This document shows positions 1 through 64,000 of a stretch of DNA of 64,000 bases, piece by piece (the stretch's first letter is position 1; each line of letters opens with the position of its first letter). The position numbers and the translations under genes were made by a program. The stretch covers positions 1-64,000 of the IMG/VR virus record IMGVR_UViG_3300049855_000348; one strand, written 5' to 3'. The notes below the pieces were generated by a model. The model saw only the letters and a list, made by a program, of their open reading frames with translations, ran no database searches and had not been told where the DNA came from.

Positions 1-120
1 TCAAGCTCAAGCTCGTCAAGCTCAAGCTCGTCAAGCTCAAGCTCGTCAAGCTCAAGCTCGTCAAGCTCAAGCTCGTCAAGCTCAAGCTCGTCAAGCTCAA
101 GCTCGTCAAGCTCAAGCTCG
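1..120 (+). repeat. Perfect 15-nt tandem repeat TCAAGCTCAAGCTCG x8, degenerate to 168, encoding poly-Ser
   Basis: Direct reading of the sequence. Confidence 0.95.
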
Positions 121-435
121 TCAAGCTCTTCTTCGTCCTCAAGCTCAAGCTCAAGTTCTTCGTCTTCTGATTGCACCTTGCCTAGTATGATTAGTGATAG
201 TACCGCATATGGTACACAGGGTGTGCCGTTTAGCTTCTTCTTGGTATTCTCACCGGGTCCTATTACTTCTTATTCATACTCACCAATGCCACCGGGTCTT
301 TCCTTGAATAGCTCTACCGGTGAAATCTCTGGTACACCATCAGCTACGACAGTAAGTGCTGGTCTTGCGAGTGCGAATAATAGTTGTGGTAACGGTTATG
401 ACGGACTTACCATTATTATTAGTGGTGGATCCTAA
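1..435 (+). CDS. 5'-partial protein: at least 56 consecutive Ser followed by a putative Ig-like (He_PIG) domain
   Basis: Frame 1 is open from base 1 to TAA at 433-435. LPPGLSLNSSTGEISGTP-type motif (MPPGLSLNSSTGEISGTPS) matches He_PIG repeats. Confidence 0.7.
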   Translation, partial: SSSSSSSSSSSSSSSSSSSSSSSSSSSSSSSSSSSSSSSSSSSSSSSSSSSSSSSSDCTLPSMISDSTAYGTQGVPFSFFLVFSPGPITSYSYSPMPPGLSLNSSTGEISGTPSATTVSAGLASANNSCGNGYDGLTIIISGGS

Positions 436-438
436 CAA

Positions 439-1506
439 CTAATCGCAGCAGTTTACTTCACACTGATATTTGATCATCGGAACACCGCTGAGCAGTCCGC
501 GATTGTTGAACAGTTTGATCCAACCAGAAAGCTGTTCGGTATTCACACGAACGCCAGCAATGGCAATTTCGCTGAGCAGCGAGTTGGTGAGGAAGAGTTC
601 ACCGCACTGCCCCTGAACATGCAGGGCATAGTCCGCATTCTCGAATGAGCAGCGATCGATACAGACGCTGTGGTGAACGGCATCGGTAACGGTGATCAGT
701 GCGGGATTGTTGACTGCGCTGCCAAGCGTCAAACGACGGTAGAGACCGCCGTAATGAATGTTCAGCAATGGCTGACCGTTGATGGCTTTGGTGAAGTTGA
801 TGCGATCGAGCAGGCAGCCGATGCGCTCGAAGTATTGACGGCTCAGACTGCTTGGAGGGTAAGCGGTGGTCTCTTTGTAAGAAACCAGACTGTACTCGAT
901 GTCCAGACATGGAATGCAGTTCGTGATGCTCGCCGGCTTGTTGGTTTCCACGTTTCCAAGACGAGCACGATCAACGATGAGCGACATGCGATTCAGCGTG
1001 GTATCGAGACCGTCAGCGGTATTGGCAGCAGTGAGTTCGTTGCCGCTCATCTCGATATCGAGAGGAACACCCTGAATCTTCTTGAGCGTTACTTGACCAT
1101 TACCACACAGTAAGAGTTTGCCGTAGCCTTCGGTGACGATGCCGTTGAATTCAACGTCATTTTCCGGCGAGCGGAAGAAGATACCCTGTGCCGCAATGGT
1201 GACACCGGCGAAGTAGAATTTGCACTGACCAACCGCACTGAAGTAGAGGAAGTATTGGCTGGTCATCACCAGACGAGCCTGCAACCACCCCTGATCGCTG
1301 GTGGTGATGGTGATAACGCTGTTCACCTGACGCAGGATGCTCAGGAAGATGTTCGCCACTTCATGATCACCGGGTCCGAGTAAAATGCGGTAATTCTCGG
1401 TATCCGAAACGATGTAGTTGTTGAAATCGGAGACGATCTGAAGCAGACACAGATTCAGTGTCGGGAAATCACCAGAGCCATCGACGTTGATGTGGTAGGT
1501 GATCAT
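439..1506 (-). CDS. Hypothetical virion-associated protein
   Basis: 355-aa ORF coupled to the upstream DUF2341 gene (ATGA overlap). Confidence 0.6.
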   Translation of the reverse strand: MITYHINVDGSGDFPTLNLCLLQIVSDFNNYIVSDTENYRILLGPGDHEVANIFLSILRQVNSVITITTSDQGWLQARLVMTSQYFLYFSAVGQCKFYFAGVTIAAQGIFFRSPENDVEFNGIVTEGYGKLLLCGNGQVTLKKIQGVPLDIEMSGNELTAANTADGLDTTLNRMSLIVDRARLGNVETNKPASITNCIPCLDIEYSLVSYKETTAYPPSSLSRQYFERIGCLLDRINFTKAINGQPLLNIHYGGLYRRLTLGSAVNNPALITVTDAVHHSVCIDRCSFENADYALHVQGQCGELFLTNSLLSEIAIAGVRVNTEQLSGWIKLFNNRGLLSGVPMIKYQCEVNCCD

Positions 1507-3110
1507 GGGTAGCTCAGCGGATTGTCTTTGAGGAGGCCGTTCTTATCGCATGGGCCACACCACGTGCGCAGTTGGAACTTGGCTCCCGCCTCGTTGTAAA
1601 CCATCAGGTTCGACCAACCGTCTTCACCGGCCTGACTATGCACGTGCTGGATGAACACTGGCAGCGATGGATCGCAAGTCTCCATACCCAGTGGTTCGAG
1701 GCAGAAGAGGAAGCGAGCGCAGCATGGGCCACCGATCACGTTATTGATGGCGTAGCTGTTGAGGTCGGTGTACTTGGTGACGTTGGCGTAGACATCCGGA
1801 TTCGTCGGATCAGCCAGACGAGAGTGGAGATCTTGACCGAGCTTCTGCCACTCGCTGAGCGTCATGTACTCTGGCATTCCAAATGGACCACTGATCCAGT
1901 GGACAACCGGCTGTGAAGCGAGTTGATAGAAGACGTTGTAGTCAGAGTAGACGTGGTTGAGGTCGATCTGACCGACGATGGTGATCGGTACTTCATAGTT
2001 CTCGACGACAACGGGAACCACCGCTGGAATCGTCACGAGAGCGCCGGCAGCGACCATCGACGAAGGGTTGAGGAACACCAGACGCTCAAGTGCGATGTCG
2101 GCGAGTTCCTTTTTCGAGTTGGCGAAACGGAACAGTGAGAAACGACCGAGCCATTCATAACCGCCTGCGGCAGCATTGGCGAAGGTCATCGGAGTTTCAG
2201 TGTTGAGACCGGAGTTGATGTTGGCGAGATCGGTCGTGGCCAGGACAGAATCGAAGTAGACCTTCAAACCGTCAGCAGCCAGAACGATTCCGATGTGATG
2301 CCAGCCGAGATCACCAAGTGCTGGAACCAGGGTGTCTGTTACGAGAGCCCCGTTGACGACACGAAGCGTGAGTGGACCGAAACTGTCTTGGCTGATCAGT
2401 ACCTGAAATTTCTGTGGGCTGGTCAGATCAATCGACGAAATCAACGCAGAGAAACCGGAACCAGGGTTGGCTGCATGTTTGATCCAACCAGTGATGGAGA
2501 ACGAGTCCTCCATGCGTACCTGTGGGAAGTTGATCTTGGTCGCAATTGTGATCTTGCCGCATGGCAGACCGTTGAGTCCAGCCTCTTCGGTAACTGCTCC
2601 CAGGATGATCACGCCATCGTTGTTGGCGGGGGTCAGGTCATGAACGTAGGAGCCATCAACTTCGCCGAGAGTAACGATGTCTTCATCGATCGCCCAGGTA
2701 GCACTTGGTTCGGGCTGGGCGGGGTCACTTTGGGTACGACCGCAGTACAGGTAGATCAGGGTGTCTGCTACGCTGCTGATGACTGGGATCTTCACCCATA
2801 CCATCAGGTGACCGGTGACCGGATCGTAGACTTGGACCTTGCAGGGGATGTGGTCGATCTGATTGGAGTCGGTGAAGGCGATATCACTGCCATCACTGTT
2901 GACGACGTTGCCGCCATTGGCGATCGTCCGTAGACCGGCGTCGGTGATATCCACCAAGATGACGTAGTTGGTGCGATCAACTAAGAAATTCACCGAATCG
3001 ATGGTGATCGGCATACGGTGGGTGTAGCCACCGAGCAGATACCCTGCGGGGTTCGAGATCGTCTTCCTGTGGGGGAGGAAGGCGTGGTTCTTGATCGTTA
3101 CGTCGGGCAC
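1503..3110 (-). CDS. DUF2341 plus LamG/concanavalin-A-like protein (tail or adhesin-like)
   Basis: N-terminal SDIAFTD...WVKIP...IYLYCG (DUF2341). FSITGWIK...WHHIGIV...VYFD (LamG). Late TAGATA motif upstream. Confidence 0.75.
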   Translation of the reverse strand: MPDVTIKNHAFLPHRKTISNPAGYLLGGYTHRMPITIDSVNFLVDRTNYVILVDITDAGLRTIANGGNVVNSDGSDIAFTDSNQIDHIPCKVQVYDPVTGHLMVWVKIPVISSVADTLIYLYCGRTQSDPAQPEPSATWAIDEDIVTLGEVDGSYVHDLTPANNDGVIILGAVTEEAGLNGLPCGKITIATKINFPQVRMEDSFSITGWIKHAANPGSGFSALISSIDLTSPQKFQVLISQDSFGPLTLRVVNGALVTDTLVPALGDLGWHHIGIVLAADGLKVYFDSVLATTDLANINSGLNTETPMTFANAAAGGYEWLGRFSLFRFANSKKELADIALERLVFLNPSSMVAAGALVTIPAVVPVVVENYEVPITIVGQIDLNHVYSDYNVFYQLASQPVVHWISGPFGMPEYMTLSEWQKLGQDLHSRLADPTNPDVYANVTKYTDLNSYAINNVIGGPCCARFLFCLEPLGMETCDPSLPVFIQHVHSQAGEDGWSNLMVYNEAGAKFQLRTWCGPCDKNGLLKDNPLSYP

Positions 3111-3128
3111 GCCTTATCTAGCAGTCAA

Positions 3129-3698
3129 TCAACCAAAACGGCAAACGGGAGTCAGTTCACAGGAGCTTTGCGTGGTGGCCTTACGAGCCTGTTCCTGGGT
3201 ATGCAGTGCCTGAGAGACCTCTTCGGCTTGCAAACGCTGGTTGTTGACCAGTGAATGGGTAGACACCCGAGCGACGAAGTCGGCCAGATCAAGCTCAATA
3301 CGGTTGAAGACTTCGGCCTTGATGTGAGCCTTGTCCAGGCACTCCTGCGCACCGGCAGGATCCTGGGTGTAGACGGTCAGGAAGGCAGAGGGGTCGAGGT
3401 CGGTGATGTTCAGCAGGAGGTTGAGGGCGGTACCATCCATCTCAACCCGGTCGATCATCTCCAGGTATTTGTACTCGTTCGATTCCGGATCAGTCGTCCA
3501 CCAGGAGGTCACGACGATGCGCGGGCGGATGCCAGCCTTGAAGAGACGCCAGTAGAGTCCGATAGCTTCGACTTGTGAGTCAGAGGTGTGTACCGTGGCT
3601 CCAAGCCCTTCAAACATTCGTGTGAGGGCTTTGGAGGTTCTTTTATCACTCATCAACAGCAGGACATGAGCATCATGCAGGATAGAGATGGTATTCAT
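3129..3698 (-). CDS. CheY-like pseudo-receiver domain protein
   Basis: Receiver secondary-structure pattern (HVLLL..TRMFEGLGATV..EAI..PRIVVT..DG..LL..I..LDP), but the acidic active-site residues are replaced. Confidence 0.55.
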   Translation of the reverse strand: MNTISILHDAHVLLLMSDKRTSKALTRMFEGLGATVHTSDSQVEAIGLYWRLFKAGIRPRIVVTSWWTTDPESNEYKYLEMIDRVEMDGTALNLLLNITDLDPSAFLTVYTQDPAGAQECLDKAHIKAEVFNRIELDLADFVARVSTHSLVNNQRLQAEEVSQALHTQEQARKATTQSSCELTPVCRFG

Positions 3699-3704
3699 GA
3701 GGTT

Positions 3705-4262
3705 TCACCTTGGCCGTTTTTGGAAATGCGAAACTTCAGCTTCGAGTCTGGCGATGTCTTGCAGAGCGCCATCGTTTTTATCAACGAGGTTCTGCAATGT
3801 ACTCTTCAGGTTCGAGATCTCATTGGTGGTTGTGGCCTCACTGCGTAAAAGACTGCGAACATCGTCTCTCAACGTGTCCCAGTCTTGACGCTGTGTTTGC
3901 AAACCAGAGATGAGAATCTGAAGACGTGATTCAAGATTCTGTTGCTGTGCGAAATGATTCTGTTGTTCAATGGCACGATCATCAAGACGTTGGTGGATAC
4001 GAGTGATCGCAGCATTGAATTCATTACGAATTATTTCTGAAACATCATCATTACTCTCATTCAGATCGACCTTCACCTGATTGAGATGTTCTTTGACGAT
4101 AGAAGAGATCTTCTCTTCGTGTGGATTTGCTTCCTGATATTTCAGGATCTGTTCGAGCTTGGTGTTGACCTCGCCTTTCCAGATGCCGGCCTGAAAGATC
4201 CAGACAACACATCCACCGCCAGTGATCAGGGCGATGATCGAGATAACGAGGTTCCAGTCCAT
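3705..4262 (-). CDS. Single N-terminal TM plus coiled-coil protein (holin-like or membrane anchor)
   Basis: Hydrophobic residues 4-24 followed by heptad-rich sequence. Confidence 0.55.
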   Translation of the reverse strand: MDWNLVISIIALITGGGCVVWIFQAGIWKGEVNTKLEQILKYQEANPHEEKISSIVKEHLNQVKVDLNESNDDVSEIIRNEFNAAITRIHQRLDDRAIEQQNHFAQQQNLESRLQILISGLQTQRQDWDTLRDDVRSLLRSEATTTNEISNLKSTLQNLVDKNDGALQDIARLEAEVSHFQKRPR

Positions 4263-4272
4263 GACCTATGTA

Positions 4273-5031
4273 TCAGATCACTGTGTCGAATCTGGTGACA
4301 TATGCGACCCATCCGGTCGACAGAGCAGTGAGGACCAATGTGAAGTTGGGAGCGTTGTAGACCACAGAAGCAGACACATCAAAAGTGCCACCGGAATCCG
4401 GATGATTGAGGTAATCACTGATCAGGTATGAGAACTGATTGGCCGCACGCATGATGAGGGTCAGTTTGTAGCTTTCCATCACGCCATCTTTTCGCAGGAT
4501 GATGTCGTAGACGGTCTTGTGCAGGGTTCCTTCGGCGATCGAATCGATGTAATTTTCACCAACAGAAAGCGGTACTGGTGCCGGTGTCGCATTTCCGATC
4601 GGCAACACAGACCGCTCTGTCAGTACCTTGATTCCAGTGCCGATGAGCGGGTAGATCATCCCGCCTTCGCCAATCACGTAGAAGTGTAGATCGCTAGATC
4701 CATTGGGGGTGAACGGCAACACCGCCTCATAGACTCGGCCCACCACGAAGCCAGCAGGCATGACCTCTCTACTGCCAGACTTCCTTGGCAGGACGATGCA
4801 CTGACCGATAGCACGGATGGCGACGATCTTCACAGCGTCGTAGCGCAGTGGGTAGATCATCCCAGCTTCGCCGACCACGTAGAAGTGCAGGTCGCTGGAG
4901 CCGTTTGGGGTGAATGATCCGACGATCGGGTAACGGGTACCAATCTTGAAACCAGCCGGCAGCACCGTCCGTGTCCCCGACTTCCGGGGCAGTACCATAC
5001 AGAGCCCGCTGATTGTCGTGTTTACATCCAC
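4273..5031 (-). CDS. Hypothetical protein with an internal duplication of about 67 aa
   Basis: C.VLPRKSG.R.V.PAGF..G..Y....FTPNGSSDLHFYV.GE.GMIYPL occurs twice. TAGATA motif upstream. Confidence 0.7.
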   Translation of the reverse strand: MDVNTTISGLCMVLPRKSGTRTVLPAGFKIGTRYPIVGSFTPNGSSDLHFYVVGEAGMIYPLRYDAVKIVAIRAIGQCIVLPRKSGSREVMPAGFVVGRVYEAVLPFTPNGSSDLHFYVIGEGGMIYPLIGTGIKVLTERSVLPIGNATPAPVPLSVGENYIDSIAEGTLHKTVYDIILRKDGVMESYKLTLIMRAANQFSYLISDYLNHPDSGGTFDVSASVVYNAPNFTLVLTALSTGWVAYVTRFDTVI

Positions 5032-5034
5032 GAT

Positions 5035-5310
5035 CTATCTAGCTTTCAATTTGCCACAGCCGCAGGACTTGGAACGACCAGAATAGAGATTTCCCGACAA
5101 AATCAGCACTTCTTTTCCGCAGTCACACCGGCATGCCCAGGCGCGGGAACGTGGGTGGTGCATCGTCACTGGAGCCAGGGCGACCAGCTTTCCGAAGCGT
5201 TGGCCTGTCACATCTTTGGCTCTCACACAACTATGTATGTTGGTTCCGTAGATAAGAATCCCAAGCCTCCACATCCTCCTGAAGGAAAGTCCCATGACCG
5301 AAACCACCAA
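5035..5310 (-). pseudogene. Fragment like the N-terminus of phage HNH/AP2 homing endonucleases (start uncertain)
   Basis: DVTGQRFGKL...WACRCDCG...L.SG.SKSCGC with no nuclease domain following. Confidence 0.5.
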
Positions 5311-5722
5311 TGCCTACTACACCGACAAGACGCCGCCGCTCATCAAGATGACGGCGTTCACGGATCTGAGCGAGCAGGAAGTCGCCAAGATGCGCTCCTT
5401 CCGCACGGTGTCCGACCCCCTGATCCAGCCCGGTGAAGTGTTCTTCTACATGCCCAACAGTGGCGGTGCGAAGAACATCGAGGGTGATGATCGCTTCTGG
5501 GAGTCGAACAAGCGCATCAGCGCGGCCTTCCTCAACGAAGCGAATCCGATGAACCGTCGTAAGGTCGAAACCCTCCAGTCCAACGGTTCTTCGGTCACCG
5601 AGTTCCGTGAACTCGCTGCCACTGCCGCCCATGCCAACGATCAGCGTTGCATCAAGGTCATGTGGCTCAACCCGGTCACCAGCCCGGACTCCTTTGTCCA
5701 GGTCCGTGTCAACCTGAAGTGA
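5294..5722 (+). CDS. Hypothetical late protein
   Basis: 142 aa, SD GAAGGA, TAGATA at 5249-5254, GC3-biased codons. Confidence 0.75.
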   Translation: MTETTNAYYTDKTPPLIKMTAFTDLSEQEVAKMRSFRTVSDPLIQPGEVFFYMPNSGGAKNIEGDDRFWESNKRISAAFLNEANPMNRRKVETLQSNGSSVTEFRELAATAAHANDQRCIKVMWLNPVTSPDSFVQVRVNLK

Positions 5723-5773
5723 TCCCTGTCTCGGGCGGTGGTTCTAACAGCCACCGCCCGAGGTAGATAAACC

Positions 5774-6520
5774 ATGCCGATTTTCCCACGCGACAACGCC
5801 CGTTACGGTGATCCTGTGCGTCTCAACGCACAGTTCTTCAGTGGCGGTGTCTTGTTTGATCCGCCCATTCTTGAACGGGTCGAGATCTATCGTGGCGGAG
5901 ACGGTACCGAGAATGGTGGTGTCCTGGTCGATACGGTCGACAGCGCCAACATTTTCCAGACCGATGTGGGTCTCTACTACATCATCCTCGATCTGCTCTA
6001 CCATGCGTCGCCTTCGCCGGCACCGCTCTCGCCTGAAGATCCCGCTGCCATCATTCCGCAGATGCGGTACTATGATCGCTGGATCTACCGTGAAGAGGTT
6101 GACGGTCCCGAAGTCCACAGCGTTGGTCTGAGCTTCTACCTCTATCCGAGTGGTTCATTCGTCTGTGATGACACCTCGAAGTGGCGCTTCGAGATGAAGC
6201 CCGATCGCAAGCGTATCGTCAAGGGCGAGAACCTGGACATTCGTTTGCAGATCATCCCGGTACCGCTCTACCGCAGCCGCCGCGAGCCGATCGTCGACTA
6301 CCTGATGCCCATCAGCACGATGCGGTACCGGCTGATTGACGTTCAGAACAATCAACTGGTCGACTGGACCACGATTGCATTCACTGGCAAGGAAGGCATC
6401 CTGCCAACCAACATCTTCGCCGCCCTGCAACTCGGCGAGTACCACGTCATTGCCGAACTCACCCTTCCAAACGGTCAGTCAGTCAGATACCCACGTCTCC
6501 CCGTGATGCTTGTCGACTGA
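5774..6520 (+). CDS. Hypothetical late (structural?) protein
   Basis: 248 aa, TAGATA 4 nt upstream of ATG. Confidence 0.75.
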   Translation: MPIFPRDNARYGDPVRLNAQFFSGGVLFDPPILERVEIYRGGDGTENGGVLVDTVDSANIFQTDVGLYYIILDLLYHASPSPAPLSPEDPAAIIPQMRYYDRWIYREEVDGPEVHSVGLSFYLYPSGSFVCDDTSKWRFEMKPDRKRIVKGENLDIRLQIIPVPLYRSRREPIVDYLMPISTMRYRLIDVQNNQLVDWTTIAFTGKEGILPTNIFAALQLGEYHVIAELTLPNGQSVRYPRLPVMLVD

Positions 6521-6552
6521 CACCCTAGATAAAACATCGAGAGGCCAAAGCC

Positions 6553-7596
6553 ATGCCGACCAAATCTATCATCCACGAGAGCGTCGTCAGCGTCCTGAAG
6601 GAAGCTGGTGTCAAGCCCAAGGGAAGCGGCATCGCCCCCTCGAACCATCGCGGTCTGCTCGCTGAGAGCGGTCGTGCGGAACTGCTCGACAAGAAGTCGG
6701 TGGCAGTCATCAAGATGCAGTCGCATCCGAAGCTGTCGGACTGCTCTTGGGAAGCCAAGACCGTCGCCGAAGCCAAGACCCAGGCGTTCGCCGCCTGCAA
6801 GAAGGCTGGCGGGTTCGCCATCTTCGAGTCGTGCAAGGACGGCGTGCTGACCTGCCGCTTCACCCGCGACGCCGCCAAGGCGACCGTCAAGGATGAGGCC
6901 ACCCTGGCTGCCAGCATCAAGGAAGACGACGAGACCGACGGCACCGGTGAACCGACCGGCGACACCAAGACCGATGTCGAAGCCAAGAACGACAAGGGCG
7001 TCTCCCTCAAGACCGATGTCCAGGTCGACAACAAGGGCGAGAATCTGGCCGAAGGCGAGAACGAAGTCGAGACCAAGAAGATCTTCGTGAACAAAGAGAA
7101 GCTGGCCAAATACAAGGAACTGATGGCCAAGAAGGCGGAAGCCGCCAAGAAGAAGCCGGCCACTGCCGAAGAGAAGAAGGAAGTCGCCGAGCAGATCGCC
7201 GCCATCGACGCCGAACTCGATCAGATCAGCGAAGAGTTCTACAGCACCCGCTCGAAGACCATCACCTTCGTACTCTACGAAGGTGGCGTTGCTGAAGTCC
7301 ACGGCCTCAACGAAGATGAACTGGCTCCGTTCGGCGGCACCGCCCCGGCGATGCCCGTCCGCTACGCCAAGAAGGCCAAGGATGCTGGTCCGAACAGCAA
7401 GGTCGACATGGGCGTGTTCTCGCTCCAGAAGATCGAAGGCATGGCCGCCCAGTCGGCGACCATCCTCACCGGCAAGGACTTCAAGGCCAATGGCTGGGGA
7501 ACCCCGGGCAAGGGCACCGGCAAGCAGGGCAAGTGGTCGGATACGGGCAAGCACCCGCTCGACTCGGCCAAGAAGCTCAAAGCCGGCCAGGAGTGA
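6553..7596 (+). CDS. Lys/Ala/Glu-rich late protein, probable head or internal protein
   Basis: 347 aa, strong codon bias, TAGATA upstream, [IL]xE motifs near the N-terminus, own terminator. Confidence 0.75.
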   Translation: MPTKSIIHESVVSVLKEAGVKPKGSGIAPSNHRGLLAESGRAELLDKKSVAVIKMQSHPKLSDCSWEAKTVAEAKTQAFAACKKAGGFAIFESCKDGVLTCRFTRDAAKATVKDEATLAASIKEDDETDGTGEPTGDTKTDVEAKNDKGVSLKTDVQVDNKGENLAEGENEVETKKIFVNKEKLAKYKELMAKKAEAAKKKPATAEEKKEVAEQIAAIDAELDQISEEFYSTRSKTITFVLYEGGVAEVHGLNEDELAPFGGTAPAMPVRYAKKAKDAGPNSKVDMGVFSLQKIEGMAAQSATILTGKDFKANGWGTPGKGTGKQGKWSDTGKHPLDSAKKLKAGQE

Positions 7597-7603
7597 GCCG
7601 ATC

Positions 7604-7630
7604 AAACCCCGGGTTGCCCCGGGGTTTTTT
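7604..7630 (+). terminator. Rho-independent terminator
   Basis: AAACCCCGGG-TTGC-CCCGGGGTTT followed by a T tract. Confidence 0.85.
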
Positions 7631-7650
7631 CATGCCTATCGATAAGGGTG

Positions 7651-7678
7651 TTGACTTAGACTAAAGTGTCGCTATACT
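7651..7678 (+). promoter_or_regulatory. Early promoter (conserved class I)
   Basis: TTGACT-N16-TATACT with TAGAC and GTCGC in the spacer. Confidence 0.85.
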
Positions 7679-7702
7679 GTGCTCATCAACCAAGGAGCAC
7701 TT

Positions 7703-8575
7703 ATGGCCGTCACCGTCAAAGCCTCGTCCGACCTCCAACTCTCGCTGCGCCTGGACAGCAAGCTCGGAGCCGAGAATCCCGCCGCCTTCGGCGTGAAGCG
7801 CGGCTATGACGGTGCCGATCGCTTCTTCCTCAAGCCGGGTGAGACCTACTTCGCCGGTCGCGTGGTACGGGTTCGCAGTCATACGGTGCAGGTGATGTCT
7901 GACGTGTGGGCTGATGAGACCTTGGTTGAGGTGGCTCTGCCCAACGGTCAGGTCGAAGAGATCATCCTCGGCTACAGCGGTGATGCTGAGGTCACGGTTG
8001 ACGCCACTCCAGCGGTGCTCTCGAAGGTCGAGACCTACAAGAACGTCGCCATGAAGCTCGAACAGGCGCTCTCCAAAGCCCAGGCCGAAGTCGACCGTTT
8101 GAAGCCGGCCCTGCGCAAGGGTGGCAAGGCGCTGGCCTTCAAGGGTCGCAAGGTGAAGGTCGGTACCGAGGTCGAGATCTTCTGGTCCGGCACCGTCCGC
8201 AACAAGTTCAACGGCTGCAACGAGCACCGTCTGGGTGTGATCCTGCCCAACGGAGACAAGACCTGGGTCTCGGCTGACAACTTCGAGCCCCTGCCCACCC
8301 CGGCAGAAGTCGCCGCCTACGGGTACGCCCTGAAGTTCCTGGATCTCGCCACGGTCGCCTCCCTGGAAGGTCCGAAGGATGTTGGCGACCTGGGCAACTA
8401 CGAGGAGGCCAAGCTCGCCAACCGTGAAGCTGAAGAGGACCTGCGTCGTCTGATGCCGGCCCGGGTCCGGGCTCGGGAGTTCGTCCGTGGGCAGGATGGC
8501 GATGAGGCTGCAAGCGAGCACGAGCGCCTGTACGCAGCCGAAAGCCGTCAGGAGGTGCAGATGGGGGACTACTGA
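7703..8575 (+). CDS. Hypothetical early protein
   Basis: SD AAGGAG before ATG 7703, downstream of a class I promoter. Confidence 0.75.
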   Translation: MAVTVKASSDLQLSLRLDSKLGAENPAAFGVKRGYDGADRFFLKPGETYFAGRVVRVRSHTVQVMSDVWADETLVEVALPNGQVEEIILGYSGDAEVTVDATPAVLSKVETYKNVAMKLEQALSKAQAEVDRLKPALRKGGKALAFKGRKVKVGTEVEIFWSGTVRNKFNGCNEHRLGVILPNGDKTWVSADNFEPLPTPAEVAAYGYALKFLDLATVASLEGPKDVGDLGNYEEAKLANREAEEDLRRLMPARVRAREFVRGQDGDEAASEHERLYAAESRQEVQMGDY

Positions 8576-8615
8576 GAAAGTCCCGCAAATCGACCGCAAA
8601 GGGGGTTGGCGCTGC

Positions 8616-8621
8616 TAGATA
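8616..8621 (+). promoter_or_regulatory. Late promoter motif TAGATA (class II). Other copies: 3115-3120(-), 5036-5041(-), 5249, 5764, 6526, 50163, 54171, 59792; variants at 35243(-), 49784, 57148
   Basis: (G/C)TAGATA recurs mostly 4-8 nt upstream of structural-gene start codons. Confidence 0.7.
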
Positions 8622-8625
8622 AGCC

Positions 8626-9813
8626 GTGCCAACCCAGTTCGCATCCAATGTCAAAATCGGCCAGGACATCTTCGTCAACGATCTGGCGGTGTTGTATCTG
8701 TCGTACCGGATGCTCTGGGATAAGGGCAGCCGGCTCGATCTGTTGATCTTCGACCCTGACTGCAAGTTCCACCGGAGCCTGGAAGGCTTGGGTGGGGCAC
8801 CGTCGCCGGCAGTCGAGTTCCAGCTTGAGTACGAACCGTCTGAGGGGGCGCTCTACAAGAACAAGGGCACCAAGCACACCCTCTACCTGATCAAAGCTGG
8901 TCAGGTGCTGACCCCGCTCGGTCTCTGCCTGCGGCTGAAGGCCGTCGACAAGGCCAGCATGCTCCTGCGTGGCACTTCGCTCAACCACAACGCCAACGGG
9001 GTGAAGGCCGGCAAGTTCGTCGAGGCTCTGGCCGGTCGTGTCGGCATCACCGCCAAGATCCCCGACACCGGGGACAACGCCGGCTCTCACCGGGCGGTAC
9101 GTGCCAAGCCGATTGACGCCATCCGCTACGAACTGGACCGAGTGCTCTCCGGTGGTGGCAAGCCCATCAGTCTTCAGTTCGACGACCGTACCGATCAGCA
9201 GGTCCTGACCGGTTTCGAGGAACTGTACGACGCTCAGACTCAGCTACTCACCGACTCTCTCACCGGTGGCACCTACAGCTACGGCGTTGGCATCAAAGAG
9301 AACAATGGAGATTCGGTTTCTTACGGTAACGCCATCTACCATTGGGAACTCGATCAAGACTATCGTCCGGCCATCTGGGGTCACAAGGTCAGCATCGACC
9401 ACCTGAACTCGAAGGGCGAGCAGGTCACCGGTGAGATCTCGGCGAAGCTCTCGAAGAAGCTCGGCATCCAGGGTGACATCCTCGATGCTGGTTCGTCTCG
9501 CCTGCACCTGCCGATGAATGGTCCGGACTCAGCCACCTCAGACGACTACTACGCCAAGGCGGTGATGGTGAACTCAGTCTTCCAGACTGAGATGGCAGTG
9601 ACCAGTGGATGGATGCTGATCGACTCGGATTACAAAGCCTACGACGATCCTACTATTCTGAACCGGAAGCATGTAGTCGTTGCTCTAACAGGCGGAACCA
9701 ACGAGAAGAGTGGGAATGCGATCATTCCCAAGCAGGCGGTGATCATGGGCTTCGAGCATCGTATGACACGCAAGTCGGCCTATACCAGGGTCCACCTGCG
9801 TCGGGGTAGCTAA
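8626..9813 (+). CDS. Baseplate hub protein (T4 gp27 / late control D-like)
   Basis: 395 aa immediately before the tape measure gene; C-terminal VIMGFEHRMT...YTRVHL pattern; synteny. Confidence 0.55.
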   Translation: MPTQFASNVKIGQDIFVNDLAVLYLSYRMLWDKGSRLDLLIFDPDCKFHRSLEGLGGAPSPAVEFQLEYEPSEGALYKNKGTKHTLYLIKAGQVLTPLGLCLRLKAVDKASMLLRGTSLNHNANGVKAGKFVEALAGRVGITAKIPDTGDNAGSHRAVRAKPIDAIRYELDRVLSGGGKPISLQFDDRTDQQVLTGFEELYDAQTQLLTDSLTGGTYSYGVGIKENNGDSVSYGNAIYHWELDQDYRPAIWGHKVSIDHLNSKGEQVTGEISAKLSKKLGIQGDILDAGSSRLHLPMNGPDSATSDDYYAKAVMVNSVFQTEMAVTSGWMLIDSDYKAYDDPTILNRKHVVVALTGGTNEKSGNAIIPKQAVIMGFEHRMTRKSAYTRVHLRRGS

Positions 9814-9816
9814 GCC

Positions 9817-12360
9817 ATGGCCGAACCGATCATGCAGGAGGATGTTCTCGTCAACTTCATGGTTGGCGATGAAAAGGTTGTTGCCATGGCCAAGCGGCTG
9901 GCTGAGAACATCAATGGCGTCCGTGGTGCCTCTGAGCAACTGTCCAGTGGTCGTCATTTCATGAAGATGGCTGATGAAATCTTACACCTGGGAAAGGTGA
10001 TGGAGGCCATCAACTTCAACAAAATTCTCGACACCGCCTCCAGTGCGACCAACGATATGTTGAAGAACATGAGGGCTATCAGTGCCAGTGCCGGCATGAC
10101 GAGTAAACAGTTCGCAGAGTTGAATTCTGGCATCGTTGATGCGGCAGCACAGACCGGTGCAGAATTCGGGAACATCGCAGCGAGTGCTCGTGATCTTTTC
10201 GGCAGCACCGGTCTGAAAGAAGGTCTTGGTAAGTCCGTACTCGACGCTGAGCGTCTTGGTATGGTCTTCGACACGAGTTCTGGTTCTTTCGCCAAACTCA
10301 CTGCCAGCATGATCCAGTTCGGTGATGGCGCTGTTGATGCCAACGATGTGATGAAGTCGTTCGACAAGGTTACCGGCATCACCGGTAAGCGTATGGACGA
10401 TCTGTTGGAGTCGGTCACTGACATCAGCAAGACCATGCGGAATGCTGTCGGTAGTGGTAAGCAGTTCGGTGAAAACATGAAAGCCGTTTTGACTAATACG
10501 GCTCAGATCTCAGCACAGTTTACCGAGATGGGTGGCAGCGGTGCCTCTCTCAACGAACTGATGCAGGGTGTGATGGATCCCAACAAGTGGGGTGATATCG
10601 CACAGAAAATGCCGGGCATGGCTGGTCACTTGTTTGAGATGCAGCAGGCGATGGCGGCAGGAAACATGGATGCCTTCAACGCTGCGTTGAAGCAGGGTGC
10701 TGAAGATACCGCTGCGATGGGTGCCAACATGCCGGCCATCGCTCGTGTGGCATCAGGTATTGATTTCACCTCAGCAGAAATTCTTGGAAAGATTGATTTC
10801 AAGAAGGTCGGTACAGAGGCCGAGGGTACGAACGATGTGATGACTCGTTTTGCTGAGTTGTCACATGACCTTGGCACACGATGGGCTCAGTTCTCAAACA
10901 CGCTCTCGAAGAATCTGATGCCGGTTCTGAACATGATCATCGGTGGTATTTCCAAGCTGATGGGTTGGATCAACTTTGCCATGGATAGCCTTGGTCCAGT
11001 TGGTGGCCAGTTCCTTGCTTGGGGAATCGTCATCACAGGTGCAATGGTCAGCCTTCTTGCCGCAACGAAGATGTTCGCCAAGGGAGCGATCAAAGCAGTT
11101 TCCGAGACCGCTGCTGAAGCTGGTCATGGTGTTGGTAAAGCTGCCGGTTCAGTGGTTGGTGGCTTCATGGAAGCGATTGGCAAGGCTGCCTCATCGATTG
11201 CCAAGTATGCCGTTCCGATGTTGGTTATCTCTGCCGCCCTGCTCGTCTTCGCCGCAGCGGTCTACGTGCTCGCCAAGTCCTTCCAGGTCCTCGATAGTGT
11301 TGATCTCGGTCACGTTGCTCTGGGTCTGTTGTTGGTCATTGGTGCCTTCGCCGTATTCGCTATCGCAGCAGTCCTATTGGCACCGGTAGCGCCGGCTCTG
11401 ATCGTGGTTGGCTTGGCCTTCCTGGTCTTCGCCGCAAGCGTCTATGTGATGGCAGCCGCCTCGACCATCCTGGTGGCCTCCGCCATGGCTATGGGTGAAG
11501 TCCCATGGTCGGTACTCGCCGCTGGCTTCATGGAACTGGCACCAGCCCTGCTGGCTCTGTTCATCGCTGCTATGCCATGGGCGTCGCCGGTTGGCTGGCT
11601 GGTCTCTGCCGGTCTGGCTCTTCTCGGTACGTCGCTGGAAGGCGTCGCTGCATCCGCTCAGCAACTCGGCATGGGCTCGCTCAATGCAGCCAAGGGTCTC
11701 AAGGGAATCACTGACTCAGCAGACAAGATCAGTGCTCTGTCGGGGCTGGACTTCACTGGCCTGGAGAAGCTGGGCAACGCCGTCTCTGCCTACAACGTTC
11801 AGGTCACCACCAGCATCAGTGGCAAGACCACCGGTGGCAATGCTGTGCTCAAGGGTATCCAAGAGTCGATCGCCTCGGTGGTCAACACCGTCAAGTCGAT
11901 GCAGGACTTCTCGGTCGATGGTACCCAGGCCATCCTCGATCCGATTCGTGAGATGACTGCCATGGGTACACTGTTCGCCTCCGGCAAGGACAAAGATCTG
12001 CTCTACTTCGCTGCTACGCTCACTGCCTTCATGGGCATGATGCACAATGCCGCTGGCTCCTTCAGCGAAGGTGACTTCGACAAGCTCGGCATCGCAGCTA
12101 GCAAGCTGGAGAACGTGCAGGCAGCTATCAGTCATGACGTGAAGATCAGCACCAAAACTGGCGCTGAGTTGGCTCTCGAAGACCACACCGCTGCTACCGC
12201 TGAACACCAGAAGAACGTCGAGACCCTGTTGGCTGATATCCGTGATGGCATTGATCGCATCAATGGTGGCCCTGGCTCTAAGCAGGTTGCTGAGTACAAC
12301 GGAGGAACCCCAAGCTGGCGTCCTGAAAGTCTGTTCTCGTCTGAGGGAGAGAGCTTCTAA
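9817..12360 (+). CDS. Tail tape measure protein
   Basis: 847 aa, Ala/Gly/Met-rich helical sequence with a central hydrophobic stretch. Confidence 0.8.
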   Translation: MAEPIMQEDVLVNFMVGDEKVVAMAKRLAENINGVRGASEQLSSGRHFMKMADEILHLGKVMEAINFNKILDTASSATNDMLKNMRAISASAGMTSKQFAELNSGIVDAAAQTGAEFGNIAASARDLFGSTGLKEGLGKSVLDAERLGMVFDTSSGSFAKLTASMIQFGDGAVDANDVMKSFDKVTGITGKRMDDLLESVTDISKTMRNAVGSGKQFGENMKAVLTNTAQISAQFTEMGGSGASLNELMQGVMDPNKWGDIAQKMPGMAGHLFEMQQAMAAGNMDAFNAALKQGAEDTAAMGANMPAIARVASGIDFTSAEILGKIDFKKVGTEAEGTNDVMTRFAELSHDLGTRWAQFSNTLSKNLMPVLNMIIGGISKLMGWINFAMDSLGPVGGQFLAWGIVITGAMVSLLAATKMFAKGAIKAVSETAAEAGHGVGKAAGSVVGGFMEAIGKAASSIAKYAVPMLVISAALLVFAAAVYVLAKSFQVLDSVDLGHVALGLLLVIGAFAVFAIAAVLLAPVAPALIVVGLAFLVFAASVYVMAAASTILVASAMAMGEVPWSVLAAGFMELAPALLALFIAAMPWASPVGWLVSAGLALLGTSLEGVAASAQQLGMGSLNAAKGLKGITDSADKISALSGLDFTGLEKLGNAVSAYNVQVTTSISGKTTGGNAVLKGIQESIASVVNTVKSMQDFSVDGTQAILDPIREMTAMGTLFASGKDKDLLYFAATLTAFMGMMHNAAGSFSEGDFDKLGIAASKLENVQAAISHDVKISTKTGAELALEDHTAATAEHQKNVETLLADIRDGIDRINGGPGSKQVAEYNGGTPSWRPESLFSSEGESF

Positions 12361-13733
12361 TGGCTAAAGAAAAAATTGGTGCAGCCGGCATGACCCGTGG
12401 CCCCGTTCAGGGTGCTGACGTTGGTGCCACTCGTAATTCTCCTCCGCTATCGGCACAGGAGCAGGAGGCGAATCGTCAGAGTGATGAAGTCAACATCGCT
12501 GACGCCAAGACCAACATTGCCAACAACAACATGCCGGCAGCCAACCAGAATGTGGCCAATATCCATGATCCGCAGAAACGCATTGAAATGCACAATCAGT
12601 TGGCTGCTGCTGGTGGTGCCGAGTCTCCGCCCGCGAGCCTGTTCAAAGATGGTAGCGGCGGACTCTCTGATCCGCTAGCTCTCTTCTTTATGATGGTGTT
12701 TTACCTCGACAAGGCTTCGCCGACATTCAACTGGAATGATGTGCTGAAGACCGCCAGCGATAATGGCGGGGACAACGTCAAATTCGGAACCATCAAGGTC
12801 GAGGATGGTTTCCTCCCACAACGCCGCTTCAGCGATTCCAACGTTCAGACACCACCAGTGGTTTCATCGAGTGCTGGAAACACCAGTCCAGAAACCACAC
12901 GTGAACTCAACACAAAGCAGACCGAGGTCGGTGCGCAGAAAGATGCCAACCCCAACCCGACAGCCGTCAGTCAGGGTCAGGGCACGTCTGAAAAGAAGGC
13001 CGGTAACGTCATTGTCTGGCCAACCCAGACTATGCCGATCATCTCTGGTGGTATGAACAAGAGTGTTGATTGGCCAAGTCAATCAGTGGCGACTTTGGCT
13101 GAACCAGTTCTCTCGCTCAACAAGGGTGCTTCACCTATCGAGATCGACATCGAGTTCGTCTATGCCGTTGGTACCTTCGGCATCGGTGATGGTGAGATCA
13201 GCGGCTACAGCAGTGTTGGTGACAAGGACCGTGGAGGTGAACCAGCCAGCACATCAGAGCCGCCTCTGACGAACCGCCAGAAGGGCTGGTGGACTGTTGA
13301 GGAGATCATGGGTGCGATGTATCTCGCCACCTCCCTAGTCTATCCATTCAAGAGCAGTCAGGTAGTATCCAAGGGAGTGAAGGACAAGGAGAGTGCTGGT
13401 GCTCAAGCGCAGTTCCCTGTGATCTTCATGCGGCATTACAGCCTCTTCCCCTTCCTGACGCCGTTCGTCGTCAAGGCGGTCAAGATCGAGCCAGATGAGG
13501 AACAGCCGCTCATCGTGACGGAACCACTCAACCTCAACAAGACCATGAAGTCTCACCTGACCTTCCCAGCCGTGCGTCAGGTCGTGAAGATCACCCTATC
13601 GATGATCTCGGCTCACTACTACCTGCCGGTCTTTGGTGGTAAGGACGAAGGCAATCAGATTCAGATTCAAACTTCAGGTGAGACCTATCTTGCCCTGGCT
13701 CAAAGTCTCTTGGGTAAAAGGTTAGAAAAATAA
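12360..13733 (+). CDS. Probable tail-tube initiator or baseplate protein
   Basis: Position between the tape measure and LysM-like genes. Confidence 0.45.
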   Translation: MAKEKIGAAGMTRGPVQGADVGATRNSPPLSAQEQEANRQSDEVNIADAKTNIANNNMPAANQNVANIHDPQKRIEMHNQLAAAGGAESPPASLFKDGSGGLSDPLALFFMMVFYLDKASPTFNWNDVLKTASDNGGDNVKFGTIKVEDGFLPQRRFSDSNVQTPPVVSSSAGNTSPETTRELNTKQTEVGAQKDANPNPTAVSQGQGTSEKKAGNVIVWPTQTMPIISGGMNKSVDWPSQSVATLAEPVLSLNKGASPIEIDIEFVYAVGTFGIGDGEISGYSSVGDKDRGGEPASTSEPPLTNRQKGWWTVEEIMGAMYLATSLVYPFKSSQVVSKGVKDKESAGAQAQFPVIFMRHYSLFPFLTPFVVKAVKIEPDEEQPLIVTEPLNLNKTMKSHLTFPAVRQVVKITLSMISAHYYLPVFGGKDEGNQIQIQTSGETYLALAQSLLGKRLEK

Positions 13734-13738
13734 ACCAT

Positions 13739-14059
13739 ATGCCTGACTATGGAAGTAACAGCCGTTTCAGCACAGACGACGAATTCAAGGTCGTCACCCG
13801 TAAAGGCGTGACCCTTGGTACAGTCACCATCATGCCAGTCCCCAACCGTGGGCCGGACGACTCGCAGTACATCGTACCGCTGAACTTCCAATACCGGTGG
13901 GATCTCCTGGCCAACGCATTGCTGGGTGATCCAAACGACAAGTGGATCCTGATGCGCCACAATCGCATTGAGGACCCGTTTACCGGTCCTTTGGCCGGTG
14001 ATCGTCTGCTGGTGCCTACGGCTGATCAGATCGCTTATTACAGGGGTCAGCAGAGCTAA
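13739..14059 (+). CDS. LysM / T4 gp53 / P2 gpX-like baseplate protein
   Basis: RWDLLANALLGDPNDKWILMRHNRIEDPF...GDRLLVP. Confidence 0.8.
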   Translation: MPDYGSNSRFSTDDEFKVVTRKGVTLGTVTIMPVPNRGPDDSQYIVPLNFQYRWDLLANALLGDPNDKWILMRHNRIEDPFTGPLAGDRLLVPTADQIAYYRGQQS

Positions 14060-14081
14060 GTGTTCGGTCCAGAGTGAACGG

Positions 14082-14109
14082 TTGACATAGATTGTGGTGT
14101 CGCTAATAA
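14082..14109 (+). promoter_or_regulatory. Class I promoter
   Basis: TTGACA-N16-TAATAA, ATG 6 nt downstream. Confidence 0.7.
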
Positions 14110-14134
14110 ATTGGCATGCGCCCACAACCAGTCG

Positions 14135-14162
14135 TTGACTTCGACCCTTTTGTCGCTATACT
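14135..14162 (+). promoter_or_regulatory. Class I promoter
   Basis: TTGACT-N16-TATACT, ATG at 14169. Confidence 0.85.
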
Positions 14163-14168
14163 GTGAGC

Positions 14169-14510
14169 ATGCAAAAGAAACTCATCACCCTGGAACTCGA
14201 AACTGAAGTCGGTGGCCCGGCGCGGATGCCCCGTGCGCCCCAACTGCCAGTCCCCGAAACCTACTTCGATACCCTGTGGATGGCGATCGAAGGGTGGTAC
14301 AACTACCTCAGCTTCAAAGGTGCGCAGAAGGGCTGGGGTGAGCCCGCGACCTTCCTGTCTGATCTGGATGTCAAGGTGATGTACGCCGGACAGACCCAGC
14401 AGTTCCTGATCCCCTACGTCAACGGCAAGGGCAGCCACGCCATGCTGATCACCATCTACAAGCGCGACGAAGGTCAGCGCGTGTACGAGGTCACCGCTTA
14501 CAACTCCTGA
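14169..14510 (+). CDS. Hypothetical early protein (leaderless)
   Basis: ATG 6 nt after the -10 box. Confidence 0.75.
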   Translation: MQKKLITLELETEVGGPARMPRAPQLPVPETYFDTLWMAIEGWYNYLSFKGAQKGWGEPATFLSDLDVKVMYAGQTQQFLIPYVNGKGSHAMLITIYKRDEGQRVYEVTAYNS

Positions 14511-14516
14511 GGATTC

Positions 14517-15059
14517 ATGAGCCCACAAGAGATCATGCGAGCCTACCCAGTAGGCCGCATCCTTGAACTGTCACCTGAGGCGAAGCATCGCATCAAGTTC
14601 CTGGCAGTGTGCCTTGATAACATCGACCTCTGCCAGCGTAAATTGCAAGACAAGCTCGGTGGAATGCATGCAATCGGCCAGCCCGTCACCGGCGAGCAGA
14701 TCACCGAGGTGATCGACAACATGCTCGATGCCCAACCGTTCGAGGGGATGATCTCGCTCACCCTCGGCGAGGGATGGAATGGTCCGGAAGCGATCATCCA
14801 CGCCAAGAATTCGGCTCGATGCCTGCGCAAGGTCATCTGGTCGGTGATCTACGACGATGTCGTCGCCACCTACAGCATCACGTTCTCGGTCTGGAAGAAA
14901 CTCAAGTGCTCGCTGCTGGAGAATCCACCCGGTGGTGGCGTTCTCATTCGTGGCTACGAGTTCGCCGAGAAGGAACTCGGACACGAGGGTAAGTCGAACC
15001 GCCCTGATGTCTGTCCCGACTTCCCACCGATGGGTCTCATGGATGAGGATGAGGAATGA
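14517..15059 (+). CDS. Hypothetical protein
   Basis: 180 aa, SD GAGGA. Confidence 0.7.
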   Translation: MSPQEIMRAYPVGRILELSPEAKHRIKFLAVCLDNIDLCQRKLQDKLGGMHAIGQPVTGEQITEVIDNMLDAQPFEGMISLTLGEGWNGPEAIIHAKNSARCLRKVIWSVIYDDVVATYSITFSVWKKLKCSLLENPPGGGVLIRGYEFAEKELGHEGKSNRPDVCPDFPPMGLMDEDEE

Positions 15060-16957
15060 GCAACCTCAACCAAATCATGGAAGCGATCATGTGCTCGGAC
15101 ACCGGCGAGGAGGTCGACACCGACCCGATCGTTGGCCAGCTTGCCGGTGGAAACGCCGTCAGTTGGAAACCGTCTGACCAGATGCTTCAGGCTGCTGCCT
15201 CCCTCGGTTACGGCCAAGGCGTCTCACAGTTGAAGCCGATGATGACCCCCAAGGGTCGTCTGATCGGCTTCCCCTTCCCGACCCCACGTCCCTTTCAACT
15301 TGAAGCTGTGGATGCCGTGCTCGAAGAGTTCAAGGCCGGCAACAACGTTCTATTCGAGGCTGGTACCGGGTTCGGTAAGTCACCACTGGAGATCGGTGTC
15401 GTCTCGGCCTTCCAGTCCGCCTACCTGCTCATCGGTCGCAATGATCTGGTCGACCAATGGGAGCGTGACTTCGATCACTTCAGCAAGATCGGCTTCTACA
15501 AAGCTCGTGCTCGCTTCGACTGCACAGAGATCTCCGGCGATCGTGGCCCTCTCAACTGTTCCCAGGCCAAGACCCCCTGCGGCAAGAAGCGCCAGAGCAA
15601 AGACAACGACTGCCAAGCCTGCCCCTACGCCGTGAATCGTGATGTGGCGCTCGCCAAGCCCTACACCGTGATGACGCTGTCCCTGGGGATGACCATCTTC
15701 AAACACCTCCAGATGCACCCTGGCGTGACCAAGCGTGACGTGATGGTGATCGACGAGTGCTCAGAGCTTGAGTCTGAGATCATGAAGTTCTTCGAGTTCC
15801 AGGTGTCGACCAAGACGCTCTTCCGGGCAATTCAGAAGACGATCACCATGGGTCAGTTCTTCAGCGAAGGGGATGATTTCTATAGCCGCTGGCCGAACGT
15901 CACGCCCAGCACCAACTTCGCCATCGCCATCAACCAAATGCGCCCGATTTCAGACACCTCCGCCTGCTTCCGTTGGGCGATCGAGATCTCAGGCATTGCC
16001 CAGCAACGCATGAACTGGCTTGGTGCCGGCCAGAAGTCCGAGGAGGCTGAGAAGATCGCCGAAGCCTGCGAACAGATCATCCGCATGTGCAAGCAGGTGA
16101 TCGACGCCATCGGCGACAACGTGCCCTACTTCGGGGAGATGGTCCCAGATGAGGTTGATGGCACCTACAAGGTCCGCGTCTCCCCCCTGGAGGCTAAGGG
16201 CATGCTGAGGCGTCTCCTGGCCCCGTACGCGAAACATCTCCTGTTCGTGAGTGCTACGACCGGGTCAGCCGAGATGTTCGCTAGAACGCACTCCCTGCCC
16301 AAGGAAGCGCCTGTCGTCAAGGTGACCGCCCCGTCCGGCTTCCCGGTGGCCAATCGTATGGTCTACAACCTGCGTGCCGGCAACATGAGTAACAAGACCC
16401 AGGTGGCCGACTCCCCCTTGGTCCTGAAGATGCTGGTCGACCTCGCCACCCAACGCCAGTCAGAGCAGCCCCGGTTCGATCACATCAACCAGAAGGGCAT
16501 CATCCACACCTACAACAACAAGATCACGGACATGGTCCTGGAAGCCTTCCGGTCGGCTGGCCTTGGTCACCGGGTGATCCCTCTCAAGGGGTCTGGCAAG
16601 GCTCGTGAGCAGGCCATGGAGATCTTCACCAAGACCACCCAGCCGCTGATCCTGGTCAGTCCCTCGGCGATGCTCGGCCTGTCTCTGAATGACGATCTGG
16701 CCCGCTGGCAGGCCATCGTGAAGGTACCGTACCCGTACCTCGGGGATCAGAGCATTGCCCATCGCAAGGAGACAATCGCAGGCTGGTACGAGTGGCAGAC
16801 CGCCAAGGATCTGATCCAGACCTTCGGTCGCATCGTGCGCTCAGACAGCGACTGGGGATCCACCTACATCCTCGACGACGCCTTCACCGGGTTCTACTCC
16901 CGCAACAGTGATCTCTTTCCTGCGTTCATCCGCGAAGCCATCTGGCAGAAGCCGTGA
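15056..16957 (+). CDS. dinG: DinG/XPD-family SF2 helicase
   Basis: AGTGFGKS Walker A, IDEC, SAT, IVKVPYP, LIQTFGRIVRS.SDWG..YILD; Cys cluster. Confidence 0.9.
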   Translation: MSNLNQIMEAIMCSDTGEEVDTDPIVGQLAGGNAVSWKPSDQMLQAAASLGYGQGVSQLKPMMTPKGRLIGFPFPTPRPFQLEAVDAVLEEFKAGNNVLFEAGTGFGKSPLEIGVVSAFQSAYLLIGRNDLVDQWERDFDHFSKIGFYKARARFDCTEISGDRGPLNCSQAKTPCGKKRQSKDNDCQACPYAVNRDVALAKPYTVMTLSLGMTIFKHLQMHPGVTKRDVMVIDECSELESEIMKFFEFQVSTKTLFRAIQKTITMGQFFSEGDDFYSRWPNVTPSTNFAIAINQMRPISDTSACFRWAIEISGIAQQRMNWLGAGQKSEEAEKIAEACEQIIRMCKQVIDAIGDNVPYFGEMVPDEVDGTYKVRVSPLEAKGMLRRLLAPYAKHLLFVSATTGSAEMFARTHSLPKEAPVVKVTAPSGFPVANRMVYNLRAGNMSNKTQVADSPLVLKMLVDLATQRQSEQPRFDHINQKGIIHTYNNKITDMVLEAFRSAGLGHRVIPLKGSGKAREQAMEIFTKTTQPLILVSPSAMLGLSLNDDLARWQAIVKVPYPYLGDQSIAHRKETIAGWYEWQTAKDLIQTFGRIVRSDSDWGSTYILDDAFTGFYSRNSDLFPAFIREAIWQKP

Positions 16958-17145
16958 TCGAGATCCACATCGACGAAGTTACGTGGATGAGTGCTGATCC
17001 TGAAACACAGGAAGCAGCGAAACGTTCATGGCCTCCTGGCTATTTTCTTTTTCTACACGTGGTCGACCCAACGGGCCAGAAGCTCGGTCGCCATCGCTGG
17101 GATCGCCACTACCCATCTCTACCAAAGGAATCTTCATGTCCCTGA
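16954..17145 (+). CDS. Hypothetical protein
   Basis: 63 aa, coupled overlap with dinG. Confidence 0.45.
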   Translation: MIEIHIDEVTWMSADPETQEAAKRSWPPGYFLFLHVVDPTGQKLGRHRWDRHYPSLPKESSCP

Positions 17146-17612
17146 CCAATCTCACTGAACACGCTCAGCGTGTTCTCTCCTTCATGCTCCGTGCGAAACA
17201 GAATTGCCCGGTTGTGCCGACCTTGCCTGATGAAAAGACGCGGATTCTACGGGCGAAGTTGATCTTTGAGGAGGCGATGGAACTCATCAAGGATGGTCTG
17301 GGAATCGATGTCAGCATCGAGACCGACAAGGAAGGGAATGCTGAGTACGCTTTCAAAATCGTCGGCCCTGGTGATCTCGTGCAGATCGCCGATGGCTTCG
17401 CTGATCTCTCGGTGGTGAACACCGGCACGGCGCTCGCCTGCGGCATGGAAGATGTTCGTCTGTTGGAGATCGTCGACCGCAACAACCTCGCCAAGTTCCG
17501 CCCTGGTCATTCATTCCGCGAGGATGGCAAGTTGATCAAGCCACCTGACCACCAGAAGCCGGACTTCAAATCTGAACTCATGCTTCAGGAACACGCAGCG
17601 AAACATGCCTGA
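17136..17612 (+). CDS. MazG-like / PRA-PH NTP pyrophosphohydrolase
   Basis: LRAKLIFEEAMEL, IADGFADL, N.AK, REDGKLIKP; SD AAGGA. Confidence 0.85.
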   Translation: MSLTNLTEHAQRVLSFMLRAKQNCPVVPTLPDEKTRILRAKLIFEEAMELIKDGLGIDVSIETDKEGNAEYAFKIVGPGDLVQIADGFADLSVVNTGTALACGMEDVRLLEIVDRNNLAKFRPGHSFREDGKLIKPPDHQKPDFKSELMLQEHAAKHA

Positions 17613-17859
17613 AAAAGTTCCATTCGTCCAAGAACCAGACACGTTCATCACTGCAAAACCAGTCGAGAAAAAGGCTGGGAAGCAATGGGTCGTGAAGAAA
17701 GTTCACACCACTATCAAAATCATGGATCAAGATATTCCAATGAAAGATCCAGAAAGTGGTGTGGTTGGTTTTCTGCCAGTTCTGGATGATTATGAGAAAG
17801 CACTTCGTTTCGTAGATGGTGATAGAAGTCTTCTAGCCGGTATCGAACCGGTCACTTGA
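17605..17859 (+). CDS. Hypothetical protein
   Basis: 84 aa, coupled overlap. Confidence 0.55.
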   Translation: MPEKVPFVQEPDTFITAKPVEKKAGKQWVVKKVHTTIKIMDQDIPMKDPESGVVGFLPVLDDYEKALRFVDGDRSLLAGIEPVT

Positions 17860-18008
17860 CTCCTATGGTAGCCGTGAAAGCGCAAGGTGTAAAACCCCCA
17901 GGCGAGTAGAACGGAAGGAATCCGAAGTGGGTAGTTGACCAAGCTGTGGCCACAGCCGTCAGCGAGAGCGGAGGAGATAGGTGGGTTCGATTCCTGCCGG
18001 AGTCACCA
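17858..18008 (+). ncRNA. 151-nt tRNA-like RNA (acceptor stem, T-arm and CCA around a large insert)
   Basis: GACTCC pairs with GGAGTC-A-CCA; GTGGG-TTCGATT-CCTGC; carries the GYAA/CCCAR module. Confidence 0.65.
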
Positions 18009-18015
18009 AATGCTG

Positions 18016-18056
18016 TGTCCGTGATGGTTATTTTCTTCGGAAACCCATCACGGACA
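18016..18056 (+). terminator. 12-bp perfect hairpin (terminator or processing stem)
   Basis: TGTCCGTGATGG / CCATCACGGACA. Confidence 0.6.
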
Positions 18057-18086
18057 AGAACCTACGACACACTTGCCAAATTGTTC

Positions 18087-18114
18087 TTGCAACTGAAATC
18101 AGTCTTGCTACACC
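18087..18114 (+). promoter_or_regulatory. Candidate promoter of the + tRNA-array leader
   Basis: TTGCAA-N16-TACACC. Shares AGTCTYGCTA with the site upstream of the - leader (40952-40979). Confidence 0.4.
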
Positions 18115-18128
18115 TCCACGTACCAGCC

Positions 18129-18278
18129 ATGAGACCTCTCACCTCCATACCAGCCGTTCGCGCCACCAAGTGGCAAGCGAAGCCCATGACCAAAACGGTC
18201 AATGGCGCACAGGGTTGCTTTGGAGTGACAACTGAACGCAATCAGGCCGATCACATTCCGGAACCAGGGTTCATGTAG
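18129..18278 (+). CDS. Attenuator leader peptide of the + tRNA array (49 aa; alternative start 18186)
   Basis: MRPLTSIPAVRATKWQAKPMTKTVNGAQGCFGVTTERNQADHIPEPGFM. Its 3' end is complementary to the terminator 5' arm. Confidence 0.8.
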   Translation: MRPLTSIPAVRATKWQAKPMTKTVNGAQGCFGVTTERNQADHIPEPGFM

Positions 18279-18307
18279 CAGACAAGGGTAAAACCTCCAA
18301 GCCACAT

Positions 18308-18345
18308 GAACCCCGGGACCAAAAAGTCTCGGGGTTCTTCTTTTT
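18308..18345 (+). terminator. Attenuator terminator before the + tRNA array
   Basis: GAACCCCGGGAC-CAAAAA-GTCTCGGGGTTC-TTCTTTTT. Confidence 0.9.
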
Positions 18346-18490
18346 CTGATCCTCACGGATCTTGACAACTTTATAATCGTGGAAGCCAATGAGGGGAGAA
18401 ATCCCTTCATTCTTGGACCTACCATCCTGTTCTACTAGACAGGGAAGCCTGTGGGGAGAAATCCTCTAGCCGTGGTGGTGGTCCTGGTAT

Positions 18491-18565
18491 CGTCGAGTAT
18501 TTCAGCGGAAGAATATCTGCATGACATGCAGAAGGTCGGTGGTTCGATCCCACCCTCGACGACCA
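18491..18565 (+). tRNA. tRNA-Val(GAC)
   Basis: Cloverleaf, loop ATGACAT, encoded CCA. Confidence 0.9.
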
Positions 18566-18570
18566 AACAA

Positions 18571-18648
18571 TGCGGAGTAACTGGAGATGGAACCAGCCCA
18601 GCCTCATAAGCTGAACAAACGTGTGTTCGAGTCACACCTCCGCAACCA
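18571..18648 (+). tRNA. tRNA-Met(CAT); Met versus Ile2 not resolvable
   Basis: Cloverleaf, loop CTCATAA, CCA. Confidence 0.88.
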
Positions 18649-18649
18649 T

Positions 18650-18839
18650 TTGCAAGGACCTCTCTGCCCACCATCTCGATCCTAAGAAGAAAGAAGACAA
18701 CATCGGTACGATGGTCAGAAGAAGAGTGGCTATCAAAACTTTGGAAATCGAACTGCAAAAGTGTCTCTGCGTGTGTGAGAACTGTCATCGCAAGATCCAT
18801 GCAGGTATCATCAAACCTTTTCTCAGTGCTGGATCATGA
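18650..18839 (+). pseudogene. Truncated HNH endonuclease remnant
   Basis: HHLDP.KK...KC.CVCENCHRKIH begins right after the tRNA CCA with no start context. Confidence 0.65.
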
Positions 18840-18886
18840 CCGAACGCCTGTGGTCATTCCCTGGCGGGCACTCGGATTCTTCACAT

Positions 18887-18963
18887 GGTGGTCGTAGCTC
18901 AATGGATAGAGCACTGGACTGTGGCTCCAGCGGCTGTGGGTTCGACTCCCATCGATCACACCA
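18887..18963 (+). tRNA. tRNA-His(GTG)
   Basis: Cloverleaf, loop CTGTGGC, G-1 present, A73. Confidence 0.92.
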
Positions 18964-18970
18964 GTTCATT

Positions 18971-19047
18971 GTGCGGAGTACGCGCCTGACCCAGGCAAGA
19001 GGGTTTGCTCTAACCTCCCAGAGAAGAACGGGAGGTTGCTTCGGCAT
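18971..19047 (+). ncRNA. Putative structured spacer RNA (three hairpins in a closing stem)
   Basis: GCCTG/CAGGC, AGAG/CTCT, AACCTCCC/GGGAGGTT. Confidence 0.4.
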
Positions 19048-19121
19048 GGCTTGGTCGCTCAACGGCAGGGCGCTGGTTTGAAAAACCAGAGACGAAGGTT
19101 CGACTCCTTCTCAAGCCACCA
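19048..19121 (+). tRNA. tRNA-Phe(GAA)
   Basis: Cloverleaf, loop TTGAAAA. Confidence 0.92.
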
Positions 19122-19133
19122 TCTCCTTCTCAC

Positions 19134-19211
19134 GGTCGGTTCACTGCATGGTGCAGTGTGCGCAAGGACAGTCCCCTAAGCACGGCGGTTCGATTCCCCG
19201 GCTGACCACCA
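19134..19211 (+). ncRNA. tRNA-like RNA with no canonical anticodon loop
   Basis: GGTCGGT/GCTGACC-A-CCA, TTCGATT loop, GC-GCAA-GG..CC-CCTAA-GC in place of the anticodon arm. Confidence 0.7.
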
Positions 19212-19221
19212 TTTTTTTCAT

Positions 19222-19294
19222 CGGCTGGAATAGGTGCGCGTAAGGCATCAGATCCCCTCAAGCGATGGAGGTTCGATTCCTCCCTGGCCGACCA
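19222..19294 (+). ncRNA. tRNA-like RNA lacking a D-arm
   Basis: CGGCTGG/CTGGCCG-A-CCA, perfect GGAGG-TTCGATT-CCTCC, module GC-GTAA-GG..CC-CCTCAA-GC. Confidence 0.7.
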
Positions 19295-19296
19295 AG

Positions 19297-19402
19297 TACG
19301 ACTTCTCGGGTTCCGCAAGGAACGATCGTCCTACTGGCTACAACGGTGAAAATCCGGTGGATGCCAGAGGTGGTGGGATGGCTCACCAAATAAACTGAGA
19401 CT
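19297..19402 (+). ncRNA. Structured RNA A (paralog of RNA B)
   Basis: ACGAC start, CTCGG/CTGAG closing stem, GCAA tetraloop, AATAAA before the closing strand. Confidence 0.55.
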
Positions 19403-19407
19403 CATAA

Positions 19408-19484
19408 GCACCGATCGGCTGGTGGAAAAGCTACCTCCCTTTCAAGGAGATTCTTCGCGGGTTCGACTCCCGTTCGGTGTACCA
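19408..19484 (+). tRNA. tRNA-Glu(TTC)
   Basis: Cloverleaf, loop CTTTCAA. Confidence 0.88.
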
Positions 19485-19590
19485 ACGACGGAGCACAGTG
19501 ATCGAAAGATCGACCGGCTAGGCAACTCGCAAGAGTGCTCGAAAGGGCGGAGTCTAGTGGGGTGTAAGCACCTCGAATAAACTGTGAGTT
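19485..19590 (+). ncRNA. Structured RNA B (paralog of RNA A)
   Basis: ACGAC start, CACAG/CTGTG closing stem, GAAA and GCAA tetraloops, AATAAA. Confidence 0.55.
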
Positions 19591-19592
19591 AT

Positions 19593-19666
19593 GGTCCTTT
19601 CTGTCAGTGGCAGGCAGCCTGATTCTCAGTCAGACAACGTCGGTTCGATTCCGACAAGGACTACCA
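19593..19666 (+). tRNA. tRNA-Glu(CTC)
   Basis: Cloverleaf, loop TTCTCAG. Confidence 0.88.
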
Positions 19667-19669
19667 GCA

Positions 19670-19767
19670 AGAGCGGGACACTGGTTCGAGGCCAGTCATC
19701 GCAAGATGTAGCTCAGGGTGAAAACGTAAGGCATCAAACCCCCAAGTAATCCGGAAGAGCACGCTCT
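19670..19767 (+). ncRNA. Permuted (T-AS-D order) tRNA mimic with inserted module
   Basis: AGAGCG/CGCTCT closing; CTGG-TTCGAGG-CCAG; CATC-GCAA-GATG; TA-GCTC...GAGC. Confidence 0.55.
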
Positions 19768-19771
19768 ATTT

Positions 19772-19849
19772 GTTCCTGAGGACTAACGGCTAGGTCACCT
19801 CCCTGTCACGGAGTCATTCAAGTGGGTTCAACTCCCATCAGGAACGCCA
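19772..19849 (+). tRNA. tRNA-Asp(GTC)
   Basis: Cloverleaf, loop CTGTCAC, G73. Confidence 0.9.
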
Positions 19850-19853
19850 ACAT

Positions 19854-19927
19854 CCACGCTTCGTCTAATGGCAGGGCACCGATCTGATACGTCGGATACC
19901 AAGGTTCGATTCCTTGAGCGTGGACCA
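19854..19927 (+). tRNA. tRNA-Ile(GAT)
   Basis: Cloverleaf, loop CTGATAC. Confidence 0.88.
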
Positions 19928-19941
19928 CTTCAGTTTCACAT

Positions 19942-20016
19942 TGTGGGATGGCCTATGTGGTAGGGCACCCGGTTGTTACCCGGACTATACTGGTTCGACT
20001 CCAGTTCCCACAGCCA
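19942..20016 (+). tRNA. tRNA-Asn(GTT)
   Basis: Cloverleaf, loop TTGTTAC. Confidence 0.92.
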
Positions 20017-20021
20017 CTTTT

Positions 20022-20097
20022 GGGGTCGTAGCTCAATTGGCAGAGCACCTGTTTTGCACGCAGGATGTTAGCGGTTCAAGTCCGCTCGATTCCACCA
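20022..20097 (+). tRNA. tRNA-Ala(TGC)
   Basis: Cloverleaf, G3:U70. Confidence 0.95.
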
Positions 20098-20167
20098 CGC
20101 GGGAGTAATCTGAGAAATCAGAGAGAATTACCAGCCTCACAGCCGGCAAGGAGTAGACTGTGGTTTT

Positions 20168-20243
20168 GGGGAGTTAGCTCATCTGGTAGAGCGCGAGCAT
20201 GGCATGTTCGAGGCGAGGAGTTCAAGTCTCCTACTCTCCACCA
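20168..20243 (+). tRNA. tRNA-Ala(GGC)
   Basis: Cloverleaf, G3:U70. Confidence 0.92.
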
Positions 20244-20256
20244 CTTTCAATCATAC

Positions 20257-20340
20257 GGGCGGCGATATCTCAGAAGCGTAAGGATGATCCCCCAAGTTAT
20301 GAGAAAATCCTATGGGGTGAAAGCCCTCAACTGTCCACCA
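20257..20340 (+). ncRNA. tRNA-like RNA with an Ala-type acceptor (G3:U70, A73, CCA) and a TGAAAGC T-loop
   Basis: GGGCGG/CTGTCC-A-CCA; TGGGG-TGAAAGC-CCTCA; module GC-GTAA-GG..CC-CCCAA-GT. Confidence 0.6.
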
Positions 20341-20342
20341 CT

Positions 20343-20432
20343 CGATCGGAACGTCAGTCGCAGCGTAAGGCTTTTATCAAATCCCCAAGCTGTGCAGTAA
20401 CGCAACTGCTGGTGAAAGACCAGCCTGATCAC
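20343..20432 (+). ncRNA. tRNA-like RNA with a TGAAAGA T-loop and no encoded CCA
   Basis: GATCGG/CTGATC; GCTGG-TGAAAGA-CCAGC; module GCAGC-GTAA-GG..CC-CCAA-GCTGT. Confidence 0.55.
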
Positions 20433-20440
20433 TCTTCAAA

Positions 20441-20523
20441 CGAAACCCTGGCGGTGAAAAACCGCTTCCTCGGCGCATCCCCTACGTTGGTCTACCTCTG
20501 AAGTTTATCGACCCAGGGCTTCG
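20441..20523 (+). ncRNA. Structured RNA with a T-loop-like first hairpin
   Basis: CGAAACCCTGG/CCAGGGCTTCG closing; GCGG-TGAAAAA-CCGC. Confidence 0.45.
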
Positions 20524-20602
20524 TGTTTCTGCTAGCTAGATTCATGGGTACCATCAGCGACATCGACGATCAACTCTACGTTCAGCACATCAAGTAACGC
20601 AT

Positions 20603-20677
20603 ACGTCGATAGCTCCAATGTAGAGCGACGGTTTCCAAAACCGTTGGTTGGGGGTTCAAGTCCCTCTCGACGTGCCA
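20603..20677 (+). tRNA. tRNA-Trp(CCA)
   Basis: Cloverleaf, loop TTCCAAA. Confidence 0.92.
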
Positions 20678-20682
20678 TTCAC

Positions 20683-20757
20683 TGAGAGATAGTTCAACGG
20701 TAGAACGCTGCCCTCTGGAGGCAGATGCTAGAGGTTCGAGTCCTCTTCTCTCAACCA
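20683..20757 (+). tRNA. tRNA-Gln(CTG)
   Basis: Cloverleaf. Confidence 0.95.
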
Positions 20758-20760
20758 CAC

Positions 20761-20835
20761 TCAGGAATAGTTCAACGGTAGAACGCTGACCTTTGGAGTC
20801 AGTTGCTCCAGGTTCGAGTCCTGGTTCCTGAACCA
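20761..20835 (+). tRNA. tRNA-Gln(TTG)
   Basis: Cloverleaf. Confidence 0.95.
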
Positions 20836-20843
20836 TTTCACAT

Positions 20844-20922
20844 CTGCGTGTAGCTCAGCCTGGAACAGAGCACTTGCCTTGGGAGCAAGGGGTCGGAGGT
20901 TCAAATCCTCTCACGTAGACCA
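20844..20922 (+). tRNA. tRNA-Pro(TGG)
   Basis: Cloverleaf, loop CTTGGGA. Confidence 0.92.
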
Positions 20923-20927
20923 TTCAT

Positions 20928-21009
20928 GACGGTCGAGTCGAAAGTCGGGCGCTCCGGCATCAGATTGCAACCCTGATGACAGGTGGTTGAACTCCACCGA
21001 TCGTCTCCA
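20928..21009 (+). tRNA. tRNA-Cys(GCA) with an enlarged D-arm
   Basis: Loop TTGCAAC, U73, D region about 8 nt longer than normal. Confidence 0.8.
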
Positions 21010-21014
21010 TTCAC

Positions 21015-21090
21015 GTGTGTGTATCTCAGTGGCTAGAGAGCTTCCTTGCCAAGGAAGAGGTCGCAGGTTCAAGTCCTGTCACACACTCCA
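21015..21090 (+). tRNA. tRNA-Gly(GCC)
   Basis: Cloverleaf, U73. Confidence 0.95.
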
Positions 21091-21093
21091 ACA

Positions 21094-21160
21094 GGGGCAA
21101 ATGCGGGTTCAACTCCCGCTGCGACTTCGGTCGTATCGTCTAACCCGGTAGGACGGCCCC
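21094..21160 (+). ncRNA. Circularly permuted tRNA fold (YrlA/Y-RNA-like T-AS-D order); structure may extend to about 21280
   Basis: GGGGC-AAAT-GCGGG-TTCAACT-CCCGC-TGCGAC-TTCG-GTCGTA-TC-GTCT-AACCCGGT-AGGAC-G-GCCCC. Confidence 0.75.
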
Positions 21161-21282
21161 ACCCCGTGCGGATTGGATACCCGCACGGAATCCGAAGTCC
21201 TCAGGTTCAAGCCAAGGCAACCGCTCGCCGAGCGGAATACAAAATGCGGCTAGAGCAGGGGAGCACGAACGTGGCCCCGTTT

Positions 21283-21356
21283 GCCGATGTAGGTCAATGG
21301 TAGATCTGCTGCCTTCCAAGCAGAGGACGCGGGTTCGATTCCCGCCATCGGCTCCA
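21283..21356 (+). tRNA. tRNA-Gly(TCC)
   Basis: Cloverleaf, U73. Confidence 0.92.
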
Positions 21357-21360
21357 TCAT

Positions 21361-21436
21361 GTGTGCCTAGCTCAATGGATAGAGCATCTGACTACGGATC
21401 AGAAGGTTGAAGGTTCGAGTCCTTCGGTACACGCCA
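21361..21436 (+). tRNA. tRNA-Arg(ACG)
   Basis: Cloverleaf. Confidence 0.95.
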
Positions 21437-21469
21437 TTGCATAGCGATCTTTTTGGCTAGCATGTAACC

Positions 21470-21997
21470 ATGTCACTCAAAGATGCCCTCTTTCACTTTC
21501 GTGATCTTGGTTACTACGTTGATGATCAAGGAAATGTATTCAACCCAAGAGGAAAGATTCTTCGGTGTTCAACAAACAAAGATGGTTACAAAAGAATTAC
21601 CACAAGAATGAGAAATCATCCAGTTCATGGGGATTGGTGCCCTAAGGTTGAGGTTCACCGTCTTGCCGGTTATCAGAAGTTCGGAGACAAAATCTTCACC
21701 GAAGGACTTGAGATCTGTCACGATGATGGCGATAAGCGAAACAACGCCAAAGACAATCTGCGACTCGATACGCACAAAAGTAATATGATGGATGTTCCTC
21801 AAGAGGTAAGGATCAATAGAGCAAGACGTGCTGGTAGAGAACATGCCAAGCTAACAGATGAGCAGGTTGCTCACATTCGTTCATCTGGCATGACTCTGAA
21901 ACAGATCATGCAAACATACGGTATCAGTAAGTCTGGTGCCTCCTACGTCAGATCAGGAAAGACTTACGCCAGCCCGTGTATCCCCTCGCTTTCCTAA
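21470..21997 (+). mobile_element. HNH homing endonuclease inserted in the tRNA array
   Basis: VHRL...ICHDDGDKRNN..DNL, C-terminal HTH-like segment; AT-richer than its flanks. Confidence 0.85.
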
Positions 21998-22051
21998 AGC
22001 GGTGAAAGGGTAACTGGACACATGCAGGTTCAAATCCTGCCTCGGGTACCA
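21972..22051 (+). tRNA. Non-canonical rewired tRNA-Arg(CCT)-like, 80 nt
   Basis: Acceptor stem, T-arm and CCA; anticodon arm TCGCT-TTCCTAA-AGCGG nested inside CCC/GGG; AACTGG lies 3' of it. Confidence 0.7.
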
Positions 22052-22054
22052 CAT

Positions 22055-22132
22055 CGGGGTCCTAGTACGGGAGTGTCTGCATACCATTCGGTCACTACAG
22101 CCTCGGCGGTTCAATCCCGCCAACCTCGACCA
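22055..22132 (+). ncRNA. tRNA-like RNA lacking a D-arm (G3:U70, A73, CCA)
   Basis: CGGGGT/ACCTCG; GGCGG-TTCAATC-CCGCC; single long bulged arm ending in loop TCTGCATAC. Confidence 0.6.
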
Positions 22133-22135
22133 CAT

Positions 22136-22211
22136 GCGATCGTATTTCAATTGGAAGAACACCACCCTCCGAAGGTGGAAGGTGCAGGTTCGAGTCCTGC
22201 CGATCGCGCCA
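22136..22211 (+). tRNA. tRNA-Arg(CCG)
   Basis: Cloverleaf. Confidence 0.92.
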
Positions 22212-22214
22212 TCT

Positions 22215-22290
22215 GGTGACGTAGCTCAATGGACAGAGCTTCCAGCTTCTACCTGGATGGTTGGAGGTTCGAGTCCTCCCGTCATCGCCA
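22215..22290 (+). tRNA. tRNA-Arg(TCT)
   Basis: Cloverleaf. Confidence 0.95.
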
Positions 22291-22294
22291 TCAT

Positions 22295-22369
22295 GCTGCC
22301 ATAGCCGAGTGGTAAGGCACTTCATTCGTAACGAAGAGACCGGGTGTTCGATTCACCCTGGCAGCACCA
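22295..22369 (+). tRNA. tRNA-Thr(CGT)
   Basis: Cloverleaf. Confidence 0.9.
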
Positions 22370-22373
22370 TCAC

Positions 22374-22449
22374 GCCCCCATAGCTCAGTTGGTAGAGCAA
22401 CAGTTTTGTAAACTGTAGGTCGTCGGTTCGATCCCGACTGGTGGCTCCA
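22374..22449 (+). tRNA. tRNA-Thr(TGT)
   Basis: Cloverleaf. Confidence 0.93.
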
Positions 22450-22456
22450 TTTTCAC

Positions 22457-22530
22457 GCTGCTATAGTTCAGTGGTAAAACACGTCCTTGGTAAGGACGAG
22501 CCCCAGGTTCAATTCCTGGTAGCAGCACCA
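22457..22530 (+). tRNA. tRNA-Thr(GGT)
   Basis: Cloverleaf. Confidence 0.93.
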
Positions 22531-22535
22531 TTCAT

Positions 22536-22611
22536 CCATCAGTAGCGTAATTGGCAGCGCAGCGGGTTTTTACCCCGTGGGTTGTGAGTTCGACTCTCAC
22601 CTGATGGACCA
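22536..22611 (+). tRNA. tRNA-Lys(TTT)
   Basis: Cloverleaf. Confidence 0.92.
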
Positions 22612-22617
22612 TCGCAT

Positions 22618-22693
22618 GCATCCATAGCTCAACTGGCAGAGCACTCGGTTCTTACCCAAGGGGTTGGAGGTTCAAATCCTCCTGGATGCACCA
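22618..22693 (+). tRNA. tRNA-Lys(CTT)
   Basis: Cloverleaf. Confidence 0.92.
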
Positions 22694-22707
22694 TCATTAC
22701 ATAAGTC

Positions 22708-22941
22708 ATGCCAGCATGGAAATGGATGATCCTGAAGTTCTGTACCAGAGCGCATTTCATGCGGCTCATAGCAACCTTGATCATCCTCATCGCAGGCTTT
22801 CAATCTCTCTACTACCAGAAGATTGAAGACACGTGGTTGATCCTGGTTGGTGCAGTGATGAACCACTACTTCAACCACAAAGAAGCTGCGAACGTCACGG
22901 AAGAAGACAAGAATCCGGACGACGAATGCAAGGTCGGTTAG
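22708..22941 (+). CDS. Small two-TM membrane protein embedded in the tRNA array
   Basis: Two hydrophobic segments and an acidic tail; the stop codon lies inside tRNA-Val. Confidence 0.55.
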   Translation: MPAWKWMILKFCTRAHFMRLIATLIILIAGFQSLYYQKIEDTWLILVGAVMNHYFNHKEAANVTEEDKNPDDECKVG

Positions 22942-23006
22942 TTCAGCGGTAGAACGCTTCTCTTACACGGAAGATGTCGGGGGTTCGATCCCCTCACCGA
23001 CTACCA
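22932..23006 (+). tRNA. tRNA-Val(TAC)
   Basis: Cloverleaf. Confidence 0.93.
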
Positions 23007-23011
23007 CTTGC

Positions 23012-23091
23012 CGGTCTGTATCGGCTCGGTCTTATAAGCCGTCGAAACCGTAATTGGTTACATGAGGGTTCGACTCCCTCCAGACCGACCA
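23012..23091 (+). tRNA. Non-canonical rewired tRNA-Ile(TAT)-like, 80 nt
   Basis: Same segment lengths as 21972-22051; loop CTTATAA; CGG/CCG covaries with CCC/GGG. Confidence 0.75.
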
Positions 23092-23126
23092 CAAGGCTTC
23101 CACGATTCCCCTCCAAGGAGAACGCC

Positions 23127-23678
23127 ATGGCACCCGGTGCCTGCATAGTGCTGAACAACTCGTATGCCTTCCTCTCGATCAACAACTGGTTCGAGGCGAT
23201 GCGTCTCGTCGTCCGTGGCCGCGCCGTGCCGCTGGCAAACTACGAGACCAAGATCCGGGCAGAGCGTGAAGAGTTCGACGCACCAGCAGTCGTGATGCTG
23301 AAGCACCACGTGAACCTGGGGCGGAGAAGGCAACCTTTCACCCTGCCATCACATCGCAACATCTGGGTCCGTGATGGTGGGCACTGCGCCTACTGCAATC
23401 ACCCGCTGACGCTGCGGACAGTGACCAAGGAACACGTGATGCCCAGGTCACGCGGTGGAGAAGACAGCCTCTTGAACGTCGTGTCCGCCTGTGGCGACTG
23501 CAACGCCAAGAAGTCGAACCGCACGCCGGCAGAAGCCGGCATGAAGTTCCGTGACGGCATCGAACTGCGTCACCTCAACGATGAGGAGAAGCTGACGGTG
23601 CTGCTCAAGACCTCCCAGAGCCACGAACGGAAGACGTGGCTGGGGTTCCTCAAGAAGCAGGGTCTGACGCTGTTCTGA
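23127..23678 (+). CDS. HNH endonuclease (McrA-like)
   Basis: VLNNSY, RNIWVRDGGHCAYC, T.EHV.PRSRGG, NVV.AC..CN.KK.NRTP; SD AAGGAG. Confidence 0.88.
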   Translation: MAPGACIVLNNSYAFLSINNWFEAMRLVVRGRAVPLANYETKIRAEREEFDAPAVVMLKHHVNLGRRRQPFTLPSHRNIWVRDGGHCAYCNHPLTLRTVTKEHVMPRSRGGEDSLLNVVSACGDCNAKKSNRTPAEAGMKFRDGIELRHLNDEEKLTVLLKTSQSHERKTWLGFLKKQGLTLF

Positions 23679-23844
23679 CGGATGTTGTGCCTCCGGCTCT
23701 GATCGCTTGATCACAGTCGGAGGCGAACCGTCGAACGGACTCCCGATCGTTCCAGTTGAAGGTCCATTCGTGAACCTCTCCGCTGGATGTGGTGATGGTT
23801 CCGATCACGAGTAGAGTGCCGGATGGATAGGGGCGTGCTGGCAT
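23650..23844 (-). CDS. Hypothetical protein
   Basis: 64 aa downstream of the release factor gene. Confidence 0.45.
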   Translation of the reverse strand: MPARPYPSGTLLVIGTITTSSGEVHEWTFNWNDRESVRRFASDCDQAIRAGGTTSVRTASDPAS

Positions 23845-23896
23845 ACCGGTGAAGTCTACAGACTAGCACCGATTGCAAGTCGTCTGGGTGTGAAGT

Positions 23897-24578
23897 TCAC
23901 TCCATCAAGCCGTCCAGGTCCCCCTTCATCCAAGCACGCACCGTGATGGATCGCCCTGTGCGGTGGTCCCTCACGTTGTCGTTCTGCACCTGGATGGTGC
24001 GGATCTTGTCACCACGCTCGCCGGAGCCTATCTGCTGCCGGCGATCGTCGTTTTGATCGGTATGGTGTTGGGTAGCGATGCCCCCCGCCAGACGCTCCTG
24101 TAACAGGGCCATGGCAGCATGCTTGTTCGACAACTGGTGGCGCTCTTTGTCGGCACGGACAGTCATGCCCGTCGGACGATGGGTGATCTGCACACCCGAC
24201 TCAGTCTTGTTGCGGTGCTGACCACCTGGGCCAGATCCACGGACGGTGATGATATCCAGGTCGCGTTCATCCAGCACGAACTTCTGCTGCTGGCTTCCAT
24301 CGATCACCGCCACGGTGACCGTCGAGCTATGGACACGACCCTTGCGCTCAGTGGGTGGAACCCGCTGCCAACGATGGCCGCCTGCTTCTTGGCTGAAGGC
24401 TTCTTTGGCTCCCTTACCAGTAACGGTGAGCCGCAGAAAGCCGTGAGACTCTTGATCCACTACAACTTCAAAGACCCCTCCGCGCTCCCCATTTGCGATA
24501 GATGGTGAGGTGTTCGCGCACGAGCAATCGTGCGTCCTCGCCGCCTTCAGCGGCTCTGATTTCGAGGTGGATAGTCAT
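23897..24578 (-). CDS. Class I peptide chain release factor lacking domain 1 (about 226 aa), needing a +1 programmed frameshift at 24468-24473
   Basis: Frame 0: MTIHLEIRAAEGGEDA...RRGL-TGA. +1 frame: EVVVDQ...EAGGHRWQRVPPTERKGRVHSSTVTVAV...GSGPGGQHRNKTESGV..KIRT. Confidence 0.88.
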
Positions 24579-24619
24579 GACGGGCTTGTAGCAGGTGGGT
24601 GACTAGATTCAACGAGCAC

Positions 24620-24647
24620 TTGACATAGACCTTTTGGTCGCTAATAG
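24620..24647 (+). promoter_or_regulatory. Class I promoter
   Basis: TTGACA-N16-TAATAG, ATG 6 nt downstream. Confidence 0.8.
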
Positions 24648-24653
24648 TAAGCC

Positions 24654-24872
24654 ATGGCAAGCGATCCGCAGCAGATCTCAATCGACAAACAGATCGAGCA
24701 ATCTCGCATCATCAAGAATCTGACTGCCAACAACAATCAGCTTCGCTCGGCGCTCAAGAAGTGCCTCAACGTGTTGAGTGGTGAGGATCTAAATAAGGAT
24801 TGTCTGATCAGGGCTTTAGAAGCCGGTCGAGACGCCTTGCAGAACCAAAAAACACAGAAGAAAAAATCATGA
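24654..24872 (+). CDS. Hypothetical early coiled-coil protein
   Basis: Leaderless start after the promoter. Confidence 0.65.
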   Translation: MASDPQQISIDKQIEQSRIIKNLTANNNQLRSALKKCLNVLSGEDLNKDCLIRALEAGRDALQNQKTQKKKS

Positions 24873-25174
24873 ACGACACCCCCGAGCCCGCTCCTGTTCT
24901 CTTCACCCTCGAAAACATCAAGTCAATCGTCGACTGGCAGTTGGCTGGCTTCGTCCATCCGCTGACCTGTGGGAACGACAGTAGCCACCCCGATCTGTTG
25001 CCGACCATGGGAGAGGTTCTTCCATACGCACCCGGCAATGTGACCATGGCCCTGGTCTGTGTTCAGTGCGGCTACAAGCAGACGCACATCCCTGAAACCT
25101 GCATCACCAGCCCTCGTGACCCGGCGTGGTTGCAGATGCGTGATATGCTCAGCGGGAAGAGCAGTCCGGGATGA
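24869..25174 (+). CDS. Hypothetical protein with Cys pairs (HPLTCG...CVQCG)
   Basis: ATGA overlap chain. Confidence 0.65.
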   Translation: MNDTPEPAPVLFTLENIKSIVDWQLAGFVHPLTCGNDSSHPDLLPTMGEVLPYAPGNVTMALVCVQCGYKQTHIPETCITSPRDPAWLQMRDMLSGKSSPG

Positions 25175-25995
25175 GCACCAAGATCTACAACGGCTACCGG
25201 ATCATGTCCTCGAATATCTTCGAGATCATGAGGCTGCTCGATGATGTTGGCAAAGCCTATGACAAGGCTGCCAAGGTCTACATGGCCACCCTGTCCGCCC
25301 ACGTGATGATCAATGCCTGGGATACGCTGACGTTGGCCGCACCACAGAGGATCGCACAGGATGAGGAGATGGAAGATCTCCTGGAGTATTCGGTCTCAAT
25401 CCACACCTACCAGTTTATCGCCAGTCGGCAGAAGAAGATCAAGGCGACGAACCGTCGTGACCCGGTCTATGACTTTCAACTCGACATCATCATCTTCCCA
25501 GAAGGCGGCTGGAGCGATACGCTGGCCATGGTCTACACTGAGAACGCCACGTTCAAAAAGGCGTTCGAGGAGCATCCGCTGGTGGAGGAGTTCGGCTATT
25601 GGGACAACTCTGATCGCCCCGAAGAAGTACCAGAGCACGCCTGGAACAGTCGTGGTGAGCGGTGGATGGCTCTGGTTGGTGATGATGTTCCGAGCCGCCG
25701 TGGCCTGACCAGACAGTACGAACGGCAGTACGGACCTGAAGTTCTCTACTCCGACATATTGCCGCTTTTCCCACTCATCGAGCATCGTGCTGAGCGGTGG
25801 GCAGAGGAGAGTTTGGTCAGTGAGTATGGCGAGAAAGTTGAGGCACCAGCCAAAGATGGGGTCTACTCATGGCTGACAAGAGCCAGGGCATGGGCCAAGG
25901 AAGGTACCCGGTTGAAAGACCGCATCGCCAAGATCCTGCCCTTGATGAGCAACCCAACCAAAGAACAGATCAGCAAGTTCCCCGAGAAGAAGTGA
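25171..25995 (+). CDS. Hypothetical protein
   Basis: 274 aa, coupled overlap. Confidence 0.75.
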   Translation: MSTKIYNGYRIMSSNIFEIMRLLDDVGKAYDKAAKVYMATLSAHVMINAWDTLTLAAPQRIAQDEEMEDLLEYSVSIHTYQFIASRQKKIKATNRRDPVYDFQLDIIIFPEGGWSDTLAMVYTENATFKKAFEEHPLVEEFGYWDNSDRPEEVPEHAWNSRGERWMALVGDDVPSRRGLTRQYERQYGPEVLYSDILPLFPLIEHRAERWAEESLVSEYGEKVEAPAKDGVYSWLTRARAWAKEGTRLKDRIAKILPLMSNPTKEQISKFPEKK

Positions 25996-26231
25996 TGCCG
26001 AAGCACCACACCTATCTGACCAGTCCACGGCTGGCTTTGCAGGAGATCCGGAAGCTCCGTCATGGTCCGAGTTCAATCGTCGATCCAAGAGGCTCGGATC
26101 CCATTGCCACACTGACACCAGCGCAGCGAGAGCAGATCAAGCGTGACTTCCATCTCTGGTGGGATTCGTGGGTCGCTCCTTGCCTGACCACGCTCGAACG
26201 TCGCCACAGCAAGACCAGGGTGAAGAAGTGA
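25995..26231 (+). CDS. Hypothetical protein
   Basis: TGATG overlap. Confidence 0.6.
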   Translation: MPKHHTYLTSPRLALQEIRKLRHGPSSIVDPRGSDPIATLTPAQREQIKRDFHLWWDSWVAPCLTTLERRHSKTRVKK

Positions 26232-26527
26232 ACAGACACGGCATCAAAACGACAACGAAGGAGGTTTTCTTTTTCTCCTTCAAGGGTGACTCTACCGTCA
26301 GTTCACTCGATCAGATCACCCTTCCCCCAGCAATGGGACTCAGTGATCAGATGTTTCACCGTTTTGGCGAATGGCTCAAGCGTGAGGGTCATGCCTGGGA
26401 ATACCTTTCAGAGGAACGACTCTGTCAGCTATCGATTGAGTTCTTCAACCTTGCTCTCATGCAGCATGAGAAGCCACGTCGCTTCGATCGGATGGCTACC
26501 AAGGAAGAGATCAAAGTAGGGTGTTGA
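26228..26527 (+). CDS. Hypothetical protein
   Basis: GTGA overlap. Confidence 0.55.
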   Translation: MNRHGIKTTTKEVFFFSFKGDSTVSSLDQITLPPAMGLSDQMFHRFGEWLKREGHAWEYLSEERLCQLSIEFFNLALMQHEKPRRFDRMATKEEIKVGC

Positions 26528-26551
26528 CTTAGACTGAATGGTCGCTATACT
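26524..26551 (+). promoter_or_regulatory. Class I promoter
   Basis: TTGACT-N16-TATACT, ATG 6 nt downstream. Confidence 0.88.
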
Positions 26552-26557
26552 CTGGGC

Positions 26558-27085
26558 ATGAGCAAGAACAAAGACGCCACCACTGATCCCGCCAACGCCG
26601 TCGAATCCGCCCGTGGCATCCTGGAAGAGTTGAGGGAAGAGTTGCAGGCGTGGTATGACAACCTCCCCGAGAACTTTCAGAACGGCAGCAAGGGTGAAAC
26701 CCTCCAGTCCGCCATTGATCAGTTGGAGTCGGCTGACGGGTACCTGGAAGAGCCGCCCACCTGCGCTGAACTGCTCACGGTCAACTACAGCTTCTCGACC
26801 AAGCGGAAGCAGTCCCGCGCCGACCGCTGTGCTGATGCGTGCAGTCTCCTGGCCGGCTGTGTCGATGCCGCCCGCGAGAAAGCCACCGAGCTTCAGGAAG
26901 CCCAGGCGCTCTCCTCCGAAGCCAACCAGGACCAGACCGGCCTGGATGAAGCCACCAAAGAGAAGATCGCCAAGGAAGCCAAGCAGGTTGAATCTGACAT
27001 CAGTGAACTGGAATCGTTCGCTGATGCCTGTGAGAGCGCCAAGGATGAAGCCGAAGCCACTGAGTTTCCAGGGATGTTCGGATGA
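26558..27085 (+). CDS. Acidic helical early protein
   Basis: 175 aa, leaderless. Confidence 0.75.
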   Translation: MSKNKDATTDPANAVESARGILEELREELQAWYDNLPENFQNGSKGETLQSAIDQLESADGYLEEPPTCAELLTVNYSFSTKRKQSRADRCADACSLLAGCVDAAREKATELQEAQALSSEANQDQTGLDEATKEKIAKEAKQVESDISELESFADACESAKDEAEATEFPGMFG

Positions 27086-27405
27086 ATGACCTGAACGATC
27101 CAAAACTCACCGGCCCCTGGTTCGCTGCCCGCCTTCAGGTCTACGTGACCGGCAAGTACAATGCCTTCAAGCACTGCGCCTCATCTGGCCTGCGCTGGGC
27201 TTGGGTGATCACCAATGGTGAGGTGGTTGAAGGCTCAGGCGACCCGATTGGCAGCGGGTGCTACTATCGCCGTTACGACACCAAGAAGGACGCAGCCGAA
27301 ATGGCTGCCAAGTACGACCCCAATCGTGGTGTCTACACTCCCAGGATCCTCAACGCTACCTGCCGGCAGCAGGTGGCCAAGTACGCCCCGAAAGGCACCC
27401 CATGA
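27082..27405 (+). CDS. Hypothetical protein
   Basis: ATGA overlap. Confidence 0.65.
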   Translation: MNDLNDPKLTGPWFAARLQVYVTGKYNAFKHCASSGLRWAWVITNGEVVEGSGDPIGSGCYYRRYDTKKDAAEMAAKYDPNRGVYTPRILNATCRQQVAKYAPKGTP

Positions 27406-27623
27406 GCACTCAGACCCAGGTTCGTGTCACCGTCCGCTTCTATGGCCGGCTCTCGGGAGCCTTGGGCATTGGTAGCGAGCATGTCGAGCGTCGCACCATC
27501 ACGGTGCCCAGCCCGTTCACCGAGGAGGAGGCGAAGGAAGCCGCCCGGGTGAATCTCTACGATCGCCAAGGCGACAGCTTGGCCTACGAACACGTCACCG
27601 TCAAATCCATCGCTTTCAACTGA
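27402..27623 (+). CDS. Hypothetical protein
   Basis: ATGA overlap. Confidence 0.6.
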   Translation: MSTQTQVRVTVRFYGRLSGALGIGSEHVERRTITVPSPFTEEEAKEAARVNLYDRQGDSLAYEHVTVKSIAFN

Positions 27624-27630
27624 GCACCCC

Positions 27631-28065
27631 ATGACCATCTCCAAAATGAACTGCATGCACTGCGGCAAACTCTTCACCGAGCAGGAGCCATCCTACCTCG
27701 GCCTGCTGCTGCACAGGATCTGCTACCAAGTGGTCGGTGGTCAGATAGACGAGCAGTTGCCGACCCTGTCATCCCACAGCAGCCACGGAGACCGGCAAAC
27801 CGACCTCCTGGCCCAGAAGGTCGCCTACCCTCCGACTGCCGACCTTCCTGGTCAGCGTGGTACTCACGGCTGCCAGTATCCGGCCCCGCCACTCGATACC
27901 GGCGAGATGTCCCTCAACGAGGTGCTGGTCCGCCTGGGCATCTCGAAGACCAAGATTCCCCTGTCGTTCGACAAGTACGACTTCGAGAAACGGGGTCATC
28001 GGATCTTCACTGGTGACTGCCAAGAGATCTGGGTGTGGCTGCGCGAGCAAAAACTCATCCTCTGA
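27631..28065 (+). CDS. Hypothetical protein with Cys/His motifs
   Basis: CMHCG...HRIC. Confidence 0.6.
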   Translation: MTISKMNCMHCGKLFTEQEPSYLGLLLHRICYQVVGGQIDEQLPTLSSHSSHGDRQTDLLAQKVAYPPTADLPGQRGTHGCQYPAPPLDTGEMSLNEVLVRLGISKTKIPLSFDKYDFEKRGHRIFTGDCQEIWVWLREQKLIL

Positions 28066-28202
28066 CAAGATCAGGAACCCGGTAGTTGAAACCCGTGTTC
28101 CACGTGGAACACTGGGGGCTCTCACAGCCTCGTACAGGCAAGATCTCCCACAAAGTGACCATGGCCAGCCAATGACCATCGTCTTCGCTCTGAGGGGTTT
28201 CT

Positions 28203-28484
28203 ATGACTCGCAAGCGCCTCCCTGGAACCTCGATCATGAGCCACGCCCTCGACATCACTCCGATCCTTGGGATACCAGTTCTTTTTGACCCATCAAAGCT
28301 GGTGATCCCGGTCAATGAGGCTCGGGTGATCACCAACCGGACCTACCACGAGCGGGATACCCGGTGGTCGGTCATCTGGCAGCGGGCCGATGGACGGGTG
28401 ACGGCGACTGGGTTCCTGACCGAGAAGGCTGCGCTGACCTGGGCATGCGCTCGGGCAGCGGTGACCCAGGTGCTGCCGGAATGA
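28203..28484 (+). CDS. Hypothetical protein
   Basis: ORF in the early operon. Confidence 0.5.
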   Translation: MTRKRLPGTSIMSHALDITPILGIPVLFDPSKLVIPVNEARVITNRTYHERDTRWSVIWQRADGRVTATGFLTEKAALTWACARAAVTQVLPE

Positions 28485-28858
28485 ATGAGGTCCAGGTCTA
28501 CGATGGTGATGGTACCATTCCGCTGGTCGACTTCACGACGATTGAACCCATGCGTGGCGGTCAGCAGGTGAAGGTTCTCTTCTTCAACGATGACGACTCC
28601 ATCAAGCGTGCGTACGGGTTGGCAACGGTGAGGAAGCTCGAACACACTCTCTCGCTTGTCATCGGGAGCCGTTTACTGCCGGCCAACGAAGAACTCGGTA
28701 AGAGACTGACGAGTCTTCACGGCTCTTTCGAGAGGTTCAACCTGGAGATCCTTGGCGTCAGGTACGTCGATTGCCTTGTCGCCAACCTCATCTTCAACCC
28801 CAAGACCGAATACAGTTACATCCAGGTCAGATTCGCCAGAACCATTCAGAGGGATTAG
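28481..28858 (+). CDS. Hypothetical protein
   Basis: ATGA overlap. Confidence 0.6.
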   Translation: MNEVQVYDGDGTIPLVDFTTIEPMRGGQQVKVLFFNDDDSIKRAYGLATVRKLEHTLSLVIGSRLLPANEELGKRLTSLHGSFERFNLEILGVRYVDCLVANLIFNPKTEYSYIQVRFARTIQRD

Positions 28859-28861
28859 GTG

Positions 28862-28889
28862 TTGACTTAGACCAAAAGGTCGCTAATAT
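28862..28889 (+). promoter_or_regulatory. Class I promoter
   Basis: TTGACT-N16-TAATAT, ATG 6 nt downstream. Confidence 0.88.
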
Positions 28890-28895
28890 ACCGGC

Positions 28896-29165
28896 ATGAG
28901 CACTACCACTGAAGCCCCTGCCACCCTCATCCCTGCTTACAAGGTCCGCGTCCGTGATGACAAGGGCACCAACGTGGGCTGCCTGGGTCACAACGGCGAT
29001 GTCTGGCGACTGAGGGTCTACCACGGGCACTACACCAAGGAACAGGCCGATCGGTACGCTGCCGAGTTGACCAAGCAGAACCCTGGCTACGTCGCCACCG
29101 CCGAACGCTACGAGAAGGGCGACGGTTTCCTCAACGCCTTGCTCGCCAGCAACAAGAAGACCTGA
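28896..29165 (+). CDS. Hypothetical early protein
   Basis: Leaderless. Confidence 0.7.
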   Translation: MSTTTEAPATLIPAYKVRVRDDKGTNVGCLGHNGDVWRLRVYHGHYTKEQADRYAAELTKQNPGYVATAERYEKGDGFLNALLASNKKT

Positions 29166-29339
29166 CATGGCCCACCAGTGGGTACATCGTCCCCATACCC
29201 TTGAGCACTTCCAGAAGCCGGAACAGCGGACGTGCTCCGTCTGTGGTGCTCAGCAGGAACTGGTTGTTGAACAGGCTTGGATGCGGGTTGTCTCTCGTCG
29301 CTGGCTGCCGCTGGCTGGCCGGTGCAAGATCAAGAAGTC

Positions 29340-29367
29340 TTGACTTAGATCAAAGAGTCGCTATACT
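29340..29367 (+). promoter_or_regulatory. Class I promoter
   Basis: TTGACT-N16-TATACT. Confidence 0.85.
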
Positions 29368-29394
29368 TCCCATGTCACCCAAGGAAGCCTGTCT

Positions 29395-29718
29395 ATGACC
29401 ATGTCTCTCGCCGAAGTCTGCACCTTGGTTCAAGATCTGCACGGTAAGAAGACTGGTAGCCGCGACATCTTTCGTCTGGTGATCAAGGCGCTCGTTGCGA
29501 GTGGGAAAGATACAATCGAGGCCGGTGACACCTTACTCGGTGTCGTGCCGGGTAGCCCACGTGAAAAAACCGCATGGCTCAAAGCCGATGCAGAGGTACT
29601 GGGCGGACGCTGGGTCAAGGGCCGTCAGGTCGTGACCGGACGTGGTCCTTTCGGTCGTTACGGTGGCGGGAGTGCTCGCAGTGGATACTACAGCGGTTAC
29701 TTCACCACCAGAATATAA
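29395..29718 (+). CDS. Hypothetical early protein
   Basis: SD AAGGAAG. Confidence 0.65.
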   Translation: MTMSLAEVCTLVQDLHGKKTGSRDIFRLVIKALVASGKDTIEAGDTLLGVVPGSPREKTAWLKADAEVLGGRWVKGRQVVTGRGPFGRYGGGSARSGYYSGYFTTRI

Positions 29719-29753
29719 TGCTTACTTCAAACCCATCACAAAGGAATCCCTTC

Positions 29754-30350
29754 ATGCGCTTCTTCCTCCTGCTCCTCCTGTCCTTCTCCACTCTGTTCGC
29801 CGGTGATCCTCCGGCTGCCGAGGCCAAGCTGCCTGCCGATGTGCAGAAGGTAGTCGATGAACGTGATGCTGCGGTGGCCAAGGCCAAGGCGGTCTTCGAT
29901 GCGGCTCAGGCCAAGGCGACGACCGAGGCTATCGCCAAGCTGGAGAAGGTGGTTGTCGCCATCACAAAAAAGGGCGATCTCGCCAACGCTACGGCTATCC
30001 AGAAGTTGGTCGACGAGTACAAGGCCGGGCTTCCGGATCTATTGGGTAAGAAACCAGAAACAAAAATCGATCTTGAGGAGGCGATTGTTGGTGTGAAGTG
30101 GAAATTTTACTGGCAAGGTCTTGGTGGTGAAAACAAGATCATGAGATTTGCCCGTAAGGGTGTCATTAGTGAAGGGTCCAACTTCGGTGAAAACAGTTAT
30201 CGCATCAAGGACGGTGTTCTACAACTTCTCAATCAGAATGGTGGAATACACAGCACTCTCACTCTGAGGGCTGATGGGAATCTTGAAAGTGGAGACACTT
30301 CTGAATCAACCTGGAAGGGGAAGTGCTTCTTGATCAAGGCCGAGAAATAA
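29754..30350 (+). CDS. Secreted or periplasmic protein with a signal peptide
   Basis: MRFFLLLLLSFSTLFA signal, Ala/Lys-rich helices, SD AAGGA. Confidence 0.7.
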   Translation: MRFFLLLLLSFSTLFAGDPPAAEAKLPADVQKVVDERDAAVAKAKAVFDAAQAKATTEAIAKLEKVVVAITKKGDLANATAIQKLVDEYKAGLPDLLGKKPETKIDLEEAIVGVKWKFYWQGLGGENKIMRFARKGVISEGSNFGENSYRIKDGVLQLLNQNGGIHSTLTLRADGNLESGDTSESTWKGKCFLIKAEK

Positions 30351-31146
30351 TCCTGATCAGTTCGTTGTTTTTCACGTCCTGACAGAATGATGGGCGATCA
30401 ATAAGAAGGCTGTCGTTTTCAAATACGTCGATCGACAGCCTTTCAACTTCTGCCCATCTATAGAGAAAATGAAAGTGGTAGGAGTAGATCTCGAAGTCTG
30501 ACTCAACCTGAAGAAGTCGACCATCGATGTAGCGAACGGCTGGATGAATGCCTTTGTGATTCTGAAGAGAGTCGCGGCCAACGTGCTTGGCTCCAACTCG
30601 CTTCATCGCTATGGAAAACCACCGCTCATCAAGACAATGATGTTTTTCAGTATCGCAGATCTTTTGCCGAAAGTCCAGATCTTCTGAAAATTCTTTGAAC
30701 CACTTTTCTTGAGTAGAAGAAAAGTAGTCATTTTTGAACCATGTCCAATATCCTCCGATGCGATCATAATGACTGATTATTTCAACATCGTCAGAGATCA
30801 GATTTTTTACTAGATCGTAGTTTCCGTACATGGCATCCATGTCGGTCCACATAAAACAATCGTAATCTTTGATGATGTCGTTGAAGATCCAATAGAAGAG
30901 CGGTCGAAGATCACAAATTTTATAGGCATGCGGAAGACCCTTGAACTCTGGAATTATCTTTCTTACACGCTCGTTGATGTCCTCCATCGACATCTTTACG
31001 AATTCCATGTTAGGATACATCTTGGGAGGAGGTGTATCAGCAATAACGATGTACTTGTCGATTCCCTGCTTCGCACCTGAACGTCCAGTCAGGTGCCAGA
31101 TCTTAGGGTAAGGTCCCTGCCAAACGTTGAGCATGCAAGAACGCAT
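30334..31146 (-). CDS. Glycosyltransferase-like protein (GT-A, DUF6625-like)
   Basis: YKICDLRP...I...YDCFMWTDMDAMYGN, DE..F motif. Confidence 0.75.
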   Translation of the reverse strand: MRSCMLNVWQGPYPKIWHLTGRSGAKQGIDKYIVIADTPPPKMYPNMEFVKMSMEDINERVRKIIPEFKGLPHAYKICDLRPLFYWIFNDIIKDYDCFMWTDMDAMYGNYDLVKNLISDDVEIISHYDRIGGYWTWFKNDYFSSTQEKWFKEFSEDLDFRQKICDTEKHHCLDERWFSIAMKRVGAKHVGRDSLQNHKGIHPAVRYIDGRLLQVESDFEIYSYHFHFLYRWAEVERLSIDVFENDSLLIDRPSFCQDVKNNELIRIISRP

Positions 31147-31147
31147 C

Positions 31148-34009
31148 TTACCACCATGCCTTGAAGAAGCCGATACCGTCGGCGAAATATCTGAATGTAA
31201 CTGACATACCTTTTTTACGCAGGTAGGTAGAAAGACCTTCTATGGTATAATCAGAGATTGAATGACCACTCATCATACTTGCTGAGTATCGATTGTCTCC
31301 TTCCCTGAAGTTATGAAACTCACCGACAATCTTTTTTATTTTAGAAAGTTTTTTGGTGGTGTAGAGGATAGGGAACTCAGATCCTTCACAGTCAATCTTC
31401 AAAAGATCAACTTCATCTAAGATATCGTCTAGACCAATTACAGGGACACTTATTGTTCCACGCTCATAAATCACGTGTGCTCCTCCAAAGTTGTTTCCAA
31501 CGTTGGTGAGACTTGCTATTGATTTACGATATTCGTCTGATCTTCCTATAGCGGCTGTGATGACTTTGATAGATGGATATTTTTTTACATTTTGTGCAAG
31601 TATGAGGAGGTTGTCTAACATCGGCTCACAACATATCACTTCTTTTGCACCAAGTGAGGCGCACATGGCTGAGAATGCACCAATGTTGCCGCCGATGTCC
31701 AACACTGTTTTTCCGCTCACGTCAGATGGTTGTATCTCATACTCGTTTTCAATGACAACAGAGTGAATGACGCCCTGGTCAGTTGTATTTTCACGATAAA
31801 CGAGTTCGTTGGCGATGTTTTTTGCTTTGGCTTTACTGATAGGAAGTTTTGGAATAACTCTTTTGTGTGAATAGTATTCATCAAGCTGTGTTTGAGCAGT
31901 GATAAACTCAACAACATCGCCATGATAAAAACCAAGACCACCACTCTTCTTTATTTTGAAAAGATACAATGGTGTTCCACAACACATAGCCACATGCGCA
32001 ATACCTGAATCAACGGCAAACACAGCACGAGCCGACGAGATTTCGTCAAACAAGGCTTTCATGTCGGTGCCATGGTCTTTGAATGTTGCTAATGGGAAGG
32101 ATGCCTTCATCCATTCATCATGTGGTTGAAGGAAGACTATGTTATAGCCTTGCTCCGTGAATCGAGCGACCAATTGAACGATGTCGTCTTTAGAGATGTC
32201 GTAGTTGTTCGAGTAAGATCCCGACGAATGACCTACAAGGTGAAAAATGACATTGTTCCTTCCGGAATCACCACAAGAATATCCAAGATAGTCATGTGGA
32301 AAATCCAACGCATCAGCCGAACGGTCTTTATTACCGAATTTCATGACCTTGATGAAATTTGAAATAAAGTTAGAGCACTCGAAACTACTCCAGTGCTCGT
32401 GAACACAGTTGTCACTAGGAACTGGGATCCACCCTGTGAAATCCTCAGGTCCACCGTCAACTGGTCGAATCTTTGTTACAGGAATCTGCTCGATCCATTG
32501 ATCAATGTCTTGGTGTTCTATCCTGGCGATGTCTACAAACTCTCGCATCTTTTGATCAATGAGTTTGCTGTTACCGTAAAAGTAAAGTTTCTGCTTTGTA
32601 TGTTTAGCATACCAATAATACAAAGAGACATGCAATATAGCATCACCAAGACCTGACTTCCAGTTGATGTAAAGGAAGGGTTTTTCTTTCACCGCATTCT
32701 CCTTCCTATCAAACCACCGCTCAACCTTGTGTTCATCGTAGTTGAGCGTCCAGTCCCAGAAGGCTTCCTTGCTGCGGTAGACCCACATAGGAACACGCCA
32801 CCCTGCCGCGATGAAGCAGGGTCCGCTCTGGGGGGTGATCAACAGATCGAGCTTGCTGACCATGTCGACTATCCAGGAGATGTCGCCGTTGACCTGTCGC
32901 AGGTCTTCAACGCCCTCAGGAACGATTCTGTTGTCTCGGTTGCCTATCAGGAAGATCCGATGCTTTGGATAGCTTTGACGGGCTTCCTTGAGCATCTGGT
33001 CTAGGACTACAGGGTCGATATCTCCCTGGGTGTTGCTGTGGGTGATCAAACCGATGAGTCCGCCGTTTGGCCTTGGCTTTGGTCTGTTGAAGTGGATGTC
33101 AAAAGACTTTCCTGGAGTCATGGTCGGATCCATGAAACGGTAAAATCTCTTCACACCGTTCATCTGAGGCCATTCGTCTAAAGAAGGGTTACCACCGCAA
33201 TCGATCATGTCGGGAGTGCGTTCAGACCAGATCACCCCATCAAAAAACTCACAGGCAGCTTTGCGTTCTGGTTGAAACCAGACCAACACCGAGTGACCGG
33301 TTTTTATATGATAGAGATGAGCGGCAGCACAGAAACCTAACACATCACCGAGCATCTGGTGACCCATCCAGAATGATTTTTCGGCTTTCTTGACGTTGTG
33401 TGAATCGATAAGGAAATCGTCGTAGACGACCTTTTTCTTGAATCGAACGACTACCTTTTTTTCAATATCAGAGAAGTCATCAAGCTGGAAGGCATATCCC
33501 TCTACGGTGATTTTGACATTTAGATTACTTGCACGATAGAGATAATCGACACCTTCCTGCTTCAAAATCTCAACATTATATTTGAGAAAATCATAGGTCT
33601 TTTTTGGATCATTTACGGCATAAAATTGTGTGCCCCATGGAGCACCACTTTTGATGGTGAATAAGCCTTTTGTATCGAGAGGTAGTGTTGTTTCACTGTG
33701 AAAAAACAAAAGGTCGTAATCGTCACCTTCGTTCATGATACCATCAATATCAGACATGAGTCCACGACGAAAGAGAGCATCATCTTCACAGATGAAGATC
33801 TTCTTATGTCCAGCTTTTATCGCCATTTCTAGGACTTTGATATGACCGAGAGTACAAGCCAGTCGACGATTCTCGTTCACGACTCCGTCTACCACAACGT
33901 AGGTCGTGTTCATCTCTTCCATTTGCTTAGCAAAAATGGCACGTCGATCACTACGGCTGGGGAGACTCAGGACGTAGACCTGATCAACGTAATCATTCAA
34001 CGATGTCAT
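31148..34009 (-). CDS. Multidomain enzyme: GT25-like, two GT9-like domains and a FkbM-like methyltransferase
   Basis: YVLSL..RSDRR..CTLGH..I.EDDA; DLLITPQSGPCFIAA; AVFAVDSG.AHVA...GTP; VLDIGGNIG..LKIDCEGSE. Confidence 0.8.
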   Translation of the reverse strand: MTSLNDYVDQVYVLSLPSRSDRRAIFAKQMEEMNTTYVVVDGVVNENRRLACTLGHIKVLEMAIKAGHKKIFICEDDALFRRGLMSDIDGIMNEGDDYDLLFFHSETTLPLDTKGLFTIKSGAPWGTQFYAVNDPKKTYDFLKYNVEILKQEGVDYLYRASNLNVKITVEGYAFQLDDFSDIEKKVVVRFKKKVVYDDFLIDSHNVKKAEKSFWMGHQMLGDVLGFCAAAHLYHIKTGHSVLVWFQPERKAACEFFDGVIWSERTPDMIDCGGNPSLDEWPQMNGVKRFYRFMDPTMTPGKSFDIHFNRPKPRPNGGLIGLITHSNTQGDIDPVVLDQMLKEARQSYPKHRIFLIGNRDNRIVPEGVEDLRQVNGDISWIVDMVSKLDLLITPQSGPCFIAAGWRVPMWVYRSKEAFWDWTLNYDEHKVERWFDRKENAVKEKPFLYINWKSGLGDAILHVSLYYWYAKHTKQKLYFYGNSKLIDQKMREFVDIARIEHQDIDQWIEQIPVTKIRPVDGGPEDFTGWIPVPSDNCVHEHWSSFECSNFISNFIKVMKFGNKDRSADALDFPHDYLGYSCGDSGRNNVIFHLVGHSSGSYSNNYDISKDDIVQLVARFTEQGYNIVFLQPHDEWMKASFPLATFKDHGTDMKALFDEISSARAVFAVDSGIAHVAMCCGTPLYLFKIKKSGGLGFYHGDVVEFITAQTQLDEYYSHKRVIPKLPISKAKAKNIANELVYRENTTDQGVIHSVVIENEYEIQPSDVSGKTVLDIGGNIGAFSAMCASLGAKEVICCEPMLDNLLILAQNVKKYPSIKVITAAIGRSDEYRKSIASLTNVGNNFGGAHVIYERGTISVPVIGLDDILDEVDLLKIDCEGSEFPILYTTKKLSKIKKIVGEFHNFREGDNRYSASMMSGHSISDYTIEGLSTYLRKKGMSVTFRYFADGIGFFKAWW

Positions 34010-34026
34010 GAGATGGACGCCCTGTC

Positions 34027-34215
34027 TTATTGACGTTGCAGATTCAGTATTTCTAGCTCAAGGTCAATAAGCAAACGCGGAACGTCGCCTCCGTTTGGCT
34101 TACCCTCACGCTTCAGACGTTCATTGATCCAAACGTCGAGGTGTTCCTTCGGGGTATGCTTACGAAGGTGATCAACGACTCGTTGCAGTAGATCGATTTC
34201 ACGATTTTTTGACAA
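34027..34215 (-). CDS. Hypothetical protein
   Basis: 62 aa within the operon. Confidence 0.45.
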   Translation of the reverse strand: MSKNREIDLLQRVVDHLRKHTPKEHLDVWINERLKREGKPNGGDVPRLLIDLELEILNLQRQ

Positions 34216-35050
34216 TGTTGAATCCTTTGATCAAGAGTTCTTTGGCACGCATCAAGTGGACAATAGCCGGACTGTTTTTGTTTTTCTCTCCGCTCATGTA
34301 GTCTTCAAATGTCCAAACCTCTCCCATAGGGAGCTTGTTTACATACTGACCAGTCCAATCAGAAGCCCAGTAGTTGTTGGTGTTTTTGTAGACGTTCAAC
34401 TTCCAGTCATTCACGAAATGACCGATATAGGCTAGAGCAACTTCCTCGGTGATATCAAGTAGGTGTAGCTCGTTACGACCAAACTCATAGAACTCAATGG
34501 CTTTATTGTAAAATTCGTCAATCGACTCACGACGCACAATCCAAAAGCCGGCGTTTGTGTTGTAGACAGGTTGGTCTTGAGGAACACCACGATAGTGTAG
34601 AAGAACCTTGTACCATTTTATCGGTACTCCCCACCAGTCATCACGCTTTACGAACTGACCTTCGCACTTGGATTCAAGCTGGACGAACCATTTGTTGTCG
34701 CGCAGTAGTTTGTCGAATGGACGTGGCTTGCGGACGAAGAAATTGTCAGCATCGAGCCAGACAAAGTAGGCGTAGTCGAGCTTGGAGACCTCTTCCTTCA
34801 GGTACTCGAACTTGAACAGGTAGTGATCGTTGCTCAATTCCTCAATATGGTGGAAGAAGACACCTGGATCGCCAAGGGTATCCCATGGCTCATCAGTCCA
34901 CACATGGAAGTCTTCAGTAACACCAACTCGCCGTGCTGAGATAATGCAGGTCCTGAACATTTTAGCGTGGTCACCGGTGGCAACCGACCAGTAACAGAAC
35001 TCACGATTCGTATTCGGTTGTACGTGGATCAATTCATTTACTTTGTTCAC
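34199..35050 (-). CDS. Nucleotide-diphospho-sugar transferase (GT-A)
   Basis: YFVWLDADNFF (DxD), NAGFWIV, EE.AL, IVHL. Confidence 0.78.
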   Translation of the reverse strand: MNKVNELIHVQPNTNREFCYWSVATGDHAKMFRTCIISARRVGVTEDFHVWTDEPWDTLGDPGVFFHHIEELSNDHYLFKFEYLKEEVSKLDYAYFVWLDADNFFVRKPRPFDKLLRDNKWFVQLESKCEGQFVKRDDWWGVPIKWYKVLLHYRGVPQDQPVYNTNAGFWIVRRESIDEFYNKAIEFYEFGRNELHLLDITEEVALAYIGHFVNDWKLNVYKNTNNYWASDWTGQYVNKLPMGEVWTFEDYMSGEKNKNSPAIVHLMRAKELLIKGFNIVKKS

Positions 35051-35238
35051 GGGTTGTCCTTCGAGTAGGCTGCGTCGTCGATGATGCGATGAAGGCGCTT
35101 GACCTCCATCATCAGAATAACGATGTCCCAGTCGCTTGGTACGACCTGAACGATGTGGGGTAGCTCACACATGGTTTTGTGAGCGTGGTCCATGGCCTCT
35201 TTGAGTGTTCGATCTTTGATGGTCGCGTTCTTGGCCAT
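35047..35238 (-). CDS. Hypothetical protein
   Basis: TAGATT variant upstream; overlap coupling. Confidence 0.5.
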   Translation of the reverse strand: MAKNATIKDRTLKEAMDHAHKTMCELPHIVQVVPSDWDIVILMMEVKRLHRIIDDAAYSKDNP

Positions 35239-35265
35239 GACGAATCTACCCAGGGGAAAGGTGAA

Positions 35266-35472
35266 TCAGGACGGGTCAGCCGGTGTGTAGCGGATGACCC
35301 CGCGACCCTTGGCAATCAGGGCAGCACTTTCGGCATCCCAGCCATCGGCGGTGTAGGTCACGAGGTGCTTCTCGTGGGAGTTGAACGCCAGGGACACCCA
35401 GTATTTGCCGGGCTCCTCAGGCTTCTTTCCCTTGATCCAGGGGCAGCGGTAGCCGTTGGGGGTGATGGTCAT
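35266..35472 (-). CDS. Hypothetical protein
   Basis: ATGA overlap chain. Confidence 0.55.
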   Translation of the reverse strand: MTITPNGYRCPWIKGKKPEEPGKYWVSLAFNSHEKHLVTYTADGWDAESAALIAKGRGVIRYTPADPS

Positions 35473-35753
35473 GTTGGCCTCGGTTTGAACTGGCCGATGT
35501 CGTCGGCGAACTTGGCCCAGCGCAGGAGAGCTTTGGTGGCATCCTCCATGTTCCAGATCAGATCTCGGCCATTCTCTTTTCGAGTGGCTTCGCTGATGGC
35601 TGTGTAAAGCGGAAGGTTGCCTCTGATCAGATCCTCAGCGAAGAACTTCCGGCTCTCCTCCTCTTGCGAGTGTTTGCAGATGATCTCGACAGCGTCTGGG
35701 ACATTGTCTGGTGAGTCTGGTGGAGTGAGACCGCTGCCGACCTGGATGCTCAC
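35469..35753 (-). CDS. Hypothetical protein
   Basis: Overlap chain. Confidence 0.55.
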   Translation of the reverse strand: MSIQVGSGLTPPDSPDNVPDAVEIICKHSQEEESRKFFAEDLIRGNLPLYTAISEATRKENGRDLIWNMEDATKALLRWAKFADDIGQFKPRPT

Positions 35754-36337
35754 AGGCGACTCGCTGTGTTCCCGATTTGTTCGAGCTTGTCGAGGCGAGT
35801 ACCGAGTTGATATTTGGCATGCTCGGTGATGAGTTGGCCGAGGATTCTACCCTTCAACTGGTAGTCTGACAGGTTGTAGGCGATGGTGTTGAAATGCTGA
35901 TCTCCGCGCACACTATTGACGATGTCTCGGATGATCTCGCAGATGTTCTTGAGGGCGTTTTTCGCATCGTACTCACCACTGAAACCGGGCAAACTCTGAT
36001 CGTTGTCTTTGAGTAGCTGTTGTTCGATCTCGTTTAGCCTAACACTGAGAGATTCGACGAGCTTGGTAAAGTCGTTTTGATTGACGCTGTGAATAGCATT
36101 CAAAACCTTATTACCCTCATCGATGAGTTTTTTCAGGTCAGCAGCTTTGGCTTCGATATCGACGTAAACCTTCTTCGCCGCGACATCGATGATCGTCTCA
36201 ATCTCTTTCTTTGTGCTCTCTGAGATCTTGAGGCTTACTACCTTGATGGCCTCATCGATCGCACGCTGACGCATCTCTGGCGATGGCCAGAGAAAGGCTT
36301 CGTCCATCTGAACTGGCTCAGGAGCATCAACCATCAC
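35750..36337 (-). CDS. Coiled-coil hypothetical protein
   Basis: Overlap chain. Confidence 0.6.
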   Translation of the reverse strand: MMVDAPEPVQMDEAFLWPSPEMRQRAIDEAIKVVSLKISESTKKEIETIIDVAAKKVYVDIEAKAADLKKLIDEGNKVLNAIHSVNQNDFTKLVESLSVRLNEIEQQLLKDNDQSLPGFSGEYDAKNALKNICEIIRDIVNSVRGDQHFNTIAYNLSDYQLKGRILGQLITEHAKYQLGTRLDKLEQIGNTASRL

Positions 36338-36732
36338 TTCGACTCGACGCGGGCACCACTCAGGGCGAGTGTACGGGCTAGGACGACCGCATCAGCCTCG
36401 GAGGAGCAGGGGATCCAGACGCCGAATTGCAGCGGTGGATTCATCGGAGGAACAGCCAGTTCCTTCTCGACCGGTTTGACACGGAAGCGGTTGATGATTT
36501 CAGTCAACTCTTGGAAGAGGACCTTGGAACGATCCTGGATCTCGACGCAGACCAGAACGGTACCTTTTTTGACATCTTCGCCGATAGGATACCGGGAGAC
36601 TCGGTGGTACTTTTTCTTCTTCAGACCGGAGTTGATCTTGTCGGTTCTCTTGTTGAAAGCGACGATTACTTTCGAGAACTCATTGAACCGATCGTGCTTG
36701 ATGGTGGCTTTGAGATCGTGTCCGCTGCTCAT
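36334..36732 (-). CDS. Hypothetical early protein
   Basis: Leaderless start after the promoter. Confidence 0.7.
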   Translation of the reverse strand: MSSGHDLKATIKHDRFNEFSKVIVAFNKRTDKINSGLKKKKYHRVSRYPIGEDVKKGTVLVCVEIQDRSKVLFQELTEIINRFRVKPVEKELAVPPMNPPLQFGVWIPCSSEADAVVLARTLALSGARVESK

Positions 36733-36738
36733 GCCGGA

Positions 36739-36766
36739 AGTATAGCGACCTTTTGGTAGCTGTCAA
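36739..36766 (-). promoter_or_regulatory. Class I promoter
   Basis: TTGACA-N16-TATACT, ATG 6 nt downstream. Confidence 0.85.
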
Positions 36767-37077
36767 CCGTGATCCATGTCTGGTCTGCTGTTGACGAGAC
36801 GGATCTCGACGAACTCGGTGATCTCAACCTCCAACTTCAGGAAGTCCTCACTGTGGATGCTCCTGGACCCACCAGATGGCACCAGGATCCTGCCGGCGAC
36901 AGCCTCGTAGAGGATCTGTTCGAGAACCTGCACCGAGAGCCGTTTGTCCTTGATGGTGAATGACCAGCACCGTGGAGTGGAGACCAAGGAGGTCATGCCG
37001 GCGTTCTCACCCGACCTGATCATCCAGAGCACACCATCGCCATCCTGGTGAACATCGATCAGGTCGAGGAGCTTCAT
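36763..37077 (-). CDS. Hypothetical protein
   Basis: 104 aa. Confidence 0.6.
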   Translation of the reverse strand: MKLLDLIDVHQDGDGVLWMIRSGENAGMTSLVSTPRCWSFTIKDKRLSVQVLEQILYEAVAGRILVPSGGSRSIHSEDFLKLEVEITEFVEIRLVNSRPDMDHG

Positions 37078-37084
37078 GGCTTAG

Positions 37085-37411
37085 TTAGGCTTCGCCGTTG
37101 TTGGTGTCTTTCCATTTATTCCAATCCAATCCCATCATCACCTTTGTGGGATCGGTGTCTCTACCAGTGTGATAGGTATCACCTTCATCTTCTTCCATCG
37201 GTTGTGAGAGTAGACGATTGATGCCGTTGAATTTATCCCATAGAAATTCGTTTTGTTTACGAAGATCGGCTATGTCTGAATTTTTATATTCAGATTCTCT
37301 TTCAAGCTCTATGATACGTTGGCGTAGCCGTTCATTCTCCTCAATCAGCTTCTGAAGCTCTGGAGGAATCACGCCATCACCATCAAACACCTGCACTTCA
37401 GACAAGCCCAT
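37085..37411 (-). CDS. Hypothetical coiled-coil protein
   Basis: 108 aa. Confidence 0.55.
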   Translation of the reverse strand: MGLSEVQVFDGDGVIPPELQKLIEENERLRQRIIELERESEYKNSDIADLRKQNEFLWDKFNGINRLLSQPMEEDEGDTYHTGRDTDPTKVMMGLDWNKWKDTNNGEA

Positions 37412-38261
37412 CGGTCACCATGTCCTCTCTGTCGACATCTTCTCCGAGGTACTTCTTCTCGAAACGTTTTTCAGCGATCTCACAGTTTCTGATGAAGCAC
37501 TCCTGCTGTTTGGTGGTCCACTTTGCGGTGGTCACCTTGTAGGGCTGCTGGCCTTTGTTCGTCATCTGCGTCCGGTCACGAGTGTTACGAAGGCAGATGT
37601 AGAAGGCTTCCGAATCGTACTGTGACTGAACGATCCACATCACGGTCGTGTCTTTGAAAATGATGCGACGAGAGCCGACTACCACTATCAATGATTTCAG
37701 CTTGAATGGGTCGATGATGCCGATGAAGTTTTCTCTTGTCTCGTCGGTGATCTTCTTCACCTCAAGGACGATCGTATGTTGCGATCGAAAGAGATTGGCT
37801 TCGAGAGAACCGCATACGATGGTGTGTGAAGTCTGGTTCATCGCATTCTCGTACAGACAGCGATGCTTCTGACGAAGGGCGTCTATGTCGATCCGCAATC
37901 CAATGTTGGCCAGGAAAGCGCAGAGGTAGCCGTTGATGCGAACGAAGACATCTTCGTGTTTCTTATCTTCCCCTGTGAACTGGTAGAGACGCAGAGCCAG
38001 CACGTGCTCATCGAGCAGCAACTGTTGGAGCGACAACTGGTCACGGTCCTTCTCCGTGATGTTGTGATAGTCCATGACCTGACCTTTGCCGGAGATCAGG
38101 AAGCAGTAGAGCAGTCGACGGCAGGCGACGCCGACCCGGTCAGCGTAGCCGGCACGCTCCAGGATGAAGTTCCGGCAATCGCCTGGGATGTAACCCCAGT
38201 TGATCGGGTTCTCCCACTCAAGGGGGCCGCCAATGCCGTCACCGACCTGGATCGATCTCAC
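37398..38261 (-). CDS. Hypothetical protein
   Basis: 287 aa, GTGA overlap. Confidence 0.6.
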   Translation of the reverse strand: MRSIQVGDGIGGPLEWENPINWGYIPGDCRNFILERAGYADRVGVACRRLLYCFLISGKGQVMDYHNITEKDRDQLSLQQLLLDEHVLALRLYQFTGEDKKHEDVFVRINGYLCAFLANIGLRIDIDALRQKHRCLYENAMNQTSHTIVCGSLEANLFRSQHTIVLEVKKITDETRENFIGIIDPFKLKSLIVVVGSRRIIFKDTTVMWIVQSQYDSEAFYICLRNTRDRTQMTNKGQQPYKVTTAKWTTKQQECFIRNCEIAEKRFEKKYLGEDVDREDMVTDGLV

Positions 38262-39211
38262 TTGGCAGCTTTCGCCAGCTTGAGCTTTTCCTTGGCGTCC
38301 TTCACCGCTTGGCGGGTCTCTTTGACCATGACCTTGGCGCTGGCCAGGGTCGGCAGGAACTGAACCTCGGGGTTGTTGCCGAGCTTGGCCCAGTTCTTCT
38401 GGACGCTTTCCAGGTTGCCATTGGCCAGCACCCCGCCGTTGTACTTGGCGCAGTAGCTCAGGGTGCCGTAGAGGTCATCCCAGCAGCGTTTCCGGCGCTC
38501 CAGAGCCTCGATCTCGGTCTGAAGGGTCTCCAGGTGCGTCTTGCGATCAACCTTCGCCTGAGCGACCGCACGGTCGATCTCTGCCTGCCGGGCGACCACA
38601 TCGAAGCCCTCAGCCGACTCAACCAGGGTGGGCACCTGACGGTAGACGGTCATCTGACCATCGGCAGCGTTCTCGCCGTAGCGGTAGTTGGTCTTGAGGC
38701 TGGTTCTGAGGACCAGCTTCTTGTCGCCCAGGACCACAGTGCAGTAGCCGACCAGTTCCGAGTCCAGGCTGACGTTCAGGGTCACCTCACCATCACCACC
38801 GATCAGATCGGCCTTCTCGCCGACACGGGCGGCGAAGAACGCCTTGTTGTCTTCCCACTGCTGATCAGCCGCCTTCTCGATCGCGGCTTCATCCAAGGTC
38901 CAGCCGGCGATTTCCTTCTGGAGGTTGCGGAAGCGGAGGTCCTGATTCTGGTAGGTGGGGGTGGCCGGAGCGGCTTCCTTGTTCTTGTTGACCCAGGCGT
39001 GGCGGATGCGGCTGGCCGGGAAGCTCTTGTAGTCGTCCATGGAGCGGACGTGGACCGGCAGGCGCTCGCTGGGCACCCAAGCGGCGACCTCCTTCTGGGT
39101 GATCGCCAGCAGGCGCTTGGCCCAGTCCAGCATGTTGGCGCGGATCTTGTCGCGCACGACATCGAAGGCCGGGGTGTTCAGGGCAGCGAGGATGGCGGTG
39201 CTGTTGCTCAT
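38258..39211 (-). CDS. Hypothetical early protein
   Basis: Leaderless ATG 39211, 6 nt after the -10 box. Confidence 0.75.
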   Translation of the reverse strand: MSNSTAILAALNTPAFDVVRDKIRANMLDWAKRLLAITQKEVAAWVPSERLPVHVRSMDDYKSFPASRIRHAWVNKNKEAAPATPTYQNQDLRFRNLQKEIAGWTLDEAAIEKAADQQWEDNKAFFAARVGEKADLIGGDGEVTLNVSLDSELVGYCTVVLGDKKLVLRTSLKTNYRYGENAADGQMTVYRQVPTLVESAEGFDVVARQAEIDRAVAQAKVDRKTHLETLQTEIEALERRKRCWDDLYGTLSYCAKYNGGVLANGNLESVQKNWAKLGNNPEVQFLPTLASAKVMVKETRQAVKDAKEKLKLAKAAK

Positions 39212-39217
39212 GCCCAT

Positions 39218-39245
39218 ATATTAGCGATCTTTTGGTCTAAGTCAA
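39218..39245 (-). promoter_or_regulatory. Class I promoter
   Basis: TTGACT-N16-TAATAT. Confidence 0.88.
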
Positions 39246-39253
39246 CACCTATC

Positions 39254-39841
39254 CTAGAACTTCCATCCAATCCCGAAGCTCACGTCCGACAGGTAGACGG
39301 AAAGCATGCCTAGAAACGGCCCGTTTTCCAACTCGGCCACCACCCCAACGTGGTCGCTGCGGCTGACGATGCTGTTCATGCAGTCAGAAAGCTGATCCCC
39401 ATACCAGTAGCGGTACCGGAGGATGAGGGAGCCACCGAAGGTCGGATCTCGCAAGGCTGGACCACCGAAGATCCAACCACCCTCAGCCCAGGATCTGGAC
39501 TCAAGGTCGAACCAGGGGTGATCGTAGTCAATGCCGATGAAAGGACGAACGGTCGTGTGCTCCTCTTCCCGAAGATTATACCTTTGGCTGCCGAAGGTGT
39601 CGTGAACGCTGTTCTGGATCTGCTTGCCATTGAGATCGCCGGAAAGCAACACACCAGCCCTGATGAATTCGTAGCGAACCGAAGTTGCCAGGATGTCTAC
39701 CCGGGAGTCGCCGTAGATGCGATCGGTGTAGAGTCGTCCGTCGATGGTCAGTTCTGTGGTCGCTTGTCGGAGTGTGAGAACAAGACCACCGGTCATGTAA
39801 TCATCACCACCGTCGTTGAGAAGGAGCAGTAGGAAATCCAT
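39254..39841 (-). CDS. Possible outer-membrane beta-barrel-like protein
   Basis: Alternating beta-strand pattern, terminal aromatic residues (..GIGWKF). Confidence 0.45.
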   Translation of the reverse strand: MDFLLLLLNDGGDDYMTGGLVLTLRQATTELTIDGRLYTDRIYGDSRVDILATSVRYEFIRAGVLLSGDLNGKQIQNSVHDTFGSQRYNLREEEHTTVRPFIGIDYDHPWFDLESRSWAEGGWIFGGPALRDPTFGGSLILRYRYWYGDQLSDCMNSIVSRSDHVGVVAELENGPFLGMLSVYLSDVSFGIGWKF

Positions 39842-39847
39842 CTTTCA

Positions 39848-39875
39848 AATATAGCGACTTTTTTATCTAAGTCAA
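39848..39875 (-). promoter_or_regulatory. Class I promoter
   Basis: TTGACT-N16-TATATT, ATG 6 nt downstream. Confidence 0.82.
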
Positions 39876-39878
39876 GAA

Positions 39879-39967
39879 TGGCGGAAGTGGCACGAATCGA
39901 ACGTGCAAGACCCGTGAAGGTCTGTTGAGGTTCAAGCTCAGTCCCCTCGCCTATAGGGAGCACTTCC
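39879..39967 (-). tRNA. tRNA-Ser(TGA)
   Basis: Long variable arm, G73, CCA. Confidence 0.9.
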
Positions 39968-39972
39968 ATGAA

Positions 39973-40064
39973 TGGCGGATACGGCAGGATTTGAACCTGC
40001 GGGTGACTTGCGCCACCTCCTAGTTTCGAGCTAGGTGCGATAAGCCGGGCTCTGCCACGTATCC
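39973..40064 (-). tRNA. tRNA-Ser(CGA)
   Basis: Long variable arm, G73. Confidence 0.92.
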
Positions 40065-40069
40065 ATGAA

Positions 40070-40162
40070 TGGCGGATTGCTAGGGAGTCGGACCCTCAAC
40101 GTGTTTCCACGTTTCATCGCTTTCCAGGCGAGTACGGTTAGCCACCACCGTCAACACAATCC
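40070..40162 (-). tRNA. tRNA-Ser(GGA)
   Basis: Long variable arm, G73. Confidence 0.88.
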
Positions 40163-40167
40163 ATGAA

Positions 40168-40259
40168 TGGCGGAACGGGTGAGATTTGAACTCACGGGTG
40201 ACTTTCGCCACCTCTTCCTTAGCAAGGAAGTGCAATAGGCCAGACTCTGCCACCGTTCC
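40168..40259 (-). tRNA. tRNA-Ser(GCT)
   Basis: Long variable arm, G73. Confidence 0.93.
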
Positions 40260-40263
40260 ATGA

Positions 40264-40347
40264 TGGTCTCTGAGGTGGGACTCGAACCCACAAAGCTGCG
40301 ATGTTTAGGACCGCAAGGTGTGCCATTCCCTATGAAGCCACTCAGAG
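40264..40347 (-). tRNA. Atypical tRNA-Leu(TAA)-like
   Basis: GCGGT-CCTAAAC-ATCGC (C33), expanded D region, short variable loop. Confidence 0.65.
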
Positions 40348-40351
40348 AAGT

Positions 40352-40429
40352 TGGTGTCCCATGCAGGAGTCGAACCTGCAAAGATCTGCATTTTGAATGC
40401 AGCGCGTCTGCCAATTGCGCCAATGGGAC
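40352..40429 (-). tRNA. tRNA-Leu(CAA), short variable loop
   Basis: Cloverleaf, A73. Confidence 0.9.
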
Positions 40430-40430
40430 G

Positions 40431-40507
40431 TGGTATCCACGAAGAGATTTGAACTCTTACTGTTCGGTGCCTAAGACCGATGCCTCTGCCGGTTGGGCTA
40501 CGTGGAC
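40431..40507 (-). tRNA. tRNA-Leu(TAG), short variable loop
   Basis: Cloverleaf, A73. Confidence 0.9.
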
Positions 40508-40513
40508 GTGAAA

Positions 40514-40599
40514 TGGTGGGATAGGCTGGAGTCGAACCAACAGTGGCGGTGAAGCGTCACGTTTACAGCGTGGTGAGCCTTCCAATGCTCAACTATCCC
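40514..40599 (-). tRNA. tRNA-Tyr(GTA)
   Basis: Long variable arm, loop CTGTAAA. Confidence 0.9.
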
Positions 40600-40609
40600 A
40601 GATGAAAAA

Positions 40610-40688
40610 TGGTACCCGTGACAGGAGTCGAACCTGCAATTTTACTACCACCTCAAGGTAGCGCGTCTGCCAATTTCGCCACACGGGC
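40610..40688 (-). tRNA. tRNA-Leu(GAG), short variable loop
   Basis: Cloverleaf, A73. Confidence 0.9.
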
Positions 40689-40691
40689 ATG

Positions 40692-40769
40692 TGGTACCGG
40701 GGGCGGGAGTCGAACCCGCAAAGAACATGGACCTGAACCATGCGCGTCTGCCTGTTTCGCCACCCCGGC
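40692..40769 (-). tRNA. tRNA-Leu(CAG), short variable loop
   Basis: Cloverleaf, A73. Confidence 0.9.
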
Positions 40770-40800
40770 GTGTATGAAGCGACCACGATCAGAAAGTTGT

Positions 40801-40835
40801 AAAAGAAAGAACCCCGGCTTTTTGGGCCGGGGTTC
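40801..40835 (-). terminator. Attenuator terminator before the Ser/Leu/Tyr tRNA array
   Basis: GAACCCCGGC-CCAAAAA-GCCGGGGTTC-TTTCTTTT. Confidence 0.9.
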
Positions 40836-40860
40836 GAGAGTTCGCTTTGGGCTTTTGTGC

Positions 40861-40941
40861 CTACTCCAGCGTGCTCCGAATCCCGGTCTCCGAATAGGAG
40901 AGGGACAACGACAGCAGACTGAGTGAGAGAGAACGGCGCAT
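40861..40941 (-). CDS. Attenuator leader peptide (26 aa) of the Ser/Leu/Tyr tRNA array
   Basis: MRRSLSLSLLSLSLSYSETGIRSTLE, SD GAGGAG; too short to appear in the ORF track. Confidence 0.88.
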   Translation of the reverse strand: MRRSLSLSLLSLSLSYSETGIRSTLE

Positions 40942-40982
40942 TGCGCTGCTCCTCATAGCGAGACTACTCCAGGTGGCAAGAA

Positions 40983-41564
40983 CTATTTCTTGTGGGTGCC
41001 CTCCACGCCACGAGCGACACGGTCCATGGTGCGCTTGTGCAGCCAGAGGCGAGCAGTGTCGAGATGGTTCAGTGCGACAGCATTGTCACGGCAGGAAAAT
41101 TCTCCCTTCATGAAGCCCTCCAAACGATCGATGAGGATGGCGAGCAGGGCTTCGTGGCTGTTGCCGTTGTAGCCGGCTTCTTTCACTGGGCCGTTCTGGA
41201 AGGTGATGCGCTGGACTTTGAAGGGGGTTTTGACTTTGAACCCAAGGGAACCCATGATTGGGATCTTCGCAAAGTTGAAATCGTCCAGAATAGTGAGGGT
41301 GGTTTCTTCGTTGATGTCGAATTCGGTTCGACTCGGGCCATCCTCTTCGTTGGAATCCAACAGAGCTACAACATCTTCCCATTCTTTGTGTTGTTTCCGA
41401 ATCACCGGATCTTCAGAATCCGGTTCAGGTTCGCCATAGGGGATCAACACGACATAGTCGTGGCAGGCACCACCACTTCCCGGCTTGTCCAACACGAAGA
41501 TGCGCAAAGCCTCGTTGAGGCCGTTGACGCGGTGGGCGGTGAGTTCACGGATATTAGGACGCAT
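40983..41564 (-). CDS. tad1: Tad1-like cyclic-nucleotide sponge (anti-Thoeris) with an acidic insertion
   Basis: GSGGACHDY, ITFQNG, LL.I..DRL..F..G.FS.R.NA.AL.H...A..W...R..DR..R.V.GT match Bacillus phage Tad1 as I recall it. Confidence 0.8.
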   Translation of the reverse strand: MRPNIRELTAHRVNGLNEALRIFVLDKPGSGGACHDYVVLIPYGEPEPDSEDPVIRKQHKEWEDVVALLDSNEEDGPSRTEFDINEETTLTILDDFNFAKIPIMGSLGFKVKTPFKVQRITFQNGPVKEAGYNGNSHEALLAILIDRLEGFMKGEFSCRDNAVALNHLDTARLWLHKRTMDRVARGVEGTHKK

Positions 41565-41755
41565 GGCGTTCTCCAGACACGCCGCAGGCCGGGTGGGAAC
41601 AGAGTGTCCCCGGTGCCGTCGGCCACATATGGGCTTCAGGCGTGATGGATCGACCTGCGATCACTGTCGACCTCTGTCTACCTGCCGGCTAAATACGTCA
41701 AGCCCAGGCTTGACTTGGTCATGATAGCGACTACTATGTCGCCAACGAGGAAACG

Positions 41756-42262
41756 ATGGCCTATCCTAACCGTGAACTCTACCTGCCGATCCTCCTAGAG
41801 GTCGAGGAGGCTGTCACCCGTCGCGGCGAGAACCGTCCACTGATCGTCGAGGCGGCCTACAAGAAGATCATCGCCGAGTGGGGTGCCAACCTCACCGAAG
41901 AGGAGCAGACCTCGCTGGGTGCCTTCCGCCTGATCATGGAGCAGTTCGCCCTGCGGAACCAGATCCAGGCCGAGGCGGCTGCGCAGATCGTCACCAAGTC
42001 GGCGGTACAGCGTTGGGGCGTCGACAACGTCCCGAACTGGGCCAACCTCACTACCATCCAGCAGACCGCTGCCCTCTTCACTCGTCTTAGCTCGAAGGCG
42101 AAAGAGATCGTCTACGAGGACATCATCTCGAAGGACGGCAAGCCACAGCCCGGCAGCACGCTGAAGTGGGATTTCCCCGATGTCGATGAGACACGGGCGA
42201 AGATCGCCAAGGTCTTCCTCGACGACATCATCGCTCAGGGTCAGGGTGCGGAGCAGCAGTGA
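41756..42262 (+). CDS. Hypothetical late protein
   Basis: 168 aa, SD GAGGA. Confidence 0.7.
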   Translation: MAYPNRELYLPILLEVEEAVTRRGENRPLIVEAAYKKIIAEWGANLTEEEQTSLGAFRLIMEQFALRNQIQAEAAAQIVTKSAVQRWGVDNVPNWANLTTIQQTAALFTRLSSKAKEIVYEDIISKDGKPQPGSTLKWDFPDVDETRAKIAKVFLDDIIAQGQGAEQQ

Positions 42263-43059
42263 AGAAGCCGATCAATCAATCCGTTGCCAAGATCATCACT
42301 GAAAACGACTGGGGTTCTTACCTCAAGTTGCCAGTTTCTGAAGATGATCTCCTGAACGAATCGCAGAATGATCGGCTCAAGCGGCTGCAACGCATTCTGA
42401 CCGCACGGCATTTCGGCATCATGAGCCCGCATCGTTCCTTCGCACATCATCAAGACATTCCTCAGAAGGGAATGCGTCCTGAAGGTGATCCTGCGATCTA
42501 TCGTGGTGATCAATCCGCCCTTCGCTTTGTCGGCGCTGACTTTCGTGGCGGCAAACAGGCGATGAAGATGACGCACAACGCCGCTGCATGGAGTCAACTC
42601 CGTCAGACCGTATCGCATCTTGGTTTCAAGCCGCTGCCGGTAACCGGAGCCTTCAAAGAGAAGGGGGGTGAACTGGGGGCGGAGGCTGCGCTGGTGATCC
42701 CAGGGACAGGTCACGGGAAAGTCCAACTTTCTCAAGCCGTCCTGGTCAACCTCGCTCGTCGCTACAACCAGGACAGCTTCATCTACGCCGGTCCCGAAAC
42801 GCAGGGCAAAGTACACCTGTTCGAGGTGTCGGCGCGAGGGAAGAGTGGCCTTCCAACCGCCTATGATCATCACTTCCCAATCGGCTCAGCAGAGACACCA
42901 TCTGATATCCGATCGCTAGTGCAGCGACTCTACAAAGCCGAAGACGATCCTCAGAAGATCCAAGGCTTGGCACAGCCACGTCGTCATGGTGAACAGCCAG
43001 TGAAACGTCCGACGTTTGGCACCCAACTCGGAAAGGGTAAGGGAATAACATTTACATGA
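42259..43059 (+). CDS. Probable internal head protein (DUF3293-like region)
   Basis: FGIMSPHR...G.F.E...E..L.IP...LA.RYNQDS. Confidence 0.6.
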   Translation: MKKPINQSVAKIITENDWGSYLKLPVSEDDLLNESQNDRLKRLQRILTARHFGIMSPHRSFAHHQDIPQKGMRPEGDPAIYRGDQSALRFVGADFRGGKQAMKMTHNAAAWSQLRQTVSHLGFKPLPVTGAFKEKGGELGAEAALVIPGTGHGKVQLSQAVLVNLARRYNQDSFIYAGPETQGKVHLFEVSARGKSGLPTAYDHHFPIGSAETPSDIRSLVQRLYKAEDDPQKIQGLAQPRRHGEQPVKRPTFGTQLGKGKGITFT

Positions 43060-43589
43060 GCGAGATCCAGGTTCTTGACGGCATGCTCGACACCTCCCTG
43101 CACGATGAGCAGGGGAGAAAACATGGTGTTTTCAGACTGGTCGGGGATCCGTATAACTGGAACAAGGGCAACTGGACCTTGTTGGTTGAGTACGTTCGTG
43201 GAGTTCAACAGTTCCCGGTCAAATGGGAGTCTCCATCTGGTCGCATCGAACGCCGATCGAGAAGCTACTGGGTTGATGAGAAGGGTCTCGTTGGTCCTGA
43301 TGGATGGACTCGATACTACAGCACCAATCCAGATGCGATTCTTGAGGAAGGCTTCGCCGGCCCATCAACACCTGCCGAGCACATCTACTACAACAAGGAT
43401 GGCACAGAGGTTCTGTACCATAAGCGTTGGACGGCAAAACAGACACGTAAACGGAAGACCGAACCACCATCGCCGAACAAGTGGCCGAAGGTCTGGCCTG
43501 CCGAGAGTGTCAAGAAGCCCCGTCACCCCCGTTACATCGAGATCTCTGAATCAAACAACGTCACGCCAACCGATGTGATCTATAAGTAA
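43056..43589 (+). CDS. Hypothetical protein
   Basis: ATGA overlap. Confidence 0.6.
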   Translation: MSEIQVLDGMLDTSLHDEQGRKHGVFRLVGDPYNWNKGNWTLLVEYVRGVQQFPVKWESPSGRIERRSRSYWVDEKGLVGPDGWTRYYSTNPDAILEEGFAGPSTPAEHIYYNKDGTEVLYHKRWTAKQTRKRKTEPPSPNKWPKVWPAESVKKPRHPRYIEISESNNVTPTDVIYK

Positions 43590-43592
43590 GTC

Positions 43593-44246
43593 ATGGACTT
43601 CATCGGCTTCGTCAATCGTCTGAACGAAGGTTTCGTCAGCGTCCCCAAGCAGCCATGGAAGACCAAGGAAGAAGCCCTGGCCCTGGCTGAGAAGGCGCTG
43701 CCGGCCTTCCGTCGTATCCTGATGAAGGCTGCGCCGGCTGATTCCGTGGTGAAGTACGCCATCAAGCCATCAGAGTCGATTGATGACAAACTCCAACGCT
43801 GGAAGCCTGCCGGTCGTGGTATCGACACCATGTTCGACATGCTGCGTGGTGCCATCCTGGTCCGTGACGGTGAGGAGATCCAGGACACCATTCATCGCCT
43901 GAGCCGTGGGCCAGTGGTCGCCAAGTTCGAGCACAAGGATGAGCCGAAGGATGCTCTGGGCTACTACGGCAGCTACCACATCGACCTGTACCTGCCTGAG
44001 TTCAAGGTGGTGGCTGAGGTCCAGGTGATGACCAAGAAACTCTGGGCGTACAAGAAAGAGGCGCACCGGATCTACAAGGAGCAGCGCGGTAAACCTCAGA
44101 TCGACCCTGCTGCTGCGAGCAAGTCACGGGAACTCTACCGTGTCGGCAACACGCCGAAGAAACTTACTGCGCAGAAGCCTGAGAAAGCCGATCGCGCAAT
44201 GCTGCAAGCTGCCCGTAGAGGCGAGCACCCGGACCTATCTGATTGA
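43593..44246 (+). CDS. RelA/SpoT-like nucleotidyltransferase (small alarmone synthetase fold)
   Basis: K..ESI.DK..R, D..R..I, GYYGSYH, AEVQVMT. Confidence 0.75.
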   Translation: MDFIGFVNRLNEGFVSVPKQPWKTKEEALALAEKALPAFRRILMKAAPADSVVKYAIKPSESIDDKLQRWKPAGRGIDTMFDMLRGAILVRDGEEIQDTIHRLSRGPVVAKFEHKDEPKDALGYYGSYHIDLYLPEFKVVAEVQVMTKKLWAYKKEAHRIYKEQRGKPQIDPAAASKSRELYRVGNTPKKLTAQKPEKADRAMLQAARRGEHPDLSD

Positions 44247-44757
44247 TGCCAGCCTTGCGGGATGCCAGCAGCAAAGCCTCGGCACCTTGAAGGTAGTTCT
44301 TCACCCATTCTGGCTTCATGGTCTTCGACCCGTCCAGTAGGTTGTCGTAGCGATCGGCGAGCTTGATCAGCACCGCATCCAACGACTTGCCCGAGAAGCC
44401 AGCGATGTAGGCGTTCTTGTCCTTGGTCCCCGGAGGCTTGGTCAGTTCACGCACCAGCTTTTGCACCCGTTCAGGGAACTCGGAGATGTCAGCCTTGGTG
44501 TCTTCGAGCACGTCGTGGAGGTAAGCCGCTGCCAGCACCTCTTTGTCCACCACACCAGCGTTCTGGAGGATCTTCACTACCCGTTCAGGGTGGACGATGT
44601 AGGGGTTCTTCCCATCCTTCCGGATCTGACCTTCGTGGGCGATGGTGGCGAATGAGCGAGCGTGTTCCAGCAGGTCGCGTTGACCATTGCCAGCGATGTG
44701 GTCCATCACATCGTGGTCATCGTTCGAGAGGGCTTCGCAGAGGATCTTCTTTTTCAT
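44164..44757 (-). CDS. Mesh1/SAH-like HD hydrolase
   Basis: AH.GQ.RK.G..PY..HP, AAYLHDVLEDT, V.ELT, IKLADR.DNL. Confidence 0.88.
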   Translation of the reverse strand: MKKKILCEALSNDDHDVMDHIAGNGQRDLLEHARSFATIAHEGQIRKDGKNPYIVHPERVVKILQNAGVVDKEVLAAAYLHDVLEDTKADISEFPERVQKLVRELTKPPGTKDKNAYIAGFSGKSLDAVLIKLADRYDNLLDGSKTMKPEWVKNYLQGAEALLLASRKAGINQIGPGARLYGQLAALRDRLSQASAQ

Positions 44758-44766
44758 GTTGTCCTT

Positions 44767-44794
44767 ATGATAGCGTTAGTTTTGTCTAAGTCAA
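44767..44794 (-). promoter_or_regulatory. Class I promoter
   Basis: TTGACT-N16-TATCAT. Confidence 0.8.
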
Positions 44795-44836
44795 CCTTTT
44801 GATCGACGTTCTTGCGTCTACCAAAATAGCGATAGA

Positions 44837-47800
44837 GTGATCGCCATGCCGACCCTTTCCTTGCATTCCCATACTGTCTACTCCCAACGTGACTCGATCG
44901 TAAAGCCTGATGCAATAGCTACCAAGATCAAAGCCAACGGCGGGACGCACTACGCCGTTACCGACCACGGCACTGCCCAGGGCTGGCTGGCCGTCCGTGA
45001 TGCCTGCAAGAAGGCCAAGTTGATCCCGATCTATGGGGTCGAGCTTTACGTCAACGACTTCATCCTCGTTTTCAAGGAGATCCAACGACTCCGTGATGCC
45101 GCCCCCAAGAAGGAAGCCCCACAGGTCGTATTGCAGGCGATCAGGGACAAGATCCTGCCTCTGATGTCCCCAGCACAGGCCACCTACTTCACGTCGAACC
45201 TGGACGATCCCAAGGACCCTGTCGCAACCGCCAAGCAACTGATGATGCGCCTGGGCTACGGCTACGAGCATCTGGTGGCTGTGGCCGTCACCGCCCAAGG
45301 CCGGGAGAACTTGATCCGCCTACACAACAAGGGGCAGACCGACGGCAACTACTTCAAGCCGCAGGTGACCACCGACCAATGCCTTGCCGCTGCTGAGGGC
45401 ATCATTTGGACGACCGCCTGCATGGGTGGTCCGATCGCCAAACGTTTCCGCTACGACCCGACTGGCCAGGAGGCGCTGAATTACCTCAACCGCTGGCAGG
45501 CACACAAGGCGAACTTCTACCTGGAGGTCCAGCCGCTCGACCTACTCGACCAACGCCGGAACAACAAGCGCCTGATCGCTGTCTCCAAGGTGACCGGCTT
45601 CCCGCTGGTCCTGTCACAGGACAACCACCACCTGAACGAAGAGGACTGGGTTGCTCACCGTGCGCTGATGCTCTCTCAGAACGACCGTACGATCGAACAG
45701 ATCGAAGAGACCTATGCCTACCAGGGGAGCCTTTTCACCTTCACCGAACTGAAGCGCAAGCTCGGCGTCTCCACCACGTGGCAAGCGCAGGAGATCATCG
45801 AGAACGAAAAGATCGAAGTGAGGATCCCGGCTGGTCACCACTACGGGGATGTGAAGCTCCACTGGCGTACCAATGACGATGTCCGCAAACAGTGTGAGAC
45901 CACCAACCCTGAGTTGATGCCGATCATCGACGAATGCTTCGCCACCACCGATCGACTCTGCCAGGAGATCAAAGAGATCCCCTGGTCAACCAAGCATCGC
46001 CTGACGCACTATGACGACGCCAGGGCACAAGCGTTGGCAATCTGCCATCAGCGTCTGAAGGACCTTGGCTTCGATCGTGAGACCGTCAACGATGGTACTG
46101 TGGTTGTCACTGAAGGTGAAAAGCCGTCAGAGATCAAGGCCAAGTATCTCGCTTGGTTGGAGAAGGAAGACAAGGTTATCACCGCCTGTGGATTCTGGGA
46201 TTACATCTGGACGCTCTATCGAGTGACCAAGGCTGTGCAGGACGAAGGTATCCCAGTCGGCTACGCTCGTGGCTCTGGCGGTGGTTGTCTCGTGATGTTC
46301 CTCCTTGGTATCATCCGTGTGAACCCAGTGAAGTATGGTCTGTACTTCGAGCGATTCCTGAACCCGGCTCGTCTCGGTTTGGATCCGAAAACCTTGAAGC
46401 GTGTGAAGGAGATGGCGTCCTGCCCTGACGCTGACCTGGACTTCTCATCGATCAGTCGCAAGCGGGTCATCGAGATCACCGAACAGATGTTCGGCAAGGA
46501 GTTCGTGGTTCCTGTTGGAACCGTCGGCGAAGCGAAACTCAAGACCGCCATGGCCGATCTGTGCCGCGTACTCAAGATCACGCAGGCTACCTACATGCCG
46601 GTCTCGAAGGAACTGCCTGAAGACATCAATGGCGTCATGACCTTCGAGGATGCGATGAAGGTGCCGGCATTCGCCGAGTTCATCGCCAAGCATGAACTCC
46701 TGTCCAAGCTGTTGGCTCCGCTCATCGGTGTGATCCGTTCTACTGGTCAACACGCTGGCGGTGTCTGCATCGCCGACGTTCCGGTTGCCAATGCTGTGCC
46801 GGTGATCCGTGCTGGTGCCAAGGATGGTGGCAACATTGTCACCGGCTTCGGTGAGTCTGGTGCTGAGCGTGCTCTTGAATCCATCGGCTTCGTGAAGTTC
46901 GACTTCTTGGCTACTGATACTGTCGACCATGTCTCTTTGTGTGCCCGTTCGCTCTACGAAGAACATCTGGCCAACGGCGGTCAGCCGTGGGTGAAGCCTG
47001 GGGAAATTCTGCTCTACCCTGAGCAAATCCCACACTTCACCGAGAACGATCCCAACGTGATGAAGGCGATCTTCCATACCGGCAACACCGACGGCATCTT
47101 CCAGATGGAAGAACAGATCGGTAAGCAGATGGTGCAGTTGGTGAAGCCAGACACCGTCGATGAAATCTCCGACATCAGCACCATGATCCGTCCTGGTTGT
47201 TTGCAGGCGCATTGTACGTGGTTCACCAATGCCACCGGTGCGGTTGAGAACAAAGTCGGCAGTGGTCTCCACTTCGCTTACGCTGCTCGTAAGTTCGAGC
47301 GTGAACTCAACCCACCACCAGATCTACCTCAGGAAATCTTGGAGGTCTTGAAGCCAACGCACTACTGCTGCATCTACCAGGAACAGATGATGTTCCTGAT
47401 TGAGATCGTCACTGGTGGCAAGATGTCACTCGGTGAAGGTGACATCTACCGTCGTGCCGTCGAGCACTCGGCGAAGGGTGTTCCGGCAGCAATCGAGACG
47501 CTGGCCAAGATGGAAGGCGAGATGAAGGCTGCCGGTGCCTACTCACCGGACATCGTCGAGACTGTCTGCACGATCATCAAGGGTGGTGCGGCCTACTCAT
47601 TCAATAAAGCACACTCGCTGTCCTACTCGCTCTTCAGCTACGGTCAGGCGTGGTTCAAGCATTACTACCCGCACATCTTCCTGGCCAGTCACGTGAGTCT
47701 GCTCGCAGCGAAGAACAAGCTGGAGAAGGCTCACAAGATCATCAACAACGGTCGCTCGATGGGTATCGAGATCAAAGCACCACACGTCCTCCACTCGAAA

Positions 47801-48601
47801 GAGAAGGCAACGTGGGGCGCAGACAAGAAGACAATCTTCCTTCCGTTCACCACCGTCAAAGGTGTGAAGGATGAAACCGCTCTGGCAATCCCTAGACTCG
47901 CTCAGGGCTGCACCACCGTTCTCGATTTCATGCTCAAGGCTCGGAAGGATCCGGCGATCAAGAAGAATCATCTGATCGACCTCGCTCGCATCGGCGGCTT
48001 CGATGGTATGGACAATGTTCCGCGCCTCAAAACGGTTGCTGCGATCACTTACTGTCTTGCTCGTGTGACGGCTAAACAAAGCGATCAGATCTTCACCGAG
48101 TTCTGGAATCAGGCTCTGGCATTCACGTGCCTTGGCGAGATCACCAACGAACGAAAGTCACAGATCGAAGTGGAGGTGTTCGGTTCGTTCATCAACGAGT
48201 CACCACTCGACCGTATGCTGCCATGGCTCCACGAGAACGGCTGGCAACCCATGTCCCAGATCGTGCCAGAGAAGGATCAGGAATTCCCGGTGTTCTTCCT
48301 CACCACCGGTGTGACGAAGAAGGTCCACAAGACCGGCAACAGCAAGGGTAAGGAATGGCTCAAGCTGACATGCTGGGATGGTGAGGGCGTCTGCGAACTC
48401 AACATCTGGGCTCATGACCTCCAGGGAACTCCCGAGGAGGGCATCGTCGGCTACCACGGAATCATCAAGCCGAACCAAGTCTATTTGGCCATCATCCAAG
48501 CCGACGGGGAGCGCCCGGTCTCCTTGGCTCGACGCAAGGTCTACAACGCACGGGTTCCTGAGATCCGGACGACATTGGCGATCAAAAACCTGGGTAGCTA
48601 G
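44837..48601 (+). CDS. dnaE: DNA polymerase III alpha subunit
   Basis: PHP domain (LHSHT.YS..D, TDHG, GVE), RGSG, FERFLNP.R, PD.D.DF, HAGG, KFDFL, FNKAH. Confidence 0.95.
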   Translation: MIAMPTLSLHSHTVYSQRDSIVKPDAIATKIKANGGTHYAVTDHGTAQGWLAVRDACKKAKLIPIYGVELYVNDFILVFKEIQRLRDAAPKKEAPQVVLQAIRDKILPLMSPAQATYFTSNLDDPKDPVATAKQLMMRLGYGYEHLVAVAVTAQGRENLIRLHNKGQTDGNYFKPQVTTDQCLAAAEGIIWTTACMGGPIAKRFRYDPTGQEALNYLNRWQAHKANFYLEVQPLDLLDQRRNNKRLIAVSKVTGFPLVLSQDNHHLNEEDWVAHRALMLSQNDRTIEQIEETYAYQGSLFTFTELKRKLGVSTTWQAQEIIENEKIEVRIPAGHHYGDVKLHWRTNDDVRKQCETTNPELMPIIDECFATTDRLCQEIKEIPWSTKHRLTHYDDARAQALAICHQRLKDLGFDRETVNDGTVVVTEGEKPSEIKAKYLAWLEKEDKVITACGFWDYIWTLYRVTKAVQDEGIPVGYARGSGGGCLVMFLLGIIRVNPVKYGLYFERFLNPARLGLDPKTLKRVKEMASCPDADLDFSSISRKRVIEITEQMFGKEFVVPVGTVGEAKLKTAMADLCRVLKITQATYMPVSKELPEDINGVMTFEDAMKVPAFAEFIAKHELLSKLLAPLIGVIRSTGQHAGGVCIADVPVANAVPVIRAGAKDGGNIVTGFGESGAERALESIGFVKFDFLATDTVDHVSLCARSLYEEHLANGGQPWVKPGEILLYPEQIPHFTENDPNVMKAIFHTGNTDGIFQMEEQIGKQMVQLVKPDTVDEISDISTMIRPGCLQAHCTWFTNATGAVENKVGSGLHFAYAARKFERELNPPPDLPQEILEVLKPTHYCCIYQEQMMFLIEIVTGGKMSLGEGDIYRRAVEHSAKGVPAAIETLAKMEGEMKAAGAYSPDIVETVCTIIKGGAAYSFNKAHSLSYSLFSYGQAWFKHYYPHIFLASHVSLLAAKNKLEKAHKIINNGRSMGIEIKAPHVLHSKEKATWGADKKTIFLPFTTVKGVKDETALAIPRLAQGCTTVLDFMLKARKDPAIKKNHLIDLARIGGFDGMDNVPRLKTVAAITYCLARVTAKQSDQIFTEFWNQALAFTCLGEITNERKSQIEVEVFGSFINESPLDRMLPWLHENGWQPMSQIVPEKDQEFPVFFLTTGVTKKVHKTGNSKGKEWLKLTCWDGEGVCELNIWAHDLQGTPEEGIVGYHGIIKPNQVYLAIIQADGERPVSLARRKVYNARVPEIRTTLAIKNLGS

Positions 48602-48604
48602 GCC

Positions 48605-48877
48605 ATGGGATTACCAGCCGCTCGCATCGGTGACACCTACGCCATGCACACCGACATGATCCTCACCGGATCACCGAACGTGTTGGTCAACGGCAGGGGT
48701 ATTCACCGGGTGATGGACATCTTCATGTGTCCGATCGTTGGCATCGGCATGACCGTTATGGGTTCGCAGACGGTCAAAGTGAACAACCAGTTTGCCGCCC
48801 GGGTGATGGGGGTCGGTATCTGTGCCGGCCAAAACCTCATTGCTACAGGGAGCCAAGACGTATCAATCGGAGGTTGA
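48605..48877 (+). CDS. PAAR-repeat tail spike tip protein
   Basis: PAARIGD, GSPNV.VNG, AARV, GSQDV.IGG. Confidence 0.85.
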   Translation: MGLPAARIGDTYAMHTDMILTGSPNVLVNGRGIHRVMDIFMCPIVGIGMTVMGSQTVKVNNQFAARVMGVGICAGQNLIATGSQDVSIGG

Positions 48878-48901
48878 CTTAGACCAGTTGGTCGCTATAC
48901 T
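48874..48901 (+). promoter_or_regulatory. Class I promoter
   Basis: TTGACT-N16-TATACT, GTG 6 nt downstream. Confidence 0.88.
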
Positions 48902-48907
48902 CTGGGC

Positions 48908-49423
48908 GTGCTAAGATTCCACCCCATGATTGATCGAGCCATCGATCGCTTCGCCTTGGATGAGGAGTCCATTCATGGTCCTGCCCACTGGGCACGGGTC
49001 CTTGAAAACGGGATGCGAATCGCCCCCTTCACCGGTGGCGACAAGATTGTGGTGGGACTCTTCGCCATCTTCCATGACTGCTGCCGCCAGAATGACGGCA
49101 CAGACATCTACCACGGTCCCCGGGCTGCCAAGTGGGTAGCCGACATGGAGGACCTGGGTCTCGACCGGCATCAGAAGCTCGACCTGATCAAGGCGCTGGC
49201 AGGGCACACCAACAGCCTGCACACGCCCAATGTGACGGTTGCCACCTGCTGGGATGCGGATCGCCTGGACATCAGTCGCTGCGGCTTTCAGATCAACCCC
49301 ATGTTCCTGACCACGGATGCAGCCAAGAATCCCGACGTGATCGCCTGGGCTCAGAAGCGGGGCGAGTACGGTGAGGTCCCCAAGTTCGCCAACCCCTACG
49401 TTTTCAAAGGGAGCACCCCATGA
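48908..49423 (+). CDS. HD-domain phosphohydrolase
   Basis: HG..HW.RV, FHD..R, HG.R.A, H, CWDADRLD. Confidence 0.85.
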   Translation: MLRFHPMIDRAIDRFALDEESIHGPAHWARVLENGMRIAPFTGGDKIVVGLFAIFHDCCRQNDGTDIYHGPRAAKWVADMEDLGLDRHQKLDLIKALAGHTNSLHTPNVTVATCWDADRLDISRCGFQINPMFLTTDAAKNPDVIAWAQKRGEYGEVPKFANPYVFKGSTP

Positions 49424-49779
49424 GCTATAGCAACACCAACAGCGAGGGTACCAATTCGCTGGGCAACCTGCTGACCTACCTGATCACCGGCGTGGTGCTG
49501 GTCTACATCTGGAACGGCTTGGTCTGGCTCTTCTTCCGCCACTTCGGCTGGGGTTACGTGCCGATCAACCTCTGGACGCCCTTCCTCGGCTGGGTGATGC
49601 TGGTGGCCTTCGCTGCCCCCTCCCTCTTCGCCTTCCATGCCACCCTGATGCCCGATGCCATCGTAGGCTCCAGCAACCCTGCGACCTACTACGCTCACCC
49701 CAATGCATGGCTCTGGTCCTTCCTGACGGTACCCCTGATGCTGCTCTTCCTGCGGGCGTTTCCTAAAACCGATGAATGA
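49420..49779 (+). CDS. Membrane protein (three TM)
   Basis: Three hydrophobic segments. Confidence 0.7.
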   Translation: MSYSNTNSEGTNSLGNLLTYLITGVVLVYIWNGLVWLFFRHFGWGYVPINLWTPFLGWVMLVAFAAPSLFAFHATLMPDAIVGSSNPATYYAHPNAWLWSFLTVPLMLLFLRAFPKTDE

Positions 49780-49794
49780 CCACTAGATCAGGGT

Positions 49795-50148
49795 ATGAAT
49801 AACCAAGAGACCCTTCGTCACGACCCCAGCCTGGGTGAAGTCGATCCCCGCACCTATCATCTGGTTGGGTGCGTTCGCTTTGTCTGTGAGAAGATCGGCA
49901 GCAACGACCGCATCGCCCAGGCCAACCGGCTCATCTACGCCGTCGACAAGGCATGCGAGGCGTCAGGGGAGACCCGGGTAAGGGTCCACCTGACTTCGAC
50001 CCCTGGAATCGATCCCAAGGTCTCTGTGGAGGTCCGGATCCAGCCTCTGACCACCTCCGAGAAGGATGAGAAAGCCCTGTTCGAGAAGGTGGCCAAATTG
50101 TGGCCCGAGGTGCTGGCCAAGGGTGTTGGCCGTTGGGTAGCCGCCTAA
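49795..50148 (+). CDS. Hypothetical protein
   Basis: TAGATC variant upstream. Confidence 0.6.
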   Translation: MNNQETLRHDPSLGEVDPRTYHLVGCVRFVCEKIGSNDRIAQANRLIYAVDKACEASGETRVRVHLTSTPGIDPKVSVEVRIQPLTTSEKDEKALFEKVAKLWPEVLAKGVGRWVAA

Positions 50149-50173
50149 GCCTCTGCCGGCGCTAGATAAGCGC

Positions 50174-51796
50174 ATGGCTCTGGAAAACCCTCTCCACCGG
50201 ATCGACACGGCGAATATCGAGACCGAAGCCCCTGCCATCCCGTGGCAGAAGAGGGACTTCGACGGATATTCCCTCCGAAACGTACACGAACGGGCATTGG
50301 CAGATCGTGATGTGTGGTTGCTCGGTCTGATCAAGACCGTCAAGGATCACGGCGGGGCAAATGTCAGCCCACAGTTCCCGTTCACCGAGACGGCCACCAT
50401 GAAGCCGTCGCAGGCGGTGGCGCTCGACAACGTCGGCGACGTGATGGCCGGCTTCACCGTTGACCCGGCACCCCTCAAGCTCAGTACCAGCTTCCTGGCT
50501 GATCTCAAGTTGATCCTCAGCAACGAGTTCCGTGAGCCTTACATCTCAACGATGGTGCTGCGCAAGGCACTCGACACGAACACCTCCCTGGTGCAGATCT
50601 TCGTCGATCTGGAGATCAGCGCACGCTACACCGGTGACCAGCAGGACCACGTGATCCTGGCTCTCACCGGCAAAGCCTTCAACGACGTGCAGGACAACAC
50701 GAATCCGTCCTCCCGTGATGACATCGCTCTGACGTTGACCCCGCAGACCGTTGATGGTCGTGAATGGCTCAACTCCGGCGTCGTCCGCTTCGCCTTCATC
50801 GGCTCGGTTCAGAGTTCGCTCTCCACCTCATGGTCGGTTGGTCTCTACAACAACGCCATGGTCGAAGGCTTCTCGACGCTGCCGACGCTGGAACGCATCA
50901 CCTTCGCCTTCACCCGCCCGGCGACCGAACTGACGGAACTGGCCTACAACCTTCTCGGCGATCTTCAGAGCGCGGTGCCGTTCCTCGACAAGATCAAGAA
51001 CTACCCGTTCGACATCGGTGCGACGGCAGGTCAGATCCTCGCCAAGTACATCCTCGACATCAATGTCTCCGGCCCACCGGTTGCGCCGGTCTACATCAAG
51101 CGCATTCGTATCGATGGCAGCAATTACATTTTCCTGCTGGCCTACAACGAATACGATTCGCTCGGCAACTACCTCGGCACGGTGAACATCGGTGTCGCCA
51201 CGCTGACACCAACCTCGGCCAACAAGATCACTGTGTCGTCTCTGGGCTCGAACCGTGTTGCCGGCGTCTCGCCGACATGGCTCGATGAAGTCCCCACCAC
51301 CGGCACGACTGACAACTACGGCAACGGCACGCTGAAGGTAAAGTCGTACGCCGACATGGCATCGCTCTTTGCCGAACTCATCTCTGCGCCGGTGACCGTC
51401 GGAAGTCCAAGCCCAATCGATGTGAGCCCAGTCTCCCCTGAGCCGATCGTCGGTCTCTATGCTGATCCGACCATGATCGAAATGGTTGAGAGCAACAGCT
51501 ACCTCGACTCGTTGGCGCTCGACATCCAGGGAACACCAGTGTCGGTTTACAACCGGCCACTCAGTTCTTCCCATACGTCACCGAACGTTCAGGTCTCCAT
51601 CGGCGGTGTGCTGGTCAATCGCCGCACTTGCTACGGTCAAGAAGCCCTGATGCGTGACTTCTATGGCATCGCCTCGTCTGAGTCGCTGATCGACAACCCG
51701 AAGATCCCGTTGGAAGATCAATGGTATGACACCACATCAGCAACGCTGAAGGTGTACCAGTTCATCCAAGGTAAGCGTCGGTGGAGGACCCTGTGA
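50174..51796 (+). CDS. Virion structural protein (tail or fibre-associated?)
   Basis: 540 aa, TAGATA upstream, Thr/Ser-rich. Confidence 0.65.
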   Translation: MALENPLHRIDTANIETEAPAIPWQKRDFDGYSLRNVHERALADRDVWLLGLIKTVKDHGGANVSPQFPFTETATMKPSQAVALDNVGDVMAGFTVDPAPLKLSTSFLADLKLILSNEFREPYISTMVLRKALDTNTSLVQIFVDLEISARYTGDQQDHVILALTGKAFNDVQDNTNPSSRDDIALTLTPQTVDGREWLNSGVVRFAFIGSVQSSLSTSWSVGLYNNAMVEGFSTLPTLERITFAFTRPATELTELAYNLLGDLQSAVPFLDKIKNYPFDIGATAGQILAKYILDINVSGPPVAPVYIKRIRIDGSNYIFLLAYNEYDSLGNYLGTVNIGVATLTPTSANKITVSSLGSNRVAGVSPTWLDEVPTTGTTDNYGNGTLKVKSYADMASLFAELISAPVTVGSPSPIDVSPVSPEPIVGLYADPTMIEMVESNSYLDSLALDIQGTPVSVYNRPLSSSHTSPNVQVSIGGVLVNRRTCYGQEALMRDFYGIASSESLIDNPKIPLEDQWYDTTSATLKVYQFIQGKRRWRTL

Positions 51797-52761
51797 GCGA
51801 TCTGAGTTCCCTACCGGAAGTCACCCCGCTGTCTTGTCAGCGGGAACTGTCTTTCACCGAGTTCAACCGCGTCATCAGTGAACTGATGGAGCGTGACCGT
51901 GTTCTCGAAGAAGCCGTGCTCGCCTTCACTGACGAGGCATTCCTTCAGAACACCGTCAAGATGCTTCAGGCCACCGAGATCATCCTTGGATCAGATCTGA
52001 TGCAGTCTGTCATCACTGCTGGCATTCTGCCGGTGGGTGTCGACAGCTACGAGAACTTCCAGGCCGATGTGAAGCAGCGTCTGGCCAATCTCGAATTGGA
52101 GACCACGGTCACCACCGGTGATCAGGCTCCACGTTCACTGAAGAGTGTGGTCGACGGACTGGTTACTACCACACAAGCCTTTGCCACTGAGCTTGCCACC
52201 TTCGCCACTCAGCTTGAAGAGATCAAGTCGCTGACTTCTGACATCGCCGAAGTGAAGGCGACGATGGACAGTCTGGATCGTCGTGTCACCGATCTCGAAT
52301 CGTTGACGGCTGATATCGCTGACGAACTTCGCAACGCTCGCAAGGAACTGGCTACCGATCCGAGCAAGCGTCTGGTCGACAAGATCGACGCCATGGATTC
52401 GGTCAGCCGTGCTCTGCGGCAGCGTGTGGATTCTCTCACCAAGGAGATCACCGACGCCCGTTCAGCAGATCGCTACGACACCCTAGCCCAACACATCGGT
52501 GCCATCGAGTCGAACGTCGAAGCACTCCAGGAAACCCTGGAGCGCATCAAGGGCAAGGGTGCGGTCTCCGGCATCAAGGCTGGCCGCTCGATCCTGCATG
52601 GTGATGTTGAACTCATCCCAGGCAGCAACATCAGCATCACCCGTGAGCGCAATGGATTCCGCTTCGATGTCGTTGAGATCGGCACTGTGGTCGACCTCGG
52701 TGCTCCAAGCATCGACCCGAACAACTGCTGTGGACCGGGCCGCCCGACCTTCGGGAACTGA
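51793..52761 (+). CDS. Long coiled-coil structural protein
   Basis: Heptad repeats, SD GGAGG. Confidence 0.65.
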   Translation: MSDLSSLPEVTPLSCQRELSFTEFNRVISELMERDRVLEEAVLAFTDEAFLQNTVKMLQATEIILGSDLMQSVITAGILPVGVDSYENFQADVKQRLANLELETTVTTGDQAPRSLKSVVDGLVTTTQAFATELATFATQLEEIKSLTSDIAEVKATMDSLDRRVTDLESLTADIADELRNARKELATDPSKRLVDKIDAMDSVSRALRQRVDSLTKEITDARSADRYDTLAQHIGAIESNVEALQETLERIKGKGAVSGIKAGRSILHGDVELIPGSNISITRERNGFRFDVVEIGTVVDLGAPSIDPNNCCGPGRPTFGN

Positions 52762-52764
52762 TCT

Positions 52765-53856
52765 GTGCGCTTCCATCCGCAGGTGGCCAGGATCCTGAAG
52801 GAAGCCGTCGGTGAGACCAAACTCCCCGTCAAGGTCTACGCACCGAATCCAACCAGTGCTCGTGGCTTCTTCCCTGAACGCAATCACCCCAACCTGAGCA
52901 TCGAGTTCAAGCCGGTTGGCGGTGGTAAGCACATCGAGCTTGGTTCCGGTCGTGCCACCCACGTGCAGTATTCTGGTGAGCACTTCGGAGGCACTTCCAA
53001 CCAAGCCGAGTACGCCACCAAGAAGCGGTGCTTGATCATCTCAGCCATCGGCTCGAACTCTGGTGGCCGATACACGGCTGTGGCCCTCGATTACATCTCC
53101 AAGAACGGCGGCAAGCTGATGGGCGAAGGGTACTTCTCCTGGCAGGGCCAGCGGGCCAGCGGTGGTACCAACGACGAGATCATCGACCGCTTCTTCGCTA
53201 AGATGAACAGCCTGTTCGGGCTGCTCAACCATCGCATCCCAAATCGTAAGGCGGATGCTGACCTGTTCCGTGCTGCCGGTCTGGAGGTCGAGGAACAGCC
53301 CGCAGAGGCGATTCCAGACATCATCAAGGATCACCCCACCCTACTGCCAGCCACGAAGGTCCTGACGGCTCTGGGAGCCAAGCTGGACACTCCTCCTGGT
53401 ATCACCTTCGAGATCACCAAGATCCCGACTGACTTGGGCCACCAGCACGTCATCCAGAAGGCTCTGGATGACCTGAAGGATGCCAAGCTGCTCGACTACG
53501 ATCTGGCCTACCAGGGGCCGAAGATCTCGAAGATCACGATCATGAGGGAAGGTGTTGACTTAGACCGTAAGGTCGCTATAATCGAGAGCATGAGAAACCG
53601 CGACATTATCGCCACCGCCAACAAGGGAAAATACGGTAACGGTCTCAGGATCGTCTGTCAGGGCATCACCTTCGTGACGATCGAGGCGACCGATGGTAGC
53701 GGCTCGATCGCGGTGGCCGAGGGTGAGAAGGAGTTCTCGCTCTGCGACTACGAGAAGGGCGAGTTGGTCGACAAGATCCGCACGTTGGCCGGCAAGGTCA
53801 CTCGTCAGGGTATCACCGAGACTATCCGCGAGTACGCCAAGCCCATCAACGGGTGA
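52765..53856 (+). CDS. Hypothetical protein containing an internal promoter and an in-frame internal start at 53590
   Basis: Open frame through the class I promoter at 53555-53582. Confidence 0.65.
   Translation: MRFHPQVARILKEAVGETKLPVKVYAPNPTSARGFFPERNHPNLSIEFKPVGGGKHIELGSGRATHVQYSGEHFGGTSNQAEYATKKRCLIISAIGSNSGGRYTAVALDYISKNGGKLMGEGYFSWQGQRASGGTNDEIIDRFFAKMNSLFGLLNHRIPNRKADADLFRAAGLEVEEQPAEAIPDIIKDHPTLLPATKVLTALGAKLDTPPGITFEITKIPTDLGHQHVIQKALDDLKDAKLLDYDLAYQGPKISKITIMREGVDLDRKVAIIESMRNRDIIATANKGKYGNGLRIVCQGITFVTIEATDGSGSIAVAEGEKEFSLCDYEKGELVDKIRTLAGKVTRQGITETIREYAKPING
53555..53582 (+). promoter_or_regulatory. Class I promoter inside a coding frame
   Basis: TTGACT-N16-TATAAT, ATG 7 nt downstream. 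Confidence 0.85.
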
Positions 53857-53859
53857 GCC

Positions 53860-54177
53860 ATGCAACAGGTCGTCGAAGTTCTTCCAGACGAGTCGATCCC
53901 GGTGACCGAGTGGGAGAGGGCGTTGGAAGGTTTCAACAGCTACCAGCAGGCTGAGATCCGAAATGCCATGGCCTACCATTCGCGGCTTGGCTGGTCACCC
54001 AAGTTGATCCAGCGTGACCGTCCAGGCAAGCCGAGCACCTTCGCGCTTCGTTCTGGCAGTTCGGCGACGCCAACAGACAAGCCTTTCGAGGTGCCGTTCG
54101 AGTTCTCGATCTGCAACGTCTGCCATACCGCTACCTGCGAGCACAAGGAAGGAAGACCGGACTGGCCTGCTAGATAA
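53860..54177 (+). CDS. Hypothetical protein with a C-terminal Cys/His cluster
   Basis: 105 aa. Confidence 0.55.
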   Translation: MQQVVEVLPDESIPVTEWERALEGFNSYQQAEIRNAMAYHSRLGWSPKLIQRDRPGKPSTFALRSGSSATPTDKPFEVPFEFSICNVCHTATCEHKEGRPDWPAR

Positions 54178-54180
54178 GCC

Positions 54181-55956
54181 ATGATCAGGGATCTCTACCA
54201 AAAGCTCACCGAAGAGGACAAGAAGGACTCTCCGAAGAAGAAGACTGATCGTCCTGAGAAGGAAGAGCCAGTTCTCATCATCAAGTTGGTTGATGGCAAG
54301 AAGATCCGTGACGGTGTCTGTGTCGATTTCATCGGTGGTGGTCACAACCTCGCCTATCCCGACATCATCCCCAAGGGTGAGATCTGGATCGAACAGGATC
54401 TGTCACCGGAAGAGCAGACCGACATCCTGGTGCATGAACTCGTCGAATTCGCGCTCATGTCGAAGGCCGACATGACCTACACGCCGGCCCACACCTTCGC
54501 CAACAAGATGGAGAAGGTGTTCCGTGGCTTCGAGGGTCGCTGGAAGATCCGTGGTGCTCCGGAGGCCGGTGAGGCGATCGTCAAGGGCAAGGAGAAGGCG
54601 GAGGTAGAAGAGAAGGAGAAGAAGGTCGCCGAGTCTCTGATCAACGAGACCTACACCAATGGTCTGATCTACTTTCTCAAGTACCTCGAAGCCGGCATCG
54701 ACGTGTACGACTTCGCTCATGAACTTGAAGCCTTCTTCGAGTCCAAGGGAATGGACCATCCGGAAACCTATGATCCCGATGAGCCATTCGAGTTCTTGGA
54801 GTCGAAAGAGTTTGAGTCATTGAAACCGAAGTTCCAGAAATACCTCGAAGAGAACATTCGTGCTGATGATGCTGCGTTGCCGACTTACCTCTACCTCGAC
54901 AGCGCCAAGCTGGTCCCACGCAACACGTGGTTGGTCCACTTCTCTGATGACGCTGATGACATTGCCACCAGTGGCTTCACCTATGGTGCTGAAGACTACA
55001 CCAAGATCGGCCTGACTACTCACTTCAGCGACAAGGTCCGCAAGAAGGGTCCTGGTTGGAACTTCGCCTTCAAGCTGGACAGTCGGTATTCAACTCGTGC
55101 AGCGGACAGTGGAAAATACGGCAAGCATGCCGTTCTCTTCCAGTGCGCTGGCGTTGAAGCTCATCATAGTGGTGACAGCGAAGATCAAGTCGTCTTCTGG
55201 GGTCCTGCTGCACACAATCGTTACCTGCTGATGAAGGATGGCGAAGGTAATTGGTGCGTTCGTCATGCACGCACGCACCGTGTTCTCTTTCAATCGGAAG
55301 AGTTCGATGATGTCGCTGTCTGGGTAACAAAGAACGAACATCAGTACCGCAAGGTCATCACCAACGACCTGCCGCAGAAACCAATCTTCCCGACGCCGGT
55401 CAAAGACCGTGCTCGGATGCAAGCCAAGCCTTCGGTACCGATGCCGAAGTCGATTCAAGAAGCCAAGAAGTGGGACACCAAAGGTGGACGCTTCATCACT
55501 CCAGAAGAAAAGAATGACAAAAAGAAAAAGCGCCCGTCCTACAAAATCTACAAGGGCATCCCGACCAATCCGCCGCAGGCTATTCAAGTAGCACAGGGCA
55601 TCTCCGAGAGCGAAGAGAACCAGTCACTGCTGGTGATCGTCAACAAGTATGCCTCGAACAAGCATCCTGATGACCATGTGCCAGAGGACTACGACTGGGC
55701 TCGTGACAAGGCGTTCAACGTCAGCAGCCTGGAGCACATGATGCCCGGTGGCATAGCTGGCTGGAAGTCTTGGCTCGCCGATGAGGTGAAAGGTGTTCCA
55801 GGTCAGTGGGACAAGCTCGCCACGACAAAGAAGATCGATGACCCAGTCATCATCTCCCCAGGCCACATCTGGGATGGCTGGCATCGCATCGCTGCTGCCA
55901 TCGTCAATGGACACGCAACCATTCCGGCGATCGTAGGAAGACTCCATGCTCGGTAA
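54181..55956 (+). CDS. Polyvalent probable head protein: zincin-like, possible ART-like and ParB-N-like domains
   Basis: EIWIE...ILVHELVE; WLVHFS..A..I...GF; PVII....IWDGWHRIAAA. Confidence 0.6.
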   Translation: MIRDLYQKLTEEDKKDSPKKKTDRPEKEEPVLIIKLVDGKKIRDGVCVDFIGGGHNLAYPDIIPKGEIWIEQDLSPEEQTDILVHELVEFALMSKADMTYTPAHTFANKMEKVFRGFEGRWKIRGAPEAGEAIVKGKEKAEVEEKEKKVAESLINETYTNGLIYFLKYLEAGIDVYDFAHELEAFFESKGMDHPETYDPDEPFEFLESKEFESLKPKFQKYLEENIRADDAALPTYLYLDSAKLVPRNTWLVHFSDDADDIATSGFTYGAEDYTKIGLTTHFSDKVRKKGPGWNFAFKLDSRYSTRAADSGKYGKHAVLFQCAGVEAHHSGDSEDQVVFWGPAAHNRYLLMKDGEGNWCVRHARTHRVLFQSEEFDDVAVWVTKNEHQYRKVITNDLPQKPIFPTPVKDRARMQAKPSVPMPKSIQEAKKWDTKGGRFITPEEKNDKKKKRPSYKIYKGIPTNPPQAIQVAQGISESEENQSLLVIVNKYASNKHPDDHVPEDYDWARDKAFNVSSLEHMMPGGIAGWKSWLADEVKGVPGQWDKLATTKKIDDPVIISPGHIWDGWHRIAAAIVNGHATIPAIVGRLHAR

Positions 55957-56683
55957 GCCATGGCTGGAGATCTTGACGGAGTCGCACGATCCAGAACCCG
56001 AGGTGACTTGGGTACCATGCGAAGCCTGGGAAGATGACTGCCTCGTCTTGCCGGCTGTCGCCGATGAACAGATCATCACCGAGGGCAATGCTGCCGACGT
56101 GCTCAAGAAGCTGCGTGCTGACGGTTGGTCAACCTCTGGTCGTTCCCTGTCCAGAATCCTCAAGGAAGTCGACCCACGCTTCATCAACCACGCTGAGCAC
56201 TTGAAACGCCTCACGCAGGGCGGTGTGCGCCCCGATGGGACACCTTTCCCTGGTGGTGGTGGTCTGCGGTGGGGTGGACTGCTGATCTCGGCCAAGGAAG
56301 CCCTGCTGCGCGTCCTGGGCTCGTATGAATACAACGACACTCAGGAGCAGTACCAGCAGACCATCCGCTTCGCCAACTTCCACAAGATCGCCAAGGCTCG
56401 TGGAGTGAACTGGACCGAGAAGGCTCGGATGCTGATGAACGACCGGATCAAGGTCCACTGCGACTGCCCGGCCTTCCGGTACTTCTACGCCTACACCGCC
56501 ACCAAGAAGGGCTTCGGCCTGTACCCGGAACTGCGACCCAGCGAGAAGACCAACAAGCAGAAGAACGGCGGTATCTGCAAGCACCTGAATCTGGTCTTGG
56601 CCCACCTGCCTTCCCAGGCACAGAGCATCGCCGGTGAGATGAAGAGCCACTTCGGGGTGAAGATCAAGAAGAAGACCAAGTAG
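55946..56683 (+). CDS. SWIM zinc-finger protein
   Basis: VHCDCPAF...ICKHL. Confidence 0.75.
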   Translation: MLGKPWLEILTESHDPEPEVTWVPCEAWEDDCLVLPAVADEQIITEGNAADVLKKLRADGWSTSGRSLSRILKEVDPRFINHAEHLKRLTQGGVRPDGTPFPGGGGLRWGGLLISAKEALLRVLGSYEYNDTQEQYQQTIRFANFHKIAKARGVNWTEKARMLMNDRIKVHCDCPAFRYFYAYTATKKGFGLYPELRPSEKTNKQKNGGICKHLNLVLAHLPSQAQSIAGEMKSHFGVKIKKKTK

Positions 56684-56686
56684 GTG

Positions 56687-56714
56687 TTGACTTAGACTGA
56701 AAGGTCGCTATAAT
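56687..56714 (+). promoter_or_regulatory. Class I promoter
   Basis: TTGACT-N16-TATAAT, ATG 6 nt downstream. Confidence 0.88.
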
Positions 56715-56720
56715 CTGGGC

Positions 56721-56894
56721 ATGAACGAAGCGAAGAAAATCACCTTCCTGCCCATCCGCACGACGCTCTCTGGTCGTGACTCGACCTGCGGCAAGATCCG
56801 CGAGTGGTTGGTCCTCGAAGGTGGTGTGCAGATCAGCCGCCGCTACTCTCTCAAGGACTGCAAGCGTGACTACCCGACGGGAGTGAAGGCATGA
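56721..56894 (+). CDS. Small early protein (57 aa, not in the ORF track)
   Basis: Leaderless ATG; ATGA overlap with the next gene. Confidence 0.7.
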   Translation: MNEAKKITFLPIRTTLSGRDSTCGKIREWLVLEGGVQISRRYSLKDCKRDYPTGVKA

Positions 56895-57139
56895 CCAACT
56901 CCGAGACCATCGCTCAAGCCCTCCGTGAGTTCGCCAATTTACTGGGCGAGGAGGTCAAGAAGTCCGAAACTCCTGAAGATCAGGAGAAATGGATGGAACT
57001 GAGCGTCCTGATGCGTCGTTTCGCTCGCTTGGCGGCTGCGATGCCGTTCGAGGCGGCCAAGGAACTGGTCAAAGAGTTCGAGGAAGAGGACCGCAGCATC
57101 ATCATGGACTTGCTGGGTAAGAAGGGGATCTTCTTCTAA
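56891..57139 (+). CDS. Hypothetical protein
   Basis: 82 aa. Confidence 0.65.
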   Translation: MTNSETIAQALREFANLLGEEVKKSETPEDQEKWMELSVLMRRFARLAAAMPFEAAKELVKEFEEEDRSIIMDLLGKKGIFF

Positions 57140-57158
57140 GTCCCGTCTAAATAGGTGC

Positions 57159-58070
57159 ATGCCTGATGGACCTGGACGTGCAACACGCCGAGATGTAGCC
57201 AGCCACAACAGCAACCCGCTGGGTTTTCAGGGGTTGTGGAGTGGTGTTGTCGTTGACGATCTCGATCCGCTGAAAATTGGTCGTGTTCGTCTGCGCATCT
57301 TCGACCTGCACGATGAAGAGACCCCGGTGGCAGAACTGCCCTGGGCGTTGCCGTGCTTCCCCTCAGCCTTCATGAACGCCACCGATCCGACCAAGTCGGG
57401 TGGTTTCTTCCAGGTGCCGCCGATCGACGCCATGGTCCACGTGATGTTCCAGAAGGGAGATCCAGAGTTCCCTGTTTGGATGGGTGGCTGGTTCCCCAAG
57501 GAACCCGGCATCATCGGTCGTGAGAAGTACACCTCGAACGACAATCGCAAGGCGCTCTACAACGGCGAAGGTCGACCAGCTTGCCCATCGTGGCGGTCAT
57601 TGCGTGGTCACGTCATCGAACTCGATGATGAGGTTCCCGAACTTCGCATCACCTCCACCAATGGTCACAAGATCACGATGTCGGATGGTGCTGGTGAGCA
57701 GGGCGACTGCATCAAGCTCGAAGATCATGCCGGCAATTACATCTGGATGGATACCGGTCGCGGTCTCTTGTCGATTCGTTGGGACGGTGATGTGAAGGAA
57801 CACATCACTGGCAATAAACAAATCATCATCGACGGCAATCTTCAGATGACCGTCGGTGGTAACCACGAGACATCAGCCGACGGTAACATCACGCACCTCG
57901 CTTCTGGTCAGATGTCTCTCGACTCGCCAATGATCAATCTCAACGGAGGCATTGCTCAAGAGCCTTCCATCAGCGAAGCTGCGCAGGGTGCGGAATCCGC
58001 TGGCGACTCTGTCGGCGAAGTTCTGAAACGCCTCGGCAACACCATCCGCAAGATCCTGACAGGAAAGTAA
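57159..58070 (+). CDS. Baseplate central spike (T4 gp5-like OB-fold plus beta-helix)
   Basis: GVVVDD.DP...GRVR.R...LPWA...P.....V.V.F..GD...PV..G; C-terminal beta-repeat. Confidence 0.88.
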   Translation: MPDGPGRATRRDVASHNSNPLGFQGLWSGVVVDDLDPLKIGRVRLRIFDLHDEETPVAELPWALPCFPSAFMNATDPTKSGGFFQVPPIDAMVHVMFQKGDPEFPVWMGGWFPKEPGIIGREKYTSNDNRKALYNGEGRPACPSWRSLRGHVIELDDEVPELRITSTNGHKITMSDGAGEQGDCIKLEDHAGNYIWMDTGRGLLSIRWDGDVKEHITGNKQIIIDGNLQMTVGGNHETSADGNITHLASGQMSLDSPMINLNGGIAQEPSISEAAQGAESAGDSVGEVLKRLGNTIRKILTGK

Positions 58071-58071
58071 C

Positions 58072-59787
58072 ATGGCCATCTGCACCGATCCGGTTGATCT
58101 CTGCGGCGTAAAGATCCCTCACGCTGGCTGCAACATCGACTCGTATGAGAACGGCCTTGGACCCGGCATGCAGCACATCATCCAGTTGAACTGGATCACT
58201 GTGCCTAGCGAAGAGGCGACGATCCCCGAGGTGTGGGTGTTCGTCGATGGCTACAAGCCGCTCCGCCTCGGCAATTTCGCTGATGGTCAATACTACTCCA
58301 TTTCGTGGGATCTTCGTAAGACGATGCAATCAGGCACCGTCCGTATTGGTCTCCAGTTCCCGCCGACGGAAGATGAGAAGATCCAGGGCAAGCAAGGTGC
58401 GCTGGTCTTCAGCACGGTCACCAACTACTTCGAGAACCGCATCGAACTGACCTTCGATCACAACGTCAGCGGTGCGGCATCTGAGACCTTCGCTGAAGTC
58501 CAGGCTGTTCCCGGTTCTCAAGAGGTCTGCGGTACCGACAGCAGCTATGGTGTCTGCATCTTCGATTGCTGCCCTCAGAACTGCACGAAGCCCTACGACA
58601 ACAACGTCTTCTGCTGGGAGACTCACAACGAGTCAGCCTTCGCCGTTCGTGATGCCATCGATCCCGGTCTCGCCAAGCAGGTCTTCGTTGCTTCCGAATC
58701 TGGTGTCATGCCCATCCGTGGTGTGGCTCTGACACGTTCCGGTGACGCCTACGACCAGGACACGAAGCTCCTCTACGCCAGCCAGCAATGGGTCATGGTG
58801 TGGGACTTTGAGCAGGGTCGCTTGATGGATTTCTTCCCCAAGGAATGGCTGCGCTACGGCGCTGCGTTCTATTATCAGAACCAGACCCTACGGAAGGAGA
58901 TCAAGGCCGGCTTCTCGAACCGCAAGCCGTACTACATCGAGATCGTCGATCTCGGCTTGGTGAACAACCCTCAGGGTGCCTACAACCTCGACCTCGACTC
59001 CAGCGGTCAGCATGCGCAGAACTGGGATGTCCCATCCCGCATCCTGGCTCTGCACCGTGAAGGTCAGCAGCGTCCCGCTCCCGGCTGGGGCAAGCCGAAA
59101 CCAGTGGGCGCTGAAGCCCTCTACACCGAGTTCAATCACCTCAGTGTCGACACTTACCGTCAGGTCTCGAATGAGGCTGCGCCGGCCCTGCGTCAGCGTT
59201 TCTTCGAGGACCGTAAGCTGTTCCTCGAACACACCACCAAGCAGCGCCACCACGATCAGATCATGTTCCTGACCAAGGAGGTCGCCGAGCGTACCCTTCG
59301 TGCCTTGCAGGATGTGGTGGAGAATGGTCGCCATCTGGTCGATACGTTGAACCCCGAAAGCCAGAACGGCTTCGGCTATTACATGATCACCATCCTGAAC
59401 ATCATCAGCCAGAAGATGCTGAAGGCGAAGGCTGACATCAAGATGCAGCAGTTTGGTGACTTCAAGCTCGAAGCCGATGAAGAGACGGCTGCTGACTGGT
59501 CTCGTTACATCTACGGCGAGCTACGCCGTCTGGTGGAGATCACCAAGATCGAGAAGAAGGACTTCCAGGCCACCATGCTGGAAGCTCTGAAGACGGCTGA
59601 TCCGGCTGACCCGACCAGCCTGCTCAAGAAGATCCAGGAACTGATCGACCCGGCCCTGCTCAAGCAGCAGTACGACATCGCCGCCAACGGTCGAATCAAT
59701 GCCGGTGGTGGTCTCAACGATCCGGATACCGCCACTGAAAATCAGATCCGTGGCATCCCAACTGCGAAGACCATCAAGTCGACGTAA
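58072..59787 (+). CDS. Hypothetical baseplate-region protein
   Basis: 571 aa between the gp5-like and gp25-like genes. Confidence 0.65.
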   Translation: MAICTDPVDLCGVKIPHAGCNIDSYENGLGPGMQHIIQLNWITVPSEEATIPEVWVFVDGYKPLRLGNFADGQYYSISWDLRKTMQSGTVRIGLQFPPTEDEKIQGKQGALVFSTVTNYFENRIELTFDHNVSGAASETFAEVQAVPGSQEVCGTDSSYGVCIFDCCPQNCTKPYDNNVFCWETHNESAFAVRDAIDPGLAKQVFVASESGVMPIRGVALTRSGDAYDQDTKLLYASQQWVMVWDFEQGRLMDFFPKEWLRYGAAFYYQNQTLRKEIKAGFSNRKPYYIEIVDLGLVNNPQGAYNLDLDSSGQHAQNWDVPSRILALHREGQQRPAPGWGKPKPVGAEALYTEFNHLSVDTYRQVSNEAAPALRQRFFEDRKLFLEHTTKQRHHDQIMFLTKEVAERTLRALQDVVENGRHLVDTLNPESQNGFGYYMITILNIISQKMLKAKADIKMQQFGDFKLEADEETAADWSRYIYGELRRLVEITKIEKKDFQATMLEALKTADPADPTSLLKKIQELIDPALLKQQYDIAANGRINAGGGLNDPDTATENQIRGIPTAKTIKST

Positions 59788-59805
59788 CTGCTAGATAGGA
59801 ACACC

Positions 59806-60642
59806 ATGAGCGCACCATCTGGAGCAGGAATCAGCGACCCACGAGCCAAGCACCGTCCGGTGAATTATGGCCGTCCGTCGACCAATCAGCCGCTGCGCCT
59901 GCCACGTGATACTAACTCACCGGTGGCACGCATCTCCTCGAACCCGCTGTCACGTTCGGCTAGCCAGAGTTCGACCTTCAGCAGCAATGCCATTCAGGTC
60001 GGCCAGCCCGTCGATACCTCGAACAGCACTGCCCGTATGGTGGCGTTCACGGTGGACAACCAGACCAATGCCGGCGCATCACAACTGACGGCTGCTGAAC
60101 AGGCTCGCAACCTGGAAGCTGTCAACGCTCGCAAGTCGGGCGTGCTTGGTTGCATCGGTAAGAGCCCGTCGAATCCGAACCCTGGCTGTGCCACGCCGTG
60201 CGACACGATCGACTGCTTGGAGAAGATGCTGGTGGGCAACCTGCTCGACCTGGATGCCAAGAAGCTCCTGTGCGATGCAGTCACTGCCACCGAGCGTGCC
60301 ATCAAGCGTGATGTCGACTCGGCTGGTGATCAGCTTCTCGGAGCCGCCAAGGCACTGACCGACATCAGCGTCATCAATGCCCCGCTGCGTGTGGTGAACA
60401 ACTTCATCGGCAAGATCGACCCTGGTCAGGTGGCCAACTGCTTGGGTGCCCAAGCGGTGAAGGACAACATCCAGGGCAAGCTGCGCAAAGCTCAGAACAC
60501 GGTCAAGAAGTTCCAGAAGGGCTACCAAGACAAGATCGCCAAGAAATTCAACGATGGCACGGCTGCCCTCCAGCAGTTCAGCCTTGCACCTGATCAGTGC
60601 AACCGCCCGAAACCAGCTAGCCTCAGTGGAATCCTGGTGTGA
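59806..60642 (+). CDS. Hypothetical baseplate-region protein
   Basis: 278 aa, TAGATA upstream. Confidence 0.65.
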   Translation: MSAPSGAGISDPRAKHRPVNYGRPSTNQPLRLPRDTNSPVARISSNPLSRSASQSSTFSSNAIQVGQPVDTSNSTARMVAFTVDNQTNAGASQLTAAEQARNLEAVNARKSGVLGCIGKSPSNPNPGCATPCDTIDCLEKMLVGNLLDLDAKKLLCDAVTATERAIKRDVDSAGDQLLGAAKALTDISVINAPLRVVNNFIGKIDPGQVANCLGAQAVKDNIQGKLRKAQNTVKKFQKGYQDKIAKKFNDGTAALQQFSLAPDQCNRPKPASLSGILV

Positions 60643-61085
60643 TCGACATCGTCAAACCGGTGCGGCCTCCGAATGTGACGGGAAGTTCAATCTTCTCGTC
60701 CGGGTTCGGTTTCAACACCTTCACACCGCAGCGTAAACAGTTCGCGTTGCTGGCCAACTTCGATTCGATCAGGGACAATATCCGTAACATCATCTTCTTC
60801 CGCAAGGGTGACTACCCGGACAATCCTGACTTCGGCATCGGCCTGCAAGACTATCTCTTCGAGCAAGCTGACGAAGTCATGCGTATCGCTCTGAATCAAG
60901 AGACACGCCGTCAGATCTCTCGCTACGAGCCACGTGTCGTCATTCGCTCCATCAGCGTCAGCACCCCATCGTGGGCTGATGATGCGGTGGTGCTGGATAT
61001 CGATCTGCTGGTGAACAACATCCAACTCTCAGGCGCGGCATCTGCCAGTGGCGGCTTCTCCATCAACCCAACAGGTTCAGCATGA
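60639..61085 (+). CDS. Baseplate wedge gp25-like protein
   Basis: SIRDNIRNI...KG..P..PDFG..L..YLFE...I..YEPRV. Confidence 0.9.
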   Translation: MIDIVKPVRPPNVTGSSIFSSGFGFNTFTPQRKQFALLANFDSIRDNIRNIIFFRKGDYPDNPDFGIGLQDYLFEQADEVMRIALNQETRRQISRYEPRVVIRSISVSTPSWADDAVVLDIDLLVNNIQLSGAASASGGFSINPTGSA

Positions 61086-63040
61086 GCACAGAAGTCGAAG
61101 TCGGCCTCATCCCACGTGGACGCAAGTCCTACTCCCAGGTCGAATACTCGTCACTGGACCGTGAGACCATCGAACAGTCGTTGATCGACTACGTTCGTGC
61201 CACGTTCCCTGAGCAGCGCGACTACGTCGAGTCGGCTGGCTTCCGCATCGTCACTCGTGAGATCTCCTACGTTGCTGACCTGCTCAGCTACCGCGCCGAC
61301 TACCTCGCCAACAACAACTACCTGCCGACTGCCACCAACCTGCGTGCGCTCGACAACCTGTTGGCTTTGATCGGCTACCGTCGCTCCTCGGTGCAGCCTG
61401 CTGCTACCGACGTGATCATCGTTCCGCAGCAGACCATCGGCAATCCAGACATTCCGGCTGAAGCTGCCAACACTGTCCGCATCCCGGCCAAGACCGTCAT
61501 CACCGGCGTCGGCAAGATGGGCAACCCGGTCAGCTTCGAGTTGTTCGCTGGCCCCACCAACATCTTCGACGACATTGAGATCCCAGCCGGTCAGGCGAAC
61601 GTCGCCGCCTATGCTGTTGAAGGCATCAGCAAGACCATCGTCGTCAAGAGTAACGGCGAACGCTTCCAGCAGATCTACCTGTCGGACATCAGCATCATCC
61701 AGGATACCATCCGCATCAATGCCGGTGTCTACGACTCCACTGATCCCAGCGTCGGCACGACCTACAATCCGAACCTCCCACAATGGGAGCGTGTCGACTA
61801 CATCGTCACCCATCGTGCTGAGAACGTCTTCGAGGCTCGCCTTCGTCCTGATGGTCTGACGCTGATCAGCTTCGGTGATGGCACCTTCGGCAATACCATC
61901 CCCCTCGGCCAAGACATCATCATCAACTACCGTCAAGGCGGTGGTGAGAACGGTAACGTCCTGCCCGGTGGTCTGACCGGCAATGGCAACTTCCCGATCT
62001 ACAACGGTGGTCTGCGTACGCCGAACTCGGTCGGCTGCGCCATGACCAACGTCGCTCGTGGCGTGGGTGGCCGCGACGAGGAAGGCATCGAAGAGGCCAA
62101 GTTCCTCGCTCCGCTGGTCTACCAAGCCCAGAGCCGTGCCGTCAAGGATATCGACTTCACCGCCCTGGCGCTGAAGCACCCCAAGGTCAGCAAGTGCGTT
62201 GCGGTGTCCCGTCAGGACATCGTCGTCGACAGCTTTGAGGATCCTGCCGAGTGGACCTTCCCATTGGCCGCCACTCAGCCGTACACCATCAACATCAACG
62301 TTCACCGTCTCGACCTGCGTACCTCGCAGAACTACACCGCCAACGTTCGCCCATCGAAAACCGTCTACACCGACATCAACGAGTTGGTGATCGAGTTGAA
62401 TGCGCTGCTCGGCTGGTCGTACGATGAAGCCTCGTTGAGTTTCTATCCGACGGTACTCAACAAACAGTTCATCGGTCGCTTCGATGTCTCCATCCAGGGC
62501 TACATCGAGTTCTGGGTCACCCCAGGCAGCTACCAAGCACGCCTGAGCATCAACACCGGTGGCAATGCCTTGCTGCCGCGCCTGTTCATCCCGGCTGGTG
62601 ATTACGGTCGTGTCGATGCCAACTACGTCGACCTGCACATCCTCACCTACGCCGATGACGGCAACGTGGCAGTCCCCAATGTCGCCCTGGTCAACGATCT
62701 GCGCACCTACTTCGACAAATACCGTGAGATCCAGACCGAGATCGTCATCCGTCGTGGCTTCATCCAGCGTGTCGACATCGACGGCAACGTCTACATCGAC
62801 AAGACCGCAGATCCCATCCAGATCCGCAACAAGGTCGATCAAGCCATCAAGGATCTGTTCTCTGCCAGCAAGCGTGAACTGGGTGAGCCGTTCTACGTCT
62901 CGAAGCTCTTCGAGGCCATCGAAGCTATCAGCGGTGTCGCCTACGTTGACGAGTTCAAGCCCGCACAGAATGTCTTCCCAGACTCCCGCACGCTTCTTCA
63001 ACTGGGCACGGTCAACGTCGTGTTCTATGAGGCCAAGTAA
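61082..63040 (+). CDS. Baseplate wedge gp6 / baseplate J-like protein
   Basis: FGDG.FG..., Y..GGG..GN, GG.DEE.IEE, RAV...DF..LA. Confidence 0.9.
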   Translation: MSTEVEVGLIPRGRKSYSQVEYSSLDRETIEQSLIDYVRATFPEQRDYVESAGFRIVTREISYVADLLSYRADYLANNNYLPTATNLRALDNLLALIGYRRSSVQPAATDVIIVPQQTIGNPDIPAEAANTVRIPAKTVITGVGKMGNPVSFELFAGPTNIFDDIEIPAGQANVAAYAVEGISKTIVVKSNGERFQQIYLSDISIIQDTIRINAGVYDSTDPSVGTTYNPNLPQWERVDYIVTHRAENVFEARLRPDGLTLISFGDGTFGNTIPLGQDIIINYRQGGGENGNVLPGGLTGNGNFPIYNGGLRTPNSVGCAMTNVARGVGGRDEEGIEEAKFLAPLVYQAQSRAVKDIDFTALALKHPKVSKCVAVSRQDIVVDSFEDPAEWTFPLAATQPYTININVHRLDLRTSQNYTANVRPSKTVYTDINELVIELNALLGWSYDEASLSFYPTVLNKQFIGRFDVSIQGYIEFWVTPGSYQARLSINTGGNALLPRLFIPAGDYGRVDANYVDLHILTYADDGNVAVPNVALVNDLRTYFDKYREIQTEIVIRRGFIQRVDIDGNVYIDKTADPIQIRNKVDQAIKDLFSASKRELGEPFYVSKLFEAIEAISGVAYVDEFKPAQNVFPDSRTLLQLGTVNVVFYEAK

Positions 63041-64000
63041 TGTCTCTTCAGGCGAACATCAATGTCCCTGGCCTGATCACGCTGAACTACCCCTACCAAG
63101 GGCAGTCCATCACCAGCCACGTTCGCTTGGCCGGCAACGTCATCATCCCGGACAAGGACAGCCTGCCCGCTGGTACCGATTACCTGATGGAGCAGTTGTC
63201 TCCTGGTGATCAATTGTTGGTCCTGCCGAGCCACGCTCTCTACGGCAAGACCTACAACATCAAGGACATCACCTACTACATGGACGGTGTTGCGGTTCGT
63301 CAGGTGGACTACACCGAAGACGAGATCCGCACCTACCGTTTCAACGATGACTACCTCTCGGTGTTCTACGGTGATGAGATCTCTGAAGGCAATCACGTCT
63401 ACACCATCGTGGTGACGGCCTACTCATCGCAGAACCCTGGCATCATCATCTACGACAGCCTCGAATTGAATTTCGTCTACGATCTGGCCAGCAACAGCAT
63501 CAAGACGATGCTCGATGCCATCACGCCTCAGCCATTCCTTGGTGCTGATGATCACCAGACGATCATGTACGCTTTGGACTACGTCCTCACGAAGCGCACT
63601 GAAGGCTCGCTGAAGACTGACATCGACTTCCTCGGCAGTCTCTACGATCTCGACAAAATCCCCGACTACCTGATCCCGTTCCTCGCCAAGACCATCGGCT
63701 ACGACTACTTCGCTGGTCTCCTCGGCAACGGTGACAGCATTCGTGAAGAACTGCGTTTCCTGCCTGACTGGCAGAAGTCTGTCGGTACCAAGGAAAGCAT
63801 CCTGGTCCTACTGCGTGCCCTGGCCATCTCAGGTAACATCGTTCCGCTCTACCTTGATCTCCAGAACAAGACTTTGGTCACTGGTGCCAAGCAGCGGTAC
63901 TTGCAGACCGACAGCACCAGCTTCCCAGCACAGACCAAACAAGCTCGTTGGACCATTCCACTCGTCCAACAGAACTTCGTCACCACGTCGATCAATCACA
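63040..64000 (+). CDS. Baseplate wedge gp7 / P2 gpI-like protein (3'-partial)
   Basis: Open to the window end; LYDLD.IP..LIPFLA..IG...W.K.VGT..SI..LL. Confidence 0.75.
   Translation, partial: MSLQANINVPGLITLNYPYQGQSITSHVRLAGNVIIPDKDSLPAGTDYLMEQLSPGDQLLVLPSHALYGKTYNIKDITYYMDGVAVRQVDYTEDEIRTYRFNDDYLSVFYGDEISEGNHVYTIVVTAYSSQNPGIIIYDSLELNFVYDLASNSIKTMLDAITPQPFLGADDHQTIMYALDYVLTKRTEGSLKTDIDFLGSLYDLDKIPDYLIPFLAKTIGYDYFAGLLGNGDSIREELRFLPDWQKSVGTKESILVLLRALAISGNIVPLYLDLQNKTLVTGAKQRYLQTDSTSFPAQTKQARWTIPLVQQNFVTTSINH

Follow-up and report, generated by a model that had tools for sequence, protein, structure and literature searches.

Codon-sampling reading frames in front of two phage tRNA gene clusters, a candidate attenuation switch

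Two leader units and their tRNA arrays

We analyzed a 64,000-nt window of a 220-kb contig from IMG/VR. The window contains two tRNA gene clusters. Each of them is preceded by a short open reading frame (ORF), a terminator and a conserved motif. We refer to the unit on the plus strand as unit 1 and to that on the minus strand as unit 2. Their features are the following:

40952-40979, minus strand: promoter-like site of unit 2, TTGCCA, 16 nt, TATGAG, ending 10 nt before the ATG (function inferred)
40861-40941, minus strand: leader ORF 2, 26 codons plus TAG (40863-40861)
40891-40932, minus strand: run of 14 Ser/Leu/Tyr codons, the proposed sensor (segment 1)
40873-40887, minus strand: predicted antiterminator 5' strand (segment 2), codons 19-23
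40809-40841, minus strand: terminator hairpin (segments 3 and 4; hairpin at 40835-40809) plus the flank that joins the antiterminator
40801-40808, minus strand: T tract of the terminator
40783-40800, minus strand: conserved motif after the terminator, of unknown function
39879-40769, minus strand: class-II tRNA array, Leu cag, gag, tag, caa; Tyr gta; Ser gct, gga, cga, tga
18087-18114, plus strand: promoter-like site of unit 1, TTGCAA, 16 nt, TACACC, ending 14 nt before the ATG
18129-18278, plus strand: leader ORF 1, 49 codons plus TAG (18276-18278)
18263-18280, plus strand: predicted antiterminator 5' strand of unit 1, covering the last codons and the stop
18308-18345, plus strand: terminator of unit 1 with its T tract
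18365-18382, plus strand: second copy of the conserved post-terminator motif
18491-23006, plus strand: class-I tRNA array, 26 tRNAs and no Ser, Leu or Tyr

Codons 4-17 of leader ORF 2 (40932-40891) read SLSLSLLSLSLSYS and use nine different codons. This is the longest Ser/Leu/Tyr run in all six frames of the window, apart from a tandem repeat with unit TCAAGCTCAAGCTCG at positions 1-168. The longest run in 200 shuffles was 10, and about 2e-5 runs of 14 or more are expected. A ten-pair G+C-rich hairpin with a T tract follows 25 nt after the stop, and the first tRNA gene starts 39 nt after the T tract. Nine tRNA genes follow at 40769-39879, four Leu, one Tyr and four Ser. One of them, Ser(gga) at about 40070, was recovered only with a lower ARAGORN threshold. 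Default ARAGORN also missed Asp at 19772-19846. The leader samples 8 of the 9 species by Watson-Crick codons and all 9 with wobble (P about 0.001 against random codons).

A previous sequence-only reading of this locus had pointed out the codon run and its varied synonyms, a GAGGAG Shine-Dalgarno sequence before the ATG, and a pairing of 40886-40874 with 40840-40827. This observation was confirmed, and the coordinates and the pairing it gave are correct. GAGGAG (40954-40949) lies 7 nt before the ATG. However, this Shine-Dalgarno sequence is absent from relatives. The reading did not include the second unit, the hairpin between segments 1 and 2, or the likely dedicated promoter.

The paralogous unit 1 (18087-18382) has the same anatomy and a near-identical terminator. 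The 18-nt motif after it has only two exact copies in the window, one at each unit. Leader ORF 1 holds 19 amino-acid types but only 2 Ser/Leu/Tyr residues, and it samples 24 of the 26 tRNA species of its array. The two leaders are therefore complementary in composition, as the two arrays are. The 19 types in a 49-residue peptide are not extraordinary (P of 0.01-0.27 per leader). The coverage of tRNA species is the informative test.

Only tRNA genes and homing endonucleases follow the units, and not genes for amino-acid biosynthesis or synthetases. At 21470-21997, 22974-23678 and 18621-18839 (plus strand), HNH homing-endonuclease genes lie inside and at the end of array 1, together with a 72-aa Cys/His-rich ORF between tRNAs. 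The 108 nt between the unit 1 motif and the first tRNA (18383-18490) contain GGGGAGAAATCC twice, with unknown purpose. Three tRNA-like stretches (17935-18010, 19134-19293 and 20923-21014) have T-arm-like GGTTCGATTCC sequences but fail the standard tRNA thresholds. The last one has a GCA anticodon loop at the position where relatives have tRNA-Cys. Just beyond array 1 and its flanking HNH gene, a truncated class-I release-factor-like gene (23897-24460, minus strand) encodes a 187-aa protein with an RF-1 domain (GGQ) and only the tail of a PCRF domain. The gene upstream of unit 2 (40983-41564, minus strand) belongs to the Acb2/Tad1 hairpin family (PF24729), according to precomputed annotations of it and about 1,500 relatives. 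This family holds sponges for defence signalling nucleotides. Nevertheless, our own Pfam scan gave no hit for it. The window also encodes a DNA polymerase III alpha-type replicase (44837-48601, plus strand) and a 953-aa protein with glycosyltransferase and FkbM methyltransferase domains (31148-34009, minus strand).

Leader composition and tRNA content in related phages

We searched for relatives to investigate whether the units are conserved. GenBank phages hold no close relative, and no cultured relative or host is known. Relatives of the Acb2/Tad1-like gene within IMG/VR are not syntenic with tRNA arrays. Exact-pattern scans of IMG/VR with the post-terminator motif and with the T-tract junction gave only chance hits. 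A scan of genome contigs returned only generic HNH genes at or below 41% identity, without any clue to the host. The useful relatives came from a large protein collection, using the Acb2/Tad1-like protein, and from the HNH endonuclease beside array 1. Together they gave ten further contigs of uncultured T4-like phages with Gp23-type capsid genes (labels beginning with L denote the contigs examined). Their tRNAs are in the same order. All have a type 1 unit where the start of the array is on the contig. Eight have a type 2 unit upstream of the Ser/Leu/Tyr tRNA block (L041, L044, L045, L047, L048, L053, L060, L070). An intact ORF is present in every unit of the 11 clade contigs and in two AT-rich types.

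The type 2 leaders share no nucleotide run with the window. However, each has 9-15 consecutive codons of the class-II kind, and in five of the six relatives tabulated this is the longest such run in the locus. In L044, L045, L047 and L070 the two units lie back to back between divergent arrays, with no gene upstream. The terminators there cannot be gene-end terminators. In L041 and L048 the HNH gene separates array 1 from unit 2. L041 also carries a TROVE (Ro60-like) gene inside its tRNA array (11883-13409), and Rfam gave a weak Y-RNA-like hit on a window tRNA.

The leader composition tracks the tRNA content. Every type 2 leader samples all the species of its block (9/9, 9/9, 6/6 and 9/9). The type 1 leaders sample 24/26, 19/20 and up to 33/33, each above random codon draws. 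The differences between phages are the informative cases. TTA appears only where Leu(taa) is present, as in L041 and L045, whereas the window has neither. Likewise, CTG appears only where Leu(cag) is, and L045 lacks both. Gln codons move from leader 1 to leader 2 in the phages whose Gln tRNAs moved. In L053 and L060 the two Gln tRNAs sit in the class-II block. There, the leader 2 run reads LLLQSSQSYLLSLSQ with both CAA and CAG, and L060's leader 1 is the only type 1 leader without Gln. L051 has Ser(tga) in its class-I array and six Ser codons in leader 1. Over 18 units, amino acids with a tRNA in the block appear in the sensor part in 163 of 168 cases, and those without one in 53 of 174 cases (2x2 table 163/53/5/121, odds ratio 74). 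The units are related, so we treat this as descriptive.

A terminator-pattern scan also hit an independent lineage, an AT-rich 256-kb phage contig. Its single mixed array has 16 tRNAs for 16 amino acids. Codons 2-24 of its leader, a 23-codon stretch, contain exactly those 16 amino acids and no Gly, Ser, Thr or Met. A simulation with the composition of that phage gives P of about 3e-6. A relative whose neighbouring protein is 65% identical has 28 tRNAs, including Ser, Thr, Gly and Met, and its leader contains those residues.

The device is not universal. L160 has no leader at all. L031 has no antiterminator, and it presents a perfect sigma-70 promoter after its terminator. Phage T4 has no such unit before its tRNA cluster.

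TAG ends 9 of 13 leaders in the core clade, against 8 of 58 long ORFs in the window. L053 and L060, whose leaders end in TGA, carry a tRNA with a CTA anticodon that ARAGORN calls Pyl.

Terminator, alternative pairing and translation start

All 15 units examined have a canonical terminator 18-35 nt after the stop (23-33 nt in the type 2 units of relatives). Its helix covaries among 13 units, with changes on both sides in 6 of 10 pairs. In 14 of the 15 units, the last codons of the ORF are complementary to the 5' arm of the terminator plus a few flanking bases. The energies are -17 to -27 kcal/mol, similar to or stronger than the terminator hairpin. The strand ends between 5 nt after and 9 nt before the first base of the stop. 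In window unit 2, RNAduplex gives -18.9 kcal/mol for the pairing of segments 2 and 3, against -19.5 for the terminator hairpin (shuffle P = 0.02). In unit 1, the strand pairs with 18300-18317 at -23.6 kcal/mol (shuffle P < 0.004), and this pairing forms in the MFE fold when the 3' arm is left out. Two units have weak antiterminators (L044: P 0.12-0.14).

On a plain MAFFT alignment the antiterminator helix does not exceed the shuffles, because the register differs between units. We replaced this count with an alignment-free test in which partners were swapped among the 14 units. The flanks differ between units and the partner changes accordingly. The cognate sum was -306 against -223 (sd 12) for swapped partners, and 0 of 200,000 permutations reached it.

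In window unit 2, the naked RNA folds the Ser/Leu run onto the antiterminator strand, and the terminator forms. This is the classic 1:2 and 3:4 state. The 1:2 hairpin is clear in this unit. In most other units the antiterminator is predicted to form without a ribosome, and these folds do not decide whether termination without translation is a property of the device. We also masked the RNA as a ribosome would and folded the transcript up to the loop. The 5' arm was sequestered with probability 0.7-1.0 while the A site is in the early or middle ORF, and mostly 0-0.5 over the last codons and the stop. In type 2 units the change comes at the end of the Ser/Leu/Tyr run.

The Shine-Dalgarno sequence is not conserved, so translation rests on an inferred leaderless start. 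In 13 of 19 units there is TTGACN, then 16-17 nt, then a TA-start hexamer (often TACAAG) ending 9-14 nt before the ATG. This suggests a dedicated promoter and a leaderless or nearly leaderless message, although it is an inference.

The motif after the terminator is 15-20 nt long, has a consensus of about TTGACAACTCTATATCGTGG and sits between the terminator and the first tRNA in most units. Related forms were found in L047 (7269-7283), L053 (3543-3557) and L060 (11957-11971). It could be an unusual promoter, a processing signal or a protein-binding site.

Attenuation as a possible feedback on tRNA supply

The interpretation given in the sequence-only reading, in which a ribosome stalled in the Ser/Leu run frees a strand that blocks the terminator, is supported by the comparative data. 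Our preferred explanation, held with good confidence, is that each tRNA array is preceded by a ribosome-mediated transcription attenuator of the trp/his type. Its short ORF would be a codon sampler for the tRNAs encoded downstream. If every sampled aminoacyl-tRNA is plentiful, the ribosome would run to the stop codon and cover the antiterminator strand. The terminator would then form and the array would not be transcribed. If any sampled tRNA is scarce, the ribosome would stall upstream, the free strand would pair with the 5' arm of the terminator, and RNA polymerase would read into the tRNA genes. The result would be a negative feedback on tRNA supply, working as an OR gate over 9 species in unit 2 and about 24 in unit 1. 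All the evidence is computational. The anatomy, its conservation, the match of leader to tRNA content and the complementary change of the alternative helices are demonstrated by our analysis. On the other hand, the translation of the ORF, the stalling, the actual termination and the physiological trigger are inferred, as no expression, ribosome-profiling or termination data exist and the response of read-through to stalling was not measured. Single sampled codons may give only short stalls. One candidate trigger is the loss of host tRNAs during infection or through tRNA-cleaving defences.

Other explanations are less likely. It is very improbable that the ORF is a chance product of a pyrimidine-rich spacer, with the hairpin as the terminator of the Acb2/Tad1-like gene. 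CT-rich DNA yields Ser and Leu in one frame, and the hairpin does follow gene 41564-40983. Nevertheless, the conservation of the run with different nucleotides, the shuffles, its relation with tRNA content and the four contigs with no preceding gene contradict this. It is also unlikely that the ORFs encode functional peptides, such as a hydrophobic Ser/Leu peptide, unrelated to sensing tRNAs. Type 1 leaders share an MRLIPT-like start and a DHIP-like stretch, and some attenuator peptides act in trans (peTrpL; PMC7968998). However, in leader 2 only composition is conserved, and not the residue order. Gln enters the run exactly where Gln tRNAs do, and the conserved C-terminal residues coincide with the RNA pairing strand.

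Two further possibilities are also unlikely. In one of them, the ORF does sense cognate tRNAs, but the output is not control of array transcription. The arrays are driven mainly from the motif after the terminator, and the leader unit yields a short RNA or affects processing or stability. The position of the motif, its absence from elsewhere in the window and the consensus sigma-70 promoter of L031 at that place favor this view. Yet the TTGACA-like and TATA-like parts of the motif are only about 5 nt apart, which is not sigma-70 spacing, and by our reading a -10 element at normal spacing would place the start inside the tRNA. Moreover, the co-evolving antiterminator has no purpose unless read-through matters. 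The motif could still be a second promoter, and the attenuator would then be only one of several inputs. In the other, the attenuator reports amino-acid starvation or general translation capacity, and not the abundance of particular tRNAs. Stalling depends on charged tRNA, so both causes give the same signal, and unit 1 samples nearly all amino acids. In contrast, the synonymous codons are chosen to cover isoacceptors, for example five Leu and four Ser codons for nine tRNAs in L041. This matters only if individual tRNA species are being read. Besides, extra tRNA does not relieve amino-acid starvation.

The logic is that of the leader-peptide attenuators of enterobacterial amino-acid operons (trpL, hisL, leuL, thrL, ilvL, pheL). 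These have a short ORF rich in regulatory codons, an intrinsic terminator and a mutually exclusive antiterminator whose 5' strand is covered by a ribosome at the stop. Here, the downstream genes are tRNAs and not enzymes, the sensor reads many isoacceptors (9 to 33) rather than one amino acid, and the element is phage-borne and probably leaderless. The pheM leader of the pheST (phenylalanyl-tRNA synthetase) operon applies attenuation to a component of the translation machinery, with feedback through charged tRNA. It controls a synthetase through a single amino acid, whereas here the tRNA genes themselves would be controlled. T-box riboswitches also read the state of a specific tRNA by transcription attenuation, but they bind uncharged tRNA directly through a specifier codon and T-box loop, without translation. 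In mycobacteria, leaderless poly-Cys short ORFs act as codon-run sensors for downstream expression (bioRxiv 10.1101/834739). Those sense one amino acid, control protein-coding genes, and are not described as working through an intrinsic terminator/antiterminator pair.

No Rfam leader family or T-box model matched at the gathering score. Only tRNA hits were obtained in the window, and the best other hit at the locus scores 20.6 bits against a cut-off of 55. Full-text literature searches found no description of a leader-peptide attenuator before tRNA genes. A Phe-rich leader at E. coli pheV was considered as a precedent. The sequence upstream of pheV in MG1655 shows none, and leaders of 3-4 nt are reported for pheU and pheV (PMC7049720).

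How phages regulate their tRNA genes is essentially unknown, and bacterial tRNA genes are thought to be controlled at promoters, not by sensing their own products. A sampler leader would be the first attenuator whose output is tRNA, and a natural multi-input OR gate built from single codons. It offers a compact part for synthetic circuits that report the availability of individual isoacceptors. The rule that leader composition equals the downstream tRNA set is a simple genomic signature that can be searched for in other viruses and in cellular tRNA arrays. In a broader reading, which we consider slightly more likely than not, large phages run a translation-coupled homeostat for their own tRNA pool. 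A leaderless sampler ORF would poll up to 33 isoacceptors at once and open transcription of the array when any one is missing. This would let the phage detect and repair host tRNA loss, including that caused by tRNA-cleaving defences, species by species. In this view, the leader is rewritten by selection each time a tRNA gene is gained, lost or moved. A sampler leader gives a direct handle on why phages carry tRNAs: the leader lists which tRNAs the phage monitors.

Follow-up and report, generated by a model that had tools for sequence, protein, structure and literature searches.

The window analysed here, a stretch of 64,000 nt (positions 1 to 64,000 of IMG/VR record IMGVR_UViG_3300049855_000348), derives from a 220-kb freshwater phage whose open reading frames are read without an alternative genetic code. 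At one locus, two genes with unambiguous stop codons face each other on opposite strands: a predicted SAS-fold 3'-pyrophosphokinase (hereafter SAS) and a predicted small alarmone hydrolase of the Mesh1/SpoT type (SAH). Their coordinates share 83 nt at the 3' ends, as the preliminary description of this DNA had reported. The locus and its surroundings comprise the following features:

40983–41564, minus strand: Acb2/Tad1-hairpin-like gene, a divergently transcribed neighbour
41710–41737, plus strand: sigma-70-like site of the SAS operon, degenerate TTGACT-16-TACTAT
41756–42262, plus strand: orf168, which opens the SAS operon, conserved in close relatives
42259–43059, plus strand: orf266, probable S-adenosylmethionine-lyase family (weak)
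43056–43589, plus strand: orf177, directly upstream of SAS, its stop codon 3 nt before the SAS ATG
43593–44246, plus strand: SAS gene, 217 aa
44164–44246, both strands: convergent 3' overlap of the SAS and SAH genes
44164–44757, minus strand: SAH gene, 197 aa
44767–44794, minus strand: promoter-like site TTGACTTAGAC-N8-CGCTATCAT (TTGACT-16-TATCAT), 9 nt before the SAH ATG

The fold of the first protein, earlier described as a RelA/SpoT-like synthetase, is borne out by several lines of comparison. Against Pfam RelA_SpoT (PF04607) SAS scores 23.2 bits (E 8.6e-5), below the 27-bit gathering score, with an alignment spanning 3–111 of the 113 profile positions. Neither NCBIfam nor PADLOC returned anything for it. 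Matches in the PDB needed family profiles, which reach RelP, RelQ, Rel and Tas1, whereas phmmer with the single sequence gave noise only. The AF2 model (pLDDT 92.7) has the SYNTH alpha/beta fold as in RelQ/RelP, and Foldseek pairs it with RelQ, Tas1, RelP and CapRel at E about 1e-6 (entries 5dec, 6ox6, 6fgk, 6ex0 and 7ztb: E 1e-6 to 1e-5, probability 1.00, TM 0.5–0.6). The catalytic motif set is present:

syn1: K58..S62..K66
syn2: D82xxR85G86 (D-M-L-R-G-A)
syn3: G123-Y-Y-G-S-Y-H129
syn4: E142xQ144xM146T (E-V-Q-V-M-T)
syn5: H158xxY161K

Among 148 relatives, K66, D82, G126 and E142 never vary, while K58, R85, Y124, H129, Q144, H158 and Y161 are near-invariant; except for S62, every residue of the set is invariant or at least 90% conserved. 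The RLNE motif noted at the start of the protein occupies residues 9–12, with E12 at least 90% conserved in the same relatives. The conserved core stops near N186 (nt 44151), and residues 191–217 are variable. What sets the protein apart is the absence of the canonical arginines: the syn1 Arg is an Ala, the syn2 Arg is displaced to D+3, in agreement with the DxxR rather than DxxGxR remarked on before (D82-M-L-R85-G86), and the syn4 Arg is a Met. DxxRG occurs in 103 and ExQxMT in 115 of 158 listed family members (motif and alignment counts refer to 148–158 listed members; about 450 further members are unlisted), so these unusual motifs read as family signatures, not decay. SAS keeps its catalytic residues and is predicted to be competent. 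In RelQ-type structures, two arginines (the first of syn1 and that of syn2) hold the adenine of ATP. Because these and the syn4 arginine are missing or displaced, the donor and acceptor specificity of SAS may differ from that of any studied enzyme.

The second gene matches the Mesh1-like hydrolase proposed for it. As a single-domain protein of 197 aa, it scores 46.4 bits against Pfam HD_4 (PF13328), above the 27.2 cut-off, and its best solved relatives are human MESH1/HDDC3 (3nr1/5vxa; E 1e-13), with the SAHs 7qoc, 6yvc and 6z3o also matching. The metal-binding and catalytic set (His, HD, ED, Asp, Asn) is complete: across 30 relatives H56, H81, D82, E85, D86 and D135 do not vary, and conservation of N139 is at least 90%. 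H41, R46 and K132 are likewise invariant. The protein also has an N-terminal extension specific to its clade (residues 1–28) and a conserved C-terminal helix. Matches to it occur in 300 of 50,697 phage records.

The SAS family comprises 602 representatives at E≤1e-3 (about 600 clusters). Pfam RelA_SpoT is matched at E≤1e-3 by 127 of the 148 aligned members, several of which exceed the cut-off. Short metagenome contigs aside, the family was found only in large phage or viral records, with one exception, a 6.9-kb MAG scaffold that is probably mis-binned and duplicates a viral contig. Scans of genome contigs with one narrow pattern gave no cellular or prophage copy beyond this scaffold, and an earlier genome-contig scan found nothing. 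The subfamily is known so far almost only from phage or viral sequences. Its genomic company varies. One relative is fused to a nucleoside diphosphate kinase (NDK); in phiN3, genes for a CCA-adding enzyme and a peptidyl-tRNA hydrolase (Pth) are 3 kb and 1 kb away from the homologue, respectively; and the Paraglaciecola GD1 homologue adjoins an RNA ligase/phosphodiesterase gene. In most lineages the constant neighbour is not the hydrolase but a small DUF6934 protein, whose gene is absent from the 220-kb genome. Two identities considered for this protein, a cryptic HD domain and an immunity protein of the Tis1/IapK kind, were rejected after hhalign against the SAH and SAS alignments (probability 0.1); by sequence it has no match in the PDB, and Foldseek gave weak GNAT-like matches only (E 0.015).

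The overlap of the two genes codes for the conserved C-terminal helix of SAH and for the poorly conserved tail of SAS. Five relatives, the most distant at about 50% identity, share it with lengths of 80, 56, 53, 50 and 44 nt, so that the overlapping convergent cassette is seen in six lineages and two different contexts. Natural variants are mostly synonymous (synonymous to non-synonymous 10:2 in SAS and 4:1 in SAH), which points to purifying selection on both genes, strong in the case of SAS. Kept in relatives and accompanied by such variants, the overlap is more than chance. No intrinsic terminator was detected between the genes, and RNA structure across the overlap is moderate (z −2.28 on the plus strand, −0.47 on the minus strand). 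An RNA-library contig spanning 44103–44287 matches at 100% identity. Megablast of 42000–46000 against the phage collection gave no match.

Beyond this arrangement, SAS and an HD hydrolase are found together in several layouts. The pair is divergent in a relative of 38% identity, tandem in Paraglaciecola GD1 and in relative G018, and convergent in relative G001, while two others (L017 and L029) show a three-part layout of SAS, DUF6934 and HD. In seven cases the two are fused, as SAS-HD or as HD-SAS, and each fusion retains both sets of motifs intact. On the SAS tree, HD adjacency appears at about three places. SAS and SAH co-occur in 8 of 11 complete genomes. An HD_4 gene is carried by all four isolate phages with SAS and by three of six complete IMG/VR records with SAS, the remaining three being without a detectable HD_4; where a genome carries SAS, the HD gene is in most cases tens of kilobases distant from it. 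Taken together, adjacency in several layouts, fusions and co-occurrence argue that the two proteins are functionally linked. The three records without HD_4 and the lineages in which DUF6934 is the constant neighbour count against this coupling. Complex prediction scored the pair at 0.56 against 0.01 for the best control. Among solved complexes 58 of 80 attain the mark, among mismatched pairs 2 of 110; at least 48% of contacts agree between runs, with partner pLDDT of at least 83. This lends weak support to a predicted contact, and the score may echo memory of solved Rel HD-SYN structures.

Expression signals were examined next to both genes. The preliminary description had given the hydrolase its own early promoter. 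A promoter-like site does stand in front of SAH and belongs to a 13-copy motif of the phage (0 copies expected by chance), but the label "early" is not supported: the class also precedes helicase and baseplate/tail genes and is for that reason uninformative on timing, and a temporal class based on promoters was accordingly rejected as undecidable. SAS is the last of four genes in an operon preceded by a sigma-70-like site of its own; the 18-nt leader contains a GAGGA Shine-Dalgarno. These signals and the anti-defence-like surroundings lend no support to the "late-looking operon" to which it had been assigned. Among its operon partners, orf266 scores 20.9 bits in Pfam against a 28-bit cut-off, with an Atlas feature score of 0.91 and 214 shared features. 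We rejected a link between this gene and the "methyltransferase" that precedes SAS in phiN3, since phiN3 gp278 is an unrelated Rossmann-type methyltransferase. For orf177, which is missing from relatives of 55% identity, weak MORN/YwqK-like matches only were found. The Acb2/Tad1-like gene gives a weak match in the window copy, and its homologues in relatives carry the Pfam hit. With a SAM-lyase-family gene and an Acb2/Tad1-like gene nearby, the surroundings of SAS resemble a cluster for anti-defence or takeover. The phage genome has no detectable integrase, and the carrier is apparently a large virulent phage. It encodes 33 tRNAs, all with CCA encoded, and neither a CCA-adding enzyme nor a Pth was found in it.

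Several known systems resemble the pair in part. Cellulomonas marina FaRel is a toxSAS with the SAH antitoxin ATfaRel and a second antitoxin, AT2faRel, forming a type IV/II toxin-antitoxin system (PMC7229694). As in that system, a single-domain SAS is genetically tied to a single-domain HD hydrolase predicted to erase its product, and some relatives of the window genes have a third small partner in a three-part layout. FaRel and its partners, however, form one operon on a bacterial chromosome, whereas the window genes are convergent with overlapping 3' ends in a large, apparently virulent phage, and the window SAS, known here from sequence, belongs to a separate subfamily with DxxRG and ExQxMT. 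The co-oriented bi- or tricistronic antitoxin operon of toxSAS modules is replaced by opposite strands and separate promoter-like sites.

Apk2-IapK-Aph1 belong to prophage MuF polymorphic toxins, and Tas1/Apk1 are (p)ppApp synthetases (PMC12226406, PDB 6ox6). With these the window pair shares a phage-borne SAS-fold enzyme next to a gene for a hydrolase of the immunity type, a syn2 Arg at D+3 and the lack of the canonical syn4 Arg, and Tas1 ranks with the best matches of SAS by fold as well as by profile. No MuF, PAAR or other delivery domain is present in SAS. The (p)ppApp synthetase signatures are RYT in syn2 (for AVR), GxN in syn3 (for SxH) and YH in syn4 (for IR) (PMC12226406). Compared with these signatures of Apk1, Apk2 and FaRel, syn2 of the window protein is R-G-A and agrees in the Arg position only, syn3 (S-Y-H) is RSH-like and not GxN, and syn4 (V-M) fits neither IR nor YH. 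The window SAH is Mesh1/SpoT-like and not Aph1-like, with E 9.5e-5 to Aph1 (PDB 7smg) against 1e-13 to MESH1.

Long RSH enzymes of the Rel/SpoT type (PDB 1vj7, 5xnx) combine an HD hydrolase and a SYNTH domain acting on one 3'-pyrophosphate, a composition to which the fused HD-SAS relatives come close. The window pair differs in being encoded by separate genes on opposite strands, without TGS/ACT regulatory domains; reverse-order SAS-HD fusions occur among its relatives, and SAS shares about 18% sequence identity with Rel. Stand-alone phage SAHs are known from the Salmonella phages PVP-SE1 (PbcSpo) and SSU5 (PaSpo) (PMC7229694). Like the window SAH, these are single-domain Mesh1-like HD hydrolases of lytic phages, proposed to act against alarmone or toxSAS defence; unlike them, the window SAH is linked to a cognate phage SAS and has the clade-specific N-terminal extension and C-terminal helix. 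CapRel SJ46, FaRel2, PhRel/Phrann gp29 and PhRel2, finally, share the SAS fold (CapRel 7ztb, E 7.5e-6), a basic protein and phage links. SAS differs from them in that it lacks both a pseudo-ZFD and an antitoxin domain and is not accompanied by a co-oriented type II antitoxin. The tRNA-pyrophosphorylating toxSAS serve host or prophage defence, whereas SAS sits in a large phage without a detectable integrase, and the family profile does not reach them at E≤1: in the PDB it finds RelP, Rel and Tas1 (Tas1 E 4e-6), with no chain named CapRel and no FaRel2 among its listed matches at E≤1.

Building upon these observations, we give about an even chance to the reading that SAS and SAH form a split Rel-like pair which controls, in the course of infection, how much of a 3'-pyrophosphorylated nucleotide is present. 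With ATP as donor, SAS would place the beta-gamma pyrophosphate on the 3'-OH of a purine nucleotide, yielding a (p)ppGpp- or (p)ppApp-type alarmone, and SAH would be an Mn2+ hydrolase stripping off that 3'-pyrophosphate. The pair would thus amount to the catalytic half of a bifunctional Rel/SpoT, split in two here and fused in some relatives. The phage would employ SAS to reprogramme or arrest host metabolism, and SAH would then restrict how much of the product is present, or when; host defences that rely on alarmones or toxSAS would be defused as a side effect. Separate promoters and the convergent overlap would make SAS and SAH expression independent and possibly mutually interfering. The analysis shows the folds, the intact active sites, conservation throughout the family, the genomic coupling and a distribution so far confined to phage or viral sequences; donor and acceptor, toxicity, a role in host takeover and antisense interference are inferred. 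The preliminary description had proposed a packaged effector with an early antidote. Its frame of a synthetase with a product-erasing hydrolase appears right in view of adjacency, fusions and co-occurrence. The packaged and early/late parts are not supported: SAS has no MuF or other virion-targeting domain, and its gene lies outside the structural modules.

A nucleotide rather than a tRNA substrate is favoured by the reach of the profile, the NDK fusion and the syn3 "SxH" element, which is associated with guanosine recognition (PMC12226406) and retained as S-Y-H in the window SAS. No sequence signature is reported to separate tRNA-targeting from nucleotide-forming toxSAS (bioRxiv 10.1101/2021.04.30.441581). 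We regard it as unlikely that SAS is a translation-targeting enzyme. SAS has a pI of 9.5 and its family a median pI of 9.26. The tRNA-binding toxSAS are basic. The 33 CCA-encoding phage tRNAs, the tRNA- and RNA-processing neighbours of the phiN3 and GD1 homologues, the Foldseek match to CapRel and the report that Mesh1-type SAHs strip pyrophosphate off PP-tRNA (bioRxiv 10.1101/2021.04.30.441581) would all suit such a target. The profile that stops short of CapRel and FaRel2, the retained SxH and an NDK fusion suggestive of nucleotide metabolism tell against it, as do the missing CCA-adding enzyme and Pth, and indiscriminate tRNA inactivation would hurt a phage that depends on translation. A selective variant, to which we assign a low probability, would have SAS pyrophosphorylate host tRNA CCA ends while the 33 phage tRNAs with encoded CCA either escape this or are restored by SAH. 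If true, the SAS/SAH switch would pass the translation apparatus to phage-encoded tRNAs, and a chemistry that has so far been known only from defence toxins of bacteria would serve takeover.

A classical toxSAS module for toxin-antitoxin, exclusion or abortive functions is similarly improbable in our assessment. SAS would here be a growth-arresting toxin silenced by SAH as a type IV antidote; its release would keep out competing phages or enforce maintenance of the phage, like Phrann gp29/gp30 or FaRel-ATfaRel. SAH-neutralised and phage-borne toxSAS have precedent (PMC7229694), and the SAS, DUF6934 and HD layout of L017/L029 is similar to that of faRel and its two antitoxins and to that of apk2-iapK-aph1 (PMC12226406), but the window genes are convergent and not co-transcribed, the carriers are large phages without detectable integrase, and the one-pattern scans gave no cellular or prophage copies except the probably mis-binned scaffold. 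Relatives that fuse both active domains, in both orders, would be odd for a toxin and its antidote and fit a strict toxin-antitoxin reading poorly. Nor do we put much weight on the two proteins acting independently, with SAH as counter-defence against the host stringent response or toxSAS, SAS in an unrelated role and their adjacency an accident of a hypervariable accessory region; we hold this to be doubtful even though stand-alone phage SAHs are common (the 300 records above) and reported to neutralise toxSAS (PMC7229694), the HD gene is usually distant from SAS, and anti-defence-like genes surround the pair. Adjacency is repeated in four different layouts, fusions occur in both orders, the cassette travels as a unit between contexts, and co-occurrence is far above the base rate. 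The missing canonical DxxGxR and ExQxRT arginines, finally, raise the prospect that the SAS-fold protein has no catalytic activity and acts as a pseudoenzyme or as a regulator that binds nucleotides, in line with a Pfam score under the cut-off and the changes at syn1, syn2 and syn4. We consider this very improbable: hundreds of clusters keep the replacement residues, the Mg2+ ligands D82 and E142 never vary, the pattern of variants indicates strong purifying selection, and Apk2-type (p)ppApp synthetases also have a D+3 Arg and no syn4 Arg (PMC12226406).

Work on alarmone synthetases has so far dealt with their roles in bacterial stress regulation, as toxins and as effectors against phages, and has considered phage SAHs a possible counter-measure. 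Here the phage side holds both a synthetase and a hydrolase. The repeated coupling or fusion of a conserved phage SAS subfamily with a hydrolase suggests that large phages write and erase 3'-pyrophosphate marks during infection, and the product may not be any known alarmone, because the donor/acceptor pocket of SAS is remodelled yet conserved. Cultivable SAS carriers include the Sinorhizobium phiM12-like phages (phiM12/phiN3), Variovorax phage V45v66, a Desulfovibrio phage and Paraglaciecola GD1; the question of writing and erasing is therefore directly testable.

The window spans the first 64 kb of a viral record of 220,489 bp from freshwater sediment, which carries direct terminal repeats and is graded complete; no tyrosine integrase is detectable in the phage genome. 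A small-alarmone-synthetase-fold gene (SAS) and a Mesh1-like HD hydrolase gene (SAH) converge here; both reading frames run to unambiguous stops, and the 83-nt overlap of their 3' ends on opposite strands (44164-44246) stands as given in the preliminary description. SAH is the sole leftward gene within a rightward block reaching from 41756 to the window end.

Genes at the SAS/SAH locus
40983-41564, minus strand: Acb2/Tad1-like gene; weak hairpin-domain match (E 0.03), homologues in two relatives with a Pfam match and no weak mark
42259-43059, plus strand: orf266, putative S-adenosylmethionine-lyase family; Pfam 20.9 bits, below cut-off; Atlas score 0.91, 214 shared features
43056-43589, plus strand: orf177; stop codon ends 3 nt ahead of the SAS ATG
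43593-44246, plus strand: SAS, 217 aa, unambiguous stop codon
44164-44757, minus strand: SAH, 197 aa, unambiguous stop codon

Beyond the pair lie a DnaE-type DNA polymerase III alpha subunit (44837-48601, plus strand, 1254 aa; relatives show PHP, DNA_pol3_alpha and finger domains) and, directly after it, a small PAAR-motif protein (48605-48877, plus strand); a baseplate wedge subunit (61082-63040) is among the genes downstream, an unusual arrangement in which a replication module adjoins a tail module. The genome's 33 tRNA genes all fall inside the window in two arrays (18491-23006, plus strand; 39879-40769, minus strand) covering 18 amino acids, with none for Asp or Cys; neither a CCA-adding enzyme nor a peptidyl-tRNA hydrolase is detectable in the phage genome. 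A low-GC island (30001-36000; GC 0.43-0.51 versus ~0.56-0.59 elsewhere) that may be a recent acquisition holds a 953-aa gene with a C-terminal methyltransferase-like domain (31148-34009, minus strand).

SAS covers nearly the whole Pfam RelA_SpoT model at 23.2 bits, under the gathering score of 27. Because this assignment is below threshold, an exhaustive profile search was run for the family, yielding 602 cluster representatives (E<=1e-3), 231 of which reach E<=1e-10. The RelA/SpoT-like fold proposed earlier is confirmed by a profile of ten close homologues, which reaches RelQ/RelP structures (E ~1e-4), by an AlphaFold2 model from 148 relatives (pLDDT 92.7), with which Foldseek finds RelQ, Tas1, RelP and CapRel (E ~1e-6), and by five readable synthetase motifs (K58..S62..K66; D82; G123-Y-Y-G-S-Y-H129; E142-x-Q144; H158-x-x-Y161-K). 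RelQ-type structures hold the adenine of ATP with two arginines; both counterparts are lost or displaced in SAS, whose specificity may therefore be new. The earlier reading of DxxR, not DxxGxR, was likewise correct, and of the 158 members retrieved 103 have DxxRG and 115 have ExQxMT; K66, D82, G126 and E142 are invariant across relatives, and K58, R85, Y124, H129, Q144, M146, H158 and Y161 at least 90% conserved. Since the odd motifs are conserved family-wide, we regard them as the signature of a distinct subfamily and reject motif decay as their cause. Compared with published (p)ppApp-synthetase signatures (PMC12226406), the family is a hybrid: its syn2 Arg position is like that of Apk, a (p)ppApp synthetase, its syn3 'SxH' like that of the Rel/SpoT superfamily (RSH), and its syn4 'VM' unlike either. 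Other members are fused to an N-terminal nucleoside diphosphate kinase (P0143), to DUF3008 (P0133) or, in four cases, to NIF/HAD-type phosphatase domains, hinting that the enzyme is part of a broader nucleotide-phosphate toolkit.

SAH scores 46.4 bits against Pfam HD_4 (curated cut-off 27.2), and among solved structures it is closest to human MESH1/HDDC3 (E 1e-13), then to SpoT/Rel hydrolase domains and to several small alarmone hydrolases. Across an alignment of 30 relatives, H41, R46, H56, H81-D82, E85-D86, K132 and D135 never vary, and at least 90% keep N139. These matches uphold the Mesh1-like assignment; judged by its sequence, SAH is an intact Mesh1/SpoT-type 3'-pyrophosphohydrolase, to which its own clade adds residues 1-28 at the N terminus and a C-terminal helix that is conserved.

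Conservation of the SAS core stops near N186 (nt 44151), shortly before the overlap; the tail (residues 191-217) varies between relatives and is modelled with lower confidence. On the opposite strand, the SAH C-terminal helix is conserved to ~47% identity. SAH therefore sets the constraint on the overlap, and the SAS tail reads through. The overlap region is only moderately structured, and no terminator-like hairpin was found between the two genes. Any convergent transcripts would share at least 83 nt of complementarity and could plausibly interfere with each other. A 185-nt sediment metatranscriptome contig (44103-44287), 100% identical to the window, spans the overlap and two more from the same sample lie in orf266, although contigs of this kind reveal no strand and no level, and may stem from DNA carry-over. 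Natural variation in two freshwater metagenomes is overwhelmingly synonymous (synonymous:non-synonymous 10:2 in SAS, 4:1 in SAH); the sole non-synonymous SAH variant turns the start codon from ATG to GTG.

Upstream of SAH stands a promoter-like site, TTGACTTAGAC-N8-CGCTATCAT (44794..44767, minus strand), one copy of a 28-bp motif, (aGGTG)TTGACTTAGAC-N6-GTCGCTAtAaT, found 13 times in the window (0 expected; no window shuffle reproduces it).

Copies of the promoter-like motif
Plus strand: 7651, 14082, 14135, 24620, 26524, 28862, 29340, 48874, 53555, 56687
Minus strand: 39245, 39875, 44794

The motif's spacer contains a small inverted repeat (GACC...GGTC). A start codon lies exactly 6-7 nt past the -10-like hexamer in 9 of the 13 copies, which suggests that the phage makes many leaderless mRNAs; in the SAH copy the distance is 9 nt. 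The motif also precedes the helicase block and the PAAR/baseplate block; the SAH promoter is therefore not diagnostic of 'early', as had been claimed. The operon of orf168, orf266 (probable SAM-lyase family), orf177 and, last, SAS is preceded by a degenerate copy (41710-41737) and an 18-nt leader that carries a GAGGA Shine-Dalgarno. A clear SAM-lyase gene lies 2.6 kb from SAS in a distant relative (L010). For orf177 no family match was found, structural matches to MORN repeats and 'YwqK antitoxin' being weak (TM <0.4); 3 of its 9 natural variants are non-synonymous, and the gene is absent from 55%-identity relatives. Divergent from the operon is the Acb2/Tad1-like gene, whose product is possibly a sponge for immune signalling nucleotides. 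With its own promoter copy, a SAM-lyase-like gene and this neighbour, the operon looks like an accessory or anti-defence cluster and not a late structural operon, against the 'late-looking' label first given; nothing suggests virion packaging of SAS, and its proposed role as a packaged effector is not supported.

Several independent lines indicate that SAS and SAH form a unit. The convergent overlapping cassette recurs in relatives whose SAS is 77%, 61% and 55% identical and in two others reached through 52%-identity SAH relatives (overlaps of 80, 56, 50, 53 and 44 nt in these five); in one, Pyr_excise and a clamp-like gene adjoin in place of DnaE. An HD gene is divergently adjacent to SAS in a 38%-identity relative, in tandem with it in Paraglaciecola phage GD1 and one viral contig, and convergent in another contig. 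Seven family members are fusions (three SAS-HD, four HD-SAS), all retaining HDxxED, with the SAS motifs almost all intact. An HD_4 gene occurs somewhere in the genome in 4 of 4 SAS-carrying isolate phages tested and 3 of 6 complete IMG/VR records, compared with 300 of 50,697 phage records matching the window SAH. HD adjacency appears in about three places on the SAS tree, whose well-supported branches are compatible with a single origin. Complex prediction for SAS and SAH gave 0.56 (best control 0.01), graded by the tool as weak support; 58 of 80 solved complexes reached the mark, as did 2 of 110 mismatched pairs. At least 48% of contacts are shared between runs, partner pLDDT is at least 83, and the score possibly reflects memory of solved Rel structures.

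The coupling is not universal: the commonest SAS-family neighbour (16 of 25 loci) is a DUF6934 protein of ~130 aa with a weakly GNAT-like fold, often convergent with SAS and overlapping it by a few nt.

DUF6934 neighbours of SAS-family genes, by locus
L002: 4538-4933
L003: 4446-4901
L017: 8583-8942, minus strand
L019: 8516-8902, minus strand
L029: 8455-8838
11 more loci

This protein is absent from the window genome. The HD gene tends to adjoin SAS in loci without DUF6934, both partners occurring in two loci, and the DUF6934 protein is a candidate alternative neutraliser or partner; such partnering would echo FaRel and Apk2, for which two kinds of neutraliser, binder and hydrolase, are described (PMC7229694, PMC12226406).

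Named genomes with SAS belong to large phages (Variovorax V45v66; Desulfovibrio/Nitratidesulfovibrio 7757; Sinorhizobium phiN3/phiM12/phiM7/phiM19; Paraglaciecola GD1), and IMG/VR viral contigs, many of them 50-256 kb long, contribute 18 more loci. A scan of prokaryotes with one narrow pattern (one genome per species, 185,579 species) gave a single match, a 6.9-kb scaffold (L035, MUGE01000057.1) binned as 'Thermoplasmata archaeon M11B2D'; its SAS protein (P0010) is also on a 90-kb IMG/VR contig (L010/L018), and the scaffold is probably mis-binned phage DNA. The subfamily thus appears restricted to phages, within the reach of that narrow pattern and with most of the 602 representatives coming from metagenome contigs of unverified origin. 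Pairs of SAS and SAH and phage SAHs are already known (PMC7229694), as are phage-borne (p)ppApp synthetases with hydrolase immunity (PMC12226406). In a limited literature search no description was found of a SAS subfamily that is conserved, has a motif signature of its own and occurs so far almost only in phage/viral sequences, of the repeated pairing or fusion of such a SAS with a Mesh1-like hydrolase, of the convergent overlapping cassette, or of the alternative DUF6934 partner.

No sequence signature tells tRNA- from nucleotide-directed activities (bioRxiv 10.1101/2021.04.30.441581). That SAS targets tRNA would fit the basic character of the family (median pI 9.26), the 33 phage tRNAs, each with an encoded CCA, and the tRNA-processing genes near SAS homologues in phiN3 and GD1. 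We consider this less likely: the family profile matches RelP, Rel and Tas1 but, at E<=1, neither CapRel nor FaRel2, SAS keeps the syn3 SxH, and one relative is fused to a nucleoside diphosphate kinase, all of which favour a nucleotide. Our preferred reading, to which we give about an even chance, is that SAS and SAH work as a coupled pair, one synthesising and the other hydrolysing a 3'-pyrophosphorylated purine nucleotide, in effect a split Rel-like module that serves the phage during infection. SAH would limit the SAS product and would incidentally counter host alarmone or toxic-SAS (toxSAS) defences.
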